Shown: one piece after another, positions 1 to 64,000 of the stretch
Position numbering within the stretch: the stretch's first letter is position 1
Layout: every line of letters begins with the position of its first letter
Origin: Blasia pusilla
Taxonomy: Eukaryota
NCBI GenBank assembly: GCA_050084515.1
Contig: CM114271.1
Span: 6,944,001-7,008,000, forward strand
Length of the DNA: 64,000 nucleotides
Reading direction: 5' to 3'
The notes under the pieces: generated by a model
Seen by the model: the letters and a program-made list of their open reading frames with translations, nothing else
The model's database searches: none
Told to the model about the DNA's origin: nothing
Program-made: the position numbers and the translations under genes

Positions 1-830
1 CTTTACATCCAAAGGAAAAAGTAGGTTTGCAACCTCTTGCAATCTCCACCTTCAAATTTGAGAATGTACCCTGAACCATACACTGTGATATGCGGCTTTC
101 TGCAAGAACCAAACCTCTGAGTGTTTGAATTCCCATCCCTGAATCTCCTTACTGAGGACTGAAACTCACCACATGAGATCATTAAGAACGTTCTCTTGCC
201 CTTTCCACGCCGACACCAAGCAGTACAATGACCTTAGACGGTCTATGCCTTCCCCATAATTTACAATAAAGGTCTGTCAATGAAGGCCCAGGCTGATTTC
301 ATGCCGTGGGAGCTGGACAGATACGCAAGCACGAGAATGGAGTTTAAGTCACAGGACCCTCCAAGCTTTCCTGTAACTTACCAAGGGTTCATGTATTCTA
401 ATGGGTGCGCAATCACAAAACGTAACTGCGAAAAAATCCATGTCAACAAACCCAACGAATTTAACGCTGTGACGCTGGGAGTTAACCAGTTATAGAGAAG
501 CTAAACATCAGAATATCTTACCACGCTGTCGCAATCAAAAAACGTAGGGACAGTTTTGTTCGGCATAAAAGGGAAATTTCTGCCCGCATAGGAGGGACTT
601 TCTATAGTTCATCAGAAAATTTAGGGCAACTCGTTGTGGCCATCTCGAAACATGACGAGAAATGGGTCCTCATCGATGTCTTGTTCCGCTTAGAAAGTCC
701 GCAACCGGTATTCGTAAACCCCAGAATTCAATCTGGGGTTTCCCATCACAAGATACTCCTTGGAGAAGTTCATCATTACGTCTTCATAAACTGCTAAACT
801 TGACGATTAGGACTATCGTCAAGTTTGAAC

Positions 831-833
<3 letters not shown>

Positions 834-883
<50 letters not shown>

Positions 884-940
884 CCCTCTCCCTCTCCCTC
901 TCCCTCTCCCTCTCCCTCTCCTCTCTCTCTCTCTCTCTCT
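834..940. repeat. Compound microsatellite (TC)n-(CTCTCC)n-(CT)n
   Basis: Directly visible; it accounts for the SLSL/PSPS/ERER ORFs at 662-1092. Confidence 0.97.
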
Positions 941-1901
941 GAACCTGTATCATGCAGGAATCCTTGGACACCGTGCATATTTCGCAGACGATTTAAATGC
1001 GACGATGTAGGGAAGACATTTCGCTTCTTAATGTAGAAGGTATAAGATGATGAAATTGTCCCCGTCGTCGCATGTAGGAGGGACATGGGCACGCAATTCT
1101 CTAGAAATGGCCATGAACGATACCTGATTCAGAGGACTCGGCTGAGATGAATGCCTGTTCAAGCCCGAACAGTTCTTCAAATGCCACAACTCATCCATCG
1201 TCCCTAATCCACAGCGATCCCTCTAGCCAACAGACATTTTACTTTCTCAATTGCCTCCCAAACCCTGTCTCTACGACGAATCCCCAGTACCGTGCGCTCC
1301 ACTCACTCAACTCGAAGGGCCTCGCGAACCTTTGACCAAGGCGAGCCTGAGGATCTTCACCGCCTTGAGCCCGCCATCCGAAAGGCACCGCTCATCTCAC
1401 TCCGCTACTGATGCACGCGAAACCAACCACGAATTCCGCCGGCAACACCCTCCCTCCCCACAGAATCCTTCTGGGCTCATCCCCAGCACACCAAATCTAA
1501 AACCACAGCCTCCGATCTCTGCCGATGTAAACCCCCGTATCGCCCTACCAGCGCGGTGGACTCCGAGTACAAAAACGCTACCTACCAGCTGCAATTTCCC
1601 GCACCACCCTACTAAAATCCTACCCAGCTCCTCGTCGCTAGTTCACTCCCAACCCCCATCCGCATTCACCCCGGCCTCATCTTCCCGTGACCGACTCGAC
1701 GCATCCTATCTTCCGCTGTCAATCCTCCTCCTCCTACATCACACTCCATCCTCCTCCCGCTGCTGCTGCTCGTCGGTAGGCCATGCGCCCGGCATCACTC
1801 CGTCACTGACCTGCGAGCAGGTCATCAGTCCTCCCGCTCCCGTTCTCGCTCGTTCTCGACAAACCTTTCTCCACGGCAGCGATGGCTGACGACGATCATC
1901 A

Positions 1902-1935
1902 CCTCCTCCTCCTCCTCCTCCTCCTCCTCCTCCTC
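1902..1935. repeat. (CTC)n microsatellite
   Basis: Directly visible trinucleotide run. Confidence 0.9.
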
Positions 1936-3717
1936 GTCGCTTCCAACTTCCGGAGCAGCTGCAGCCGCTGCTCAGCCATCTTTAGGGCTTCGAAGGAACT
2001 TTCCCTCGAGACAATCGCGAATGTGGATCACGAGCCACCCAAGTATAGCGGACTTCGCCTGTCCGCCCTCCGCGGCTGGAATCGCCTGTACTGCAGTCCC
2101 GGCGCCTGCCATTCGCTTCGGGACCTGAACTCTCTCTCTCTCCACCGTCCCCGTCTCCGTGAAATTCCCCCTCTCAACGTAAGGACCGTCTACGGACCAG
2201 GCCGGGCGTCGCGACCCGGCAGGTCACGAGAAAAGCAGGGGTGAAAATCGATCGGCGCAGAGGGTGGACGATGTCGACCAATACAGTTTCGACGTCTGGG
2301 ATGCCTCGACGCTCACCCGTTCGGCGCACCTCGCGAAATGATCCGCCGCTTCCGTGCCGCCGAAGTCGCGCCAACCACGCCGCGGTGACAACCGCCGGTT
2401 TCCGCGACTGCCATCGTGATGTGCGTAACCGGAACCCGAACCGGAACGTGTGATTTGAGTGAACGGAACGTCGGAGATGACCGTAATATGATGGCGAAGT
2501 ATAAATCACGCTTAACTCACCCTGCCCACGATTAGTCTCCTCGAACTTTTAGCATGAGCTTTGAGGTTGCAACAAGAGGGGGGATAGCGTCGAATCCTCA
2601 TCATACGAAGGGAACCTACCAGCCAGTCCGATCCGGACATGCTGTTAACGGATTATATTTTCAATATTGCGCACAAAGCGTCTTCTGGGGGGGTCCAAAC
2701 GAATCAGCCTCCCTTGCTCCATCTACTAAGCTGCCATGTGTTACTTCTCTCGCTTGGTCTTCACTCCTCCGGACAAGTGACGTGTCGCGCTTGGCCATTC
2801 TCTCACAATGTTTCGCTTCGCCTTTCATCAACAATCAATCAACTAGGGCTTCGTTTCACTACACAGTTGAAAGAGTGCGTCTTTTGCTAGTCACGATAGC
2901 ACTTCGCTTTGTTAAGACTATCCATACTAGTTTTTGGACACTCACATGTTAATAATCACTTTATAGTGTCAACTCACATACAATAGTCGTCACCAAATGG
3001 AGAGGGCAACCGTTTTATAAATCAAAAAGACTTTTAATAGCCACATATTCTGAATGCTCTTTTTGAGCATGGTTATGCACATTTAGGGTTGTCGAATCTA
3101 CAACTTGTTGTTGTTGATACCTATGTCACAAAATCTCTTGCTCTTGAAAAATGCCAAAAGAACCATGAAAAGCAATGGAGGCACTATATCCCAAGGCATC
3201 CTTGTGGACAAGAGTGTGATCATGAATTTCTAGCCGCACCTTCAACGTAGGAGACAATCCATTTAACCTCCCTAAGCATGCTACTCATGAAGGTTGCCAT
3301 CGGTCAAAACCTCACAAGCGCTAAAGTTTGGTCATGTCGGGTCAAGGACCACTTCCCAAAGTGGAAATTCAACTATACTCCAAATGGAAACTTACCCGAA
3401 ATAATAGGTTTCTCTATATGGCTGAGGAAGGATTACGATCCCTCACATCAATGAGGTCGTATCAAGGGGGACCGTGGGAGGGGAGGGGGAGCTTACCCGC
3501 CTACGATTTCCTCTCATGCGAGATCTTGCTTCGTTCATCGTAAGATCAAGTTTCCATCATCCTCCTTGTCATATTCCTACTAGTATGACTCTTCTTAAGC
3601 GAGCTATTGTTCGGATGCATTCATGGCCTACATGGTCTTGTGAAGACACCTCTTCATGCAACCCACCAGAAGGAGAGGAGCACTTGTCTACGTCTACTTC
3701 TCTCCCACTAGGGTATG

Positions 3718-3854
3718 TGTCGTGCGCATACATATCGCTACAAAACATACATCGTTGGTCACATCTACACCACACAACACCGATCTTCCCCACACACGGG
3801 TCGATCCACACATGTACAAAATCAACTCATACATATATATGGAGATCACACAAC
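3718..3854 (-). repeat. E2 terminal repeat A (outer copy)
   Basis: TGTCGTGCGCATAC...GATCACACAAC; near-identical to 37281-37417, 37851-37988 and the split copy 4313-4369/13086-13170. Confidence 0.9.
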
Positions 3855-4310
3855 AAAAATAAAGAGTAGTAAAAATGGCATACCCGGCCTAAAACTCCAC
3901 TCCTAAATCTACATCGACATATCGAGCCTCGTCCACCCTGTGCTATCAAGGAATCCTCACACACATACAAGGGAGGTGCTCCAACGGCCCAACATGAGAA
4001 AGATGGCTTAAGAAAGCCATCTTCCTCTCTTATATAGGGTTGAGAAGAGCCAAAAGGCTCTTCCCCTAAAAATAGCCCTCCCCTTGGTGACCTGCGCGCA
4101 CAGGTTACCAGGGGCGGGTGACATGGTCAACAAATCACCCGGTTGTGAAAGAACTCAACATGAAAGTTGTCACAAACGACGTTCCTAACACAATGGACCT
4201 ATCCTCAACCTCATACGACACCGTGGGACAAAGTTACACTCAAGATAGTCCGCTGGCTCCTACGCCCTATCCACGATAGATCTCGGCCTATCGGCTACTC
4301 AGATGTGACA
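3855..4310 (-). repeat. E2 repeat B (promoter-bearing LTR-like unit)
   Basis: Matches 16502-16721 and 37418-37848; ends ...ATGTGACA on +; sense TATATAAG at 4036-4029. Confidence 0.88.
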
Positions 4311-4369
4311 ACTGTCGTGCGCATACATATCGCTACACATCATACATCGTTGGTCACATCTATACCACA

Positions 4370-4475
4370 TGTCGTGCGAATCCACATCGTCATATAACAT
4401 ACATCGCTGACATACCATACGCACATACATACATAACATAGACGAGAGTATCCACAAACGCAAGTGTACCACAAC
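4370..4475 (-). repeat. E1 repeat A, outer copy (106 bp)
   Basis: Direct repeat of 4847-4952. Confidence 0.93.
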
Positions 4476-4843
4476 TGAAATCCGTGAAAGACCTACTGTC
4501 ATAAAACACGTTTACAATCACATACAATCGAGCCAAACCCACTCCACGATGGGAGAATCTAGGTTGAAGCTTGAGGGAAACACCATAGCCAAGAGCTCTA
4601 CTCACTACCAAGGCTAACTCCCAACGCAACAGGCTCAACTCAAAGAATGATCGTTCTTTGAGGGCAAGCCACCTTATATCCTCCAACCTAAGAGCGGGCC
4701 CTACTGGGAAAGTCACCCCCAAGTGAGTAACCCCCAACCCTATGTATGGAACCGCATCTCTACCAAGCCACTACGGTCCTACATAAGGAATGGCCTCTAC
4801 CAAAGACACCATACTCTACGACATAATCCGTATGGTCATAACA
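4476..4843 (-). repeat. E1 repeat B, 3' copy (~368 bp, TG...CA)
   Basis: Direct repeat of 12719-13085 with roughly ten differences by eye. Confidence 0.95.
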
Positions 4844-4846
4844 AAT

Positions 4847-4952
4847 TGTCGTGCGAATCCACATCGTCATACAACATACATCATCGACATACCATACGCA
4901 CATACATACATAACATAGACGAGAGTATCCACAAACGCAAGTGTACCACAAC
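4847..4952 (-). repeat. E1 repeat A, inner copy adjacent to the PPT
   Basis: Direct repeat of 4370-4475, followed on + by TCGCCCCCCTAA (sense polypurine tract TTAGGGGGGCGA). Confidence 0.93.
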
Positions 4953-5129
4953 TCGCCCCCCTAACTGGCGGTTAGGTCCCTCTAACTCCCAGGTAGCCCT
5001 ATACATCTACTACATGCTATACACCTTCTTGGATGCCCGAATCAGAAGGCCAGGTGCTAGGTTGCCCCATCGTTAGTCGCACATCTATAATCCATATCAT
5101 GCAAAGATCAAGTCATCTACCTCTCCTAA

Positions 5130-8100
5130 GTACATCGAGGACAAACCCACCTTCCAAAGAGGAACAACATCCAAACGTGGAGTCAAACACATCATGTGCC
5201 AACCCCTAGAACACCGATCACACACCAACATACGGTGCGTTACCAGAGACCCACACAACATGCACCTCAAGCTAGCACGTATCATGGCTAAGCTTGGGTC
5301 AACAAGACCATCCACATTTGGAAGATGACATGGCGCACAATTACACACATGGTCCTTCCAAAAACTCCATCACGACCCTCCAACATGAGAACTCCGAAGC
5401 TAACACCTCACGCTTTTCGTAAAATAGTGCGGCTTGCCGCCACATCCAACGTTTTCGGGGCACAATCTGCTGCAAATAGACATAGTCCCCACATGGAACC
5501 TACTGAATCGATGGTCGATAACCTCCACTCGAATGGTTGCATACCGCAACGTATCCATGTGTTGAGCAATGGCAAGATTCTCAAAGGTCGTTGGCATAAC
5601 TCCGAAAGAGCTCGCTGCTGAGAACACATCCTCATCCACATCTCTCGGGTCATCAAGGTCCACCACCTCACTAGACTCCCGACGCAATTTTTTTTGGCAA
5701 GTCCGGATCTCGGCCGTATAATGTAAAATAAGGTGAGAAGGAAGCCAAGGATGCTTGGCGATCGAACCTATACCCCATGGCTAACCATGGCAACTGAATA
5801 TCCTAGTCTCCAAGATGCCCTTCAGAGGCCATACTTGCGCAATGCCCTCTTCACCGCCTCGAACCACACGCTCAGCCAAACCATCCGCCTCGGATGATCT
5901 CGAGACGTGGTCCGATGATCAATCAACGCCTTGTCACACAAGACCTGAAACTCACCTGAAACTCAGACTGGTCGGTCAAGACTTCAGTTTGGTGCACCAA
6001 AATGACTAAGCACTCTATCCGAAACGCATACGCCGTTCCTCACTTGCCTTGTCCGTAATGCCACCAACTCAATCCACTTGAGAAGTGCTCCACCATCACC
6101 AACACATATCGATGATGTCGTACAGTCAATGGTAAAGGTCCCGCAAAGTCCACACTCCAACGGTAACCCAACCCCATAATAGGCAAGGGGTGTAATTGTG
6201 GTGTAGGGGCATTAAATGATGCCTCACCCGGTCACAAACCATACAACGTGACACCAATCTGCTGCACTGAGTATGCATGCCACGCCACCAATATCGCCAA
6301 GGAGTAAGCTATACGACGCTTTACCCCAAAATGTCCCAACTCCTCATGGGCATGTCGCACAATGCGCTCTCTCTGAGCCAAATGTGGCACTACTCGTACT
6401 CTACCATCCTCCCACATACGGAGAATATGTGTTCCCTCCAATCGATACCTCTTAGCACGTTGAAGAACATGGTCTCGCTCCTTGGCACTAACTATGCCTG
6501 GCACCCTACTTTGGTCCGTAGGAACTCCAATACCAACGCATCTTCATGAATATCACGCTGATCCGTACCACCATCTCCAACCTTAGGATCCAAGGTGGCC
6601 ATCTACCCCTCGACTAGAGTAAGATATCATGTGGTCCTCCATACTAGAGTCCACCTAACCAACATAAAAGGCGGATGCATGCCAACCTGGCACCATCTCC
6701 TCATCAACCTCGCCATGCCATCTAGCCCCGTTGTATCCTCTTGGCTAGTACATGGGTTCCTACTCAACCCATCAAAGATCAAGGTTGGCAACTCAGGTCT
6801 ATGTACCATCCGAAGTCATACTCTGTAAGATAAGAGCCCACCGTGCAAGCTTCCCTGTAAGCTTGTCCGACTCCATCAACCACTTGAGCGGTGGTGATCG
6901 AGTAACAAGGGTAAATTGTGTGCCAAACAAGTAACACCTAAAGTGTGTGCCCACCCACACTCTTGCCAAGCACTCTCCCTCATATGAACTATAGCGCGAC
7001 TCATTTGCATTATTCGAACGACTTGCATAGGCCACCACAAACTCCATGTGTTCATCATCATGTTGTGTCAACACCGCTCCAAGTCCCAACCTACTCCAAA
7101 TGTGTAACTCAAATGGGCGCCCTCGATAGGTCCTCAAGATAGGCGCCGCCACCAACCGGGCCTTAAGCTCCCCAAAAGCTCTCTCCCGATCATCTCCCGG
7201 TGCCACTCTTGATCTGATTTCAGCAATTGGTTCAAAGGCTTTGCCATAGCACTAAATCCCTTCACATACCTCCGATAGTAGTTCGCCAATCCCATGAATG
7301 CTCGAACTCTACTCACATCTACCGGACGCGGAATAAGTGCAATAGCCTCCACCTTTGCTTGTGAACTCCCAAACCACCTGGATAGATCACATGACCCAAG
7401 TACTCAACATCCTCATGGAAGAACTTACACTTTCCTGGATGCAAACGAGACCATGAGCTTTCAACCGCTCAAACACCATCTGCAAATGTATCGATGCTCC
7501 TCCACCGTGTTATGAACACCAAGATATCATCAATGTAACACCGAACAAAATCCAACCTCGCTAGGATCCCGCCCATCACTCTTTGAAACTCGGCGGTGCA
7601 TTCTTCAACCCAAAGGGTAAGAATTTCCACCGGTACAAACAATCCTTGCCATGAGAGTTGACACCCCAAAATGTTGTCTTAGCCTTGTCACTCTCCCGAA
7701 TCGGCAATTGATGGTATCTCGCCCAAGATCCAAAGTACTGAAAATATTTGCCTGTCCCACCACATCAAAGATCTCTCTCGGTGTAGGCATGGCATACCTA
7801 TCGGCCTTGGTTTGCCGATTGATAGGGACGGTCATCTCCACACATCCGCCTATCCGTGTAGTTGCCATGCATATCCTTTTAGCAGCATGACATGTGGCCG
7901 ATGCATACTCTCCATGCGACAACTCCACTAATCCACCTTCCAAAAGGTCCAACGTCCTACTCAATCAGGTCCCTCTCCATATCACTATATCGGTAGGGAC
8001 GACGGAAGATTGGCGTATCACTAGCCAAATCAATCCGTATACCGGGTCCAACCAGAGAACCCAACTCCTTCATGCTAAAGGCAAAATAACTCCTATAAGC

Positions 8101-8180
8101 ACGTAGGAACTGTGTCAAGCGTCGTTTCTCACCTCCCGTAAGCTTGGGCCCAAGTAATGGCTCCCAAGTCTCCTCCACGG
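5130..8180 (-). pseudogene. E1 pol: RT, RNase H, integrase, C-terminal PHD finger (frameshifted)
   Basis: ORFs 7605-7964 (ADRYAMPT..EIFD), 7469-7669 (CYIDDIL), 7134-7352 (VRAFMGLANYYRRYVKGFS), 6799-7206 (RNase H), 6232-6504 (integrase HHCC start), 5097-5348 (CMLC...LVCDRCSRGWHMMC). Confidence 0.92.
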
Positions 8181-8449
8181 CATACTAGGGGAGAGGGCGA
8201 TGCCATTGGCTGCTACGCAACCCCCTCACTAGATGATACACCCTTAGCTACACCATCATCTGAGCAAATAACTCCTCCACCAGCATGAGCAACCAACTCC
8301 ACATGCCCAACCATTATATCCCATTTACTCCAAGGATGCAAAATACTACTCTCCTTGCCCCCAGCCGATGCCTCTACCGTCCCGGTAGCCATCGAGCTCA
8401 TTACAAGGGGTGGAAGACCCACAGACATAGTCCGAAGTCGATGCTGCTC

Positions 8450-9420
8450 GGCCATACCAAGACTCAAAATCCAAGTCAAACAATTCAGGTCTATGGCCTG
8501 ACCCAACACATGACGTCATGAAGCCTCAGAAATAGAAGCAACCGCTGTCACGCCAGTAGTAAATCCCATCGCACGCTCTCTCTCATCAACGTTAGGCTCC
8601 ACCAATTGTCGCACATGAGAATCCCATACAAGCCCGGACCACCTTCCCTGTAGGCATGTGACGCGGGAAAACTCACAAATGTGGGTAGTGCCATCCTAGG
8701 CTGGCCCACACGGTTCACCACTGCCATGGGTGACCGATCAATAACCCTCACCACTTGAGAAAGTCGCCAAAGATCCAAGATACTATCCACCGTAAGGCGA
8801 GGATCCTCTTTGACTTTGCATCATATGCTCGACGTAGAACCTCCTAGGCAACAAGTTTGTCCACCACAAGCGTGGGACGATGTGCACTATAAGCCAACTC
8901 ATTTGCATCCAACAACACACGCTGGTCCAATCCAAGACCGCACCTCATGAACACTCGCCATCATCCGGTCCGAGTGTCACCTAACAATGGAACATTCTCA
9001 GAATGTAAGCTAGAGCACGTGCTCGATGAACTCAAGATGTCGTAACACCCGTAACATCTCCCAAAACAATCGAGACCTAGGGTCATGTAATCCCTCACCA
9101 CGACCAAAGACGTGTATGACTCGACATGGCCATCCAAAGCAATCACCAAATCCATAGGACCAACCCTCTCAAGGTCCTGCGCCCCAACAATGCAATGTGT
9201 GATGGTAAAGCACGCTGGTACCCACGAATAGCCGATGGCGGCAACAACTCGGGATATCTCGCATCAATCGACCAATATGTCGAGATGAGACTCTCGGGCC
9301 GTCTCATCTCGCTCCACATACACGTATCTCCCCGACAGAATACCGCCTGCAACATTGCCGCCAAACCAAGTGCTAATCCCACCAAAGAGATCTAACACAC
9401 AAATGCCCCCCGGATCTTGC
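8450..9420 (-). pseudogene. DNMT3-like cytosine-5 DNA methyltransferase domain in E1 pol (frameshifted)
   Basis: Motif I VLDLFGGIS (~9371-9400), II YVYVERD, IV DLVIA/GWPC (9124-9155), VI ENVP (8988-8999), VIII AHRP (~8875), IX ERERAMGF (~8560-8585), X LGQAIDL (~8485-8506), in canonical order. Confidence 0.88.
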
Positions 9421-12400
9421 CATACAATGGGTGTAGTATCCAAAGGGGATAACCAATGGGCGTAGTAGGAGTCCGCCGTGGGGCCTCCTCTTCCTCGTGA
9501 GGTAAATGACCTCACACCAAGCCTCTGCACTAGGCGTCGCCTCTGCCGTAGTGCACCGCTTTGAACTCCAAAGTGGCACATCCAACGATGAGGATGCCAC
9601 TGCTGCAAAAATAGGGACCTCCTCTACCTCCTCATGCAGGAGAATCCATAGCAAAACATTACCCTCAAAAAGTCTCATGGCCAAGTGACTACTCCACTAA
9701 AACCACCCACGGATGCTAACACTTTGTTGGGGAAGACCCTCTGGTCGAGCCCCGAAATAAATCTCACAGAACTTGGCTCATACGTCCATCCCCGGATCGC
9801 CAACCTGGTCTATAAGACTGTCTCGGTCGAGTAATCCATCGAAAACCCATCGGTACAACATCGCTCCTCCAACTAGTACATCATACGACTCGGTGATGTG
9901 ACTACCGCAGATACTCCCAACCGGGAGCTATATCGCATGATCTGGTCTCAATCAGATAGAAAACTTCTCCCGTGTCATGAATTGAGACCTATCATTGGCT
10001 CCTCCAAGTGATGTTTGAATCTGGAATGGGCAAGGCTCAAGCTCTCCCATCCTCTTGGGGACAAAACTTCCTAACATGATCACCTCCACATGTTCAACAT
10101 GATCGCCCTTCTTGCGGGGCAGCAAATGAAGGCAATGGTCTCTGCACAAATGTCCCTCTAGGACTTGATCGAGGTCGCGTGTACCCCCACGACTCCCACT
10201 ACTACTACCACCACCACTACTACGAGATCGTGAGGTGGGCGGTGAACACGAGAAGTAGTAGTTGTATCCCTCTGCACGCGGATGTCACCACTCTCTCCTT
10301 CACCATGTTAAGCTCAATCTTCTCAGATAGAGCAAACACATGGGTCAATGTGGATGAATCATCACTCATAAGAGTAGCATCACGCACCCTACGGCGCAAA
10401 TCTCGCTCCAAGATCCCATACAAAATCGATCGCTCTGATCTCCTCGGTCACACCCTGCGGGTAATCGAAATCAGCGTCGCATACGCATGTATGCCTCACG
10501 AAGACTCTCACCATTCTTTCGCTCAAAGTCCTGAAGATTCCTCAACTTCTCCGTCTTCACTCCTTGATAGTTCTTCTTCAACCTCTTGAAGAACTGCAAT
10601 CAAGGCTAAACGATGGTGGGGCACTAGTACCTCCACTAGTACCCCCACTAGTACCTCCACGGTACCCCCACTCCGGCTCGCTCGTACCACTCAACGTCGG
10701 GTGGTTGGCATAGTAGGAGCACTACTACCAATACCACCATGGGTGATAGACACATAGCCTGGAGACCAATATTGTCTCCATGCCTCAATCTCAAACAACA
10801 TGGTCCTTCCTAAACTCATGGTAATCATCCATGGGTGGTCCTTCCAAGTCTTTGAAACAACCCTTCCAAGCCAAGAAGGGTGTAAACAACGTATGTTCGC
10901 AACATCTCGCATATCACACCACGTATCAAACTCCTGCATGAAGTCCTCTAACTCAATGGTACCCATTGCACGCGAGTATCGTCGTGGGGCCATCATGGGC
11001 CCATATCCACAAATCCATGTCCCAAATCAATGGAGTGCAACACTCGATAACAACGTAGAAGACTCGGTGTTTGGAACACCCTCGTCCTCCTCTTCATCAA
11101 CCGTCGGAAGTGGAAAAGGTAGCCGATACCTAAATCCACTCCGTGTGAAACCACCACTGTCCGCACCACGGTCCCCAACCAGACCACCCGACAACTCTAT
11201 GATGACCAACGCCGATGCCGCACCACTACCAAATTACCCAAGTGACGTCGATGTCGCTCTATTAGTGTAGCTCTACTAGCTATGGGTGTAGGCAACCTAA
11301 CCTCTCATCACCACAAGAAGACTCCCACGGTCTACTGGTCATCACTCCAGCCTCACTATCAGTAGCACACAGGAGTAACACTACTATGGAAATCAGCGTC
11401 AACCCTAACAATGGGCGCGCAAGCAAGAAGCACAATGGAGGGGATCCAAACACAGGAAATCCAACGACAACCCTCCAATCGCAAATGGAAATCAAGGTAA
11501 CCACATCCACCAAACGTGGTGCCCTCTCGAATCCACAAAACCCACCACACAATTCTAACGCATAATAGCTACTCCGCCGCTGGTCGATGACGTGCTAGTC
11601 GAACTCATGACACCTAAAAATATCACTGCATGGAGAGGCTACACCGTATTATGCGCTAGAGGTACATCAACCAAAAACCTGAGATGCATAAAGTGCCTAA
11701 CACCTCTCCGAACAAAGACCAAATGAGCTACAATCATCAGACACCTGGCATAGTTAAGAACTCAGCATTAAGCGTCCTCCAGGCAGAATAGCCCAAAGAT
11801 GGGTGACCAGTTATGCAAAACTCAAATCCTAATTCCTGCAAAAATTGCCTCACGCCCAAGCAAGCAAGCTTGCTTGCTTGCTCCTTGCTCCTTGCTCCTT
11901 GCTCCTTACTCCGCCTCTCTCGCCCCGAGCTACCACGAGTTGCCTCGAAGCCTCGAAGCCTCGAAACGCCGAGACATGCCCCTATCGCCCCGTTCGCCAT
12001 GCTTCGCTATGGAGAGAGGTCCAACCAGGGCGCCCCCAATGGGATAGGCGTCTCCAACAATGAACGAGTCACCAACCAACCAGCCCCTCCGATCCGCTGT
12101 CCACCATAGCCAGACCTTGAGCTAGTCCGCAAAATTTCGATCAGAAATTACTTCACAAATAGGTGACCGAAATCAAATCTATTTCAATCAGAATTCAATT
12201 GACCACCATAGCTATCTCCCCACAAAAACTCAGCTACAACCGAGCTCTGTACTCCGAGCTAAAAATCAGACAAACTTGCTGTCCATACACCTCTAGAACC
12301 GCAAATCCGACAGCGCTTCCGCCAAGTTTCATGCACGCAGAAATTCGCAATGCTCCACGCACTCGAGCAGATCGCTTCACATGAGATCACAATACAAGTA

Positions 12401-12718
12401 GCAATAGGAACCTCTCACCCGATCTGGATGAACTTCAACAGAGCTTCCGCACTCCAAGCTCTCCACATCAGAAAACTGTCGAACACGAACCAGAATCTTC
12501 AATGCTTGATAACTTCCAACTCCCTTGACGAAATCCGCGATCTGGTAGCGTTGGAAAGCTCTCAGCAAGGCGCTTCTTTTCCAACCAACCATGCACCTGA
12601 TTCACACCTCCAACATAGGCAACAAGCCGTGAACATCCACGGCTGAGTACACAATCAGCCCTAACCAGATCCTACTGATCTAATCGAAGCTACCATCGAT
12701 CTACTCCAGTTCTTTGAG

Positions 12719-13085
12719 TGAAATCCGTGAAAGACCTACTGTCATAAAACACGTTTACAATCACATAAAATCGAGCCAAACCCACTCCACGATGGGAGAA
12801 TCTAGGTTGAAGCTTGCGGGAAACACCATAGCCAAGAGCTCTACTCACTACCAAGGCTAACTCCCAATAATAACAGGCTCAACTCAAAGAATGATCGTTC
12901 TTTGAGGGCAAGCCACCTTATATCCTCCAACCTAAGAGCGGGCCCTACTGGGAAAGTCACCCCTAAGTGAGTAACCCCAACCCTATGTATGGAACCGCAT
13001 CTCTACCAAGCCACTACGGTCCTACATAAGGAATGGCCTCTACCAGCACACCATACTCTACGACATAATCCGTATGGTCATGACA
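12719..13085 (-). repeat. E1 repeat B, 5' copy; forms the element's 5' terminus and contains a TATA box
   Basis: Repeat of 4476-4843; sense ATATAAG at 12923-12917; TSD follows at 13086. Confidence 0.93.
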
Positions 13086-13249
13086 CACACAACACCGATC
13101 TTCCCCACACACGCGTCGATCCACACATGTAAAAAAATTAACTCATACATATACATGGAGATCACACAACCGCCCCCCTAGCTGGCAATTGGATCCCCCC
13201 AACTCCAGATAGAAAATATCACATCTCTCTAACATGACCTACTACCCTA

Positions 13250-16116
13250 TACACATCTCGGACACATCCATCGTCCCGTGGGAACCACATCAAGAGGGGG
13301 GGTCGGACATGACATATGCCACCCTCGAGAACAACCATCACATACCAACATGGTGGCTGCATCCCTCGCAGATCCGCACAACATACACCTCAAGCTTGCA
13401 GGTACCATTGCCAAGCTCGGATCCACCGTCCCATCTACATTCGGAAGATGACATGGCGCACAATTGCGCACATGATCCATCCAAACCATACCATCCCGTC
13501 CCTCCGACATGAGGACTCCGATCGGTAATACCTCGCGCACACATAGGATCGTGCGCCCTGTAGTGACATCTAGCGTCGTGGATGCCGCTTGCTATAAATA
13601 TACGTAATCTCCAGGATGAAACCTCCTAATTCTTAGACGATAACCTCCTCCACGAATGGTCGCGTACGTCAATGTATCTCTATGTTGAGCAATACCTAAG
13701 TTCTCAAAGGCCATAGGCATAACTCTACGAAAAACCTCCGCCCTCTGAGAACATGCTTGTACCCACACATTTGGATCATCAAGATCTAACACCTCCGCCA
13801 TGTCACGTCGAATCGCTGCAGGTAAATCTGGCTCTCTTCCAAAGAGCAAAAAGTACGGTGAAAATGACGCCAAGGATGCCTGCCGACTAAAGCGATAACC
13901 CATAGCCAACCATGGCAACTGTAGGTCCCACTCCCTCAACTGTCCCTGCTGCAAGCCATGCTTGGGCAATCCTCTCTTCACCGTCTGTTCCACTTTCTCC
14001 GCCAACCCATCCGTCTCAGGATGATCTCTGGATGTGGTGCGGTAATCTATCAGCGCCTGATCACACAAGGCCTGAAACTCTCTCCTGAACTCGGTACCCT
14101 AGTCAGTCAACACCTCCGCCGGTGCACCAAAGTGACTAAGCACACGATCTAGAAACGCATAAGTTGTTCCCTCGCTCGCCTTGTCTGGTAGTGTAACCAA
14201 CTCTATCCACTTTTAGAAATGCTCCACCATGACCAACACGTACCTATGATGACGCCCCGTCAATGGCAAAGGTCCCGCAAAGTCTAAACTTCACCGATAA
14301 CCTAAACCCATAATCGGCAAAGGATGTAACTGCGGAGTGGGAGCATTGAAGGATGCTCGCGCTCTGTCACATACCATACATCTGGCCACCAACTGTTGTA
14401 CCCTAGTATGCATGTCGCGCCACCCTAGTAAGTACGCTTCACTCCAAAATGTCCCAACTCCTCGTGGGCATGTCGCACTACACGTGCTCGCTGAGAAGGA
14501 TGAGGTACCACTTGTATCCTATTATCTCCCCATACCCGCAAAATGTGAGTCCCCTCCCACCTGAACCTCCTGGCTCTCTGTAGGATCCGATCCTGCTCCC
14601 TAGCACTCACTGTACTCGCTATGACGCCAATGCGCAAGAACTCCACAACCTCCACGTCGTCATGGATATCACAACCACCTGTTGCCTCCTCACTAACCTC
14701 CGGATCGAAAGACTCATCATCCAACCCCACCACTAGAGTCATCACCTGTGGCTGACCTGCTATAGTCAACTAACAAAGATAGGCAGATGCATGCCAACCC
14801 GACACCATCTCCTCATCACTCTCTCCGTGCCATCGAGCTCCTGTGTAATCTCTCTGAATCGGACATGGGTTACGACTCAACCCATCCGCATCTTGGTTCA
14901 GCCGACCTGGCCTATGAACCACCTCAAACTCATACTCCTGTAGTAATAGAGCCCACCTGGCAAGCTTTCCCATAAGCTTGTCGGACTCCATCAACCACCT
15001 CAACGATTGATGATTAGTGATAAGTGTGAAAGGGTTGCCGAATAAATAGCACTTGAAATGTGCCACGGCCCACATTGCAGCCAAGCACTCTCCCTCGTAG
15101 GAGTTGTACTTTGCCTCTGCAATGTTGTTCGATCGGCTTGCGTAAGCCACAACGAACTCCCTCTCCTCGTCATCCCTCTGAGTAAGCACTGCTCCTAGAC
15201 CCAACATGCTCAAATCCATATGTAACTGGAATGGGCGACCCCTAACCGGTCTCTATAAAATTGGTGAGGACGTCAACCTGTCCTTGAGCTCCTGAAATGC
15301 TCGCTCATGATCATCTCCCCACAACCAAACCTGATCAAGTCTCTTCAACAAGGTCAAAGACTTTACGATCGCACTAAAACCCTTGACATACCATCCATAG
15401 AAGTTCGCTAGTCCAAGAAATACTCGTACTCGACTCACATCTGTAGGGCGTGGAATCTGCACAATAGCCTCTACCTTCGTCTGCTGAACGCCTAACCCAC
15501 TCGGGTATATGGTGTGTCCCAAGTACTGAATCTGCTCCTCAAAGAATCTGCATTTGCCTGGATGTAACTTCAATCCATGTAACTGCAATCGCCGAAACAC
15601 CTCCTCCAAGTGTCGCTCATGCTCCTCAACCGTGGAACTGAAGATAAGAATATCATCTATGTAACATCGTACAAAATCCAAGCCAGCCAAAATCCTATCC
15701 ATCACTCTCTGAAACTCTACAGGCGCGATCTTCAACCCAAATGGTAGGAACCGCCACTGATACAAGCAATCTCTCCCGAACCGATCTATCCCCCAGAATG
15801 TTGTCTTCTCCTTGTCCTCCAACCTGATAGGAAGCTGATGATAGCCAAAGACGGAGATCTAAATCTTGAAGATCTTTGCATGCCCTACCGCATCAAAGAT
15901 CTCCTCAAGAGTAGGCATGGCATACCGATCTGACTGTCGGTTGATAGGACGGTAATCTCCACACATCCGCCTATCCGTCCAATTGCCATATATATCCTTC
16001 TTCGCCGGCATGACTCTGGCAGATGCATACTCCCCATGTGATAACTCCACAAGTCCTACCTCCAACAAGTCCTGACTCCTGCTCTGAATCAAAGCTCGCT
16101 CCATATCAGAATACAT
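13250..16116 (-). pseudogene. E2 pol remnant: RT, RNase H, integrase, PHD finger
   Basis: ORFs 15859-16116, 15253-15822 (WRFLPFGLK..CYIDDILIFS), 14770-15219 (RNase H; ADGLSR), 14425-14769, 13592-14068 (TTSRDHPETDGLAEKV), 13247-13540 (C4HC3 PHD). Confidence 0.93.
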
Positions 16117-18320
16117 GTAGGCGCACCCCTATGCGCGCGTCCCACCTCGGGGGGGGGGCGTGCGCCGTTCGCGCCCTAACCCTACCCCTAGCCACCCTTT
16201 ACTTGATAGCCCCCCGGCGGCTGTAAGCCCTAACTCTCCTTCTTGCAAAATCCCGACATTCTCGCTATTAGACGACGCTATACCTAGCGTCACAACCTGC
16301 GCTACACCCTGCTGTTGTCCCCCATTAATCCGCACCAGCAAAATTTGAGAAAAACGGATAACGCTTCCGCCCACGGCCTTCCAAACAGAAAAATGACAAA
16401 CACCCGCAATACACGCGTATCCAGGGGCCCCCGACCAAGGCAACTCGATTGCTTACCTGAAAACAACGAATTCCCACCAGCCCCCTGCCATCTTTCTCAC
16501 GTAAAAATAAAGAGTAGTAAAAATGGCACATCCAGAATCAAGGAATCCGGACGCTAGCACCCTAGTCCTATCTCACACACATACAAGGGAGGTGTTGCAA
16601 CGGCCCAACATGAAAAAAATGGCTTAAGAAAGACATCTTCCTCTCTTATATAGGGTTGGGAAGAGCCAAAAGGCTCTTCCCCTAAAAATAGCCCTCCCCT
16701 TGGTAACGTGCGCGCACAGGTATATTTATGATATAATACAAAATATTCATTATTTACTTACCATACATTCATTGCATTTAGGGCTCTGTAAGGAGGACAA
16801 GGGATAGGATCCTCAAAGGTATATCACAAACAACATCCATCTTCTTGCACTACTACATTTGCGACTGATTTACAAGTTACATGAGCCAAAACTCGGTGAT
16901 AGTACAATTGCAATAAAATCACACCGGGCTTACAACTTTACGAGTCTCACACTCGTAATTGACTCGCAAACTTGAGAAGTGGACTTACAAATTATGGTCG
17001 TAATGTAGCTTAAAGGTTCCATTTTCTTATACTTGCAAATCCTACACAGTTTAATCCCAAAATGCTGGTACGATGCTTGTAAGAGAAAGTAACTTTTTCA
17101 CGTCTTTGCAAGCCACTTTTTGGTGATTAAGAGTCTGACTAGTTACAAATAAGTCTTAAATAGCAATTCCAAAAAATAGTTTTTTTTTGCATTTGCAAAA
17201 TAGTGGTTTTGGACAACGGTTTGATTAGTCACAAAATACCTAGTCCAACTTTTTTTCACTCACAAACTGGTTTTTTTGGTCTCACAAGGGCCTCTCAAAG
17301 TTGTGGTTTTCTACAACTGCAAAGTAGTTGTTTTCTACTCCTCTTAAATTTGGTTTTAACTCATTCTTGGGTCGAGAAAATCTGTTTCATCGAGGATTTA
17401 TCTCCTTCCAACTTTTTCTTATGCATGATTTTGCTTTCTTCTCTTTCATTTCTTTGTTATTAAAACCAATTTTTTTGGGAAAAAAACATGTACAATTATG
17501 AGCTTCATTCCACACATATAAGACGCTAATTCATTTGAATACATAAATATAAATCATATGCCTATTTCTTGGATATTTTTTTCTCTAAAATTCATATTTG
17601 TGATTAGAAACTAAGTGATGAGCTATCTGGATAAAAATACTTATGTGGGTCTTAAATTTTTTTCGTGAAACCCTAAGAATTCTCTAGGTCTGAAATCATT
17701 ACTTATTTGAAGGACTATAATTAAAATTTGGAATATCTTAACTATTTAGAAGAAAACATGTATATATTTGGTGGTTTTTGTAAAATTTCTACCACATCTA
17801 TGATTATAAATTTAATTTTAATATTTTTCTTACAATGCTTAATAAATCTAATATACAAGAAAATAGTAAAATAAATTCATCTTGCAACAAATTGATATCG
17901 AATTCAATGGTACTAATCTTGATGAATATTTCTACCTCTTTTTCTCCTCAAATTCATGATAGTTAAAATACATCAAAGCCTTCTTATGTGGACTAGAAGT
18001 AGATGGATTTGTTTTTTTTACGAAACGAAACTCAAAATCCAAAATTTCTTTCGATCATGGAAAAAAGTCCATAACTAAGAACGTTACCAAAGGAACTACA
18101 TCTTTCACTTAGTTGTTAATGTGAGTTCAATTGCAATATTCATAAGAAAACTTCTTTCTTACTAAAGCTCATACCAAATATTTTATGATACTTTCCAACC
18201 AAATTAATCTGAATTTTGAAGCCAATTCATTTAAATCATGTTTCATAATATTTATCAGATTTTATATATATATACATACACATATTAGGATTCCTTTATA
18301 GGTGATGAGGATATGATTAT

Positions 18321-21300
18321 TGTGGTGCGCATACACATCGTTACACAACCCACATCGTTGGTCACATCTACACACCACACAACACCGATCTTCCCCAACA
18401 TACGGATATATCCACACATAAATTAAACATACTCACGCATATACGGTGGGACCCCACAACCGCCCCCCTAGTTGGCAGTTGGGCCCCCCTTACTCCAGAT
18501 AGCACACACGTATGTCCTCGACATGATCTCCTACCTATACACATCTAGCACTATTGGTGTCGTCATCCCCGTAACACTGCCACACTGCAGCAACCCGCTG
18601 TAGTGATCCCTTCGAAGAGATCTAACACTCTCGTACCCTGCTCCAAACATAGACACCATTCCACGCCTGCCTCACGAGCTCATCTGCACTCCACGCATCT
18701 CAACGCTCGTCTCCAACAACAATAAAGAAGTTTGCACCATGGGAAGAGACACCCACCTTGGCATGTCTCTCCGTGGGATTATTCGCTATAAGAATGTCCT
18801 CCGCATGTGTGCTCCTCTCCCCGAACCCTCCTCATCAACTAACACCACCTGTAAATGCTGCCAATGTGATCACCGTATCCTCATGTGGTTGACCACCACT
18901 ACTCCTTCCAAACAATACTGGTAGATGGCTCACTCATCCGTCATCTGATCGCCATCCTAGCCGATAAAAAACCGTCTCCTCCCAAAAATCCAGACTGAAA
19001 CCAAGGGGATACAACACCGAACTCCCTACCAATACATCATACGACTCTACCAATGTCGTAATCGCCCGACTGCGCACCATCGCACTATCCGACTCATGCT
19101 ATGGCTATAGTCTAACCACCAACTCCTATCGAGTCATGTAATGGATGGATGATACGCCCCCAATAGAGATATGTATCTGAAAGGGACACGCTCAATGTCG
19201 CCTTTCCATAATTCCAACGCCAAACACGTCGCCTTCCCTAACATCAAGGGTTGCGCTCCCGAATCAAGTAGGACTCGTTGCGGGTAGTACATCGTACCTG
19301 TGGGACAAACCAAGAGAAAAACTCCTGCTCGATTATCCAACAACACCACACCTGGTGTGATCATGGCTCGCTCTATCGCAGACATAGTTGGCATATCTAT
19401 CAACTTTGTCACCGCCACATGCCATGAGTCACTAGGAGACGTCTCGAGCACATGCTTTGAGGGGCTAGTCCACAACCTCCTCAACTACTTCTAAACGAGA
19501 GGCAGTCACCTCTCCACGCTCACACAATGTGGCGGCCAGTCGGAACACCTCCGTTGGTCCAACTCCCAACGTCGCCAACTCTATGGCAGAAAATAATGGA
19601 GTTTGGCTTATCCTAGTGGTCACCTCCAACAATATGGTCGACATTGGCTCCTCCCGAGCCAACATAGGAGTTGTCTCTCCAACTCCTCGTGACGTCAATG
19701 CACCTACCTCATCTGTGGGTACTAATGATCGTCAAGGCATGATTGACGATATATGTAGTGCCTGCGACAATGTGAACGACTGGGAAATCCTAGCCTGCCG
19801 CCCATTGGTCCCCTCTTGTGGGTCAATCTCCACCCACCTCTCAGTGGCTCGATCACTCTTGCAGCACCTCGAGTCACCACCGCAGTAGCCTCAACCTAAG
19901 CTGCATTGCACATAAACCTCTACCTCGTATAGTCCTCCCCCGTATTATGATACGACGTGGAGGTTGGAGCCACACTTGCTACTCTTGGCTCCAGACCTGC
20001 CTATAGCTGCATGATCATCATGGCGGAAATCCTCTACTCCAACTGATCAATGCGCGAAAGGAGCGCTGCATCGGGTGCCCGTCCTCCATCTCCTATGACT
20101 GGTGATGGCACTCTACCACCACAATCATCCACTTCTCAATCTCCATCAACTCCTTGCCCCCAAGTCATCTACCTACCTCTGGGCGTACCTCCAGGCGAAG
20201 ATCATAACCCCTATCCCTAGTGTGACCATATCGTTGAGAATGATCACACTGCAACTATGGTGGGGCCATCCTCTGTGGCTCCTGAGCATTTGGAGGCACT
20301 CGTGGCCCTTTTCCATGTTGTGGGCAATCCCTCTACCTATGTGACCCACCACACGTCCAACAAGCCAACCCTGGTCCCTGCTCGGAAACATATGTCGATA
20401 TGGGCCGTTGCCTCATTGGGTCATGATACCCGCCATGCTCTGTGGGCCCACCAGCTCGCTCCTATGGTATTGGTGCATGTTGGGGCACATATGGGTCTAC
20501 TCCTACTCATCGATCCGTCGTATCCTACGAAAATCCCGTGGTCACCACCTACTCCTCACTCATGTTGAGCTCTACTCGCTCAAACAACTCTAACATCACC
20601 GTCAATGTGGGATTCGCCTTGTGAAGCAACATTGCATCCCAAACTCTCCTCCATAGCTCCCCGTCCAGCACCCCGAACCAATACCATACTGACTGCACCT
20701 CAACCATCCCATATGTGGCAACGATCAACTGTCACATGCGTGTGAACGCCTCCCTCAGGCTCTCACCCGATGTGCACTGAAAATCCTGTAGACTCTTCAG
20801 CTTGTCGGTCCGCACACCCTAGTAGCTCCTTTCTAAGTGTCAGAAGAAATCCACTATAGGACTTAAACTTGGTGGTCCTTTACCATAAGAGGTCTCTGCC
20901 ACCTCATCACTCTCACTGCCATCATCTCCATCTAGTCCCCGGGCTAATGGTGTAGATCTCTCTACCCTCACTATCCCATTATACGCCTCGCGACCACTAG
21001 TGAACATATACCCTAGAGCCCAATACACCCTCTAGGCATCAATCTCTATAAAGTATAGAGATCGAAACTCCGTGTAGTCATCCATCGGCGGATCCTCCAA
21101 GTGCTTGAACAACCCCTTCCATGCCATAAGAGGGTTGAACCGCGTAGGGGTCCGTATCTCTTGGAAGTCGCACCATGTGTCGAACTCCTGGATGAAACCG
21201 TCAAGATCTATGGTGCCCACTGCACCTGAGAAACGAGGCATGCCCCAATGGCCCATGTCATCCATCTCTCTCCACGTATCATCGTCCGCGTCCGAGATCT

Positions 21301-21600
21301 CGTCACCAGACCCGCTCTCTAGTGATGACGATCCAACCACGGATGGGAGTCGGGTGGTTCATCACTCAAAATCCCTCAATACCTCACACCACTCCGTGTC
21401 ACTCTACTACCACTACTGGTACTACCCTGTTCTTTCAAACCCTCGGAGAATGCCTTGATGATAACCCTCTCTCATCCGCTCAAGCACTCAGACTCACGAA
21501 GAGTCTCCTACACTCCTCACTAGCTCACCTATGCTAATGGTAATCGTGTGACGACACACCCGACCTCACGCACACTGAACATTCGGTTCCCATGAGCCTC
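18321..21600 (-). mobile_element. Ty3/gypsy E4 (same lineage), internally deleted: single A repeat, PPT, MTase motif-I remnant, protease, gag
   Basis: A 18321-18460, PPT complement 18461-18470, VLDLFEGIT ~18600-18630, protease VLLDSGAQPLMLG (ORF 19134-19484), gag GFIQEFDTWCD (ORF 21032-21340). The right boundary is approximate. Confidence 0.82.
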
Positions 21601-23049
21601 CTAACTAACTTACCTAAACTATTGACACTCTCGAGTCATACACGCCACCCCTACTCGACAACTTTTTTTTAGCTGTGTCATTGTATTCGAGATTGGAAAT
21701 TGAAAGCCTTATTACATAAAGCCAATTTTTTTTATTTTTCCGCTTGCCATTTTTTTTTATGGCCGAATATCCACCAACATGCTACACATGAAAGGAGTCT
21801 ATACTTGTCACCATCGCTACATCCATCTAACACCAACAACTACCCGATACCCAACACTCTCAATCACACAAGATAAGTGCGGGAAAAGGGACTCGAATGG
21901 GTCACCTTATCACCCCCTCCAACCTCCTGCTCCGTCAACACTCACTCCTCCATGCGATGCGGAAACCTTCGTAGCACAACACTCTCCTTGAACAACACAT
22001 CAGACCTCCTGTCATCGGATGCGGACTACCTGTCGGCGTCGGTGTATGTGTCTCCACCTCCATCACTCCGTCACAGACTTTCAGTGTGAAGCACCCATCT
22101 CGCCCTCAATCCTGGTCCACAGTACCAACACCCAATCGCAAAAACTCTCTCCAACTGTAGCATCACCTCGTCGAACTCTACTAGCTAGGTTCATCTCTAA
22201 CCACATTGGCCCTACCTCGTCCATGTGGCCAACTATGGTTGGTTGGTCCCGCCTCAATCCAACCGCATCACCACGTGCCGTTTCTACCACGACTAGTACC
22301 TTGTCAGCTTACCACGTCCGTGTAGCCCTACCTCGTTACGAAATTTACTCCATCTGATCCTACCAACCTCGTTCCTCGGAACTCCCAACCCCATCGCGTC
22401 CGGAATTCCTTGATTCACTCCCGCGGCTACTCCTTCGTACTCAGGCCACCTACGCGGCCCGTCCTCTCCCGGCCTTTGTCCACGGCTGCCGCAACTGAGC
22501 GCGGGGGCGCCTGGCCCACAACCCTTCCACCTATTGTGGAGCTCTTGCCCCATCCCTGGACCTATAACTCCATGCTCTTCTCACCCGCCTACCTTTCGTG
22601 CTGCTCCTACCACCCTGTTAGCCTTGCTTTAGGGCACACGGCCCAACGCCAGCTCCCCCCAACCTTGGAGCAATGATCGGGAGATCCGTGGTTACGAGTA
22701 TTGCTAGCCGGTTAAATTTGGGAATTTCCGATTGATTTAAAAGTTGCCTACGAAAACCGGCTGGAATTCGAGTAGGTCCTTTGTATTTCGTATCTGAAAA
22801 CCGGCTTAAAATCTGGAATTACCGTTTCCGATTGGACATTCCCGGCGATGGACCGCGTCCCGCGAAAAAACTCCCCGAACCCTGCCTTGGAGCTTCTTGC
22901 TCCTTCCTCCTCCACCGCATTAACTCCTCCTGCCTTAACTCCCATGCGTGCGTCCCTATGGACGCACTACACCTTCCACCTGGGAGGAACATAGCCCCCT
23001 ATGTGCATCCTACCCCTTCGACTCCTTCCTCTATCTCAGTTCAGAGAAG

Positions 23050-25320
23050 AAGATATAAAATAAGTATAAAAAAGGATGGGGAACCCATCACGATACAAAT
23101 GAGGGGGCAAAGAGAGCCAAAAAGGAAGAGGCCAAAATCGGCCCCAAGCAGAAAGAAGGGGGCCTTCCCCCTAACGACCAAAATTACCAACACCGGAAAC
23201 AATATCAACAACATCTACAGAATTATAACTACTATTAAGTGGGCCTCTAGCATTGGCGTCTCCAACCACCTGAGCCCGTCGCAGAAGCCCATTTTCCTGG
23301 GCGCGCTGCAAAGCTATGGAGACCTGTTATTTACAATAAATTATCGCAGTGGCTAACGACAACCTATTTCTTGACTGGAGATGATGGGCGCAATCCGTAA
23401 GGAACGAGTCAAACCTCTCTCCCATCGCCCCATACATCTCAATGGCTAGGGGGATAAATCGATGTCCGTCATGAAGTCGACTGTAGATGTGGGCCACCGC
23501 CGCTCCTTGTAGCAATCTCCCTTGTGCTACCACTTGGGCTCGCACCGCCTCCCGCGCAGGATCCGTCACTACAACATCCGCTACCGAGTGGAACTCCCAA
23601 GACACGAAGCCCTCCAGTAGGTGCCAACAAACCGTCGGGTAAATGAATATCCGTTGACAAGCCTAATGAAGACCAAGCCTTGCACTTTCCCACCTTCACC
23701 GTAAGGCCGACATGTGCCAACTGTGCTGAGAAGTGCTGAAATGCAGGAACAACCAAGTCTCCAAGGCCTAAAATGTGAGTATCATCTGCCAACGAAGGGA
23801 AAATGCAACCCGGGAAAGCCTCCACCGTAGAAAGAACCGCTCGATAATGAGCCAAGGCAAACAATGCACCCCCAAGGGATCACCTTGACGCGTCCCAGTA
23901 GCAGACTCCAAGACCGTGACCTCCTCCTCGAACCTACCGTGGTGAAAATAGAGTGTCGAGGGAGCCCCATAAAAAGAATACATGAAGGGAATTAGACTCG
24001 CTATGGGACCCCATGCATCTCTCAACTCCATGAAGATAGCTGCTCGAGACACTGAGTTAAAGGAGTTCTCCACATCAACTTTGAGAACCACCCACTCGGG
24101 ATGTATGTCTAAACAAGCCCTCAAACCTAAGGCTCTGACCTCACAACCGGCCGGGCGTGGCAACTCGAATCAAAAGTGCGGACTCGGATGTGATCGAAAG
24201 CCTCACGGAACTGCAAAGCGATAGTACGACTCACCAACCGCAAGAGCACCTCCCCTATGGCAATCGGACGGATCCCTCCACCCTCCTTCGATAATGCCAG
24301 AAGTCGCCCCGTCCCCAAAACCTGGGCTACTGTTGTTGGCACTCTCCCCTGAGCTAGGTGAGAGGCAATCTGAAGCAACTCGGAAAAGCCGCTAGCAGAG
24401 TCCTTGCGGGGAAAGCAATCACGAAGGTGTTCGTACATCATACCGGACAACCCTCCAGCTGCTATCCTAGGGGAACGCCCGAGTGCCCGTGCAAAGAGGG
24501 ACGGGTCTAGGCATAAGGTCGTGTTAGGATGGAAGTCACGTACAAATGTTGGGATGTCAAGCGCTGGACGAGGGTGTAGCCTCCTGAGGGCGCCGATGGT
24601 AACAGTGGAAGGAGGAGCCATATCCATAGGGCGGAGCGCACGAGCTGCTCGCGAGTACTCCCCGGCTCTCCCAAGTGTCCTACATCGTCGCAATCTGGCA
24701 GCCACAAGATTGTCCGTTGGGAAACCACGTGGAGTGCTACCTCTGGCATATGCCACAAACTCGCTCTGCAGAGACTCTCAATCACCTCCTCGGAAGCGCC
24801 GCAATCGGGCCACAACCTCTCTATGGCCAGCCTTCCCTCCTCGGATATAGCGAAGACACGATCGTGGAAGGAGAAGTAGTAGATACCACGAGAGCTCATC
24901 CATAGGATCAAGGGAAATCCTAGATAAGGGCAGGAGGAAAGACTGGCGAAGCTCATCCCGAATAGCATGGGGGATCCTATGAAACAACCTCGGGCAGGGC
25001 AAACGGGTCTCAAAGAGACATGTGATGCTACCAAGGTGGGACCTCAACCACTCCCATGCCTCGGAAGGGGGTGATGATGCATGAAGCATCGGTGAGCATC
25101 CATGATCGATTGGAGGAACCACCCATCCAAATCTATCAAAGTCAGGATGTTTAGCCGCTAAATGGTTCCGAATTCCTGAACGAGTGAAGAATTCGGGACA
25201 ACAAGGGCATTTTGTATCCCAGCTAGACGACCCACAAGCCCCTACGCGAGGGGTTGATGTGGGTCGAGGCATGGACACCTCTCACCAAGAAGAAAACATG
25301 ACCCCCTCCATCAAACTCGA
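23050..25320 (-). mobile_element. CRE-like non-LTR retrotransposon (C2H2 zinc finger, RT, restriction-like endonuclease), rearranged and frameshifted
   Basis: CPCCPEFFTRSGIRNHLAAKH (ORF 24778-25278); GGIRPIAIGEVLLRLVSR; KVDVENSFNSV; GTRQGDPLG; LADDTHILG; endonuclease DVVVTDP...FIPLAIEMYG (ORF 23327-23605). Confidence 0.85.
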
Positions 25321-26320
25321 AGCCAAAACTTTGTATCGAGTTTTGTGGCGGCGGCTCTTACCAAGGATCTTCTCCATGTCGACGATCTCACGAGGATTGG
25401 TGACCCTCAAGTAGCTTATGGAATCCTCTCGTCATGTTTTGCCCGTAGACCTGGTTATCTATGTAGAACTGTATGGGCGACTAGCCACATTTCTTCCTTG
25501 TATAGATCCTTTGATAGAAAGATTATGGAGGCGTTTGGGGATCTTCTAGGACCCGGCTCATTAGAGTGCCCCGCGGGGGAGCTAGCTCGTAGACAGGCTT
25601 CTTGGCCGATTGCCTTTGGTGGAGTTGGTCTCATAGCGATTGAGTTAGTGGTGTCTTCAGCCTTTTTAGGGAGTTGGGCCAATATAGCACCCTTCCTTTG
25701 CTCCCGATTTCTTGTTAGGGATAGACTGCTTCTTTTACTGTAGGTTTCCCAGGTTGAGGATGGTCTTTTCCCACTTCAGTCTTCACTTACAACTTGTAGA
25801 GACTCGCTTCTTGTTGAGGCTAGAGCAGTTCTTCCCGCTTTCTCATCCCTAGTTTCCTCCGGATAGTCGGGGCTCCAATCTTCTTTGATGGAAGCCCACT
25901 TTGATGCATTGTTTAGAGCTACTATGTCGGACGGGAATATCCCCATGGAGATTCGGGCCCGTATTCGCTCTTGCTCCGGAAAGGGGGCAGGCTCATGGGT
26001 GGGGGCTCGTCCCCTCATCCCGGCTTTCCGCATCGCACCACTTACCTACACTACAGTGATGGGGTTCCGACTGGGCTGCCCAAACCAACGGTGGTTGGTT
26101 CGACACATTGCGAGTGTCGAAGGAGTCTGGATCCACTTGGTGTGCATTTGGCACAATGTCCAGTTGGGGGTGAGAGGATAGCCACTCACGATGCAGTGCG
26201 GGATATTATGTTCTCTATTGCTCGGGAGAGTGGATTCCATGTACAGAGAGAGAGGCACTACTCCATGCGGGATTCCCTTATCCGTACTGATCTCTACATG
26301 ACGAGGGAGGCTAGACAAAC
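25321..26320 (+). mobile_element. Inverted segment (RT thumb, CCHC, endonuclease start) of the adjacent CRE-like element
   Basis: GDPQVAYGIL, RIRSCSGKGAGSW, CECRRSLDPLGVHLAQC, THDAVRD, IRTDL; corresponds to the part missing at ~23585. Confidence 0.85.
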
Positions 26321-27299
26321 CCCGCCAAAATCCGCCCCGCAACCCCCATTCAAACTAGCTCTAATGGTAATCAACTCTCTTTCCGTCCACGAGAATGCTC
26401 TCCCTAGTATGAACTCTTATCTACCCTCTTCCCCTAGGACCTATGGCCCAACCTCTTCCCAAAACAATGTAGAGATAGTATGGAGGTACTAATCATCTGG
26501 AAAGAGAATAGATGGGAAAAAATAGACGGGAAATAGAGTGCAATAAGGGAGGAAAACATAAGTCAAACGTGAGCGAGAAACATGTGTGACTATAGGATAA
26601 GGACATAGAGAAAAAAAGGGTGGTGTGGAATGACTACATGAGTTGTCTTGGAAACATTCAAGGCATGACAACGAAATGAGACAACAAAGAGGCCCGTAAT
26701 ACCAACATGAGAAACCCTAAAAAAACAAAAATCTACAAAACACAATAAAATGAAAAATACTTTACTATGAGATTGATGCTATGGATCAAAACGTGGAGGA
26801 AGTCGATACCTCCGTTTTGATATAACCCATGACCCCCCTCCATCCTCCATCCCACCAGCAAAATCCCCCCTTCACCATCCCGACCGCCATCCCGTAGAGC
26901 TCCTCCGTCGTTGCACGGAAGAGGGAGAAGGAGCTATGAAAGAGGACATCAAAGAGAGAGGAGAGTCCACTCCAGAGAGAGAGGGGAGTCCACTGGTCGG
27001 CCGCCCATCCCGCCCCCATAGCGGAAAACAAAATGTACGCGCAACCCAACCTCAGCTCCGTCGCCCAACCTCCTTCCAAACTTTTGGTGCAGCCTATTGA
27101 GCCCGCATTAACTCCCCATGCTCTGACCTAGCAACCCCTCCAGCCTGCGCCGCTCCAAAGTGGCATGCCCCATGGCCTCCATCCTCTAGCTAACGACCTC
27201 CCTTTCAGCCCCGCACCTTTCTTACCCTGAAACTCACCCTTTCTTGAACTCGTCCCTATGTGGCGGAGTCTGGCTACGCGCTCCCTACACAAGTCTCAC

Positions 27300-27720
27300 G
27301 GCCTAGTAAGTCAACACGCCGCCCTGAAAAAACTCTTCCCGATTGTAGAAGCACTACGTGGCCCCTATCTATGATGTAATCGACCTAACCCTAGATCCCC
27401 AGCTAGCCACCTTTGCTTGATAGCCCCCCGGCGGCTGCAAGGCAAAGCTCTCTTCTCTTCTCTCTCTTGACATTCTTACCATGCGGCGCTCACCTGTCAA
27501 CGCTAGACTATCTGCCCCACTCCGCACTACACTTTGCCGTTGTCCCTCATTAGTTTGCACCAACCAAACCTAAGAAAAACGGACAGCGCTTCCGCGCACA
27601 ACCTTCCAAACATAAAAATGATAATGCAAACGCCAACCAGCGTCTCAAGGGGCTCCCCAACCGAGGGAGTTTGTCGTTTGCCTACCTGTAAACAACAAAT
27701 TCTTCCTTGCCCCCTGACAT
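27300..27720 (-). mobile_element. 5' leader fragment of the split-terminus gypsy lineage
   Basis: Homologous to 16160-16490 (TAGCCCCCCGGCGGCTG..., GAAAAACGGA..GCTTCCGC..CCTTCCAAAC). Confidence 0.65.
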
Positions 27721-27768
27721 GGTAACATGATCACGCCCTCCAACCTACTGCACCGTCAACACTCACTC

Positions 27769-28813
27769 TGTCGTGCGCCTACTCTTCTTTGAACGTTAAT
27801 CTTTGTTGTTGAGCGGAAGCGTGCGTTCAGTAGGTCACGCTCTCGACGCTGATCTATATCCAAACATGCACTCTAGTTAGTTGGGTCTGGATCAATCAAC
27901 AAGCTAACTTTCAGAGTTCTTGTCTTGGTCTTACATCAAGCTCAACTTTCCTAGTCTTACGGTTTACAACACATGCAAGTCTCGAAAGATTTGGGACAGA
28001 CTTTCTGGTCGGTTTAGGAACCTCAAACGGCGTTTCGCGCCTAGTAGTTCCAATTCTCTGATAGACATCTACTGAGTTCCTAATTGAGACTCACACAAAA
28101 TCAATCACGAGTCATAATCTAAGTGTGGCATACAAAATCCACTCCTTTTGATCAGGTTTGGGTTTCGAGTTCTAACGCCAAACTCTCCTTCCATCCCGTG
28201 CCCTTGAGATGCCGTTTGGTGCTCAAAGTGGGGATTCGTGTTCCAAGACATCTTGGAGAGACTTCTCCCTTACAAATACTTCTGGACATCTCGAGGGTCC
28301 CCCTAACTTTAGGGAAGTTAGGGGGACCCCGCAGCTGAAGCCCTCAAAGTGGCCCTCAACCCGATTGCTCTCCCAATTGGTTTTGGCTAATATCTCAGCC
28401 TCTACTTACGCATTTGCTAAGATCTTTGATGCGTTAGAAGCGCCACAAGATAAGCTTTCCAACGCGCCCTTATTTGTTCCAAAATAATTTTGGAGGTAAA
28501 CGTTATGGTCCGAAATACAATCAACTTCCCCAAACACTAGTCGCGTTCCAAAACCGGTTCTCACCTCTTTGGCAACCAACCTTCCAGGACTCAACTCATC
28601 TCAAGTCTTGGCTCGTGTTTGGTCTAGGTTTCTTGGTCGCGACCACTTACGCAAGAAACGCACAACTCTGTTCCGCATTTCATATCTTGGACTTTCCGAA
28701 GAGACCTTCCAAAAGCCTCTCCAAAGCGCGATCATCGCAGCGTGAGTCCACTTGAGTTCTGATGTTATGCTTGGTGCCTATTTGGTGTTCGTTTGGTTGT
28801 GAGGTTTGCAACA
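27769..28813 (-). mobile_element. Solo LTR (~1.05 kb), related to the LTR at 30385-31386
   Basis: TG...CA ends; 5-bp TSD CACTC at 27764-27768 and 28814-28818; shares GCGGAAGCGTGCGTTCAGTA and other blocks with 33068-34027. Confidence 0.88.
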
Positions 28814-29466
28814 CACTCCTACATGTAATGTGGCCACCTCCGCGGCACAACACTCTCCTTGACCAGCATGTCAAACCTCTTGTCAGCAAATATAGACGAA
28901 CCATTGGCATACTAACACTGTCATCAACTCTCCACCATAAGTACTCATCTTGCCTGAAATCAAGTACGCCCAAGAAAATATTTTCTCAACACTATTTGGC
29001 TCTACCAAGTTAGCTCCAACTACGTTGACCTTGACTTGGTATCCATGCCTACCACGTAAACCTTGGCCTACCTGGTCTCCACGTGACCTCAACCGTGGAC
29101 CCATTACTCAACCCCGCCCATCTGACTAGGACTTCTTCCTTCCCTATGTCGCGGAGCCATAATAGCTCTTTTCTTTGTCTCCCACTTGTTTCCGACCTCC
29201 CAAGCTCCCCCGTTTGGGCACGCGGCCCTATGGAAACACAATTTAGGTCATTTTTTAGGGAAAGACAATTGGATCATAGCTCTCTCTAACCCCTCATGGG
29301 TGGAATCAAGTGTCCATCCTAAAAACACCATAATCGTCCATGACGATGAAGGGCATAGTGCCCTTAAGAGTATCCGATGTAATCAACACAACAAAGAAAT
29401 CACTTTGAAGGTGTGGATCTCCAACTCTAATACCTCCTTCAACACTCCAAAATATGGGAGGTCCTC

Positions 29467-30093
29467 TATCACATCTTACTTCAACGTAGGTAGAGTTCTA
29501 TCACGTTGACGGGATAGAGAGTCAGCTGGTTGTTTGGGTATAACTTTGTCCCAAGATGTCGGATGAGGTTGGCCACATGTCTGTTGTGTCGGAAACATCG
29601 TTTTTGGCGGTTTCCCTATTTTGGTTTTAGTCCGTCAGGTGAGCTGTTGACCGAGTCAACGATCATCTGATAACATGTGCACACAGGTTATAATTGGTAG
29701 GGCTCTTTTTGGGGGAAGATCCTTTTGGCTCTTCTTAAGGGTATAAGAGTGAGGAAGAGGCTTTCCCAAGCCATCTTTCTCATGTTGAGTCTTAGGAGCG
29801 CCTCTCTTGCATAGACGGTGTGGGTGTGTAGGAGTTAGGGTGCTAGCGTGCGGATTCCCTCATAGTAGAGGGTGGATGTGGTTCAAAATGCCAATGTAGA
29901 TTCATGAGTGGAGTTTTAGGTTGTGTGAGCTATTTTTACTACTCTTGATTTTGGTTGTGGGGTCCCACGGTATATGTGTGAGTATGTTCCATTTATGTGT
30001 GGATCCATCCGTATGTTGGGGAAGATTGGTGTTGTGTGGTGTGTAAATGTGACCAGCAATGTGAGTTGTGTAGTGATGTGTATGTGTACGAAA
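29467..30093 (+). mobile_element. Solo B+A terminal unit of the split-terminus gypsy lineage
   Basis: Reverse-complement homology to B (29467-~29953) then A (~29954-30093); 4-bp TSD CCTC at 29463-29466 and 30094-30097. Confidence 0.8.
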
Positions 30094-31388
30094 CCTCTTT
30101 GAATATATTTTTGTCATGTCTAAATGATCGTGACTCTTGCTCAAAAGTGCTACGTACTTCGTTATCCCACATTTTTGTACGTCGCTTGTCCAAAGCCTTG
30201 CTCCAAATTGTTGACCATCCCCTCGTAATTGCGTATTCTTCTCCATAATGTCAAGCTCCAATTCATGGCATTTTTCCATATTCTCCCCAATATGGTGTGA
30301 TTGAAGAAGATAAGTTGTGTAGGTTCTGAATTAGGGAAATTGCGCTCATGTTAATGCAATGGAGCATGCACGTCGCGCCCCTATTGTCGCGACCCTCATG
30401 ACCAAACAAGTGCCAAGCGGAACATCGGAACATTAGCGGGCTCACGCTAAGATGGTTTGCGCGTTGGAGTTGTCTCAAAGAGGAGACAAGAGACGAGACG
30501 CTAGCGAGAAGTCGCGTTTCAGATGTGATGGTCGCGACTCAGAAACCAAGACCAAATGCGGAATGAGACTTGAAAGAAGTCGAGTCTAGGAAGTGGGTTG
30601 CCAAAGGAAAGATCCGGATTTGGAACGCCACTTACGTTTGAGAGTTTCCGACTTTATTTATGGTCATAACTTTTAGTGCCAAGATGAGTTTGGAGCAAAT
30701 AAGGGTGCGTTGGAAATCTTATGGAGAGCCGGTCGAAACGCACCAAAGATCGCTGCAAACGCATAAGCAGAGACCGAGATACAACCCGAAAACGACTGTA
30801 AGTGGAGTCGGGTTGAGGGCCACAATGAAGGGCCTGAACCTCTTTTCCCAAAGGGGAGGGGTCATTGGAGAACCCCATAAGTACTAGTAAGGGGGAAGGT
30901 CTCCGAGAGTGCTTGGAACCCAAACCCCACTTTGGGCGCCACGGGGCGGCTCAAGGGCATGGAACGGAACGCGAGTTTGGGCGTTGGGTTGGAAAACCTG
31001 CACCAAGTCCATTGAGGCGATTTTAGACATCCCTCTTGGATTTCATGCCGCGACTCAATTACTTGGGTCTCGGTTTGGAACTCACACGAGGACCGTTGAA
31101 TAGTTGGGATTGCTAGGCGTGCAAGTGCCGTTTCAGATCCCTGGACTAACCAGGAAGTCTGTTCCAAGTCTTGAAGGACTTGCCCTGTGTTGGGAGCTAG
31201 GAACTAAGGAAGGTTGAGCTTGATGAGACGCCGAGTTGAGGACTCGGTGGGTTGGAACGCCGGTTGGCCAAACCCGACTAACGAGAGTGCGTGTTTGGGT
31301 GCAGATCGGCGATGAGTTCGTGACGTACTGAACGCACGCTTCCGCAACACTAAAGATTGACGTTCAAGGAGAATAGGGGCGCGACAAG

Positions 31389-31400
31389 TGGTATCAGAGC
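31389..31400 (+). other. Primer-binding site complementary to initiator tRNA-Met
   Basis: TGGTATCAGAGC 2 nt after the LTR's CA end. Confidence 0.92.
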
Positions 31401-31529
31401 TAATCCTTGGTGAGCGAGAACTTGGGGTCGTGGGATCATCCGGACGCTTGGGAAATTTCAAGGTAGCGGCTAGACTCGGACGCTCGAGGAGGGACGCAAG
31501 AAACGAGGAGGAGATCTGAGTGAGTTGGC

Positions 31530-32860
31530 TTGGAGATGGCGATCGAGGGAGAACAACCCAAGAAGCGCCGAATCAAGCGACGTGAACCGAGAGAGGAACC
31601 AATGCCGGACCGTGAAGCTATAGAGGAGACGGAGAATCTCGAAGAGTTGAATGCCAGTCGTGAGGACGTCCCAGTGGCGACTCCTTCCACGGGGCTAGTG
31701 GGCCCAAACTCAGGGGAAAGGACGGAGTCGAGCCAGACGTTGGACTTGTTGAAGGTGTTGGTGGAGCAGATGTCCCAGCAAAGCAAGCGGATTGTAGAGT
31801 TAGAGGCCACTCGAAACCCGAGTGCGGGCAAAAAGCTCTGCAAGACCACGCCATTTACTGGAGTGGGGCGCTCGCGGAAAGTGAAGGATTTCCTTACGGA
31901 ACTGGAACTGTACTTCGAGGCGCATAAGGCTGCTGAGCAGGACAAGGTGACGGTAGCCGTTACTTTCCTGAAGGATCATGCTCTACAATGGTGGACCGCT
32001 CAACGAGAGGAATATCTGGGCGGCGAGTCACCTCTAAGTTGGGAGGAGTTCAAGGAGTTGATTGGGGATCGGTTCACTCCGGAGTACCAAGGGTTGCGTG
32101 ACACGGTGGAGTGCGTGCGGATGCGGCAGAGTGGTTCCTTAAGCGCGTATGTGAGGGAGTTTAGTGCGAAATTGACTTCTAGTCCGAAGATGGATGAGCA
32201 CGCGAAGAAGGCTATCTTCATTAGTGGACTCAAGCCGAGCGCTGAGAAGGCCCTTTACCGAATGCCGACGTTGCCAGAGACCTGCGCGGACCTTTTGAAG
32301 CTAGCGGAGCGGATTGGGGACGATGAGGTCCAAACCCAGAAACCCTTCGAGTCAAAAGTTTTTTCGAAGAAGTCAAAAAATAAGGAGGCGTTCAAAAGAG
32401 GCTGGAGTGGGGGCCAACACGAACCATGAGAGTCGTCTGCCCCGGCAGTAAAACGAGTGGAACTTCATGCGAAGCCGAAAGGAGGACAACACTCAAAGAC
32501 AGGAAACGGCAAGGTCGTATGCTACAACTGTGGCGATCCGGGGCACCTGTCGAAAGGGTGTTCAAAACCGAAGGTTAGTAGTGGGAGTATGATTGCGTTT
32601 GCTGCTAAGCATCTGTTGGCGGGCGATATCGAGACGTCCCTTCAAGTCACCAAAAGGACGCACAATTTGGTGTACCTAAGATCCAAGATTGCTGATCGCG
32701 ATGTGTTGTTGCTCGTGGATACAGGTGCTTCGCACTCCTTCCTAAGCCCGAGAATCGTGAAGGAACTGGGGCTATCTACCTCTAAGGCGGACGAGCCCAT
32801 TCGAGTGGGATTTGCAGGAGGCAAGTCTCATCGGACTTCTGATTTGGTCTTGACAAATGA
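31530..32860 (+). pseudogene. Gag (capsid-like domain, CCHC knuckle) and aspartic protease, with an in-frame stop at 32427-32429
   Basis: FLKDHALQWW..SWEEFKELI..RQSGSLSAYVREF; CYNCGDPGHLSKGC; LLVDTGASHSF; ORFs 31530 and 32457 are in the same frame. Confidence 0.9.
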
Positions 32861-34032
32861 GCATTTGTCAAGACATCCTCAAACTCCTTGACCACTTCCT
32901 GGAGTGGTTCTGGGACTCCCCTTGAAGCAGCGTCCTGATCTCTGCGTATACTGCTTGTAGCCTCCTCCACTTGTCTCATCAAGTAGAGAAATCCATCCTC
33001 CAACTCAGTCATGCTCCTCCTTGTGATCGAGTTCACCAACTCCATCAAGGAGAGTAGGGGCGCGACACCTACTCTCCTTGAACGTCAATCTTTAGTGTTG
33101 CGGAAGCGTGCGTTCAGTACGTCACGAACTCATCGCCGATCTGCACCCAAACACGCACTCTCGTTAGTCAGGTTTGGCCAACCGGCGTTCCAACCCACCG
33201 AGTCCTCAACTCGGCGTCTCATCAAGCTCAACCTTCCTTAGTTCCTAGCTCCCAACACATGGCAAGTCCTTCAAGACTTGGAACAGACTTCCTGGTTAGT
33301 CCAGGGATCTGAAACGGCGCTTGCGCGCCTAGCGATCCCAACTGTTCAACGGTCCTCGGGTGAGTTCCGAACCGAGACCCAAGTAATTGAGTCGCGGTGT
33401 GAAATCCAAGAGGGATGTCTAAAATCGCCTCAATGGACTTGGTGCAGGTTTTCCAACCCAACGCCCAAACTCGCGTTCCAAAGTGGGGTTTGGGTTCCAA
33501 GCACTCTCGGAGACCTTCCCCCTTACTAGTACTTCTGGGGTTCTCCAATAACCCCTCCCCTTTGGGAAAAGAGGGTCGGGTCCTTCATTGTGGCCCTCAA
33601 CCCGACTCCACTTACAGTCGTTTTCGGGTCGTATCTCGGTCTCTGCTATGCGTTTGCAGCGATCTTTGGTGCGTTTCGACCGGCTCTCAATAAGATTTCC
33701 AACTCACCCTTATTTGCTCCAAACGCATCTCGGTGCTAAAAGTTATGGCCATAAATAAAGTCGGAAACTCTCAAACGCTAGTGGCGTTCCAAATCCGGAT
33801 CTTCCCTTTGGCAACCCACTTCCTAGACTCGACTTCTTTCAAGTCTCATTCCGCGTTTGGTCCAGGTTTCTCAGTCGTGACCATAACACCTGAAACGCGA
33901 CTCCTCGTTCGCGTCTCGTCTCTTGTCTCCTCTTTGAGACAACTCCAACGCGCAAACCATCTTAGCGTGAGCCCGCTAATGTTCCGATGTTCCGCTTGGC
34001 ACTTGTTTGGTCATGAGGGTCGCGACAATGCA

Positions 34033-36300
34033 TCCCTCATATGGCCATACCAACTTAAGCATTGTATTATGCATAAGATTGTCATAAGAAAAAAAATTCT
34101 TGGTATCTCTGCTAATGGTGTAGAAATATTAAGACAAGCCACTAATTAGGATATGTAGAACATGATCGGTTCTAGTATGTAGCCTTTTGTCATATTGCCC
34201 TCCACTTGGGCTTGGTTTTTGATAAAATCCTTGAATTGGTGCATGTAACGCTACACAAAATCAATCCATGTATAATGCTTATGTATCAAAACACTAACCT
34301 CTTTGGCCATATGGTTCAGCCAATGACACTTCCCACCTTGAATGAAGGTAGAAAGAGCCTCTCCAAATGTGTGTAACGACCACATTGTAATTGCCTCCTT
34401 TCACAATTTATATATATAATATCCTTTCACGATTGTTTATAAGAATATGTGTCTCTCTAGCAAAAAAAATGGTCCATCAAGGAGGGAATCACACTAGCAT
34501 CGAGGATCTAATGTGCATAAGATCCTCGAGGTGTTGGATGGACATAACCTAACTGGTTTTCAAGCAAACCACAAGCTTATTTTGGAAGAGAAGTCAAGTC
34601 ATAAACAATAACATGCATAATTGGATGCCTCTAGATCCCTACGTATCAAGGTAATAACATGTACTTACACTCCAATAAGGTAATCTATTGAGACATGACA
34701 CCCACTTTATCCCATAACCTCTATGGGGTAATTCACCCCTTTGCACTTGATGCTCTTGGACGAACCAATCTATGTATGTCATAATAGATATGATGCCAAT
34801 ATCGTCGACCTTGTGTCCTCCTAGATCCACCCTCATGGCATATCCTTGAGGAAAATACTTGGCCACAATTGGATATATGGTAGTCTTCAACTCTCCATAG
34901 TAGATAACCTCCAACCTAGGATGGAAAGGCAAACATGCTAACTTTCTTGAAACCTGCAAGCCTAATATATATATCCGTATCCTTTACAATCAGAACTACT
35001 TGTTAAATCATGATATGTTAAGTCCCACTTAAGAAACTTGCATAATGCGTTATGAGATGGGATTCGGTCCATTGTGCATCATCCATAGTAGTATGGCATG
35101 AAATCTAAGACCCTTGTCTCTTGAGGGTAGTCAATGCTCCTATCCACATCAACCATGAGCTCACTCCTATAGGAAGAATGACTCTTCCACAAGCAACTTG
35201 AGGTGTGTCGAGCCATATTTGGCCCTACAGCATGTATAACATATGCATCATAACTAAGCATGATGTTTGGTGGTTACTTAAGAGAATATATCACATGACG
35301 ATGAAAGTGAGGTCTCATTTACAAAATAAGAGGAGTGAAAATCCCAAACTTACAATAATGAACCCCAAAATCATAAAACTCCTCTTCGAAGCAAGCTAAG
35401 GTGATATGTTATAGTCCACCACCATAATTAATTATGGTGGTGAACTATATGGCCAATATTGGCCATATTGAATAGGATCTTCACTTAAGAATGGCCAATA
35501 TTGGCCAAAATTGATTAGGTTTTGCACTTAAGAATGTGTGGTAACATCCTATCAATCGCAAGGCCCAATCAACGTAACAAGGCTCTTCTTGATAATCTAG
35601 ATATGTGCTTTTCACATGTGAGGGCACAAGCCGAAGGGCCCAACCCCAAAGTATGACACCATATGAGCACTAGTAAAGTCCATACCATACCACACCATCA
35701 ACTATGCCAATAACGATACACTTAACATATGCAAAAATCATGGAATGATGAGAAATGAACAAAGAGCCTTCGAAGGTACATCTCCTTGTGTGTCATCTTG
35801 ATAGCATATAGCTCTCCAAAATGTAATATGGGAGGGACCTCCAAGATTTCCCATGCCCTTGTTATAGGATAATAGGAACAAGTCATAAAGGCATGCATCT
35901 ATAAGCTCATATTCTAGTCCCACATGGCTTACTAGTTGTTATGAAGCTGATCTAGAGTTGGGGAAAATGTTCCCCTCAAGTAGGAATCTATCATGCCATG
36001 GGCGATATAACACATCCATTAACACATTCAAAATAGATAATTACTCCTGTAATTTCAAAAGAAGAAAGATAGTAGCCAATTAAAATGATCACCAATTATT
36101 GTGATGTAAAATGGAGCTCGCTCCTCCTCATTCTATGGCCTCCATATTGTTGTCGAAAAACTCAATGATTTCCTCCATGTTCCGCTTATCATCATTCTCC
36201 TCGTTGCCACCCGTTTCACCATCCTTGTCAATGTATATTCCGTAATCCTTATATCCTCCCATATTTTTTTCTTGGTAGAGATCTTAGCTTATGCCCATTA
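34033..36300 (-). mobile_element. Highly decayed CACTA/En-Spm transposase remnant
   Basis: MGLEYELIDAC (35738-35923) resembles the Tnp2 LGL.YE.IHAC motif; GIKWVSCLNRLPYW (34639-34959) and RYMHQFKDFIKNQAQVEG (~34195-34255) resemble En/Spm blocks. No termini seen. Confidence 0.55.
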
Positions 36301-36349
36301 AAATCCTTTCATTATTTATTGCGTCCCTCCCCTAGCTTTAAGACCTCTA

Positions 36350-36908
36350 TTGCAACCTTATGTTCTTCCAAGTGTCAAGTTGTTGGATGCCACCTTGAGC
36401 TCATCTCAAGCATCCAATCTTCATATGTTATATTGGGTTTATGCTTGCCAAGTATTAGCTAAGATATAGTCATTGCAACATATGATATCACTTTGATCAT
36501 TTTTGGCTCGTTTCAAGACTTATACTTGTACGTTTTTTCTAGATCTTTGTTGTGTTGGAAGGGGCTCCTTAGTAGCTTTCTAACATCACGTAACCCAAAA
36601 AAATCCTCCATGTAGCCTCCATGATCTCAAGCCTAAAGAACCATCAAAGACGCACTTAGACTTTAAGTTAGGTTGGAGCCTCCTTGTAGTCCAAATCTTG
36701 TGGAGCTTGAGTTCTCAAGTTCCATCTTACACTTGGTCTTGCACTTTTGGGTCACAAACATAACCATTTGAGACACTCATTTACACCAATATCTCACGTC
36801 TATGACTCATACCTTGCTTGTGATACTCTAATGTGTTTCCATCCTAGTGTGAGCCCACTAGAGGTATGGTCTTCTATGTTGGTGTGTATTTGGTTACAAG
36901 GGTCACAT
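36350..36908 (-). mobile_element. Degenerate LTR fragment of the 30385/27769 type
   Basis: End (CCTAGTGTGAGCCCACTAGA...TTTGGTTACAAGGGTCACA) resembles 33960-34027. The left boundary is uncertain. Confidence 0.45.
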
Positions 36909-37280
36909 CCAAAATAAAAGAAATTCGATAATACTTGATGAGCATTCATTTGAACTCTTGCTTGCTAACTCTTCTATTTACTTTCCATAAGACTACAACA
37001 TAAGGAGATATAACATGACATGTTGAAGAATAGCCACAAATTCTACATAAGAGAAGAGAAATGATTCCAGTAAGCTCAAGAGACCCACAAGTCTTTGTAG
37101 AAACTACAATGTGGAATAAAGCAAATAAATACATTACCTCTCAAACTATTGTGATCTCTAATTTCACAAGGGACATTGTGTGATTGTGTTTGGATACAAC
37201 TAAAGTAGAGAGGCACCTTGGAACTTTCCTCAATCAATCATGCATGTGAAATATATAGTCACATTCACATTCCTTGGTTA

Positions 37281-40200
37281 TGTCGTGCGCATACACATCG
37301 CTACACAACGTACATCGCTGGTCACATCTACACCACACTACACCGATCTTCCCCACACACGGGTCGATCCACACATGTACAAAATCAACTCATACATATA
37401 TATGGAGATCACACAACAAAAATAAAGAGTAGTAAAAATGGCACACCTGACCTAAAACTCCACTCCTCAATCTACATCGGCATATCGAGCCTCGTCCACC
37501 CTGTGCTATCAAGAAATCCGGGCGCTAGCACCCTAGTCCTATCTCACACACATACAAGAGAGGTGCTCCAACGGCCCAACATGAGAAAGATGGCTTGGGA
37601 AAGCCATCTTCCCCTAAAAATAGCCATCCCCCTGGTAACAGGTTATCAGGGGCGGGTGACCTTGTCAACAAGTCACCGAGTTGTGAAAGACCTCAACATG
37701 AAAGTTGTCAGAAACAACGTTCGTGACACAATGGACCTATCCTCAACCTCATCCGACACCGTGGGAAAAAGTTACACTCAAGATAGTCCGCTGGCTCCTA
37801 CGCCCTATCCACGATAGATCTCGGCCTATCGGCTACTCAAATGTGACAACTGTCGTGCGCATACATATCGCTACACAACATATATCGCTGATCACATCTA
37901 CAACACACAACACCGATCTTCCCCACACACGGGTCGGTCCACTCATATACAAAAATCAACTCATACATATACATGAAGATCATACAACCGCCCCCCTAGC
38001 TGGCAGTTGGATCCCCCCTACTCTAGATAGAAAATATCACATCTCTCTAACATGACCTACTATCCTATACACATCTCAGACACATCCATCATCTCCTGGG
38101 AACTACATCAAGAGGGGGGTCGGACATGACATATGTCACCCTTGAGAACAACCATCACATACCAACATGGTGGCTGCACCCCTCATGGATCCGCGCAACA
38201 TACACCTCAAGCCTGCAGGTACCATTGCCACGCTCGGATCCATTGTCCCTTCTAAGTTCGGAAGATGACATGGCGCAAAATTGCGCACATGATCCTTCCA
38301 AACCATACCATCCCGTCCCTCCAACATGAGGACTCCGGTCGGTAATACCTTGCGCACACCTAGGATCGTGCGTCCTACAGTGACATCTAGTGTCGTGGGT
38401 GCCGCATGCTGTAAATACACGTAATCTCCAAGATGAAACCTCCTAATCCCTAGACGATAACCTCCTCCACGAAGATTCGCGTACCTCAATGTATCTCTAT
38501 GGTGAGCAATAGCTAAATTCTCAAAGGCCTTAGGCATAACTCTAAGGAAAACCTCCGTCCTCTGAGAACATGCTTGTACCCACACATCTGGATCATCAAG
38601 ATCTAACACCTCCGCCATGTCACGTCGAATAGTTGCAAGTTAATCTGGCTCTCTCCCAAAGAGCAAAAAGTATGGTGAAAATGACGCCAAGGATGCCTAT
38701 CGACTAAAGCAATAACCCATAGCAACTGTAGGTCCCACTCCCTCAACTGTCCTCGTTGCAAACCATACTTGTGCAATCCTCTCTTCACCGTCTGTCCTAC
38801 TCTCTCCGCCAACCCATCCGCCTGAGGATGATCTCTGGACGTGGTGCGGTGATCTATCAATGCCTGATCACACAAGGCCTAAAACTCTCCATTGAACTCG
38901 GTACCCTGGTCAGTCAACACCTCTGCCGGTGCACCAAAGTGACTAAGCACACGATCTAGAAACGTATAATTTTTCCTGGCTCGCCTTGTCCGGTAGTGCT
39001 ACCAACTCTATCCACTTGGAGAAATGCTCCACCATGACCAACACGTACATGTGATGACGCCCCATCAATGGAAAAGCTCCTGCAAAGTCTAAACTCCACC
39101 GATAACCTAAATCCATAATCGGCAAAGGATGTAACTTTGGATTGGGAGCATTGAAGGATGCTCGCACTTTGTCACATACCATACATCTCGCCACAAATTG
39201 TTGTACCCCTGTATGCATGCCGCGCCATAAATGCTGAATATGTAGTAAGCTGTAAGTACGCTTCACTCCAAAATGTCCCAACTCCTCATGGGCATGTCGC
39301 ACTACACGTGTTCGTTGGGAAGGATGAGTTACCACTCGTATCCTACCATCTCTCCATACCCACAAAATGTGAGTCCCCTCCCACCTAAACCTCCTGGCTC
39401 GTTGTAGGATCCGCTCCCGCTCCCTACCACTCACTGTGCTCGCTATGACGCCAGTGCGCAAGAACTCCACAACCTCCACGTCGTCAAGGATATCACGACC
39501 ACCTGTCTCCTCCTCACTGACCTCCGGATCCAAAGACTCATCATCCAACCCCACCACTGGAGTCATCACCTGTGGTTGACCTACCATAGTCAACCAACAA
39601 AGATAGGCAAATGCATGCCAACCGGGCACCATCTCCTCATCACTCTCTCCGTGCCATCGAGCTTCTATATCGTCTCTCTGACTCGAACATGGGTTACGAC
39701 TCAACCCATCCGCATCCTGGTTTAGTCGGCCTAGCCTATGAACCACCTCAAACTCATACTCCTATAGTAATAGAGCCCACTTGGCAAGCTTTCCCGTAAG
39801 CTTGTCGGACTCCATCAATCACCTCAACGGCTGATGATCTGGTGTACCGATCCGACCTTGTCTGTTGGTTGATAGGACGGTAATCTCTACACATTCGCCT
39901 ATCTGTCCAATTTCCATACATATCCTTCTTCGTCGGCATGACTGCGGCAGATGCATACTCCCCATGTGATAACTCCACAAGTCCTGCCTCCAACAAGTCC
40001 TGACTCCTACTATGAATCAAGGCTCGCTCCATATCACAATACCCGTAGGGTCGACAAAAGATTGGCGTATCACTAGCCAACTCAATGTGTATCCCTGGAC
40101 CCTTCACCGTACCCAAGTCTCTCATATTGAAGGCAAAACAACTAACATGCCTTCTCATAAACCTATGAACTCGCCGTCGCTCTCCTCCTGTCAACTTGGG

Positions 40201-42640
40201 ACCTATAACAGGCTCCCAAGTCTCCATCGTGACCTCACTGGGAGAGGACGCAACCTCCGGCTTTGGTTGCTATATAGCAACCCTAGCCACCTCCGCAACA
40301 TCCACTCCACTCTGACCTCCTACACCATGCTCCACATCCAAAAAATGAACATGTGATACTCTTGCTGCTTTCGCACTCTCTGCTCGAACGACGTCCCAGG
40401 AAGTCCATGGGTGCCTACCTCTCCTCATCCCGCCCCCAACCAATGCCTATACAGATCTTGTAGGAAATGGTCCAACTCGTGGATGTGACGGCATGGATGA
40501 CACTTGCATCCATCTCTATTCAGCCATACCTAAGCTGACTATCCATGTGAGACAGTTGAGGTCCATCGCCTGCCCCAACACCTATCTCCGGGATGCCTCA
40601 ACCATCCCTGACACCGCCGTAGTACCCGTAGCGAACCCCATGGCACCCTCACGCTCATCGGTTGTAGGCTCCTCTAATGCTCGGGTCATCTCATCCCAAA
40701 TCATGCGTGGCCCTCCCTGACGAAAGGCATGGGATGCTCGGAAGCTCACCAACGTTGGTTGTGGTGCCCTCAACTTCCCCACCCTATTGGCCATCACCAA
40801 CGGTGGTCTATCATCCTGCGTCATCACCTGAGATTGACGCCATGAGCCTAGAATAGCATCCACTATGAGATGTGGTGCTCTCTGGACTCCATCGTATGCT
40901 CGACTCAGTACCTCGGATCGATGGTATCAGGTTCATCCACCACAGTCGTGGACGATGGGCATGTGATCCAACTCTCGCTGCATCTAGCAACACAACATGT
41001 CCCAACCAAGACCTCACCTGATGCACACTCGTTATCACATGTGCACGAGTGTCTCCCAACAACGGCACGATCTCCAAAATGTATCCTAGAGAACATGTCT
41101 GACTCTCCTGCAAGTGTCGTACTACTCACAACATCTCCCAAAACATCCATGACCTCGGATCCTGCAATCCAAATCCTCGGCCAGCTGATGAACGACCCTA
41201 ACATGGCCATCCAGCAATCACCAAATGAATGGTGCCAACTCTATCCAGATCCTGCGCCCCCACCAAAGAGATGTCGGAGGGTAGTGTATGATGATATCCC
41301 CGTACTGCAGATACCGGCAACAACTCAAAATACCGCTGGACCAATCTCGCCACGTGACGTAATGAAAGTTGCCGCGCGGTCTCATCTCTCTCCACATAAA
41401 GGTACTGATGCACCTGTATGCCCGCCTGCAATAGTGTAGCCAATCCGTTGCTAATCCCTCCGAAGAGATCTAATACCCTAACACCCTCCTCTGGACACTG
41501 CCACACAACGAGTGTGGTATCCAATGGGGTCAACGTCTCCACTTTAGGAGCCCGATTGCCACCTGACTCTCGCTGGTCTGGGATAAAGGCATGACTCCAC
41601 GCCTGCCTCACGAGGTCGTCGACACTCATTTGTAGCTCTCAAGTTGTACCCCACAATGGTGAAGAGGTCTCGCCAACATGTGAAGAGACACCCGCCATGG
41701 CCTATCTCTTTGTGGGACTATCCGCTACTGGGACATACTCCGCCTGTGCGTTCCCCTCCAACAACTCTCCTGGCTAGCTCACACTACCTGTGAAAGCTGC
41801 CAACGTGATCACAGACTCGCCTCGTGATTGACCACCTCGTCCCGTAAATTGCACAGGTAACTGACTCATCCACCCATCACGTGACCGCCACCCTGGCCAA
41901 TAAGCAACGGTCTCCTCCCATAAGTCAAGGATGAATCCTATGGGATATAAAACTGTACTCCCCACCAACACATCGTACGACTTAATTGGTGTCGTAATCG
42001 CACGTGTGTGCACCATAGCACTATCCATCGCATGCTCTAGGTTGACTCTGATAACTATCTCCTGTCGAGTCATATACTGCGTGGGTGACACGCCTCCAAT
42101 TGAGGTCTATATCTGTAAGGGAGAAGGCTCAATGTCGGCCTTTCGTAACCCAAACGCTAAACACGCCGCCTTCCCTAACATCAAGGGTTGCGCTCCCGAA
42201 TCAAGTAGGACGTGCTACGGGTGGTATACTATCCCCGTGGGACTAACCAGGCGAAATACTCCAACTCGGTTATCTAGTAACACTACTCCAAGTGTCACCA
42301 CTGCTCGCTCTATGGCCGGTCGAGCTGGCATATCTACCAACTTTGCCGCCGCCGCATGCCATGACTCTGTGGGGAACGTTCCGAGCACCAGCTCTAAGGG
42401 CAGGTCCACCACCTCCTCAACTATCTCTAAACAAGAAGCAGTCACCTCTCCACGCTCACACAACATGGCGTCCAGCCGCAACACCTCAACTGGTCCAACT
42501 CCCAACGTAGCCAACTCTATGGCGGAAAATAGTGGAGTCTGACTCTCTCCGGTGGCCACCTCCAACACTATGGTCGACATTGACTCCACTCGAGTCGGCG
42601 TAGGAGTTGTCACTCCAACTCCTCGTGTAGTGCCTCCCAC
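37281..42640 (-). mobile_element. Ty3/gypsy E3 (subfamily 2), 5'-truncated: A-B-A, PPT, PHD, integrase, partial RT, DNMT, protease
   Basis: A 37281-37417, B 37418-37848, A 37851-37988, PPT complement 37989-37998; integrase ORF 38943-39746 (HAHEELGH..CMVC..WSLDFAG); RT core and RNase H deleted at ~39835; protease VLLDSGAQPLMLG ~42175-42215. Confidence 0.92.
40530..41500 (-). pseudogene. DNMT3-like cytosine-5 DNA methyltransferase domain in E3 pol
   Basis: VRVLDLFGGISNGLATLLQAGIQVHQYLYVERD (I, II); IHLVIAGWPC*G (IV); YILEIVP (VI, Asn to Ile); LDAARVGSHAHRPRLWWMNL (VIII); EREGAMGFATGTT (IX); VLGQAMDL (X). Confidence 0.92.
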
Positions 42641-44331
42641 AATATGAATATGAAGAGTTCATGCCTATTGTGACCAAACATGATTAATTACTGTGTAAAA
42701 TCGCAAGATGATCTTGAAGTAGATGGTCTAGCCGTAAGAGGTGTCCATGCGGTGTAAAGGGATTTACAAACTTATGGCTTGCAAAGAGGCCACCTAGGAG
42801 AATGGGATATACATTCACTGAGGCTAGCAATGAGTTATAGATTTAGCTTGAAAGTGTCCTTGGCATCCTTTTGAACCTTTTTTTTCTCTCTACAAACAAG
42901 ATCTAAATTTTCCTATGTCTATTTTTGTAATGTTAGAGGTGTTGAACCAAGACGACTCAATTTTAAGGATGAGAGCATAAGCTCAATAGGCAGAGATATT
43001 CCTCCGTCTGTTCCATTGGAATTTGAGAACTTGGCTACCATCCAATATCAAGATGCGTTGAGGTATGTAAGTATTTAAGGAGGAGGATATTGATGAACAA
43101 TTTGAATATTTTATTGGGGAGACTCTTTTCAACTTGCAATACATGGCTCCAAAGACACAGCATGTTAAGACAGGGTCCTCCACATGCATTTTGAGGGTGC
43201 GCAAGGTGTTGCCACCACGTGTTCTCTTGCTAGAGGGACATGATGGTATGGTTTGAAAGGATCATATGCATAATTTCACCTTGTAACCTTCCAAACATTG
43301 ATGGGATAGTGGACTCAAGCATGTCAATGGTACCTACAAGCTTACATTGCATGATAGGTAGATTGGTCAAATGTGCTACTACTGCTAGTCTTTAATTGGT
43401 GTTTGAGAGGAAGACATATGTCAGGTTTGGCTCCATCCATCTCTTGCTAGGATTTCTTAAGGACAATGAACGTATCATAAATATCCTTAAAATAGTTATT
43501 TATGGATCTACAATTCCAAGAGGGAAATTGATGAAAATGAGATGATTAACAACGGGGCCACACTAGAAAAAATCATTTTGTGCTTAGCATTTGAGACATG
43601 TATGTCATTGTACACAAGAATATATAGAGGATTATAGGGAGTTGGAGAGACTTGACCACCAATTGTGGGTATTGTGGATTTTTTTGGGGGGAGGGGGTGG
43701 GGGATCTAAGACCTTTTGGCACATGATTACATGTATGTTTGATTTTCAACTTATGAGTTAAGTGGCTGATGGATTTAATATATAATGCGTAGCGATGTGT
43801 ATGCACATGACTAAAGTAATGTCATTTATGTTGGAGTAGAGAGTATTTACAAATCATATCGAGAGAGGGTGGATAACACCACTTGTAAGTTAAGGATGAT
43901 CTAGTGAGGAAGGCGAGGGGAGGAATGTGTATGTGCAAATTACCTCTAGTTTAGGACCTATTTGGGATCTCTATATTCAATTTACTGGCCATCCAACTTT
44001 GTTATGATTATTTAGAAGTCTAGAGTTCAAACATCATAAAACATTTGTATTTTCTCATGGCCACTTATATGTAGCATTATCCAGAGTAGTATAAAGAAGT
44101 AAGTTCCACATTATAATTGTTACGCATTCAATGAAATAAAACTATTCATCTTCTCTTTTCACATATACATATGCTTGCATGTCAATATCAGGGCATGTAA
44201 GACATTGGCGGAAAGAAGGCCGATCAATGTCTAAAGCTCATATCCCGATCCTCTTTTAATTATATAGATTATACCACTTCTTGATATCGACTTTCGTACC
44301 CTAGATGTCAACGGACTATGACATCTATTTG

Positions 44332-44336
<5 letters not shown>

Positions 44337-44364
<28 letters not shown>
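44337..44364. repeat. (TA)n microsatellite
   Basis: Directly visible. Confidence 0.95.
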
Positions 44365-44367
<3 letters not shown>

Positions 44368-44578
44368 ATCACATCTATTTGAAGTTATCCCCATTATTTT
44401 ACCATACACTCTCCTTGCAATGTGGAGTGTATGGTGAAAGTTTCACTAGTTACCGATGCCCTTTTTCTTTGCTCTAGGTCAATTTAAGAAATAGTTGCCA
44501 CTGCCATTTCTGCTATTTTTAATAAACTAGTATGTTGCTTGTGCAATGCACAGATTACAATTTTTCCCTTTAATTTAA

Positions 44579-44782
44579 TCTTTATTATTATGGGAGAATG
44601 CCTTCTTGATTTGCAAACACCTCATTCGTCGACATGTGGCAGTTGGTAACAAGAAATTTTTTCACATTCCGCGGGCAGCAAGAAAAAAATTGAATTTACG
44701 TAGAACATCATTATTCCTTTACCTGACTGTACACTAGCAAAAGCTTGTTTATTTCCCATGCATCGCACGAGCTCCTTACTAG
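44579..44782 (+). mobile_element. Putative short non-autonomous Helitron
   Basis: A|TC start, subterminal imperfect hairpin CCCATGC-ATC-GCACGAG (44755-44771), CTAG|T end; its 5' part recurs inverted at ~44930-45010 and directly at 60881. Confidence 0.5.
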
Positions 44783-45889
44783 TTACTTTTAAATGACATC
44801 CATTAATAAGAGAAGAGTCTCAAAAGAAAATATGTCAACACTTGAAAAGAATTTCCTCTAATCCGATACACGGGAGTGTAAGGACTAATCATATTGCACA
44901 CAATTTTTATTTTCTACTCGTAGAGTAGGAAACATTTGGTTGCTATCCGGTTGCCACATCTCAAACGGAGAGGAGTTTGCAAATAAAAAAAACACTCTCC
45001 CATAATTTTATATATATATACACTAATATGACCCCTGTTCTTTGCTCAAATGATTTTCAGAATGCTTTTAAGCTCGGCGGTTATGCTAGTTGTTACGGGA
45101 GCATGCCAAGATGTATACATTTATAATTAAAAGAGGATGGGATTTTTGGACCTCCTTCTCTCCTAAATGTGCTCATAGATTCCTATACACAATTTCAAAC
45201 ATAGCGCTCTCCTTATAGAGTGATACCGGGTTACCATCGGTTGAAGGGATTCCTCTTGCTTTTCTGGATCTTTTGATACGGGCTGGGCCCAATATTACGA
45301 ACTCATTCCCTCATAGTGCTAGCGGTCATTGGTGGGTGGCTCACTTACTCCTCACTTCCTCTTTTTTGGCGTTTCCAATTTCTTTCATAACTTTCTTCTG
45401 GAATGTCGGTTCTGGACGTGTTTGGGCTTGTTTCGATCGTCTTGACGAGCTCATTCTTTTGATATCACATAGTTTTTCTAGTTTTTATTCCTTCCCTGTA
45501 TGCGCCTATTTTTTTTTACGGGTTTGTTTTAGGTCAATTCCTCCCAAAAGTCTTCCTTGCTCTTTCAACTCCTTACCTTACTGCTTCGCCCCTACATACG
45601 TTTGCCATCTCCTTAAGGACATTAGAAATTCATATTCTTGAGCCATCTCTTCCGATACCATATAGATCACTTTTCCTTTTCAATTGCTTTTTATATTTTT
45701 CTCATAGTAACTTTCAATCATAAACTCGGTATTGCTTAATCTTCATTTCTCCATCTAAATTTCTTTTGGATGGATTCCATTACTTTTGCTTTGCTTGTTA
45801 TCCTCATGCTTTCTTCAAACCATCTTTCATATGTCTTTATATATGTGGGGTCACGCGGTAACCCTACATATATAAATGCTTGATATCTC

Positions 45890-48811
45890 CTATTACTCTT
45901 CCCACAATGGGTTTTAGTCCTCCCTCCAAGGGGTGGTGCAACGGGTCATCGTGAAACCTCCACACGTATTCAACGCTTTATGTATGGGGATTGGGAGAAT
46001 CTTCAGAATGAGCATGTACTCCGAGCAGAGGCCTTAGTTACGGCTCATCCCACTCAACATGCCAATCATGGAAGGCCTTCAATACAACAACGCCTTCGAC
46101 AAAGTCTACTTTTGGGGCAGGTTGGTGAGTTTTCAGGTGCAGCTCGAGCATTGGGTCCTCTTTCTCCGGTATCCAAGCGCGGAAACAGTGGCTCTCTTAG
46201 AAGCTCTTCATCCTCCTTCAAGTGGCGATGCTCCACCTTTTGTGGAAGACTATACAACGGACCTTTACTTGGAGCTTGACTTGGAGGTTTTCACAAGGGC
46301 TTTTCTGCATATTCCTTGCTTATCAGCAAGCAGGCTATCATGGATGGTTTTTGAGCATCTCCGCGATTGCTTTATCCCAGCAGATTCAACAAGTGGCTTT
46401 GTCTCTCTATATAAGGTGTGTGCACATATGGCCGTAGGTTGTCTCCCATTCTCTATCTCTAGGCTCTTAGGGGCTTGTCGTTTGTTGGCTATGGATAAGC
46501 CTCCTTCAGGTGTGCGCCCTCTGGCTATTGGAGAGATTTTATACCGCTTGGTTAGTCGATCCCGATGCTTGCAATTTCGTCCTCACTTTAGTGTCCACTT
46601 ATTTCCTCATCAATTTGGAGTGGCAACTTCTGGAGGTTGTGAGGCGGTGGTGCATGGGATTTGCTCCACTCTTGATATTCATCCAGATTGGGTAGCAATT
46701 CAAGTCGATGTGGCTAACGCATTCAATTCAGTTTCTTGTGCGGCCATCTTTGAGGAGTTACGTTGTGCAGGAGGACAACTTGCGAGCCTCATTCCATTTT
46801 TTGGTCCTTCTATGCCTATGATACGCCCATTATATATTCCCATCATGCTACTTCTAGGGAATATAGTATTCTACAATCGGCTTGTGGCACACGTCAAGGT
46901 GATCCCATGGGTGGCCCACTCTTTGCCATTGCCTTTTTTCGTGCCCTCCGAGCATCAACGCAAGCATTTCCATCTTGTCTTTTCCCTATAATGTGATGAC
47001 ACTCATATTATAGGTCCTGCTTCTGAAGTGGTTCTGCTTATACCCATTTCGTGGAGCAACTCTCTTTCTTAAACCTTGAAGTCCAACCTGTAAATGTGGA
47101 GTATGGTCTCCTTCATGCCTTCCCTCAACATTCACCCCACTTACTCATGATTTTCCCATCTACATTGGAGGGGTTAGAGTTCTTGGGGTCCCAATTGGCT
47201 TCATTGACTATGTCTCAAAGTTCTTGGATGAGGCCCTTTTGAAAGACGTGGAATGGCTTCATTTGTTACCTTATCTAGGGGATCCTCAAGTGGCTTATGG
47301 GATTCTCTCCCCATGTTTTCTACGACGTCATTCCTACCTTCTTCGCACTTGCCCTCCCACTTCAAGGTTCTTACATCGGTTGGCCTCTTTTGATACTTCT
47401 ATCTTGGCAACTTTTGGTCAACTTCTTAGCCCGAATACCTTTGAGGGAGAGGACGGTGTCTTTCCTTCACGACAAGCTATCTTGCCTATTTCTTTTGGAG
47501 GGGTGGGACTGTCCTCCATACTCGTATGTGCTCCCGCAGCCTTTTTGGGGAGTTGGGCGTTGGTAGCACGGATTATGGCTTCAAGGTTTCTCCAAGGAAA
47601 TACACCTATCTTGATGGATCATATCGCCCATGTAGAGGAGGGGGACTTGTTATTTCAACAACAACTGAGATCTGCATGAGCTCTTCTTCCTCTTGCTACA
47701 CAAGCAATTCTAACCCCTTTCATTCAACTAATTACGGAAGGGCTTGATCGACTTCAAGAGCATATCTACGAGAATCTGCATCAAATCAACTTTTCCAGCA
47801 TTCTCTTTGAGGCATCCTCTGACGCTAATCGAGCTCATCTACGTTCATGTGCGGGCACCGGAGCGGGGGCGTGGCTTACTGAAAATCCTCTTATTCTTCC
47901 ATTTCGTCTTCCTCGAAGTATATTCTCGACAACTTTGCGGTTACGTCTTGGACTTCCCCATCCTTCTCTCTCAGGTGTGCCGAATTGTGTATGCAGGGAT
48001 CCCATTTATGCCAAGGGTATCCATATTCTCCGATGTACACGTGGTGGAGAACAAACGGCCACACATGATGTCATTAGAGAGGCGGTAGCATCGATGGCTC
48101 GTACTGCAAGATACACCGTTGGCCAAGAGCAACTCCATGTCCTACCTTCAACCACACAAGCAACCTCTCGTCGGAGAGTGGATCTTGTTATATCTCGAGG
48201 TGGATTCTGGACACTAGGTGATGTGGTGGTTGCTGATCCAACACGTTCTGACTTGGTGTGTCGAGCCGTACATGCCAAAGGTTTGGCGGCCGAAGATGCA
48301 GCAAGAATCAAGGAGTTAAGTTATGTTGTGAGACATGCGACTGATGGATTTATTCCTTTTGAAGTGGAAGTATTCGGTCATTTACATGTGTCTTTTGATA
48401 CTTTCCTGAAAATATGTGCTCACCACTCCCTCGAGAATCATCACCTTGCCCCTTCCCGTAGTCCATCTCTCTCGGTAGTTACTACTTATTTTCGGCAATG
48501 CATCTCAGTGGCCTTACAACGTGCACAAGCCTTGGCATTGATACGTCGTGCAGAGGTGGTGGGGGGTCGCTAGCCTCGTCGTCCATTCACGTTTGACCAA
48601 CCACTCGTGTTCTTGTAAGATTTGTTTCAGGCTATCAACCGTGTAGCTCGTTGAGCCGATGTTTGCGTAGGTTTGCTGCCATTTTCTTTTTGCAATCTTT
48701 TATGCATTTTTTGACTCGTCTTTTGAGTTGTTATTACCTTTCTTTCTCCTCTTTTGAGGTTTATTTTATAATAAAATGGATATATTTTATGGGGTCATCC
48801 TCTTTTAATTA
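45890..48811 (+). mobile_element. CRE-like non-LTR retrotransposon (RT, CCHC, restriction-like endonuclease), 5'-truncated and frameshifted
   Basis: GVRPLAIGEILYRLVSR, QFGV, QVDVANAFNSV, GTRQGDPMGGPLF, CDDTHILG, CVCRDPIYAKGIHILRC, THDVIRE, RRVDL..DVVVADP, FIPFEVEVFG, ISVALQRAQA; followed by (TAGA)3. Confidence 0.9.
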
Positions 48812-48835
48812 GATAGATAGATAAATAAGAGTGTA

Positions 48836-49708
48836 GTAGGGCCACTCACTGCCGGAGTTGGGAGGCACCCGAGAGTCGTAGCAACGGCCAATGCCCGTTT
48901 GAAGAAACGGGTACCTACACACGACTCCCGTTTCTGGGAACGACAATTTTTAGGGACGTCCGAACGAAATTTTGTCCTCTTTCGGACAATACCAATTTTT
49001 AAATTATTGTTTATAAAAAAAGTTATTATTATTATTCAATAAAGTCCATTCGTGTGGACTACACGGGAATTTCCTCCGTCCCTCGTATTTGTTCCCCGTC
49101 GGAAGGAAAGGAGTGGCCCTAGTAGGGCCACTCACTGGCCACTGAGTTGGGAGGCCCCCGGGAGTCGTGGCAACGGCGAATGCCCCTTTGAAGAGGCATT
49201 CGTCGCTGCCCCTAGGCAGCGGGTCTCCATAGCGTTGCAGCGTGCCCAGGCTAATGGGCTTTTGCGGGGGACTCAGGGTGTGGGAGACGCCGGCGCTAGA
49301 GGCTCACTTAGTAGTAGTCATAGCTCTCTTGTTGTTGCTGAAATTGTCTCTGCTGTTGGTGAGTTTCGTCGTTAGGGGGGAATGCCCCCTTCTTCCTTTT
49401 CTGGTCTTGTTGTGGCCTTCAGGTTTCAACTCTTTGAGTCCCCTTTTTGTACTTCCGATGGGTTTTCCATCACTCTTTTTATCGAAATGCATCTTTATTT
49501 GAAGAAACGTGTATATACAACACTTTTCCCGTTTTTTGGAACGACAATTTTGAAGGACGCCCGGAAGAGATTTTTGTCCTCTTCAGGACGATATTAAAAT
49601 TTTAAATTGTTGTTTATAAGAAATTATTATTCATTAAAATCCACTCGTGTGGACTACACGGGATTTCCTCCGTCCCCGTATTTGTTCCCCGTCGGGAGGA
49701 AATGAGTA
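48836..49708. repeat. Two diverged tandem copies of a ~280-bp unit (48836-49114; 49120-49708, the second interrupted)
   Basis: Both start TAGTAGGGCCACTCACTG and end TTGTTCCCCGTCGG.AGGAAA.GAGT. Confidence 0.88.
49195..49497 (+). mobile_element. 5'-truncated CRE-like insertion (303 bp)
   Basis: Encodes RQRVSIALQRAQA, the C-terminus shared with the other CRE copies; 8-bp TSD TTTGAAGA at 49187-49194 and 49498-49505. Confidence 0.85.
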
Positions 49709-50193
49709 ATACTCATTTACTACACAAATCATACCCGTATGGGGGCGGACACGCAACTGAAAGAAAATGAAAGAAACCGTCTGTCCTGCCCTCCTGTGGG
49801 CCTCCCTCCTCTCCAAATTCCCATCCGCCTGTGTTTACGAGAGTTCTTCTGTCTGGCTGCCAGCAGGTACCCCGTAAACAACCGCATCGATTTGAACTCC
49901 AGACTTTATGAGGGAATGAATGTGGGAGCCTCTCCCCCACAGCCACATTACTACTCCGTGCTCGCCAGGAAAGCAGGCGTCAGACCTGCACTCTGTGGAC
50001 TCAGTAGGGTCCTGTCTCTCCGTGTGACGCATGGAGTGAGGAGCGACAACATTCCTGAGCCGACCTTCGCATGGCGTGAGGGTAAACAGCTTTCTCGACG
50101 CGATCTCCGTCGACAGAGGAAGAGAAAGGCATAGCGGGAGAGAGAGAGAGGAGATCGGGAGAATTTCCTGGACTGCAGCCTGCGAGTACGAAG

Positions 50194-52406
50194 ATGAGGG
50201 TGGACGTGTTGTCCAGGAACGGCAGGGAAATCGTCAAGGGCGGCGTTGAAATCCATAACGATGTATGTTTCTCTGTGCGATTTTTTTCATTCTGTTTGAG
50301 CATGCTGTGTCTCGTCTGTCGTTTGGTTCAGTGTCTCCATCGGTGTGCGCAATGTGGCCATAGGAGGTGCAGAAACCAGTAGCTCCTGCCTGCTAGCTGT
50401 AGTGCTTGCCTGGATGGACCCTTTCGCGTAAATGGGGGAAGCATTGGTGGAAGTGAGGCTTCTTCGAGCGCCGCTGATCAGGGAAGAGGGAGCGATGCAC
50501 TTCGGAAGTTGTATCTTAGTCCTTCAGCAGGTCTTGAATTTTGCAATTGGTCCCCTGTGCGTCGTTGATGAGGGTACGAGAAGTATGCGGATAGAGATTT
50601 TTCGACGATTCTGGTCGAGCATTTCGTAGTCTTAAGTGCTCGATCCCATGATCCACCTTCCCTGCTGCACCCCACTCTGCTCTACCCTATACCCTAAAGC
50701 TTACCCGTTTCCTCAGTGAACTGCATTCCGTATGATGCCCTAGTGTTGCGATGAGCCGAGACATTTGTGCTCTTCAACCTCCAGGATCTATTTCGGGAGT
50801 TGCTATTCGAGAGCGTCACTCCGGGTTTAGCTTCCGTTGTCACCCTCCCTAATCTCATAGCACACAGTTGTGCGTTTTACTGTTGCGCGTGGGTTAGTAG
50901 CCCTAGAGGGAGTGAATGAGGTCTTTGATGGAGGATTGGTAATGATTCAACTTGGACTGGTGCATTTGGTCACCGTGAGTGCAATACACATATACATCCG
51001 GTAGTTCACAACTTACCCGTCGTTTTTATCCAGGCCACCGTGGAAGATCTCAAGGCGGCTATTCACAAGCAAGGTGGGTGGTCCTGTTTCTCGATTTCTT
51101 TTTCCACAAGTTTTTCGCGCAGGATTGGTATTGGAATTCGGAATTGCGCTTACACATGTCATTTCTTCCTCCCCAGGATGAAGCTTTCTTTTCCAAGGGT
51201 AGGCTTGGGCTGTAGCGCACCATGTTTGGAGTACGTTCATGTCGGTCATCTTCACCTGTCAGATTATCTAACAACGGTGACTCTGGTGTTTCGATTCAGC
51301 CCGGAAGTATTATCCAAGCAGACAACGTCTCACCCTGCCATTAGAGAATGACCAGGTGCGCCCCACGGTGCTGGAATCTGGCAAGAAACTGAAAGACTAC
51401 TTTGGGGAGGACCGAGGAAAGGTGCTCTTCAAGGACCTGGGTCCTCAGGTTGGCTATAAGACACTATTTTTCTTCGAGTATCTGGGTCCTCTTCTCATCT
51501 ACCCCATCTTTTATTTCTTCCCGGCTATATATACACTTTTCGGTCTGCCACTTCGGAAATCTGTGCATGTAGCTCAGACCTATGCACTTTATGCGTGGAC
51601 ATTCCACTATGCAAAGCGTATCTTGGAAACCTTTTTTGTTCACAGATTCAGTCATGCGACCTCCCCAATCAATAATGTGTACCGAAATTGTGCCTACTAC
51701 TGGAGCTTTGGCACCTTCATCGCATATTTTGTAAACCATCCTTTCTACACCCCAGTTGGTGAAATGCAAATGATGTTTGGATTCGGTTTATCAATAGTGG
51801 CTCAGCTATCAAACTTTTACACCCATATTATCTTGAAGAACCTCCGGGCCCCTGATGGAAAAGGTGGATACCAAATTCCGAGAGGTTTCCTCTTCAACTA
51901 TGTCACCTGTGCGAACTACACAACAGAGATCTATCAGTGGATTGGCTTCAACATTGCAACACAGACTTTAGCAGGGTACCTATTTCTGGCTGCTGCTGGT
52001 TATATTATGACCCAATGGGCTCTTGGCAAGCACAAACGGCTAAGAAAGGTAACCTTCTCAGCATTTCTCCTTTAATCCTTGCACTCTTATAAATGGAGTT
52101 CAGAACTTTCATAGCAAGGCCCATTGGCTTAGGATATTTTGTGGCCATCTAGCTGCATAGTTTTGAAGTTGAAAATTTCTTGGGGGTTATTCCATCCATT
52201 CAGTGTTTTGATAGGGGGAGATCAGAGATTTTGGTGTGTAGCCCCGATCTCCTTGAAAATTATTCAGAAAGGTTCAGTGAGTTGTGTCATTTGTTGCTCA
52301 TTTACTTCTTGCATTTACTGGTATGGAATGGTTGCAGATCTTCGACGGAAATCAGGGCCGAGTCAAATATCCAAGGCGATGGGTCATCTTTCCACCCTTT
52401 CTGTGA
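50194..52406 (+). CDS. ECR: Very-long-chain enoyl-CoA reductase (trans-2,3-enoyl-CoA reductase), 4 exons, 308 aa
   Basis: Exons 50194-50262, 51034-51073, 51300-52048, 52338-52406 with GT-AG introns join in frame (927 nt). Product [12 protein letters not shown]...YPSRQRLTL...[22 protein letters not shown]...HRFSHAT...VTCANYTTE...[13 protein letters not shown] matches plant ECR/CER10. Confidence 0.96.
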
Positions 52407-54746
52407 TAGCTTTATCAGGAAATTCCAAATAGATTGCTGGTTGGTGGTAGGTGGATCTTTAGTATTCCACTAGGAAGAACTCTGGGAACTATGTGCAACG
52501 AGTTCCTTTTTTCGTGCTGGAATCATGGTGGTCAAGTCAAGCGGGGAGGAAAAGTTTGCAGTATTTAGAGCAACAAAATTTGATGTGTCCTGAGGACATG
52601 TTGGTGCCCTCCTTTCATGCACTTGCCCATGTCTCATGATGGATTCTTTAGATGCATGGCAAGGAGTGGCTGCAGATATGGAAAGTTTATAATCTGGAAT
52701 CTTCTGGCCTCAAATTCACCCTAAGCGCCCATCTTTTGTTTTCGTGACGTGAGTTGATTAAGGAACTGCCAATCGTTTCTCTGATTTATTGGTGGAAAGT
52801 GAAATTTGTTTTGGGAAATGGCCTGTGTATGTGAGGAGGCATCAGACCAAATACATCGTCTGTGAGAAAGTATTTGGTGGGATGCCTGAAAGAAACAAAC
52901 GTACCAGCAAGTATTGGTGAAATGTTCGATGGAAATGGAATGTGATAACACTCCAATTATTTATGTCTGTAAAGTACATTACATTCTAAGGAAAGAAACG
53001 AATCGCGGTTTTCAACAATCAATATGGACAAACTGAGACTGGTCCCCATCTAAACGATTGAAGAGTACACGGGTTTGTGTCTAACAGGTCTTACAGAAGG
53101 GGTAAGGCTACTAGTAATGTGTAGTCTTCTTGATAACGGTCACAAAATCGGATTTTTGTGAGGTTTGTTTATTGATGTATTTGTCAGTTGAAATCCTCGA
53201 GCTCCGTGATTTCCTTCCATTTCATACTAAGTACGAATGCTAAAGACGAATGACGGAAAGTCGGTGGTACAAGAGTGCAGTGCCCTCTTAGAAACCTTGG
53301 GATCAACGACAGTGAAAACTTGACAACTCCCTACTTTCATTGCCATCTAACCAAGCAATATATCGAACATTATGTCCCACCGTGAACACCAAGGGAGCTG
53401 GGTTCGGGGAGTTTTTCTTTAGATCAGGCATATTTTCGGTGTTTGATAGTCCGTACCAAAGGCGACTTCTACTCTCAAGTGTTGATACGAAGCATTCCCA
53501 GGTTCCTCATCAATCTCATGGGCTTAAAGATTCTGAACAACACTTGAGAAGAATGAACCAGTGTCGTAGAACGCAGAGGTGCGGTGAAACGAGTCGGAAA
53601 GTGGCGAGGGAGAAATCTTTCTCGTGTTGAAGTTTTCAAAGAACCCACTTTGTTAACGCTACTCGAAGTGTTCCCCTCTCCACTCCAGGGACGAAGAAAT
53701 TTCTCGAGCATTCCAAAGTACGAGTAGTAAAACCTGATGCGCATAAGACATTTCATGATTATCTTGAAAGTATAATCCCGAACGCCATTACTTGGAACTA
53801 CTGCTCGCTATTTATAAACGACGAGAATTCGCGATTGGAGCAGACGCCTAAATATCTGTGTTACCTCATGTCATTTGTGTCAAATTGTCCCGGTTCCTAG
53901 TTAAATTTGGAGTCACCCACATAGATTGCTCTGTTGAAAACTTAATCAAACTGTCGTATTTTCATCACTGAGGAGGCCCAGAGATATTCAAGGTCCTAAA
54001 CGGATGCTATGAGGTGATTACAATTTTTATGTCTTGATGGAACTTACTGGGGAGGGAGCAGGAAGGCCGGCTCCAATTTCTCTCGTCTATGGAAGAAAAG
54101 AAAACGTGATGCGAGTTTAGGAGGAAAACTCACTCCCAACTCCAAAAGGCTTTTATGCGAAGGACGCAAGGACAATTCGCTCAACTGCTGAAGGCTTGTG
54201 TGAAGGACAGAAGGAGAACTCACTCAACTTCTGAGCCAAGTCAAAAACTTCAAACTTTGGTTAAACAAGAGAGGGGGAGAGAAAAAAACGGACCCAAGTG
54301 TATAGAAGTCCTATTGTATGGCCGAGAAAATATGACTCCAGTTTCAGCTGGAAAGATCGACACACATGGACGGGGGAAAAACGTAGACACACGCATGAAA
54401 CGCCGTCGAGGCAAACGGGAGCAGCAGCAAACGTCAGGCCATTCCAAACCAGAAGATGTAAACGCACGAGCTTTTCTCCGAGCACTTTGGGAGGGCTACC
54501 TGAGCTGCATAAGAGCGGGAAGTGCGACGTGAAAAACGAGGTTTGATAAGTTCTGGACTTGCCATTAGCAAATGATCTTCTTATGATACAACGGGTTCTC
54601 CGCGTTACCTCTGTGGGTATATATATATATATATCTGTTGACATCGGAGTCTGGTAATATTTAATGTCGCGGCAAGTCTACGTAAATAGCGCATGGTAGC
54701 CAAATATAACACAAATCCCCTTCACTTGAGGATCATAAGCATCATC

Positions 54747-56361
54747 TCACTGACTGAGAGCACTGGTGTTGTAGACCAGCAAAGCCCCACCGAGTAGTAT
54801 GGCGCTGAGTGTCACCGCCCAAAGGGTAAGACCAGCTTGTCCTGCAATTGAGACGCCCCACGCACAAAGTAGGTTACAATCGGGAAGCTCTACAATCCCC
54901 TCATGGGAAAAAGGCTCTGATCGATTTTGAGATCCGTCTAGGCGAGGACTGCGAGATGAGGATCTCCAAGAACTACGCGAATGAAATGACTTGCTTCGAT
55001 TGAGAAACAGGTACGAAGCGAGAGCCAGCAATGGCCTCCGGCGGAGTGAAATCAAACAGCGTCAGTGTCATTCACCTGGAGTATATACATCGCCTGATGC
55101 GGACCACTCCTCCGGCGCGTAAATGGGACTGCACAACAAAGATGCACAGATCGGTGACCTCCATGACACATTCTGTGTCGACTGGATGGCAAACATCATA
55201 TGAGAAATACGCAACCTCTCATTTCCTAAGCTCCACTTTTGACAGAGAAGCTCACTAAAGAGAGAATAGTTTCTTGGCACTAATTTCCGGTGGGATGGAA
55301 GATATCAGAGACAACATGCTCGCATTGAAATCCACATCGCTGGTGCTCGATACGATTAACGTGGGGGCAGTGAACCAGTCAAAGATCCCCTCCCAGAGCT
55401 CGCATGAAATCCCGCCTTCATAACATGCGGAATCTCGAGAACGAAAGCGGTACAATACGTACGACGCATGTAATTCATCTGCGTTGCTGAATAACGAAGG
55501 AAACAAACAGTTCTGCATATGAATACCTGTAGCCATCCACGTTAGCTCCGTACTTCTTGCCGAATTGATAAACTCCCTTCCCCTGCGAACACAGATTATT
55601 TTCGTTTCCCAACAGCACGTCGATCGTAGTCAAATGGACTTTCAAAATTTGCTATCCTTCTACTTCAAAAGTACAAGGTCCAAAGTCCAACCCGGCTCCT
55701 ACCATGTTCCTACGGAAAGTCGATCACTAGTGGAAAACACACAGTCAAAGGACTCTCAAGCGATCCCTCGATGGCGATCAGCCATCGAAACAGGTTGCAT
55801 CGCTATTCTGTGTACCTTGGATTTCCTGCCCGACGCGTCTAACCCGTCTTTGAACTTCAGATCCTTGCACGGCCCTGCGAAGCTCCATCGAGCACGTTTG
55901 GTACACAGAGAGTGAGATGCCTAGCTTGGTAGCTTCGTGGCATGGCTGAACTTCTCCTACCTCAGGATAGATCGCTGACAGAAACGAACATCTTCACTCC
56001 AAATTTAGAAAACCAGAGAAATTCGTGAAGATTACAGCTGCAGATCGACTGTACAGTGCCGCACTAGTTGACGACTTGGACCTTTCCGTCTTCAAGAATG
56101 CTCAAATTGAAAACAAAACATCGCCATCTTCGTGATCGCGGAAACTACTGGGACGGAGGGTATACCGTAAGGCTCTTTGACGTTCAGCTTTTTCCCACCG
56201 CTAGCGACCACTTGGAGCGCGCCGGTGTTGATAGTCGAGGAATACTTCAGAGCCGGCAATCCCTGAACAGCACTTCCTGACAGTTGAGATTTGCCAGAGG
56301 ACAAACCTCGCGATGATATTGCAGACAATACTGACGAGGTATGTGCCGTTGCAGCAGCCAT
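54747..56361 (-). CDS. psbR: Photosystem II 10 kDa polypeptide PsbR precursor, 5 exons, 152 aa
   Basis: Exons 56361-56166, 55874-55816, 55582-55527, 55128-55076, 54841-54747, all GT-AG, 459 nt in frame. Transit peptide, then VVASGGKK...[58 protein letters not shown]. Confidence 0.97.
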
Positions 56362-59271
56362 TGCGCTCGAACGCGATCAACGGACGATGTGCCAACGACT
56401 CGTTTTGTATGCTTGCAGCCTTCAATTGCTCGTGCTCCTTCGGAAACACTCAGTTTGCAGGATCGCCGACGAGAGGATTTCTTATATTGTAGAACTCCCA
56501 ACTAAAGTGCTTTGGAAATGCAAATACCGCTTCGAGCAAGAGAATCGACCTTCTGGAAACTTCTCTCCACTCTTCCGGTTACCGCATGGTTTCCTTGTTG
56601 GAATTGGAATCTGAAACCAAACGATGCGCACCCACTGTCTGGCATACCATCTCCGTACTTGCGTCGTTACTCTTTTCCATTTTTGCCGTCTCGATTCTCC
56701 TGTAAGTAAACCTGAATAGATCCCGAATAACTACTTTTCTGTCACTAACTCTGTATAGATCTAGTTTAACTGATGTGCTTCTTTCTGTCACTCACCGGCA
56801 CCCAGACATCTTGTGCCACGGACTCCTTCTGTCACCACAGTAACTCGCGAGAGATCCTGTGTCATTTCTTATGGCTGTTACTGTACTTACATGAACCGTA
56901 GGTCTTATCACTCACCCTTCACGATTCATGATGATTGTGAGTAGACAGAGTAGGGTTAAGTAGGATGAATAGGGTGATTCCGTGTGGTGCAGGCTTCTGA
57001 GATTCATCTTCATCCGTCATCTATTCGTCGCCCTAGATCGATGCGATAAGAGCGACCAATAGTATGAGGCGATTCCATGTGGTGAGGTCTCCTGGCCGTT
57101 GTTCGTCTCGGACAAGGCAACTCTGTTGTGGTACTGACACCGCAATGACAAGTGATCGTGCAGCGATTCTCGTGTAATCGCCCGTCTCGAATCGGAGTGA
57201 GAGCCTACGGGGCTCACAGATTCATATTTGACGCGGCGCGCTATCGGGCGCCGGCAAACGAGAGATTGCGAAGCATCGGGTAGCATTCCGAGACCGTGTG
57301 CACATATGTGAAGGTGCATTTGGAGAAATTGGTGCGCACGAAGATGCTGGAGGACGGGCAAGTGAACTTGTTCTCTTCCGAGTCTAAAATCATCGTGAAC
57401 TCGATCCTGATTGCCTCTCCACACGTGGCTTCTAAACTTGCTTGCGTAGCGCACTACGTCACAAGAAGCCAGATATTGGTGCGACATTTGGAGTGCACAT
57501 CCGGATTGGTTTCTCTTTGGTGTGGTGGATTCACAGGACTGTTGCTTGATGTGCTCCTAATCACCAATAGAAGTTGCGAGGGGGAGATTTGAGCCATGTC
57601 GGAAAACAATCCAATAAATTCATCCGTTAGCGTACTCTACTATGCTTTCCGTGTCCTACTCTCCCAGAGCACGCCATTGACGGAAATAAGCGTTGTCCTC
57701 ATTGGTCCGAAATCAAACGCTGGCTACATCCGGATCTTCACACTTGGAACGAAACTATGACGATCAATAATTATCCAAGTCAACACCATTCCGCGGAAGA
57801 TTCTAGACCTACCTCATGCCACCTAATTTGATCCCGCCAATCTCGCTGCAGAAATCTGATGCACGCAGTCCAATCGGACACTCCATCTCTCATCCACTGC
57901 CAGTCGATGCGCAAGAATCTCAATCAATATATTATAACCCTTTCCATACGATCGCTCACCTCTTCGACATCGCATCGCCTCTCATCGCTCCTGTTCAGCA
58001 CGGAAAAATTTCACGCCTTCAACTCACAAATACTCAGCTGTATTCGTCCCCCACTTCCACTGTACGAGAATGACGAGAGAGTCTCCCTTCCCTACAATCA
58101 ATCACGCGGTGCGTGCTTCGCTTCGATCTGGAATCTGGTATCTACAGACCGTGAAGCGAAGCGAGGTCCGCGCGGTATTGAGACGCGGAAGGCGGTTTTG
58201 GACACGTGAAGGCTGGGCATGCAAGCCAATCGAGCCGGATACTGCCTACGCATGCTTCGACATCGCTGCCGCCACGTCAGCCTTCGGCCCACGCCGTCAG
58301 CTGAATATATATAGAGGAGAGATCTCGTTGGAAAGTTGTTACTTTGCCCCGCAAGTATATTTCTTAAGCACTTTTCGTGCTTCCCGACAACTCAGGCGAG
58401 ACCCGAATACGAGTGCCATTCCCTCTTCTCGCCATCGCGATGCGCAAAGAACAAGCTCTGGTTATCTCGTGCGTCAGTTACCGTCATTCTCTCGTTCGAC
58501 TTCAAGATATAGTCCCTACATATATTCGAACGTCGAAACTTGGCTCAACCAAAAATACCTCAACCGTTTTCTTGAAAAGCGGATTTGATGGTACATATAC
58601 ACGACATCGGCACACGCTAATAATCAGATTCACTTTGGAAACTCTCAAGTTCGGAATATATGTGACGAGGATTTATAATCATGGACGGAATCTATGAATG
58701 CGATAACCATAAATTAAGGTGCAAATAAAACATGGTATAATTATAATAATGATAATCACATATTAATCAACATGAGGCATGGCTCCGGTATTGGCAAATA
58801 TAGTATTTTTAAGGCATCCTTTTCGTGAATCCCTACCATGCATGATTGAGCTCTTCTACCATGAATAAATAGAATTCTCAATGAGTATTCAAATTGGAAC
58901 TTTCAATTATGAGAACTTACTTGTTTTTTTTTTCTATAAAAAGTCAGGTAATAAATGCAACGCCAAAAAGAAAATTTTTTTACTCTACGAATGGAAATTG
59001 TCATGAGAAGAAAATCAACTCCAATTATGATAAATAACTTCATCAAAATAACACTTTTCACAAAATGAATCAATTCAAGAGATCCTAAGATCGAAAGGTA
59101 AAGCATCTTCTTCAAGAATAAGGAAGGAGTAAATTTTAATTATATTAAAAGATCTATATTGTTAAGAGAGGAGCGATTCCTCTCTTGGTGACATGTTTAA
59201 ACTATTTGTCATCCCTTTGAGTAAAAAAATGAAAAGTTGTTGCCCATTGTCTTATAAATATCCAAGCAGCT

Positions 59272-60215
59272 TGTCGTGTGCATACTCCCTTGAACATTGA
59301 TCTTATTTGTCGCAAAAGCTTGAGTTTAGTAGATGCCTCTTTCCTTACTAACCTACACCCAAACACCCTCATATTAGCCATGGTTTGGGTCAACCATCCT
59401 TACGTCTCTCGAATCTTGGTCTTAGGCCATTCTTCACGCTCAACCAATCTAGACGGGATCAAACAACGACCTTAACCACTCACTTCCCAACACATGCAAG
59501 TCCTTGATGATCTAGAAATATTAAATAGCGCTAGCACGCCTCATGGTCCCTATTGCCTAATGGACCTCGGATGAGTCTCTTACCCTGAATGACGGATCAA
59601 GGTCCAAGGTTGGTATCCATAGCTCGCCCGCTTGGATTTGGCTTGGTGTCCAAACTCTAAAGCAAATTTCTCAATCCATCTCGTGCCTTTGGTTCACCCC
59701 CATGGTTCCCAAGACGGGGTTGAAGTTCCAAACACACTTGAAGACCCTCCCCCTTATATATAGTTCTAGAGATCCCCACCCCCTCCTTACCTTTAGGAAA
59801 GTCCTCTTCTTGTGGCCTTCAACCCAACTATCATTATTATAATCTGGATAGGTTTTAAATCTTTCCTCCTAAATTTTTCTAGATTTATAGTGTATTGGAA
59901 TCAAAATCTTACAAGCTTTCCAATGCCACCTTACTCATCCCAAATGCATCTTGGGTCTAGCCGTTATGACCTCAAACATGGAGAACTTCCAAACTCTCAA
60001 TAAAGTTCCAAGCGAGGTTGTAATCCACTTGGCGCCCAACTCTCGTGGGGCTTGAGCTCTTATCAAGTCGCACTTGATGTTTGGTCTTGTTGTGCTTCAT
60101 TACTTGAGATGCCCATCAAGGCTCATGTCTCATTTTTGCAAGTCATGTCTCTTCATGAGATTCCAACACACTTTCTTCCTAGTGCGAGCCCACTAGAATT
60201 TTGATGTTCTACATC
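59272..60215 (-). mobile_element. Degenerate solo-LTR-like sequence of the 27769/30385 type
   Basis: Starts TGTCGTGTGCATACTCCCTTGAAC (compare 27769); ends near CCTAGTGCGAGCCCACTAGA (compare ~33965). The right terminus and a TSD were not found. Confidence 0.55.
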
Positions 60216-60880
60216 GGTGGAAGCAAAAAAAAAGAATATGCACTATATTTGGATTTGGAATGGGGTTAAATTTCTAGAAAGAAAGTAATATTGACATTAC
60301 CATAGAAGTCCCTTTTTTTTCCTTCGTAGGTTTAATATTTTTATAATCACATGATATTTCCGCGTACATTTTTCTGTATGGTCAAGCATTGTGATTTATG
60401 ATGTTATTTCATGATACATTGCACGTGTGTTCGTGTACTAGTGATGAAGAATCCAAGATCCTCATTGACATACTATCCCTATCTCTCTCGCAAGGCATAC
60501 ACTTCACCCATGCAAAACACACACCCAAATCACTTTCCACTTAATGATACCAATTTTGAAGTGACTTTCATCATTTTCACATTCACCGAATTCATCACCC
60601 TGAAACGTATGTAAATGACTTTTCAAGCAAGGGGAAAACCTCCAAAATTTTCAATAATACTCCATACCAATTATAAACCTTCATGATTTATAGTCGACAT
60701 GGAAGGAACATTAAAAAAGAGAGTAGAAATATGCATATGCTACGCATGAGCATCTTACTTGGGATGCCAAACTGGGTGCCGTGTTAAACCCTCACCATAT
60801 AATTAAAAATGTTAGAACTATAAACATGGGGGAACATGTTACAAACTTCTGTTGGTCAAAATTTTCTTCCACATCTCAAA

Positions 60881-61385
60881 TCTATACTATTATGGGAGAA
60901 GGCGTTCTTAGAAGTGCAACCAGCCAGGCTTTTGCCACGTGGACTTTTTGCCAAATGAGGAGATCAACAAATTGGCTTATGATGCCTGTTTTCTCATAGC
61001 CGTTGGATGGTGCATTTTAGGGTTTAGGGTTATCCGCCGCTTGAGGCTCTAACCATTTTTTTGCGAGTTTTCAAATTTTCGTCCTTATGACAATTACGAC
61101 ATTAGGGAGAAGGAACGTCTGTTGATTTAAATGACCTCTAACTTAGTGAAAAGTTGGCAAGAGGGATCAAGACGATGCGTTCAGGTTTCAAACCTATTAG
61201 GAGCATTTTATTCATTGCTTCACAGAGATTAGAACGTCCCAATGTGCTCTCGACAATCAGGTGACGTCAGTCAATTTACTTGCGTTCTTTTCACAAATCG
61301 TTGAGGCGTGCATTCTGAGGTTTACTATTATTGGTATGAATAGACTATTACAAGTAATGCAATAGATTCCGAACTCTACCTCTAG
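60881..61385 (+). mobile_element. Possible non-autonomous Helitron
   Basis: A|TCTATACTATTATGGGAGAA start shared with 44579; CTAG at 61382-61385 is only a tentative end. Confidence 0.35.
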
Positions 61386-61448
61386 CAATACACACAATAA
61401 AATTCTAATGTTTGTATGCTTCCTACAATCCAAGTAGTGCTACATCGA

Positions 61449-61862
61449 CTTCAGGTTCTGATTCGACTCTTGCTGTCTCCTCCCGATTCAGCAAGACCAA
61501 CTTTGAGCCCAGCTCCGACTCCATCTACAGCTCTTGCTATGACTTCGGCTGCAGCTCTAGCGGCTCCCAAGCACAGTTACTACTCGACTCAGCTCCAACT
61601 CTGTCTCCCGCTCCACCTCCGACCGCAGCCCTAGCACGCTCTCTACTCGGCTTCAGGTTCTGATTCGACTTGCTATCTCCTCTGGATTCAGCAGATCCAA
61701 CTTTGAGCCCAGCTCCCACTCCATCTATTGCTCCTGCTCCAGCTCCGGATACAGCTCTAGCAGCTCCTGAGCACGGTTACTACTTGACTCAACTCCACCT
61801 CTGTCTCCCGCTCCACCTCCGACCGCAACTCCAGTTGCTCCCTAGCACGCTCTCTACTCGGC
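61449..61862 (+). repeat. Tandem duplication of a ~205-bp unit
   Basis: CTTCAGGTTCTGATTCGACT at 61449 and 61651; both units end CCTAGCACGCTCTCTACTCGGCT. Confidence 0.88.
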
Positions 61863-62799
61863 TCGGCTCTAGCCCCCGCGGCTCTAGCTCCCGCGGCTCC
61901 TTAGCACGGCTCTCAGACCTGCGCCATTCTGGACAGAGGTGCAAAATGAAATACAACCAACTAAACCTGGCAACCAGTGTCACAACACGCAAGTCAACAC
62001 AAGGGAAGGAGAAGAGTGTGTCTAAGGCAACTTCATCCAAAAAGCATTATGGTGTAAAGTCACTTGATGTTGAACCATTGGAAAGCTCCAAGTGGTCCTC
62101 CATATTTGGAAAGGAAGTCATGCGCTTGAGTAAGTGGAAAAAGTCTCACTTTCCTAGCAGTCATTGGGGAGAGAGATTCACTCCCAAACATGCTCCAGGC
62201 TTCGAAGGTGGGGTAAAGGATTTCTTTCCTGCTGGAGCACACCTTGTGTTGTCAGACAAAGGGTATTATCCTGAACCAATTGAAGGTTTGGGAAACGACA
62301 TTTTTATTGAAGTCCAAGGGACGCCCCCATATCAACTTAGAAGGACTAGTAACGAGAGGGTCAACATGAATGAGAGGGGATCTGCAAAGAAACGGCAGAG
62401 ATCTCCGAACCTCAATGTAAAACAACATCACTTGCAATCTCATAGGACATCCCCTATTCAGGTAGATAGACCTACTACATGCCTCTTAGAACCACAGGAG
62501 ATGAACAAGTCACCTCACAGAGCACCAACTGGAAAGAGTGTGGTAGTTAATATATAGATTTGGAGATGAGCTTCGTAGCTAGGAGAGAAAGAGTTTGCAG
62601 ATGAATCATCTATAGCAAATGACACATGTAATGCTATCTTTGAGAAGCGAGCAATTTATGGAAGTTGTGGTATCCCGTGTATGAATTTCTGTTACAAGAC
62701 TCTCCCTCCCTTGCTATCTCTCCTAAACTCAAGTACTATTGACTATGACAAATGTCTCTAACGGAGACATTTTTGAAGGGTGGCCGGATTGGTAGAAGT

Positions 62800-64000
62800 A
62801 AAACTGGATCCAACAAGGAAACGATGGCGCTGCCCGAGATGCAGCGCCACCAACGGGGGTGGAATGAACCAGCACATGTTATCCCACAAAGGTTGTCCCG
62901 CAATGGCATATTAGCCGCAATAGCGGAGCACGGTACACCATCGTGGCCGCCCCCAACATCGTACTCGACACATGCTCCTCTTGAGCATCAGCAATAGGAA
63001 TCGTCGCACTTGTTTCTCCCATTACCCTGCGTGCTTGCACACCAATAACATCACCAACTTTGCGGAACTCTGATTAGGACCCATCGATGGGGTCCTCATC
63101 GCCTCGGACAACGTGAAATTCTGAGGAAGCATGGCATGTTTCCTGGCTTCCTCTCGTTGTGGATCCAACTTTGCGGCTGCTCCACGCGTCACAACTGTGG
63201 CTGCCTCCATCTAGGCAATCCTGCACATCCAACCAGGATCCTCCATATCTTTGGCTGCTCCATATGATGTCGATGCCACAGATCCAGCATCGGGTAACCT
63301 CAATGCCATAGCGGCAATCTGCTCCTGTAGCTGTTGTATCTGAGTAGCCATCCCAACCTCACGCCCCGTGTCTCCCTCAATGTGTCTAGGTGGTGGGACT
63401 CTACCTCCTCCACGGGCAGCTCCAACACCCTGTCCGGAAACTCCAGCTCCTCGTCTCCCAACGAGACCACTTGGTGCATGATCTCTAGGCCCACCCAGAC
63501 CGGCTACTCGCTTTGATGCCCTCTCTGGCCCTCGATCCGGACATAACTCACGGTGTAAACTAAAACAATTGGCGCGTGTGTGACCATACCTTGTGCGTGC
63601 TCGAGCGCACGGGTACGCCCTTGATTGATCGCTCATCCCTCTGCCACCTCTTACCTTCATGCAAAAGCTATGTAGACGCGTCTGGTTGCGCATTTGCTTG
63701 TTGGTGCCTCCTTGCACCTGCTCTGCATCATCCTTGTTGTCAAAAGAGGCTGAGCTATCTTTGTGTTCTTGGCTTGGTGTTGTGATTTTTCCTTGTAACC
63801 TGATTGGGGCCTACATTTCTGATGCACTAAGTCCACGGCTCCTTGGGTGCAATAAAGTGTATAGGCGATGGAATAGTTCTTTGGTCTGAGTTCGGGTCTA
63901 TGGGTTGGCGGTTGCACTAAAAGCTGCCCTTGGAGCGGATGATCAGGCCCTCCACATCAGATTCATGGCAAGCTGCGGCTGCTAGGATGGCGGAGATGCC
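62800..64000 (-). mobile_element. Probable decayed gypsy gag region running off the window end
   Basis: Degenerate zinc knuckle (C.....YGHTRANC), RG-rich stretch, and FTLSEAMRTPSMGP resembling LFSAIELATLGVGP upstream of the protease in E3/E4. Confidence 0.45.

Follow-up and report, generated by a model that had tools for sequence, protein, structure and literature searches.

The window, the whole 64,000-nucleotide stretch of Blasia pusilla DNA analysed here, harbours three elements (E1, E2 and E3) that are classified from their sequence as Ty3/gypsy copies, decayed and lying on the minus strand. E1 consists, in plus-strand order, of A(4370-4475), B(4476-4843), AAT, A(4847-4952), polypurine tract (PPT) and, beyond the internal region, B(12719-13085), with the following features.

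4366-4369, no strand: left copy of the CACA target-site duplication (TSD)
4370-4475, minus: terminal A copy (A'2), ending at the 3' integrated terminus with CACGACA when read in element sense (repeat search, blastn)
4476-4843, minus: 3' B copy (B'2), in which a TATA-like motif is present and RNA is predicted to start
4844-4846, no strand: spacer AAT at the palindrome-like junction of A end and B start
4847-4952, minus: internal A copy (A'1), which the PPT immediately precedes
4953-4963, minus: PPT, AGGGGGGCGAG in element sense
5100-5369, minus: PHD finger at the integrase C-terminus (PF00628, E 3.7e-6)
5403-6543, minus: integrase remnants interrupted by stops and frameshifts (H2C2 matched weakly at 6235-6543, a fragment of the core at 6043-6231; homologous E3 ORF with H2C2 and rve)
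6802-7251, minus: gypsy-type RNase H (PF17917, E 3e-26)
7137-8184, minus: reverse transcriptase (RT) remnants with a visible YIDD motif (translations; DNA homology to the RVT_1 region of E2)
9267-9623, minus: motif I region of a DNMT3-like methyltransferase, preserved as a remnant (61% identical to a PF00145-bearing protein of Marchantia; counterpart in E3)
12709-12718, minus: predicted self-priming primer-binding site (PBS), CTCAAAGAA in sense, immediately adjoining the 5' B
12719-13085, minus: 5' B copy (B'1), beginning at the 5' integrated terminus with TGTCATG when read in sense
13086-13089, no strand: right copy of the CACA TSD

This layout, proposed in the initial annotation together with the plus-strand ends (TGTCGTG as first and CATGACA as last letters) and the CACA flanks, was confirmed by a repeat search and blastn. 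The A copies at 4370-4475 and 4847-4952 share 96.2% identity and the B copies at 4476-4843 and 12719-13085 share 96.7%, and the 4-bp duplication on either side is clean. The end of B is separated from the second A by three bases (AAT, 4844-4846), and the letters that follow this A, ctcgcccccct (4953-4963), are the complement of a G-run. In the 5' B, a TATA-like motif lies near 12916-12925 and the PBS complement at 12882-12891. The outer boundaries can also be read from E2, whose second A is interrupted by E1 and left as halves at 4313-4369 and 13086-13170; as had been claimed, these halves can be rejoined, and after removal of one CACA they have the exact length of the first A of E2; two repeat-search families (D2 and D10) overlap by exactly these 4 nt.

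The remaining elements are distributed as follows, and the window as a whole is a nest of retroelements.

3718-4369, minus: 3' end of E2, with A (3718-3854), B (3855-4310), AC and 57 nt of the second A up to its interruption by E1
13086-16721, minus: remainder of E2, with the rest of A (to 13170), PPT (13171-13179), an internal region that runs to about 16121 and carries integrase, RNase H and RT, and what is left of the 5' B (16503-16721)
18321-19691, minus: E4, with a single A (18321-18459) adjoining AT-rich DNA, PPT, a deleted internal region and a short-form-like 3' end
29467-30093, plus: E5, a solo B-A unit of E4's family with the 4-bp TSD CCTC (29463-29466 and 30094-30097)
37281-42658, minus: E3, with A (37281-37417), B (37418-37848), AC, A (37851-37988), PPT and PHD, integrase, RT and DNMT ORF fragments

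No 5' end of E3 was found within the window. The A-B-NN-A-PPT layout is common to E1, E2 and E3, in agreement with the initial annotation; A, B, AC and A were delimited in both E2 and E3, and the A unit of these two elements measures about 137 nt and not 119.

The elements combine RT, RNase H and a DNMT3-like remnant with an integrase of the H2C2/DDE type that has a PHD finger at its C-terminus; judged by minus-strand coordinates, Pol runs in all three from RT through a gypsy-type RNase H to the integrase. Pfam scans of ORF pieces detected RT_RNaseH and PHD in E1, and RVT_1, RT_RNaseH, Integrase_H2C2 and a partial rve in E2 and E3; in E3, H2C2 reaches E 8e-13, while rve (E 2e-4) lies on an incomplete fragment and falls under the curated cut-off. 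A related copy with B-int-A-B-A structure (L036) carries rve at E 1.4e-12 (48.1 bits vs a cut-off of 32.6) as well as PHD, the family consensus integrase retains the W..D, TDQG.EF and DGLAER motifs, and the rve/DDE integrase is kept throughout the lineage. Two relatives (P0033 and P0018) show the order DNA_methylase-RVT_1-RNaseH-H2C2-rve, with an additional PHD in P0033. The DNMT piece of E3 has PDB matches only to DNMT3A/B/C, weakly (E 0.007), and aligns to P0018 at 6e-21 over a region overlapping the PF00145 match of the latter; within the window, the DNMT3-like domains are remnants. The Ty3/gypsy identity and the DDE integrase proposed earlier are upheld; the DNMT3-like and PHD domains had been overlooked. 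Since every copy examined is broken by stops, none can be called active.

On this domain and repeat content, E1, E2 and E3 are assigned to the streptophyte "Gypsy-DNMT3" (KnitGypsy-Dnmt3) lineage, a putative kinship with the Klebsormidium elements being based on pairwise similarity (the E3 integrase piece is 41% identical to a Klebsormidium nitens retrotransposon protein). Both hallmarks of that lineage are present, namely a DNMT3-like C5 methyltransferase in the polyprotein and DIRS-like A-coding-B-A-B repeats combined with gypsy domains. The legend of Fig. 4c in de Mendoza et al. 2018 (PMC5890265) describes KnitGypsy-Dnmt3 as having DIRS-type repeats and Gypsy domains, and the window elements resemble it in their gypsy domains, the DNMT3-like domain in Pol and the A-coding-B-A-B repeats; Gypsy-DNMT3 retrotransposons are also named in a 2026 bioRxiv preprint (10.64898/2026.05.21.726589). 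Unlike KnitGypsy-Dnmt3, however, the window elements have liverwort proteins (62-65% identity), not Klebsormidium ones, as their closest relatives. The layout that the initial annotation raised as possibly undescribed is real, but on the evidence of that legend the combination of split-repeat topology and gypsy domains has already been described in an alga (de Mendoza et al. 2018, PMC5890265), and the topology itself is not new. Neither TSDs nor a primer site, a palindromic junction or a mechanism are given in the main text of that paper, and its supplements may hold more. What is added here, from 80 related loci, is the recurrence of the layout, the TSDs, the PPT and PBS positions, the A|B palindrome and the variable B|A joint.

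These 80 loci include 24 without a 3' end, 3 without A, 30 with A-B-A, 3 with A-B ending at the contig edge, 18 with A only, 1 odd and 1 undetermined. After removal of duplicate insertions, 26 copies, on metagenome contigs, have the long form (B-int-PPT-A-NN-B-A) and 16 copies the short form (B-int-A). The long-form copies span at least three families, with integrase identities to E3 of 35 to 75%. None of the outcomes named beforehand as counting against a lineage-wide layout was encountered: canonical LTR-int-LTR copies number 0 among the 80 related loci, no free-standing A element was seen, and A-B-A is borne out by independent contigs. The earlier generalization is upheld, with the caveat that about 16/42 independent 3' ends are short B-int-A ends; in short-read metagenome contigs, these may partly reflect assembly collapse of the A-B-A loop.

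A secondary origin of the layout, by later rearrangement of a canonical LTR element, a nested solo-LTR, a tandem solo B-A beside B-int-A or an assembly artefact, could draw on the retroelement nest in the window and on the occurrence of solo units (E5) and short forms. It is nevertheless highly improbable, given that the arrangement is repeated in E1, E2, E3 and 26 independent copies of at least three families. The A|B spacer measures exactly 2 nt in 30/30 A-B-A loci, none of which has an internal TSD between the units at the spacer; it is also 2 nt in E2 and E3, and 3 nt in E1. Moreover, A-A and B-B divergences are similar, the corresponding identities running in parallel in 8 complete loci and E1, and independent assemblies agree on A-B-A, including a bridging contig from another run (X7) in which a B end is joined to an A start with GC between. 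Together, these comparisons support the split layout as a property of the lineage rather than an assembly accident.

Among 13 independent two-ended units, 4-bp TSDs are perfect in 9, match at 3 of 4 positions in 3 and are absent in 1 (L073), in line with the earlier description of a Ty3/gypsy element with DDE integrase and a 4-bp TSD. With respect to Ty3/gypsy, the Pol order, the H2C2 and rve integrase and the TG..CA termini with a 4-5 bp TSD are all present, whereas two equal LTRs around an internal region are replaced by B-int-A-NN-B-A in E1 and the 26 independent copies. DIRS/PAT/Ngaro elements are not known to create a target-site duplication on insertion, unlike the present ones. PAT/Toc/Ngaro elements (DIRS order) resemble them in having direct repeats split as A1-int-B1-A2-B2, the internal repeats lying downstream of the coding sequence; they encode a tyrosine recombinase, while the elements described here have a DDE integrase and 4-bp TSDs, terminate in TG..CA and carry CA-NN-TG as a palindromic junction.

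A DIRS/Ngaro-like movement, in which an undetected or in-trans tyrosine recombinase would insert circular cDNA site-specifically and the gypsy integrase would be irrelevant to the layout, is suggested by this topology, which defines PAT/Ngaro-type elements, and by de Mendoza et al. 2018 (PMC5890265), who equate the repeat structure with that of a DIRS retrotransposon. Set against it are TSDs that are perfect or have one mismatch at 12/13 complete units, short inverted repeats borne by the TG..CA termini and an rve/DDE integrase conserved over the lineage; in addition, Phage_integrase had no Pfam match in 20 ORF pieces of E1, 8 of E2/E3 and 5 locus ORFs, and is absent from the precomputed Pfam lists of 45 homologues. 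The tyrosine-recombinase route is disfavoured, with only a very slight chance of being correct.

The PPT adjoins the internal A (A1) in all 28 loci printed. An exact PBS complement of 10-15 nt lies inside B in 10/19 5' ends, the observed length being matched by at most 1/300 control 15-mers; the other 9/19, which are old, mutated copies, have just 0-8 nt, and in L033 an 11-nt match occurs at a non-homologous position. Three distinct PBS sequences each co-vary with their partner inside B, which sits about 30 nt past a TATA-like motif, the PBS itself adjoining the 5' B end. The primer site is predicted to operate by Tf1-like self-priming, with the partner marking a putative transcript start. As in Tf1/sushi and plant Tcn1 elements, the LTR-adjacent primer site is complementary to a spot just past the presumed transcript start and not to a tRNA, and the REXdb survey predicts self-priming in the Tcn1 and TAR lineages. 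Unlike those elements, which have canonical LTRs and a chromodomain, the present ones have permuted repeats and, by Pfam in E1 and relatives, a PHD finger in place of the chromodomain at the integrase C-terminus.

Where A meets B, the palindrome GACA-NN-TGTC (..CACGACA NN TGTCATG..) is conserved; its spacer among 25 independent copies is GC in 8, AC in 8 (counting L015, re-read from TA), AT in 5, AA in 2, TC in 1 and GT in 1. The B|A joint is variable: in family F3, 0, 1, 2 and 3 extra nt occur in 3, 2, 6 and 1 of 12 copies, the commonest extra, AT, being the first PBS bases, and in family F1 two copies (L001 and L010) have extra PPT-side bases, B of L010 also being 22 nt shorter. Such length variation resembles that of end-joined cDNA.

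In sense orientation, the integrated form is TG-B-PBS-internal-PPT-A-CA-NN-TG-B-A-CA, with the 4-bp target duplication outside. Because the PPT adjoins A and the PBS adjoins the 5' B, ordinary reverse transcription would yield a linear cDNA with A-NN-B LTRs. The chromosomal termini differ from these expected cDNA ends and correspond to the two halves of the palindrome inside each such LTR. The most likely mechanism, favoured with modest confidence, is that the cDNA ends are joined and the DDE integrase then cuts the internal palindrome. Following reverse transcription into cDNA with A-NN-B LTRs, the B end would be joined to the A start, through ligation that closes a 2-LTR circle or through a template switch from end to end; the integrase would nick 3' of both CA dinucleotides at the PBS-proximal palindrome, and the opened molecule would be inserted with a 4-bp stagger. 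The long form alone would retain the 3' R and could replicate again, while recombination, or cuts at both palindromes, would give rise to the short form (B-int-A) and to the solo B-A unit.

A symmetrical 2-LTR circle contains two identical palindromes, yet the alternative permutation, B-A-NN-B-int-A, occurs at 0/19 5' ends, so a simple randomly cut circle is insufficient. This asymmetry would be accounted for if no covalent circle formed and the plus strand, on reaching the B end, switched end-to-end onto the A start and copied a further A-NN, the integrase using the outermost palindromes. Such a switch would also explain the 0-3 nt variation at the B|A joint, and the short form would follow naturally wherever extension was absent; it requires, however, a jump by just one of the two strands, and ligated 2-LTR circles show heterogeneous joints just as typically. 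This circle-free route is judged unlikely, though far from negligible.

Cleavage of joined ends by the DDE integrase has parallels. The integrases of foamy virus and HIV-1 cut the palindrome at a 2-LTR junction, and IS3-family transposases use the abutted-end junction of a circle; the proposed route resembles the 2-LTR and IS3 minicircle junctions in a symmetrical DDE cut at abutted ends a few bases apart, followed by insertion. In retroviruses, by contrast, the palindrome arises when cDNA ends are joined, whereas here each LTR already contains it as templated sequence and the joining of cDNA ends would produce a separate, non-palindromic B|A joint. That the whole lineage integrates obligatorily via an end-joined, 2-LTR-circle-like cDNA opened by the DDE integrase at a templated internal palindromic att site is a tentative proposal, conceivable but on balance somewhat doubtful. 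If true, it would represent a eukaryotic retroelement with IS3-like circle-junction integration, and the likeness of its split repeats to those of DIRS elements would have arisen convergently, as a by-product of the integration route rather than a sign of tyrosine recombination.

The split-repeat layout that the initial annotation described for the Ty3/gypsy element E1 is real, and its first interpretation is correct. The copies and terminal repeat units (A and B) concerned are listed here in window coordinates.

Element copies and terminal repeat units in the window
4370-13085, minus strand: E1
4370-4475 and 4847-4952, read on the plus strand: A copies of E1
4476-4843 and 12719-13085, read on the plus strand: B copies of E1
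3718-16721, minus strand: E2
4313-4369 and 13086-13170: halves of the second A of E2
37281-42658, minus strand: E3
18321-19691: E4, single-A copy
29467-30093: E5, solo B-A unit

The layout is exactly as noted: on the plus strand, E1 starts with TGTCGTG and ends with CATGACA. Its A copies share 96.2% and its B copies 96.7% identity; AAT lies between the first B and the second A, which is directly followed by the polypurine tract (PPT), seen on this strand as its complement, a C-run. E1 is inserted in the second A of E2, whose halves, minus E1 and one CACA, have the exact length of the first A of E2, so that the claimed E1 duplication is indeed a clean 4 bp. The A-B-NN-A-PPT order (NN being the spacer at the A-end/B-start junction) is common to E1, E2 and E3, and, as also claimed, the sequences of E2 and E3 differ from those of E1; in the sense direction, this corresponds to B-internal-PPT-A-NN-B-A. 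The 5' B of E2 is cut off at 16721 by an AT-rich stretch (16722-18320) that also adjoins E4, whose single A borders AT-rich DNA and lacks an A-B on the outer side.

E1 is heavily broken, with 134 stops in one reading frame and a longest stop-free piece of 150 aa. A Pfam scan of its stop-to-stop pieces, many of them below scorable length, detected RNase H of the gypsy type (3e-26), a PHD finger and, weakly, the H2C2 region of an integrase, while the better preserved E2 and E3 add RVT_1, RT_RNaseH, Integrase_H2C2 (8e-13) and the start of the rve core. An E3 ORF with DLFGG...GWPC matches no Pfam family alone; its PDB matches are exclusively DNMT3A/B/C catalytic domains, at weak significance (E 0.007), and at 6e-21 it aligns to the part of a 1494-aa relative that holds the methylase. 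Its E1 counterpart shares 61% identity with a Marchantia protein containing PF00145. The closest database proteins come from the liverworts Calypogeia, Riccia and Marchantia (62-65% identity), and a Klebsormidium nitens retrotransposon protein shows 41% identity. Among 45 matching proteins, DNA_methylase occurs in 4, PHD in most and a tyrosine recombinase in none. Full-length relatives have the order DNA_methylase, RVT_1, RNase H, H2C2 and rve, with PHD after rve in one of them (P0033); the presumed gag ORFs of relatives matched no Pfam family. E1, E2 and E3 are newly found, bryophyte-type members of the Gypsy-DNMT3 kind.

Several other features are present in the same window. An intact ORF of 264 aa (51281-52072, plus strand), matching the Steroid_dh domain (PF02544, E 9.5e-25), is probably a host gene of the enoyl-reductase/steroid-5-alpha-reductase type within the transposon nest. 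A Ty3-type gag (Retrotrans_gag, Ty3_capsid) with zinc-knuckle and aspartyl-protease ORFs (31524-32888, plus strand) sits between two roughly 1-kb inverted repeats (30383-31377 and 34029-33068, 93% identity), an unusual setting for a retroelement fragment (30383-34029). Long ORFs of another retroelement, with a sub-threshold RVT_1 match (E 5e-5), occupy 46038-48570 (plus strand) and 24127-26492 as two diverged copies of non-LTR-like appearance.

The lineage was surveyed in 80 related loci from metagenome contigs, fetched by integrase alignment (35-75% identity to the E3 integrase piece), placed in the sense direction and classified by a blast search of all 80 with a library of their own A and B units.

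Classes of the 80 related loci by A/B library blast
A-B-A: 30 loci
A only, then 380 bp or more of other sequence: 18 loci
A-B, cut by contig end: 3 loci
Odd partial: 1 locus
Room for 3' end, no A found: 3 loci
3' end outside contig: 24 loci
Unassigned to any class: 1 locus

After identical insertions were merged, the 3' ends comprised 26 long (B-internal-A-NN-B-A) and 16 short (B-internal-A) forms, the latter possibly including collapsed A-B-A loops, since metagenome contigs are short-read assemblies. Complete long elements (B-internal-PPT-A-NN-B-A) were found in 8 loci, representing 7 independent insertions of 8.3-10.1 kb with A exactly twice in each, and complete B-internal-A elements in 4 loci; within the window, E4 resembles the short form. 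All copies examined are decayed. Canonical LTR-internal-LTR ends occurred in 0 of the 80 loci, also by a more sensitive self-comparison, and the 26 independent long copies sustain the proposal that the layout is a lineage property. Two loci, L069 (251-5518; two A-B-A sets with the integrase-to-3'-end segment duplicated as a partial tandem copy) and L076 (1555-2036; an element beginning some 220 bp away from an A-B-A of another family in reverse orientation), suggest that the lineage clusters or nests in its own repeats, like E1 inside the A of E2. In organism A runs (Logan contigs), summed contig word depth over E1/E2 (window 3600-13400) ranges from thousands to about 1e5 and the listed differences are mostly transitions (T>C, A>G, C>T), indicating high copy number and divergence of the family in that organism. 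Not one of these contigs extends across the whole element, and the empty-site joint 4369->13086 is not among the joints listed, a listing that carries no information on absence.

The families share conserved termini (TGTCATG ... CA(C/T)GACA), and the flanks of 13 independent units with both ends were compared.

Flanking 4-bp sequences of the 13 units (5' flank, 3' flank, matching positions)
E1: CACA, CACA, 4/4
E5: CCTC, CCTC, 4/4
L008: AAGG, AAGG, 4/4
L028: TTTG, TTTG, 4/4
L033: CATA, CATA, 4/4
L058: ATAA, ATAA, 4/4
L072: ATGT, ATGT, 4/4
L009: TACA, TACA, 4/4
L018: TACA, TACA, 4/4
L052: AACA, AATA, 3/4
L076: ATTA, ACTA, 3/4
L016: GGTA, AGTA, 3/4
L073: TAGC, ACTC, none

Since a 4-bp match arises by chance with a probability of 1/256, these flanks give good support to a staggered insertion of DDE type at the B start and A end. 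Insertion by a tyrosine recombinase is contradicted by these target-site duplications (TSDs), by the TG/CA termini and by the lack of any such recombinase domain in the ORF pieces and homologues scanned.

The A-end/B-start junction reads ..CACGACA NN TGTCATG.., with a spacer of exactly 2 nt in 30/30 A-B-A loci; the AAT of E1 is the only 3-nt spacer. The spacers of 25 independent copies are GC (8), AC (8), AT (5), AA (2), TC (1) and GT (1), and with GC the junction core GACAGCTGTC forms a perfect palindrome. The possibility that the spacer is remade in each cycle was rejected, as most variants are transitions from GC and 22/25 are purine-pyrimidine; decay at an unconstrained, possibly CHG-methylated site suffices to account for them. 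An origin of the layout by accidental rearrangement, tandem insertion or assembly artefact is contradicted by its recurrence in 26 independent copies, distributed over at least three families, the fixed 2-nt spacer without an internal TSD, the matching A-A and B-B ages, and a contig of another run (X7; Logan contigs) that bridges the B end to the A start.

The B-end/A-start joint varies in length within subfamilies. In 12 copies of family F3, it carries 0 (3 copies), 1 (2), 2 (6) or 3 (1) extra bases, the common AT being identical to the start of the primer site. L001 and L010 of family F1 have 3-4 extra PPT-side bases, and L010 also lacks 22 nt of B. Such heterogeneous joints look like joined, unprocessed cDNA ends.

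In each of the 28 loci inspected for it, the first A comes immediately after the G-run of the PPT. The bases that adjoin the 5' B on its inner side can pair with a site inside B, and the exact complement extends over 15 nt in L005 and L008, 13 in L028 and L077, 11 in L076 and 10 in L016, L026, L072 and E1, while L033 has an 11-nt complement elsewhere in B. Complements of at least 10 nt occur in 10/19 5' ends (0-8 nt in the remainder), and among 300 control 15-mers per element interior at most 1 reached the observed length. Three unrelated primer-site sequences (CTCAAAGAAC.., AATCACCAAAAGT and ATTCTAGAAAAACT) each have their own partner in B, which in every case lies some 30 nt after a TATA-like motif, at a distance of 111-163 nt from the end of B. 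The predicted primer site follows the pattern of Tf1-type self-priming, which the REXdb survey predicts for the Tcn1 and TAR lineages. In family F1 (E1 B copies at 12880-12908 and 4637-4665; L005, L008), the predicted transcript start falls within a small hairpin, and a second primer-site copy (CTCAAAGAA) lies just upstream of its complement, where it may compete with or regulate self-priming; no such copy or hairpin was seen in families F2 and F3.

Since the PPT adjoins A and the primer site adjoins B, ordinary transfers would give the linear cDNA [A-NN-B]-PBS-internal-PPT-[A-NN-B]. The chromosomal ends in this DDE-integrase lineage cannot be those made by reverse transcription, and hence a joined-end intermediate seems required for integration. 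As a concrete, testable hypothesis, the integrated copy would be the two-LTR cDNA in circularly permuted form, with the opening at the palindrome of the primer-site-proximal LTR: the cDNA ends would be joined, integrase would nick that palindrome 3' of each of its two CA dinucleotides, so that 2-nt 5' overhangs remain as on a processed retroviral end, and the opened molecule would be inserted with a 4-bp stagger. The B-end/A-start joint, uncopied into progeny under these transfers, would be remade every cycle. Only the long form would keep a 3' R copy and could therefore replicate; short forms and solo units may arise from A-A or B-B recombination or from cuts at both palindromes. Retroviral integrases are capable of the kind of cut proposed, as foamy-virus and HIV-1 enzymes cleave the palindromic 2-LTR junction, and for IS3-family transposases the abutted-end minicircle junction is the insertion substrate. 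The intermediate could be either a symmetrical circle with directed choice of palindrome or a linear cDNA whose right end is lengthened through end-to-end template switching, in which case integrase would use the palindrome lying farthest out on either side. Both alternatives are offered because the two palindromes of a symmetrical circle are identical, and the other permutation (B-A-NN-B-internal-A), recognizable as B-A-NN-B at the 5' end, occurred in 0/19 ends (some duplicates).

The split-repeat topology in a DDE/gypsy lineage is already in print through KnitGypsy-Dnmt3 of K. nitens, described by de Mendoza et al. 2018 (PMC5890265), where the legend of Fig. 4c gives this element DIRS-type repeats together with Gypsy domains. 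The main text of that study contains no TSD, primer site or mechanism; its supplements may report more on termini. A literature search for other gypsy/DDE elements with split direct repeats returned nothing beyond that study; "streptophytes (Gypsy-DNMT3)" are named in a 2026 preprint (10.64898/2026.05.21.726589), and the words PHD, Klebsormidium and Marchantia are absent from the consulted part of the REXdb survey of plant LTR elements. What is added to the known topology is the 4-bp TSDs, the self-priming site, the internal palindromic att site and the heterogeneous B-end/A-start joint. Dictyostelium DGLT-A, which has odd LTRs, was dropped as a parallel; these are unmentioned in the portions of literature searched.

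In textbook LTR retrotransposons, linear cDNA is integrated and its ends are the LTR ends, 2-LTR circles being regarded as dead ends. If a joined-end intermediate is required, this lineage would provide a natural system with a productive circle-junction or permuted intermediate, and split direct repeats alone would not be diagnostic of tyrosine-recombinase elements. It would also explain how a family so abundant in bryophyte-type genomes would be overlooked, or given wrong boundaries, by programs that search for LTR pairs and by classifications built on LTRs, and would be relevant to the handling of unintegrated DNA by DNMT-carrying retroelements.

What the first reader, a model, noticed from the sequence alone, without database searches (positions are those of the whole stretch)
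12709..12923. No tRNA PBS: Tf1-like self-priming signature in E1
Seen: the sequence just inside the 5' B repeat (sense ACTCAAAGAA, + 12710-12719) is the exact 10-nt complement of a segment in B (+ 12882-12891) that begins about 30 nt downstream of a TATA box (sense TATAAG from 12922). That is where the transcript should start. No TGG-type PBS is present. The same segment is one arm of a hairpin (CTCAAAGAA-tgatcg-TTCTTTGAG, 12883-12906). Established: S. pombe Tf1 primes minus-strand synthesis with its own RNA 5' end annealed next to the LTR. Inference: this lineage self-primes.
Basis: partly seen in the sequence, partly recalled or inferred. Interest (0 to 1): 0.75.

Follow-up and report, generated by a model that had tools for sequence, protein, structure and literature searches.

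The report
Self-priming split-repeat plant retrotransposon
A methyltransferase-carrying retrotransposon with split end repeats appears to start copying itself with the first 13 or so bases of its own RNA instead of a host tRNA, a trick known from yeast Tf1 but not found described for this family.

Summary
E1 (4370-13085, minus strand) is a Ty3/gypsy element with a C5 methylase, a DDE integrase, a PHD finger, split repeats (B-internal-A-B-A) and 4-bp target duplications; it resembles KnitGypsy-Dnmt3. E1's 10-nt match is a shortened variant of a 13-nt match (29 of 31 subfamily 5' ends reach 10 nt or more). Two other subfamilies with different sequences keep 14-16 nt matches in the same register: from the exact B boundary to a CA dinucleotide about 30 nt after the TATA box. 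Cross-family controls reach 7 nt at most, and 52 host tRNAs reach 6 at most. Bases just beyond the PBS vary as expected if the PBS is recopied from the RNA 5' end, and one B|A joint retains a primer copy. The transcription start was not mapped (RNA-seq inconclusive), and cleavage and priming are inferred. It works like Tf1, but has no chromodomain, so Tf1/sushi membership is not claimed. Self-priming itself is known; I found no description of it for this family in the held papers. The scan noted the same thing earlier in another genome (e1-7226033).

The parts
12707..12719 (-). Primer-binding site directly after B1 (13 nt, begins AC, ends TG); not tRNA-like
   Evidence: 1157 genome matches to the B-end/PBS pattern against 1 for the control
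12882..12893 (-). Predicted RNA 5' end and self-primer (CA initiator-like start at 12893-12892, ending GT at 12883-12882); E1 carries a 1-nt-shorter variant
   Evidence: start site inferred, not mapped
12917..12922 (-). TATA-like box, 30 nt before the CA
   Evidence: same spacing in S2, S3, S4 and M1
12897..12906 (-). U3 arm of the start-site hairpin (direct repeat of the PBS); would mask the primer copy in any RNA that includes U3, such as the B2 end
   Evidence: invariant core in 8 aligned S1/M1 copies; folding with 30 nt added upstream
12770..12883 (-). Second helix: 12883-12876 (straddling the predicted cut) pairs with 12777-12770 in U5
   Evidence: 8 of 8 pairs possible in S1, S2, S3, M1 and M2, with one G-C/A-T swap
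12720..13085 (-). 5' B repeat (B1): starts TGTCA; holds promoter, R and U5
4963..12706 (-). Internal region: decayed gag, C5 methylase (about 9000-9600), RT, RNase H, DDE integrase, PHD finger
   Evidence: Pfam RNase H on an E1 piece, RT and PHD on the neighbouring element; methylase, rve and PHD on other natural copies; E1's own methylase pieces gave no Pfam hit
4954..4962 (-). Polypurine tract ending in GCG, directly before A1
   Evidence: 791 genome matches, control 0
4847..4953 (-). A1 repeat; ends GACA; joined to B2 over a near-palindromic junction (spacer ATT here, GC or its decay products in most copies)
4477..4843 (-). B2 repeat; ends exactly at the PBS boundary
4370..4476 (-). A2 repeat; starts exactly at the PPT boundary; ends in CA; right end of the element
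13086..13089 (-). 4-bp target duplication TGTG (second copy 4369-4366); E1 sits inside the A repeat of an S2 element
16487..16721 (-). Decayed 5' end of a second subfamily (S2) in the window: different sequence, same TATA/hairpin/primer/PBS layout

Best explanation
The element primes minus-strand synthesis with its own RNA 5' end, as Tf1 does. Pol II starts at the CA about 30 nt after the TATA box in B1 (inferred). The first 12-14 nt pair with the PBS that abuts B1 (complementarity shown; pairing predicted by folding). RNase H cuts after the conserved GU, giving a 3'-OH (inferred from Tf1). RT copies U5 and R, jumps to B2 and continues. Plus-strand synthesis from the PPT copies A, B and then the primer itself, which rewrites the PBS each cycle (indirect evidence). 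The U3 hairpin hides the second primer copy in B2 (inferred). The primer thus fixes B's right end and the PPT fixes A's left end. These two ends are found joined base to base at B2|A2 (shown), and integrase attaches at the palindromic A|B junction, giving B-internal-A-B-A with 4-bp duplications (layout shown; circle route inferred).
For: Covariation: longest PBS-to-own-B complement was 10 nt or more in 29 of 31 S1 ends (all starting at the B boundary), 10 or more in 20 of 28 S2 candidates, and 14 or more in 18 of 24 S3 candidates; several S2/S3 misses are not true 5' ends. In metagenome relatives (M1) it was 10 or more in 7 of 13. One decayed S4 copy has a 10-nt match. The distal end of the match falls at or within 2 nt of the CA at TATA+30 in S1-S4. 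tRNA test: 52 distinct host tRNAs matched 0-2 nt at their 3' ends and 5-6 nt anywhere, against a background mode of 6. PBS rewriting: in S1, 11 of the first 100 listed copies carry the two-base change that extends the complement upstream. In S2, 110 of 665 copies differ at the first base beyond the PBS; of the first 100 listed, 65 have C followed by a scrambled base (C20 T16 G19 A10, against C83 T9 G8 A0 after the usual T; chi-square p about 9e-11) and 21 have the templated GC extension. L346 keeps a 27-nt primer-plus-hairpin copy of a different B variant at its B|A joint, and 5 of 39 S3 B|A joints keep A or AC; Tf1 cDNA retains its PBS and gains untemplated bases (PMC11042837). Folding gave P(primer:PBS) of 0.98 or more in 20 of 20 S1 and 0.73 or more in 13 of 13 S2. 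RNA-seq shows sense transcription across B and the internal region; the large listed groups of reads crossing B's left edge continue into A, which did not directly precede B1 in any of 30 loci, so the start lies inside B1.
Against: No pile of 5' ends at the predicted start in three RNA-seq runs (B2 reads overlie it, so inconclusive). In S3 a competing U5 stretch wins the fold: P above 0.5 in only 2 of 14; in M1, 6 of 7. E1 and similar variants (L001, L002, L018) changed the start region without a matching PBS change. The edge variants are counted per copy, not per event, and T-to-C is a common transition, so the cap reading is only suggestive. L346 was found by a pattern designed to find it (1 of 58 S1 joints); the other two hits (L347, L348) fit DNA-level inversion equally well. 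The Tf1 three-duplex 'pretzel' is not clearly present. The folding cases were preselected for intact primer and PBS.
Confidence: 0.85

Rival explanations
1. The pairing is real but structural or vestigial (a leader fold for packaging, dimerisation or translation control), and priming uses something else.
For: Folding alone cannot show priming; the S3 fold is weak; no 5' end was mapped.
Against: The match starts exactly where B ends, and B2|A2 joints end at that same base. Changes just beyond the PBS mirror the sequence upstream of the start. No other primer candidate was found.
Confidence: 0.07
2. The same sequence primes, but is supplied from the B2 copy, from an upstream-started RNA or from a co-packaged RNA, not from the 5' end of the template in cis.
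For: L346's retained copy comes from a different B variant and reaches 14 nt beyond the usual start. Metagenome locus L306 ends in PBS plus an inverted U3 running back to the att CA.
Against: These are rare (3 pattern hits against 1157 normal S1 ends). The usual match stops at the initiator. The U3 hairpin blocks pairing in S2 when U3 is present (P 0.14 or less in 13 of 13). L306 may be an assembly misjoin.
Confidence: 0.05
3. A host tRNA half or other small RNA is the primer, and the self-complement is coincidental.
For: The tRNA set tested is incomplete (52 distinct genes, 24 anticodons, some organellar). Half-tRNA priming exists in plant copia lineages (PMC6317226).
Against: Best match 6 nt, equal to background. 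Three different PBS sequences would each need their own RNA and each happen to match their own start site.
Confidence: 0.03

Closest known systems
KnitGypsy-Dnmt3 / streptophyte Gypsy-DNMT3 (de Mendoza et al. 2018, PMC5890265)
   Same: Gypsy Pol with a C5 methylase and DIRS-like split repeats; K. nitens proteins are among the relatives.
   Different: That paper's main text has 0 occurrences of PBS, priming, primer binding or target site and 0 of PHD. Here relatives are also named from liverworts, Sphagnum and Closterium.
Tf1/Tf2 of Schizosaccharomyces pombe and the Tf1/sushi chromoviruses, including moss and club-moss Tcn1
   Same: PBS complementary to the RNA 5' end and adjacent to the repeat; no tRNA; retained primer and untemplated bases at cDNA ends.
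   Different: PHD finger in place of a chromodomain; methylase domain; split repeats; 13-14 nt primer; U3 hairpin; the three-duplex fold is not clearly present.
TAR copia lineage (Houba, Osr-1)
   Same: [quoted passage not shown]
   Different: Copia superfamily; no split repeats or methylase reported in the passages read.
Phygy and Selgy non-chromoviruses (REXdb)
   Same: Non-seed-plant Gypsy, no chromodomain, 4-bp TSD.
   Different: They use tRNA-Trp and tRNA-Ala, with no extra domain (supplement file 3); Phygy prefers NCGN targets, which is not seen here.
DIRS-order split-direct-repeat elements (A-coding-B-A-B)
   Same: Same repeat order (described for SymbioDIRS-Dnmt3).
   Different: They use a tyrosine recombinase; this element has a DDE integrase and 4-bp duplications.

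Membership tests
Tf1-type self-priming (mechanism) | PBS next to the repeat is complementary to the start-site region and not to a tRNA | tested here: met
Tf1-type self-priming (mechanism) | Complementarity is kept across diverged sequences | tested here: met
   S1, S2, S3 and one S4 copy
Tf1-type self-priming (mechanism) | Transcript starts at the primer's first base | tested here: inconclusive
   RNA-seq places the start inside B1 but shows no 5' pile
Tf1-type self-priming (mechanism) | RNase H cleavage releases the primer | not testable with these tools
   needs biochemistry
Tf1/sushi chromoviruses | Chromodomain at the integrase C-terminus | tested here: not met
   PHD, no Chromo; 0 of 25 selected relatives with Chromo, 20 of 25 with PHD (25 of 150 hits scanned)
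Tf1/sushi chromoviruses | Three-duplex 'pretzel' with both PBS-adjacent stretches paired to the LTR | tested here: inconclusive
   A second conserved helix exists but is not PBS-adjacent; the stretch 3' of the PBS folds locally
Tf1/sushi chromoviruses | RT groups with Tf1/sushi in a phylogeny | not tested
   No labelled reference sequences were available; PDB best hits are Ty3 RT
Tf1/sushi chromoviruses | Ordinary paired LTRs | tested here: not met
   B-internal-A-B-A
Gypsy-DNMT3 (KnitGypsy-like) | Gypsy RT-RNase H-DDE integrase | tested here: met
Gypsy-DNMT3 (KnitGypsy-like) | C5 methylase within Pol | tested here: met
   PF00145 on a neighbouring own-genome copy and two metagenome copies; motifs only in E1; Dnmt3 class itself not tested by tree
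Gypsy-DNMT3 (KnitGypsy-like) | DIRS-like split repeats | tested here: met
DIRS order | Tyrosine recombinase in place of a DDE integrase | tested here: not met
   rve domain and 4-bp TSDs

The most novel reading that the evidence does not exclude
A separate Gypsy lineage (methylase plus PHD, from charophytes to bryophytes) evolved self-priming independently of Tf1/sushi, and uses it to make primer-free cDNA ends that are joined exactly (B|A). Its DDE integrase then integrates by cutting a built-in palindromic junction (GACA-GC-TGTC) in place of processing linear ends. It would be an LTR retrotransposon whose normal substrate is the end-joined, 2-LTR-circle-like form, a dead end for most retroelements.
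Probability: 0.4. Interest if true: 0.78.

Novelty: new variant of a known kind. Interest (0 to 1): 0.55.

Why it matters
It supplies the missing priming step for a known but mechanistically unexplained family (Gypsy domains with DIRS-like repeats), and ties the primer and PPT positions to the split-repeat layout. It extends tRNA-independent priming to a chromodomain-less Gypsy lineage that is abundant here (over 1100 S1 and 600 S2 5' ends) and transcribed. It gives exact, testable coordinates for the RNA start, the cut site and the cDNA ends. Self-priming as such is not new.

Tried and rejected
1. RNA-seq for the start site: no run holding the stretch was listed as RNA, so three raw runs with the same species label were laid. 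The only 'begin' pile (1662 in L030, one run) lies just before the TATA box beside a variant zone, so it was not taken as a start.
2. My first reading, that the A at 12719 is an LTR-terminal CA, was rejected: S2 and S3 B ends lack CA and all PBSs start AC.
3. A variable A|B spacer as a sign of fresh end-joining was mostly rejected: GC, GT, AC and AT are one palindrome decayed at CHG sites.
4. A1/A2 identity as a test of regeneration each cycle was inconclusive (within 97.6%, between 96.6-98.0%).
5. L347 and L348 foldbacks were not counted as evidence (DNA-level inversion fits).
6. The predicted PBS of lineage M2 could not be tested: no 5' end was held.
7. The PPT pattern and PHD searches returned only S1 and, where checked, S2.
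8. Viral contigs held no relative.
9. The E1 value of 0.0 is a register slip in my script; the fold itself shows the pairing.
10. Phygy/Selgy membership was rejected.
11. No RT tree against Tf1/sushi was built.

Full report
Observation. Self-comparison shows that E1 runs from 13085 to 4370 on the minus strand as B1, internal region, PPT, A1, B2, A2, and is inserted into the A repeat of another element with a TGTG duplication. Four-base duplications were perfect in 6 of 7 whole elements (one had a mismatch) and in one further pair read.

What the element is. The internal region holds decayed Gypsy RT, RNase H, a DDE integrase and a C-terminal PHD finger, with methylase motifs before RT. Other natural copies give Pfam hits for DNA_methylase, rve and PHD, and none for Chromo. 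This fits KnitGypsy-Dnmt3, described as having DIRS-like repeats with Gypsy domains (PMC5890265, passages; its figures were not visible). Relatives are named from Calypogeia, Riccia, Marchantia, Sphagnum, Klebsormidium and Closterium. Of 150 distant representatives I scanned 25: 20 had PHD, 4 a methylase, none a chromodomain.

The match is longer than reported and covaries. In E1's subfamily (S1) most copies pair 13 nt; E1 has lost one base near the start. Taking B's right end from the B2|A2 joint, the longest complement between the following bases and the copy's own B was 10 nt or more in 29 of 31 S1 ends, all starting at the boundary. A second subfamily (S2, partly in this window) has a different sequence and a 14-nt match, with 20 of 28 candidates at 10 nt or more. 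A third (S3) has 14-16 nt in 18 of 24. Some S2 and S3 misses are not true 5' ends; the rest are decayed. One decayed copy of a fourth subfamily has 10 nt. In S1-S3 the PBS begins AC at the B boundary and ends in TG, opposite a CA about 30 nt after the TATA-like box. Relatives in metagenome contigs (M1) share S1's primer core, with 7 of 13 ends at 10 nt or more; primer, PBS and U3 arm are invariant in an 8-copy alignment of 80% mean identity. Controls: unrelated subfamilies 7 nt at most, shifted windows 7 nt at most apart from one M1 value, and 41 against 2-6 hits in a positional scan.

tRNA. A full tRNA needs TGG (established knowledge); none is present. Among 52 distinct host tRNAs the best match was 0-2 nt at a 3' end and 5-6 nt anywhere, which is background. 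The set is incomplete.

Signs that the PBS is recopied from the RNA end. In S1, 11 of the first 100 listed copies (of 1157) carry two changed bases beyond the PBS that both extend the complement upstream. In S2, 110 of 665 pattern matches differ at the first base beyond the PBS. Among the first 100 of these, 21 show the templated extension and 65 show C followed by a scrambled base, unlike copies with the usual T. That is what copying a cap plus one untemplated base would leave; this is inference, and copies are not independent events. A designed pattern found three junctions. L346 is a B-A unit whose joint retains a 27-nt primer-and-hairpin copy from a different B variant; L347 and L348 are inversions that DNA repair could also make. 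Small PBS remnants occur at 5 of 39 S3 joints. Tf1 cDNA is reported to retain its PBS copy in about half of molecules and to gain untemplated bases (PMC11042837, passages).

RNA fold and expression. From the predicted start, primer:PBS pairing probability was 0.98 or more in 20 of 20 S1 copies and 0.73 or more in 13 of 13 S2 copies, but above 0.5 in only 2 of 14 S3 copies, where a U5 stretch competes (copies were preselected for intact motifs). E1's own fold shows the duplex (z -1.7, not significant as a whole). Starting 30 nt upstream abolishes pairing in S2 and weakens it in S1, which suggests that the hairpin masks the primer copy in B2. A second 8-bp helix over the predicted cut is possible in five lineages. 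Three RNA-seq runs show sense transcription across B and the internal region. The large listed groups of reads crossing B's left edge come from A, and depth falls through U5, consistent with a start inside B1 and an end inside B2. No 5' pile appears at the predicted start, and 30 loose-end rows were not shown.

Mechanism. Shown: complementarity, register, covariation, exact B2|A2 joints (the common form or a one-base substitution in 57 of 58 S1 joints), the palindromic A|B junction and target duplications. Inferred: start site, RNase H cut after GU, strand transfer, end-joining and integrase cutting at A|B. Unexplained: a simple circle would offer two equal A|B sites, yet 0 of 30 loci had A directly before B1.

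Comparison with what is known. Self-priming is established for Tf1 and predicted for Tf1/sushi, moss Tcn1 and TAR copia, 12% of REXdb elements in all (PMC6317226, passages; PMC4600332, passages; 10.1101/2022.12.06.519325, passages). One club-moss Tcn1 element showed no such evidence (PMC2864245, passages). Phygy and Selgy use tRNAs (supplement rows). Searches for this family returned only the 2018 paper and a 2026 preprint. Neither main text mentions priming, and wider searches found nothing on it (listings only; PMC7466625 passages). The library lacks most subscription papers, bioRxiv supplements were closed, and figures were not visible, so prior description cannot be excluded. An earlier agent of this scan reached the same reading in another genome (e1-7226033); I saw it after my analysis and do not count it as support.

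Verdict. Real feature; self-priming about 85% likely; works like Tf1 but is not shown to be a Tf1/sushi member; a new variant of a known kind; interest 0.55.

Noticed in passing
window 4843-4850 and homologous junctions in L031-L060, L121-L180, L201-L230: The A|B junction is a 10-bp palindrome (GACA-GC-TGTC) in three subfamilies; cuts after each CA would give two ready-processed integrase ends. An ATT spacer variant exists in S1.
   Followed up: partly
L001-L030: No copy has the mirror layout B-A-B-internal-A (0 of 30), though a plain circle model predicts it.
   Followed up: partly
L306:3235-3880: Metagenome locus ending PPT-A1-B, then PBS plus inverted U3 back to the att CA; either a copy of an over-long primer or an assembly misjoin.
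   Followed up: partly
L203, L208, L211, L212, L217, L221-L223, L226, L228, L346: Solo B-A units, the expected remnant of B1-B2 recombination; common in S3.
   Followed up: no
window 12892-12897 and copies: The hairpin loop is hypervariable among otherwise 96-97% identical copies, often shifting toward a perfect palindrome.
   Followed up: no
L007/L008 (G000:C1 7357389-7361873): Tandem array of B plus 5' internal fragments with a period of about 1036 nt.
   Followed up: no
window 30383-34029: About 1-kb inverted repeats at 93% identity, with a diverged partial copy at 27764-28786; a different element type, not analysed.
   Followed up: no
P0122-P0156: Distant relatives carry a 400-700 aa insert between RNase H and integrase, in three cases with a methylase hit, whereas here and in P0150 the methylase precedes RT.
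   Followed up: no
L030:1668-1680: The most expressed variant differs between the TATA box and the U3 arm, extending the arm to match the whole PBS start.
   Followed up: no
window 3718-4369, 13086-16121, 18321-21400, 29534-30094, 37281-42627: Further nested or decayed S2-type elements of the same family.
   Followed up: partly

Follow-up and report, generated by a model that had tools for sequence, protein, structure and literature searches.

At 37281–37998 the repeat block forms the 3′ terminus of a Gypsy-type retrotransposon with its repeats arranged b–genes–a–b–a, as opposed to LTR–genes–LTR. Judging from the sequence, the termini generated by reverse transcription may be out of register with those on which integrase acts, such that the integrated copy would be a circularly permuted cDNA; we give this reading about an even chance.

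Permuted elements in the window

The minus strand of the window (the whole 64-kb stretch of DNA analysed) carries Ty3/gypsy-type elements in the order b–PBS–internal–PPT–a–b–a, with TG…CA ends and 4-bp target site duplications (TSDs); PBS and PPT denote the primer-binding site and polypurine tract. The A-B-A block with its PPT was found three times, in two sequence families (3718–4369/13086–13170, 4370–4953 and 37281–37988), a recurrence beyond chance. The third copy belongs to element E3, whose block has the borders A, B and A listed below as a2, b1 and a1.

37281–37417, minus strand: terminal a (a2), the 3′ end of E3; the sense strand finishes ...CGCACGACA
37418–37848, minus strand: b1; the sense strand opens TGTCAC
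37579–37594, minus strand: anti-PBS segment within b1, adjoining a PBS-like hairpin arm
37849–37850, minus strand: 2-nt spacer of the inner junction (J); sense ..ACA-GT-TGT..
37851–37988, minus strand: inner a (a1), beginning immediately after the PPT
37989–37998, minus strand: PPT, sense ..AGGGGGGCG; plus-strand C-run at 37989–37996
38079–41638, minus strand: degenerate pol with DNMT3-like, RT, RNase H, H2C2+rve integrase and PHD regions

The two A copies of this block are 90.6% identical to each other. DNA to the left of 37281 is unrelated to E3, and the element is without a 5′ b. Further copies in the window are as follows (parts in plus-strand coordinates).

4370–13085, minus strand: E1, a complete copy of the second family, the opposite end of which carries b alone; TSD CACA at 4366–4369 and 13086–13089
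4370–4475, 4476–4843, 4844–4846 and 4847–4952: a2, b1, spacer AAT and a1 of E1
4953–4963, 12701–12718 and 12719–13085: PPT of E1 (followed by the internal region), PBS and b0
3718–4369, minus strand: left part of E2, with a2 at 3718–3854, b1 at 3855–4310, spacer at 4311–4312 and the start of a1 at 4313–4369
13086–16721, minus strand: remainder of E2, with a1 continuing to 13170, PPT at 13171–13180 and a shortened pol
16487–16502 and 16503–16721, minus strand: PBS and truncated 5′ b on the 5′ side of E2
18321–18468, minus strand: E4, a lone a (18321–18460) with PPT and an AT-rich flank directly outside
29467–30093, plus strand: E5, a solo b-a unit with decayed ends TATCAC...ACGAAA; TSD CCTC at 29463–29466 and 30094–30097

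The a1 of E2 is interrupted by the insertion of E1, and E4 is an internally deleted derivative. A PPT run like that of E3 also precedes a1 in E1, E2, E4 and the metagenome loci described below.

The elements are highly repeated in the host. Indeed, 72,053 contig pieces from a single sequencing run fell on the 1.8-kb segment 3600–5400 of the window, although the pieces from the runs are about 100–400 nt long and none spans a whole a or b, so that the genomic forms are indistinguishable there. Apparent ‘joints’ among these pieces were discarded, being merely the two A copies aligning with each other.

Coding domains

Pfam searches of the window ORFs matched RT_RNaseH (3e-26), RVT_1 (1.5e-25), Integrase_H2C2 (8e-13) and PHD (3.7e-6), together with a weak rve match, and the pol order RT–RNase H–DDE integrase is that of Ty3/gypsy. 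The ORF at 41201–41638 (minus strand) matched the DNMT3A catalytic domain best among PDB entries (E 0.007), and the alignment covers motifs I and IV; Pfam gave no match on this DNMT3-like fragment. Intact relatives have the order DNA_methylase-RVT_1-RNaseH-H2C2-rve-PHD, with PF00145 present in 4/43 relatives and also in P0033 and P0039. The PHD finger, found in 29 of the 43, lies at the integrase C-terminus, where the Tf1/sushi group would have a chromodomain. Tyrosine recombinase (PF00589, Phage_integrase) had no match in 30 window ORFs, 4 relatives and 43 database hits. The closest named relatives are liverwort proteins at 60–65% identity. Judged by these domains, the elements belong with LTR retrotransposons of the Ty3/gypsy type that encode a DDE integrase, and are relatives of KnitGypsy-Dnmt3.

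The layout recurs in independent copies

We compared the elements with 80 related metagenome loci. The permuted layout was present in at least four families, with 20 distinct a-b-a 3′ ends and five complete copies with TSDs, counts to be read in the light of the contigs being short-read assemblies in which an a-b-a or b-a-b loop of young copies could be collapsed. The a-b-a order with matching TSDs thus recurs in independent copies from families with integrase identity down to 36%. TSDs of the five complete b..a-b-a loci are AAGG (L009), TTTG (L033), CATA (L039), ATAA (L072) and AACA/AATA, alongside CACA in E1 and CCTC in E5. TACA flanks both L010 and L021, TGTG flanks L020, and three other copies match at 3/4 positions. 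TG..CA termini with a 4-bp TSD are as expected of Ty3/gypsy; one full LTR at each end is not what these copies have, E1 and the five complete loci all being b-int-a-b-a.

All copies examined have a G-run PPT before a1, and a self-complementary PBS follows b0. Most genomic copies are old, with repeat pairs 78–97% identical. Within a copy the identity of a1 to a2 tracks that of b0 to b1 (93.8/92.1, 86.7/87.3, 93.0/90.7, 92.2/89.5, 87.5/80.6 and 96.3/96.7%), which argues that both repeat pairs stem from one event. Two candidates for an int-b-a form were rejected, since a1 is present but diverged in L076 and L013 is internally deleted. L045, L046 and L048 are a single locus, without a library match, that has a, J, b and a decayed a2.

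Inner and outer junctions

The original prediction placed two integration ends, the TG of b and the CA of a, head to head at the inner junction, and this is what we find. GTGACA-ac-TGTCGT lies at 37843–37856 and 4305–4318, and ATAACA-aat-TGTCGT at 4838–4852. The A|B borders at 37417/37418, 3854/3855 and 4475/4476 all hold, as does the proposal that a follows directly on the PPT while b abuts the primer-binding site. In the a-b-a metagenome loci J reads ..ACA-NN-T(G/A)T.., with a 2-nt spacer in 25/25 (read by inspection), and it is often a perfect palindrome.

The outer b|a joint differs in length between copies, as expected for joined cDNA ends. Among seven loci of the family that includes L072 there are five variants: one is exact, and the rest are shorter by 1–2 nt or longer by 1 or 6 nt. 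In the family resembling E1, the b end of L011 is short by about 22 nt and PPT-side bases have been added there, and L001 has one extra base. This variation lies in A/T-rich, indel-prone sequence and could have arisen by later mutation.

Putative self-priming

Immediately at the end of b lies a site complementary to a stretch about 110–180 nt upstream within b. The PBS–b helices comprise 24 bp in L009, 17 in L030, 16 in L033 and 15 in L021, each matched by 0/300 shuffles. The PBS of E2 pairs with the anti-PBS in b of E2/E3 through 13 exact positions plus G.U pairing, a score that 0/2000 shuffles reach; the pairing in E1 is weak (9 nt, equalled in 41/2000 shuffles), and a significant helix is absent at 5/15 tested 5′ ends. 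Minimum free energy folds close the PBS–b stem (z -3.5 and -5.4). Between families the sequences differ and the pairing is kept. By eye, no tRNA-type PBS (TGG...) was found after b0. These observations point to the putative primer-binding site after b0 being a self-primer site, as opposed to a tRNA site, and to Tf1-like self-priming. If so, reverse transcription should make [a b] LTRs, with the integrase ends at their inner junction.

Genomic forms are directional

It had been proposed that ordinary reverse transcription gives ab-int-ab and that genomic copies are circularly permuted relative to it, to be explained by circles that yield three forms with 4-bp TSDs. The relation between the two forms stands, and the circle model itself is only partly supported. 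The form ab-int-ab, which if common with TSDs would speak against circles, was seen at 0 of 13 5′ ends. Indeed, neither a nor b was found upstream of b0 at 12/12 distinct loci or at E1 in the window, which together make up these 13 ends. Of the three forms, B-int-ABA and B-int-A both occur, but BAB-int-A was seen at 0/13 5′ ends. Equal frequency of BAB-int-A and B-int-ABA is not supported, there being 0 BAB versus six complete B-int-ABA copies (five loci and E1; binomial 0.016), and the absence of BAB holds also for copies as young as the a-b-a ones.

B-int-A is represented by 17 distinct 3′ ends, with five complete copies with TSDs. It had been taken as the primary product of a 1-LTR circle; however, end branches are longer for lone-a than for a-b-a copies (Mann-Whitney p = 0.018). 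Since they look older, the a-only form is probably secondary, and later loss of b-a fits it better. A young star-like subfamily contains seven a-b-a versus three to four lone-a copies, a ratio not significantly different from 1:1. On the family tree, lone a showed no significant clustering (5 changes; 246/2000 shuffles as low).

A possible mechanism and its alternatives

In the explanation that we favour, reverse transcription would produce a linear [a b]-PBS-int-PPT-[a b], after which its two termini, the end of b and the start of a, would become joined, either as a 2-LTR circle through host end-joining or by repair after integrase cutting and insertion. Integrase would then cut both strands at one J, exposing CA-3′OH ends with 2-nt overhangs, and insert them; the product, b-int-a-b-a, would be a circular permutation of the cDNA. 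The permuted layout would thus have integrase cut at a small palindrome within the repeat and not at fresh DNA ends. There is precedent for this step, in that the integrases of HIV-1 and foamy virus are described as cutting palindromic LTR-LTR junctions (PMC1905944, PMC1180852, PMC4372172). Direction would follow if the J on the PBS side alone were opened, and lone-a copies would mostly be later a x a deletions. Nevertheless, the two J sites of a ligated 2-LTR circle are identical and offer no reason for directionality, and the model does not account for the absence of b-a-b..a.

One alternative keeps the same junction logic and has 2-LTR circles opened at either J and 1-LTR circles at their single J. 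Primary insertions would be b-int-aba, bab-int-a and b-int-a, with bab lost to b-int-a through recombination of 340-nt b repeats 115 nt apart. The frequency of b-int-a, close to that of a-b-a, and the ratio in the young subfamily are compatible with such circles. We nevertheless consider this unlikely: b-a-b is missing even from young copies, the age of lone-a copies points to gradual loss, and one form would have to decay in full while its mirror form largely survives. Alternatively, ligation could be dispensed with if the plus strand at the right end jumped to the left end of the cDNA, giving [a b]-int-[a b][a ...]; integrase using the J of the left LTR and the right J would then generate b-int-a-b-a or b-int-a, and never b-a-b-int-a. 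Such a jump accounts for the direction (0 bab) and for both forms seen, and end-to-end jumps would be expected to leave variable joints. It appears distinctly unlikely, however, as no sign of it was found in the genomic copies examined, the single-stranded extension must still become double-stranded, and lone-a copies should be primary and age-independent yet look older.

A route like that of DIRS and Ngaro would use a subgenomic RNA that begins within the 5′ b and extends as far as the terminal a, with the inner a|b junction templating both ends and a linear b-int-a-b-a then integrated as usual. PAT/Ngaro elements have exactly this order of repeats (A1-int-B1-A2-B2), b-int-aba is the sole full form seen, and DIRS-1 retrotransposition is described as requiring an internal complementary region (PMC7192593). 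On the other hand, the PPT exactly before a1 and the covarying self-primer site exactly after b0 define a conventional [a b] LTR, and we could devise no primer or jump scheme that fits these sites; moreover, the outer joint varies, whereas templating should make it uniform. We therefore regard this route as very unlikely. Finally, the window is occupied by nested and degraded elements, among which E2, E3 and E4 are truncated or deleted, and the layout might have come about when ordinary LTR elements were nested or rearranged, as where a solo LTR adjoins a truncated copy. This is extremely improbable, being contradicted by the recurrence of order and TSDs across the diverged families described above and by a published instance of the layout in Klebsormidium (PMC5890265).

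Relation to known elements

The permuted Gypsy layout has been published before. In Klebsormidium nitens it is noted for KnitGypsy-Dnmt3 in a figure legend, and the description there gives no TSD, junction, PBS/PPT or mechanism (de Mendoza et al. 2018, PMC5890265); the repeats are there called ‘the same as that of a DIRS retrotransposon’, A-coding-B-A-B. Like the window elements, as far as that description goes, KnitGypsy-Dnmt3 combines a Gypsy-type pol and a Dnmt3-like domain with a DIRS-like repeat order, and the window integrase ORF shares 41% identity with a K. nitens retrotransposon protein. The window elements differ in their liverwort-related host and in the PHD finger that follows integrase. 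They add a further member to a known kind of element; our literature searches for other DDE-integrase elements of this kind yielded PMC5890265 alone.

PAT, Ngaro and TOC1 (the last classed as DIRS/PAT) share the order A1-internal-B1-A2-B2, an inner junction with both termini and split direct repeats. However, they encode a tyrosine recombinase, whereas in the window elements the integrase is of the DDE type, the ends are TG..CA and the TSDs are 4 bp long. In Tf1/sushi elements, which include the Tcn1 clade in plants, the PBS likewise pairs with the element's own 5′ region and not with a tRNA. In Tf1-type elements the LTRs are ordinary and the integrase carries a C-terminal chromodomain. In contrast, the window elements have permuted repeats and a PHD finger, and the likeness is one of predicted pairing. 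Self-priming in the plant Tcn1 clade is described in PMC6317226. With HIV-1 and prototype foamy virus, as described in the reports cited above, the window elements share a ..CA-spacer-TG.. palindrome that contains both att ends and that is cut, or in the window elements would be cut, by a retroviral-type integrase. The retroviral LTR-LTR junction arises only in by-product circles, whereas J is inherited in every LTR of the window elements and its use would be obligatory.

Implications

Whether joined LTR ends are a true integrase substrate has been debated since the 1980s, and 2-LTR circles are usually deemed dead ends. The anatomy of this very abundant family leaves no obvious alternative to an internal cut at the CA-NN-TG palindrome, and the elements are therefore a natural system for testing integrase on joined LTR ends. 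Standard LTR finders, which expect two equal LTRs, will mis-annotate permuted elements.

More broadly, it is possible, at a chance that we put a little below even, that an ancient clade with DDE integrase, extending from charophyte to bryophytes, normally integrates circularly permuted cDNA by means of a heritable att palindrome in the LTR, joined termini and an internal double-strand cut. The same scheme, in which a PPT precedes one half-repeat and a primer site follows the other, may also explain the split repeats of Ngaro, PAT and TOC1, and the anatomy described here offers a concrete, testable reading of split direct repeats in tyrosine-recombinase retrotransposons.

Architecture of the repeat block and coding content of the elements

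The A-B-A block noted in the original prediction is real, and all the coordinates quoted for it were correct on re-reading of the sequence. On the plus strand it comprises A (37281-37417), B (37418-37848), the dinucleotide 'ac', A (37851-37988) and then a C-run (whole block 37281-37998). In sense notation, where a and b are the reverse complements of A and B, it reads PPT-a1-J-b1-a2, J being the inner a|b junction and a2 the terminal half-repeat; the element lies on the minus strand. Self-comparison of the window resolved five copies (b0 denotes the 5' b):

Element copies in the window
E1, 4370-13085, minus: complete, second sequence family; b0 (12719-13085), PBS side, degenerate pol, PPT, a1 (4847-4952), 3-nt spacer, b1 (4476-4843), a2 (4370-4475)
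E2, 3718-4369 and 13086-16721, minus: a-b-a block, shortened pol, truncated 5' b
E3, the copy of 37281-37998, minus: a-b-a block and pol, without 5' b
E4, 18321-18468, minus: PPT-a with AT-rich flank directly after; internally deleted derivative
E5, 29467-30093, plus: solo b-a unit, TSD CCTC

E1 interrupts the inner a of E2 and has a 4-bp duplication, CACA, on either side (4366-4369 / 13086-13089); the element family nests into its own relatives. In the E3 block, a terminates in ..CGCACGACA, b begins TGTCAC and J is ..ACA-GT-TGT... E4 is the window's own lone-a copy, but a rearranged derivative.

A Pfam search of 30 stop-to-stop ORFs of the window matched RT_RNaseH (3e-26), RVT_1 (1.5e-25), Integrase_H2C2 (8e-13, with a sub-threshold rve match) and a PHD finger (3.7e-6), and found no tyrosine recombinase. 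The integrase ORF retrieved 43 proteins at E <= 1e-10 from 1530 candidates, the named relatives being from liverworts (Calypogeia, Riccia, Marchantia), Sphagnum and Klebsormidium nitens; PHD was present in 29 of the 43, PF00145 in four and PF00589 in none. The PHD finger occupies the integrase C-terminus (window 5097-5369, minus; residues 1470-1513 of the related protein P0033), the position of the chromodomain in chromoviruses. Within pol and upstream of RT there is a DNMT3-like methyltransferase fragment with motifs I and IV, at 41201-41638 and 9264-9623 (both minus). In a PDB search the former ORF aligned with DNMT3A motifs I-IV (E 0.007), and all 31 matches listed were DNMT3-type or other DNA methyltransferases. 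Intact relatives are ordered DNMT-RT-RH-IN-PHD (P0033) and RT-RH-DNMT-IN-PHD (P0039), so that PF00145 lies before RT in one and between RNase H and integrase in the other. The element is of a kind already noted in print: de Mendoza et al. 2018 (PMC5890265) described KnitGypsy-Dnmt3, with repeats 'the same as that of a DIRS retrotransposon', a structure defined in the Fig. 1e legend as A-coding-B-A-B, and a 2026 preprint mentions 'streptophytes (Gypsy-DNMT3)'. The literature searched contained no treatment of a mechanism for this repeat layout.

Several other features of the window were observed. Strand asymmetry is strong at 1-24000 and 36000-42000 (plus-strand GC skew about -0.2 to -0.3), and the elements' sense strand is G/T-rich and C-poor. 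Another repeat family of ~1 kb occurs at 27778-28786 (plus), 30383-31377 (minus) and 33068-34029 (plus); two copies, 93% identical, are inverted around a Ty3-type gag ORF (31524-32429), an arrangement explained either by nesting of elements or by an inverted-repeat element. Just one clear host gene was seen, an ORF at 51281-52075 (plus) with a 3-oxo-5-alpha-steroid 4-dehydrogenase domain (9.5e-25). Both element families reach extremely high abundance in the host, contig pieces matching window 3600-5400 numbering 72,053 in sequencing run X1 and 2,280 in X3; a run labelled as another organism gave fewer, and this segment was partly present in several air metagenome runs.

Independent copies

An alignment of 15 relatives was used as the query for metagenome loci, giving 599 pattern matches, 546 of them confirmed, of which the best 80 loci were analysed. 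Self-BLAST, together with searches using a and b sequences taken from 24 copies, allowed annotation of 55 of the 80. The remaining 25 were short or too diverged, although one of them (L045 = L046 = L048) showed a, J, b and a decayed a2. Duplicate loci were collapsed by 3' flank, all eight duplicate pairs being concordant in state. The 3' end was a-b-a in 20 distinct groups (plus L066, L030 and L079, cut by contig ends), lone a in 17 and an internal deletion in one.

Complete metagenome copies
b..a-b-a: L009, TSD AAGG
b..a-b-a: L033, TSD TTTG
b..a-b-a: L039, TSD CATA
b..a-b-a: L072, TSD ATAA
b..a-b-a: L065, TSD AACA/AATA
b..a: L010, TSD TACA
b..a: L021, TSD TACA
b..a: L020, TSD TGTG
b..a: L018 and L036, TSD 3 of 4 matching

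The b0 repeat adjoins the flank directly in E1 and at 12 further distinct 5' ends; a sensitive search for a or b in as much as 1 kb of upstream sequence gave chance matches of 13-28 nt only. Neither ab-int-ab nor bab-int-a was found at any of these 13 ends, a count that leaves out L007/L008 (first ~80 nt of b unmatched) and E2 (truncated b). Since the repeat pairs are only 78-96% identical in most copies used, collapse of loops is unlikely here, though young a-b-a or b-a-b loops could be collapsed in such short-read assemblies. As a separate observation, L001:1-2713 and L003:38-2750 share 99.4% identity as far as the J spacer but diverge completely beyond it, into b-a2 in one and unrelated DNA in the other; possible causes are a breakpoint precisely at J, a further insertion there or a chimeric assembly.

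Reverse transcription ends and integrase ends

A G-run (..AGGGGGGCG or similar) directly precedes a1 in every copy read, and the bases directly 3' of b0 are complementary to a segment within b, about 110-180 nt before its end. This PBS-b helix measured 24 bp in L009, 17 bp in L030, 16 bp in L033 and 15 bp in L021 (0/300 shuffles as good in each), and 12 bp in L036 (1/300). In E2/E3 the pairing is 13 exact plus G.U (0/2000), and in E1 only 9 nt (41/2000). Five of 15 5' ends tested gave no significant helix (L007, L008, L020, L065 and L072), and these look decayed. Because family sequences differ while complementarity is kept, the pairing covaries. MFE folds from the anti-PBS segment to the PBS closed the stem (z -3.5 and -5.4). 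We also observed that a second copy of the PBS sequence lies directly before the anti-PBS segment and forms a local hairpin with it, at window 37566-37594 (plus coordinates) and at the matching place in every b; this arm may serve as a promoter, in transfer or as a terminator. The pairing between the PBS and b matches self-priming as in Tf1/sushi and in the plant Tcn1 clade (PMC6317226). Such a pattern implies that the end of b is the U5 end and the start of a the U3 start, and hence that ordinary reverse transcription would yield a linear [a b]-int-[a b].

Genomic copies begin with the TG of b, finish with the CA of a and have 4-bp TSDs; these two termini meet at J. The J spacer is 2 nt in 25/25 loci and in E2 and E3, and 3 nt in E1; with the commonest spacer, GC, J is the perfect palindrome GACAGCTGTC. 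Cleavage on the 3' side of each CA would give recessed CA-OH ends carrying 2-nt overhangs, the usual integrase products. HIV-1 and foamy-virus integrases are reported to cut such junctions (PMC1905944, PMC1180852 and PMC4372172). At the inner J, the TG of b1 has decayed to TA in 10/25 loci (e.g. L039, L052, L065 and L076).

An integrated copy has precisely the components predicted for the cDNA, with two a and two b, in circularly permuted order, which places the meeting point of the cDNA's two termini at the outer b1|a2 joint. In aligned loci the length of this joint is variable, in contrast to J and the PPT|a1 border. Seven loci of the L072-like family have five distinct joints: one exact, two minus 2 nt or with AT microhomology, two minus one base, one with an added T (matching the first PBS base) and one with 6 nt added. 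In the E1-like family, L011 lacks ~22 nt of the b end and has extra bases otherwise found only beside the PPT, and L001 has one extra PPT-side base. The variation looks like that of end-joined termini, although the region is A/T-rich and the variation may reflect later indels.

Directionality

The original prediction had circular cDNA opened at J, giving three forms: b-int-aba, bab-int-a and b-int-a. Of these, b-int-aba and b-int-a exist, but the symmetry expected of a circle was not supported, with no bab-int-a against six complete b-int-aba (binomial 0.016; 0.008 with L030 counted). Many lone-a copies may be later products of a x a deletion, as suggested by their longer end branches than those of a-b-a copies (E1-like family, Mann-Whitney p = 0.018); in the same family the old/young split was 7:2 for lone-a and 4:7 for a-b-a (Fisher p = 0.09), and tree clustering of the lone-a state was not significant (246/2000 shuffles as low). 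Either J is opened in one direction only, or bab-int-a copies form but are quickly lost via their longer b repeats, two readings that the present sample cannot separate. A topologically equivalent route would dispense with the circle: integrase would cut J of the left LTR in linear cDNA, the two new ends would be inserted and the host would join the two old termini.

That the reverse transcription ends and the integrase ends are permuted relative to each other is well supported. Directionality is explained by none of these variants, with or without a circle; speculatively, it may depend on which LTR is double-stranded first.

Follow-up and report, generated by a model that had tools for sequence, protein, structure and literature searches.

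KnitGypsy-Dnmt3 of Klebsormidium nitens (de Mendoza et al. 2018, PMC5890265), an LTR gypsy element, has been described as holding a DNMT3-like domain within its polyprotein ORF. The family reported here matches that description and is thus of a kind already known; the likeness is one of description, and no Klebsormidium sequence was among the homologues returned. In both, as far as the published account goes, the DNMT3-like domain is non-rearranged and lies in a gypsy polyprotein ORF; the repeats of KnitGypsy-Dnmt3 are arranged DIRS-like according to its Fig. 4 legend, which fits the split repeats found here; and purifying selection is indicated by a Ka/Ks below 0.2 there and by a rough value of ~0.23 in our family (PMC5890265). 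The two differ in host and number: KnitGypsy-Dnmt3 occurs in few copies in a charophyte alga (PMC5890265), whereas our family has liverwort and moss relatives and a read depth that implies very many copies. The same source presents SymbioDIRS-Dnmt3 and SymbioLINE-Dnmt of Symbiodinium as retrotransposon-borne C5 methyltransferases, acquired independently according to its authors, and reports de novo CG methylation in yeast for SymbioDIRS-Dnmt3 (PMC5890265). Unlike our family, the Symbiodinium elements belong to another transposon class (tyrosine recombinase or LINE) and live in another host kingdom. Split repeats in the order A1 - internal - B1 A2 B2 are found in Ngaro/PAT-type DIRS-like elements; our family shares this layout, but combines it with TG...CA ends, a 4-bp target duplication and an integrase of DDE type instead of a tyrosine recombinase.

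The window that we analysed is a stretch of 64,000 nucleotides from Blasia pusilla. It contains E3, a dead, 5'-truncated copy of Ty3/gypsy type on the minus strand (Table 1), in which a C5 cytosine methyltransferase domain (MT) lies between protease and RT. Pfam found no match for MT, protease or RT on the nine separate ORF pieces between stops, so that a read-through translation with X at stops, joining minus-strand frame -1 (40814-41638) and frame -2 (40519-40926), was needed for the MT match. On this translation PF00145 scored 26 bits (cut-off 22; E 7.9e-6), a significant outcome of the HMM check set by the original prediction. Its claim of a DNMT3-like C5 methyltransferase between protease and RT of a gypsy polyprotein is thereby upheld, also by collinearity with Marchantia polyproteins, to which both the protease DSG and the RT start align, and motifs I, IV, VI, VIII, IX and X do follow each other in the canonical order that it had described. 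The homology of E3 stops near 42627-42660, and gag is absent from this copy. The 3' half is ~90% identical to 13085-16121, and repeats B1 and B2 are 90.6% identical across 138 nt.

Table 1. Features of the three element copies, in order of position in the window.
Feature	Position	Strand	Remarks
E1, complete yet decayed element	4370..13085	-	~68-73% nucleotide identity to E3
E1 split repeats	A1 12719-13085, B1 4847-4953, A2 4476-4843, B2 4370-4476	-	
E1 stop between MT and RT	8213..8215	-	TAG (TAG CAG CCA), homologous to E3 stop
E1 MT domain	8435..9609	-	three frames, at least 9 stops; ENV kept
E2a, RT-RNH-INT-PHD	13086..16121	-	~90% identical to E3
E2a PHD finger	13250-13591	-	PF00628 5.6e-11
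E3, decayed, PR-MT-stop-RT(deleted)-RNH end-INT-terminal repeats	37281..42660	-	collinear with Marchantia polyproteins P0006/P0013
E3 3' terminal repeats	37281..37988	-	B2 37281-37417, A2 37418-37850, B1 37851-37988
E3 RNase H end, integrase zinc and core domains	38946..39761	-	Pfam Integrase_H2C2 8e-13, rve 2e-4
E3 RT N-terminal part	39757..40269	-	frame shared with MT C-terminal part; RT start ETWEPVIG at 40201-40224
E3 candidate programmed read-through stop	40270..40272	-	in-frame TAG, then CAA CCA, between MT and RT
E3 MT domain, whole	40519-41638	-	
E3 MT C-terminal part (motifs IX, X)	40519..40926	-	frame -2
Motif X	40555-40581	-	VLGQAMDLN (read-through translation)
Motif IX	40633-40659	-	DEREGAMGF (read-through translation)
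E3 MT frameshift	40916..40922	-	4-base, frame -1 to -2, from tblastn frames
E3 MT N-terminal part (motifs I, IV, VI, VIII)	40922..41638	-	frame -1
Motif VIII	40928-40963	-	HAHRPRLWWMNL (read-through translation)
Motif VI	41063-41080	-	ILEIVP (ENV read as EIV)
Motif IV	41201-41212	-	GWPC (read-through translation)
Motif I	41453-41476	-	VLDLFGGI (read-through translation)
E3 aspartic protease region	41777..42217	-	LLDSGAQ at 42188-42208; aligned to Marchantia protease; no Pfam match

In searches of the PDB with the MT of E3 (phmmer), DNMT3A chains came out on top (best E 9.3e-7), followed by DNMT3B and DNMT3C, with DRM (0.006-0.04) and HhaI (0.04) in lower ranks. A profile of 34 family members gave the same picture with far stronger values for DNMT3A (1.1e-28), DNMT3B (6e-27) and DNMT3C (7e-27), as against DRM (2.7e-15 to 2.5e-12), HhaI (2e-9) and DNMT2 (1e-8). 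A bacterial-type methylase gained by transfer was rejected on the DNMT3A and HhaI values. Plant DRM2 is a DNMT3-derived de novo methyltransferase, and DRM motifs are rearranged; the match of the family profile to DRM is weaker than that to DNMT3A by 13 or more orders of magnitude. For an open relative from Calypogeia (P0005), AlphaFold predicts most of residues 300-640 with pLDDT >90, and all 31 Foldseek matches listed for this model are DNMT3A/B/C, with a TMt of 0.77-0.84 for isolated catalytic-domain chains. Altogether, these data show a real MT domain that is DNMT3-like by sequence and, in P0005, by predicted fold. The catalytic domain of host DNMT3A/B/C, its best match in both respects, shares the motif order I-IV-VI-VIII-IX-X and a short target-recognition region; MT differs by an identity of only ~23%, by the lack of PWWP and ADD, by its place in a retroelement polyprotein and by the wording of motif X (LGQAMD), which is unlike that of DNMT3A. 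A Pfam scan of five relative polyproteins returned only Gag, RT, RNH, INT, PHD and MT, and no PWWP, ADD or DUF companion domain. Because these companions are absent, we call MT a DNMT3-like catalytic domain and not a DNMT3 orthologue.

MT belongs to the family as a regular component, as is evident from a second copy in the window (E1), from bryophyte relatives with open frames and from the equal read depth of MT and protease. All 24 of the longer MT homologues have the size of a polyprotein; 16 come from Marchantia, 2 each from Calypogeia and Sphagnum, and 4 are unnamed. Gene models of these three genera carry Gag-PR-MT, in part continued by RT-RNH-INT, in open frames; P0006 from Marchantia reads Gag-CCHC-PR-MT, and P0013 reads PR-MT-RT-RNH-INT. 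The MT domains of relatives score 30-46 bits against PF00145. An alignment of 34 sequences shows near-invariant F/G in motif I, C-Q in motif IV, E-N in motif VI and R.R in motif VIII, and our tree of MT domains comprises transposon-borne domains only. In one DNA run, mean read depth was ~1000 for MT, ~1015 for the protease and ~1300 for RT-INT. As to the search for intact copies proposed at the outset, intact relatives retain MT in frame, which speaks against a separate insertion. The dN/dS check proposed alongside it gave 0.23-0.24 between two subfamilies, a rough value owing to a saturated dS of ~1.5, and 0.77 inside one subfamily. In three raw RNA runs, reads were ~6x thinner across MT and protease than across RT-INT, a pattern not expected from a sense transcript of full length.

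The family keeps the Ty3/gypsy order PR-RT-RNH-INT with a DDE integrase. Its ends agree with the usual LTR layout in part: E1 is bounded by TG...CA and flanked by a 4-bp target duplication (CACA), but the repeats are split and there is no plain LTR pair. These split direct repeats (A1...B1-A2-B2), found likewise in loci L031, L032, L040, L070 and L075, and a PHD-tailed integrase are traits of the family, whose plan can be written as Gag - protease - MT - putatively leaky stop - RT - RNase H - integrase - PHD finger, within split direct repeats. Green-algal elements carry a homologous MT at a different position of pol (RNH-MT-INT). In the window, E2a is without MT because its homology to E3 breaks off at 16121, inside RT; it restarts at 18660, and the gap, which reaches into the N-terminal part of RT, is occupied by 2.5 kb with terminal-repeat pieces. 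We rejected E2 as a family member lacking MT by design, since such a gap marks a rearrangement. Dinoflagellates and Klebsormidium had been named in the original prediction as hosts of such elements, which agrees with the published cases as that paper gives them (PMC5890265). The prediction had held them to be no standard feature of land-plant LTR lineages; by liverwort and moss gene models, the family is present in land plants too.

E3 itself has decayed chiefly by C-to-T change, which is concentrated at CHG and CG, as expected for host-methylated DNA. In the comparison with E2a, transitions outnumber transversions by 123 to 50, and C/T differences affect 36% of CHG, 15% of CG and 7% of CHH cytosines; each of the 11 in-frame stops of E3 is TAG or TGA. 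Within MT there are three stops, TAG at 41198-41200, TGA at 41126-41128 and TAG at 40582-40584, at which relatives have Q, R and Q; a stop follows GWPC, and ENV has become EIV, both motifs being kept by relatives. The original prediction had called this copy inactive on account of two TAG stops and EIV, all of which we found, but it had missed the TGA and the 4-base frameshift. As 490 of 791 genomic reads are without the 4 letters at 40916, the frameshift is private to E3 or to a minority of copies. The RT of E3 has lost ~917 bp relative to 15014-15931; 1077 genomic reads continue at 39839 with the letters found after 15015. A second conserved stop, between protease and MT, was considered and rejected: the position of the stop codon differs among L002, L009, L011 and E3, and P0006 is open here, so that these stops are decay as well.

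The TAG between MT and RT of E3 is of another nature, being, by comparison of copies, a conserved stop in a read-through context and no product of decay. A stop stands at the same place in all 29 MT-RT junctions (27 metagenome loci of this clade, E3 and E1; TAG in 23, TAA in 6); the codon after it is always CAA or CAG, and two pyrimidines come next. Many junctions are near-copies (for example L061/L063, L021/L022, L014/L015), and independent support amounts to about five lineages. The type I read-through motif is UAG CAR YYA (Firth and Brierley 2012, PMC3542737), and the stop context of our family resembles that of tobamoviruses as given there, again with a replicative enzyme in frame downstream. 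It differs in belonging to a retrotransposon, in following protease and MT and not lying within a replicase, in most hexamers ending in C, and in the read-through being putative. In four loci a full MT ORF adjoins the RT ORF in a shared frame; Marchantia P0006 and P0009 terminate ~75 residues past motif X, and 14 ORFs hold only Gag-PR-MT on contigs with room for a pol. In a more distant clade MT and RT are fused, 17 of 31 loci having no stop within 120 codons. Since MT lies upstream of the conserved in-frame stop, it is probably part of a Gag-PR-MT product. The original placement of MT in pol is therefore correct as to its position between protease and RT, but MT falls on the Gag-PR side of the putative recoding signal and not in pol proper. 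We consider it likely that the stop is read through at a low rate, which would yield mostly Gag-PR-MT and a minority of full polyprotein, and hence MT in Gag-like amounts.

The stop could instead be a true terminator, in which case RT-RNH-INT would arise by reinitiation or from a different RNA, or a few master copies could have passed it on as a mere defect. Most copies read CAA CCC and so fall short of the full CAR YYA at its last base, TAG to TAA is the commonest change in decay, and RNA depth is higher 3' of the stop. Yet the codon position of the stop is shared by about five diverged lineages with barely alignable linker peptides, none of the 29 copies has a sense codon there, the frame of RT always continues that of MT, and E3, E1, L011, L061 and L026 fit the motif completely. 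We thus regard termination as an appreciably poorer explanation than low-rate read-through, and an improbable one.

In intact elements, MT might be an active de novo DNA cytosine methyltransferase whose target is the cDNA or a fresh insertion of the same element, a proposal for and against which we see the chances as evenly balanced; camouflage as host-like methylated DNA or self-limitation would be candidate purposes. The original prediction had likewise supposed that cDNA or new insertions may be methylated, by an enzyme that would be released from the polyprotein. A rival reading is that MT is kept for a role other than DNA methylation: it could serve as a scaffold of the DNMT3L type, methylate RNA, or bind DNA and so direct integration. 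Such roles would suit a domain on the Gag-side product, the site of nucleic-acid chaperone functions, and among 85 domains, counted roughly by pattern, ECQ replaces the canonical PCQ in 28 and ENT replaces ENV in 28. The Klebsormidium gypsy DNMT gave no methylation in the yeast assay, an inconclusive result and the sole published test as recorded in that paper (PMC5890265). However, 34 diverse members show little or no variation at the catalytic Cys-Gln, the motif VI Glu-Asn, the motif VIII arginines and the motif I glycines, and structure prediction gives the entire DNMT3 catalytic fold, with its short target-recognition part, at high confidence. To our knowledge, DNMT3L-type scaffolds lack these catalytic residues. 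We consider a non-methylating MT unlikely. That MT is a host DNMT3 gene fragment or a separate insertion inside one element is most improbable: neighbouring E2a/E2b are without MT and bryophytes do have host DNMT3 genes (as noted in PMC6453930), but MT is collinear and in frame with protease and RT, is found again in E1 as well as in 257 confirmed metagenome stretches, matches the protease in depth and is unaccompanied by PWWP, ADD or DUF in the polyproteins scanned, the E2 gap being a rearrangement; a host DNMT3 pseudogene was likewise rejected on the collinearity with Marchantia polyproteins.

In summary, we hold with considerable confidence that E3 is a dead copy of a Ty3/gypsy family of the form Gag-PR-MT-RT-RNH-INT-PHD, with a putatively leaky stop after MT, in which a DNMT3-like MT is a family feature. 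Judged from gene models and reads, DNMT3-carrying gypsy elements are found to be abundant in liverwort and moss relatives, having been described previously only from an alga; our search of the main texts of open-access papers met with no account of gypsy elements bearing a DNMT in bryophytes. More speculatively, and less likely than not, there may be a single old gypsy lineage from green algae to bryophytes, with PHD-tailed integrase, split repeats and an active DNMT3-type enzyme, whose land-plant branch would hold MT at a Gag-like level by a TMV-type leaky stop and methylate its own new DNA, which would be transcribed and numerous in living bryophytes including Marchantia, and which may have swapped DNMT3 catalytic domains with its hosts. 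Cytosine methylation is the main weapon of hosts against transposons, and a transposon that carries a de novo methylation enzyme is for this reason a standing puzzle. The sole plant-lineage case in print concerns an alga in which copies are few and the activity test was inconclusive. Public records label some of the transposon ORFs of our family 'DNA (cytosine-5-)-methyltransferase', and the number of DNMT genes counted in a bryophyte genome can be too high as a result. A leaky stop with the enzyme on the Gag side would lead to a concrete dosage prediction, and the open-frame relatives in Marchantia, a host that can be transformed and in which knock-outs are feasible, would make the idea of self-methylation directly testable.

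E3, a decayed, 5'-truncated Ty3/gypsy copy (37281-42660, minus strand), reads as a single retroelement polyprotein from 42658 to 39757 (-) when stops are rendered as X. Its frame -1 runs from the protease (PR) into the methyltransferase (MT) domain and holds seven in-frame stops (five TAG and two TGA); a single frameshift near 40916-40922 leads into frame -2, which contains the remaining MT, the linker and the start of the reverse transcriptase (RT), with four TAG. In the read-through translation the MT motifs follow the canonical order, and this translation scores 26 bits against PF00145 (cut-off 22); in the individual ORF pieces Pfam found no MT, PR or RT. Among its solved relatives DNMT3A ranks first (best E 9.3e-7), DNMT3B/C next, and then DRM and HhaI, and the DNMT3A wording that the original prediction quoted is present in the alignments of MT to solved DNMT3A chains. 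The predicted DNMT3-like methyltransferase between protease and RT of a gypsy element is real and was rightly named.

Coordinates of the E3 protease and MT motifs and of the E1 terminal repeat segments
Feature	Position	Strand	Remark
Protease LLDSGAQ	42188-42208	-	E3 frame -1
MT motif I	41453-41476	-	E3
MT motif IV GWPC	41201-41212	-	E3
MT motif VI	41063-41080	-	E3; EIV in place of ENV
MT motif VIII	40928-40963	-	E3
MT motif IX	40633-40659	-	E3
MT motif X	40555-40581	-	E3
Repeat A1	12719-13085	-	E1; precedes coding part
Repeat B1	4847-4953	-	E1; after coding part
Repeat A2	4476-4843	-	E1; after B1
Repeat B2	4370-4476	-	E1; after A2

The same affinity emerged when a profile of 34 family members was searched against solved structures: DNMT3A (1.1e-28), DNMT3B (6e-27) and DNMT3C (7e-27) were followed by DRM (2.7e-15 to 2.5e-12), HhaI (2e-9) and DNMT2 (1e-8), and no DNMT1 chain was among the 57 chains listed at E up to 0.01. 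Across these members the catalytic C-Q, the motif VI E-N, the motif VIII arginines and the motif I glycines are invariant or nearly so. The AlphaFold model of a Calypogeia relative (P0005) has a pLDDT >90 across most of residues 300-640; in a Foldseek search against the PDB, DNMT3A/B/C account for 31 of 31 rows among the matches listed, with TMt 0.77-0.84 at ~23% identity to isolated catalytic-domain chains, and an Atlas structure search was consistent with that result. Since Pfam found neither PWWP nor ADD in the five long relatives scanned, MT is a DNMT3-like catalytic domain rather than a DNMT3 orthologue. Rough pattern counts, in which rows failing the pattern were left unassigned, gave GWECQ for the canonical PCQ and ENT for ENV in 28 of 85 domains each.

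MT is a family feature and did not land in E3 by accident. A second, strongly diverged MT copy lies in E1 (8435-9609). Furthermore, all 24 longer MT homologues are polyprotein-sized (40-66% identity; 16 from Marchantia polymorpha, two from Calypogeia fissa, two from Sphagnum and four others); Marchantia P0006 is Gag-CCHC-PR-MT in a single open frame, and P0013 is PR-MT-RT-RNH-INT. An exhaustive protein search with a limit of E 1e-3 returned 1474 proteins, of which 418 reached 1e-10 or better; in metagenomes, 371 candidate stretches were scanned and 257 of them confirmed. A quick tree of 85 MT domains, all transposon-borne, was built by maximum likelihood; the domain of E3 falls into a clade of 15 with full support, together with ten Marchantia rows, Calypogeia, Sphagnum and two further rows. 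When ~1% of the genomic run X14 was sampled and reads of at least 85% likeness were kept, mean depth was ~1000 over MT, ~1015 over the protease and ~1300 over RT-INT; MT is therefore as frequent as its neighbouring domains and the family very numerous in the organism sequenced in X14. The four letters at 40916 are absent from 490 of 791 X14 reads, so the frameshift is private to E3 or to a minority of copies, and 1077 reads continue at 39839 with the letters found after 15015 in E2a, so the 917-bp RT deletion of E3 is also private. E2a itself (13086-16121) is ~90% identical to E3 and has a PHD finger after its integrase (PF00628, 5.6e-11). The homology breaks within RT at 16121 and picks up at 18660 with 76% identity, and pieces of terminal repeats lie in the intervening 2.5 kb; E2a as an MT-less design was rejected in favour of a rearrangement or two abutting fragments.

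In four metagenome loci (L002, L011, L026 and L061) the MT ORF adjoins the RT ORF in the same frame, with a single stop between them. We walked in frame upstream from the conserved RT start in 27 close loci and E3, and added E1 by alignment. In 25 of the 27 close loci and in E3 this walk reaches a stop 14-22 codons before RT begins, and CAA plus two pyrimidines come directly after it; L023 and L029 have the same stop with the adjacent codon likewise a stop, and E1 has TAG CAG CCA at the aligned site (8213-8215). All 29 junctions have a stop (23 TAG and six TAA) and none a sense codon, yet because several loci are near-duplicates the independent support amounts to about five lineages, whose linker peptides are barely alignable. 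Marchantia P0006 and P0009 end C-terminally at the matching position, and 14 ORFs of 1228-1451 residues, on contigs of 6.6-10 kb, comprise Gag-PR-MT only. UAG CAR YYA is the type I read-through motif of tobamoviruses in the accessible text of PMC3542737; E3, E1, L011, L061/L063 and L026 match it in full, and most other loci match except for the last base (CAA CCC). Altogether, the stop after MT is likely to serve programmed read-through, whereby translation would mostly terminate to give Gag-PR-MT and would occasionally continue to yield the complete polyprotein. In E3 this conserved stop is the TAG at 40270-40272, which therefore does not count as decay. MT is fused to RT in a more distant clade, where a 120-codon stretch is free of stops in 17 of 31 loci. 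A TAG 29 codons ahead of the RT start recurs in six loci of that clade (L034, L049, L051, L052, L055 and L075), where the next six bases are TTGGAT, TTAGAT or CTGGAT; it may be an inherited defect or a further recoding site.

All 11 in-frame stops of E3 are TAG or TGA, and at the three inside MT the relatives have Q, R and Q. E3 differs from E2a (37903-39838 against 13085-15014) by 123 transitions and 50 transversions; cytosines with a C/T difference number 48 of 133 in CHG, 27 of 180 in CG and 48 of 667 in CHH context, an enrichment over CHH of ~five-fold for CHG and ~two-fold for CG. In 225 positions the window carries T or A in place of the C or G of most X14 reads, against 103 positions with the opposite. 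The substitution pattern of E3 is as expected from deamination of methylated cytosines. For the MT ORF, dN/dS (Nei-Gojobori) is 0.23-0.24 between two subfamilies, a rough value because dS is ~1.5, and 0.77 within a subfamily.

Reads of at least 85% likeness from three RNA runs, all of one study, have their first mate mostly on the plus strand; if the libraries are of the usual stranded type, this RNA is sense to the minus-strand element. Depth of this RNA is ~15-55 over 38181-40340 (RT-INT) and ~1-11 over MT and protease (40341-42660), where RNA is ~six times lower and DNA differs just 1.3-fold; 3' bias, truncated copies or an internal start are possible causes. Just 1-14 reads per run are at least 99% alike, so the RNA derives from copies other than E3.

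E1 (4370-13085) is bounded by TG...CA ends and flanked on both sides by a 4-bp duplication, CACA (4365-4369 / 13086-13090). It sits inside the terminal repeat of E2a, at a site that is continuous in E3 (37903-37907). Its repeats are split into A and B segments, whose copies are 96.7% and 96.3% identical, respectively; B1 and A2 meet in what looks like an end-to-start junction that has 2-3 spare bases, and B1 is preceded by a G-run. The 3' part of E3 (37281-37988) has the same layout, and A1...B1-A2-B2 is also found in five metagenome elements of two clades (L031; L032, L040, L070 and L075). Split direct repeats replace the plain LTR pair in these elements, whose integrase is of the DDE type and which have TG...CA ends and a 4-bp target duplication, in line with the DIRS-like repeats given for the Klebsormidium gypsy-DNMT element in the Fig. 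4 legend of PMC5890265.

Elsewhere in the window, a 264-codon open frame at 51281-52075 (+) with a 3-oxo-5-alpha-steroid 4-dehydrogenase domain (PF02544, 9.5e-25) probably represents one exon of a host gene of the enoyl reductase type, the sole evident host gene seen. A different LTR element at 31524-32891 (+) has Gag-like ORFs, a CCHC knuckle and a DTGA protease motif, is flanked by inverted or direct repeats (27764-34029), and gave no MT match. Long ORFs on both strands at 23469-26492 and 46038-48573 look by eye like non-LTR (LINE-type) RT remnants, and an extra Gag fragment at the window end (63076-63810, -) is 39% identical over 182 residues to a Marchantia polyprotein.

We assigned layouts by BLAST against domain probes in 182 proteins that match MT, four of them the window's own read-throughs: MT stands between PR and RT in ~40 and alone in 92, and in ~50, most of which have a PHD tail, it lies between RNase H and integrase. 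The second layout, RT-RNH-MT-INT-PHD (P0040, P0063, P0072, P0095 and ~46 others; loci L067, L072 and L073), is very frequent in metagenome contigs, and its named hosts are green (chlorophyte) algae (Scenedesmus, Haematococcus, Monoraphidium, Chromochloris and Chlamydomonas eustigma). PR-MT-RT was also found in Closterium, and the two layouts form two clades of modest support (81) in the 85-domain tree.

DNMT-bearing retrotransposons of Symbiodinium and Klebsormidium are described in the accessible text of de Mendoza et al. 2018 (PMC5890265), according to which DIRS enzymes gave CG methylation in yeast and the gypsy enzyme was inconclusive; the function of MT is inferred. Later mentions, in the portions available of PMC12344493 and bioRxiv 10.64898/2026.05.21.726589, are limited to 'streptophytes (Gypsy-DNMT3)', and our search, beyond which lay subscription journals, Repbase and supplements, found no published account of DNMT-bearing gypsy elements in bryophytes. 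The kind of element is already known, and the additions are its land-plant membership, copy number, probable leaky stop and second layout. Public records label some Marchantia and Sphagnum transposon ORFs 'DNA (cytosine-5-)-methyltransferase', a naming that can raise the apparent number of host DNMT genes.
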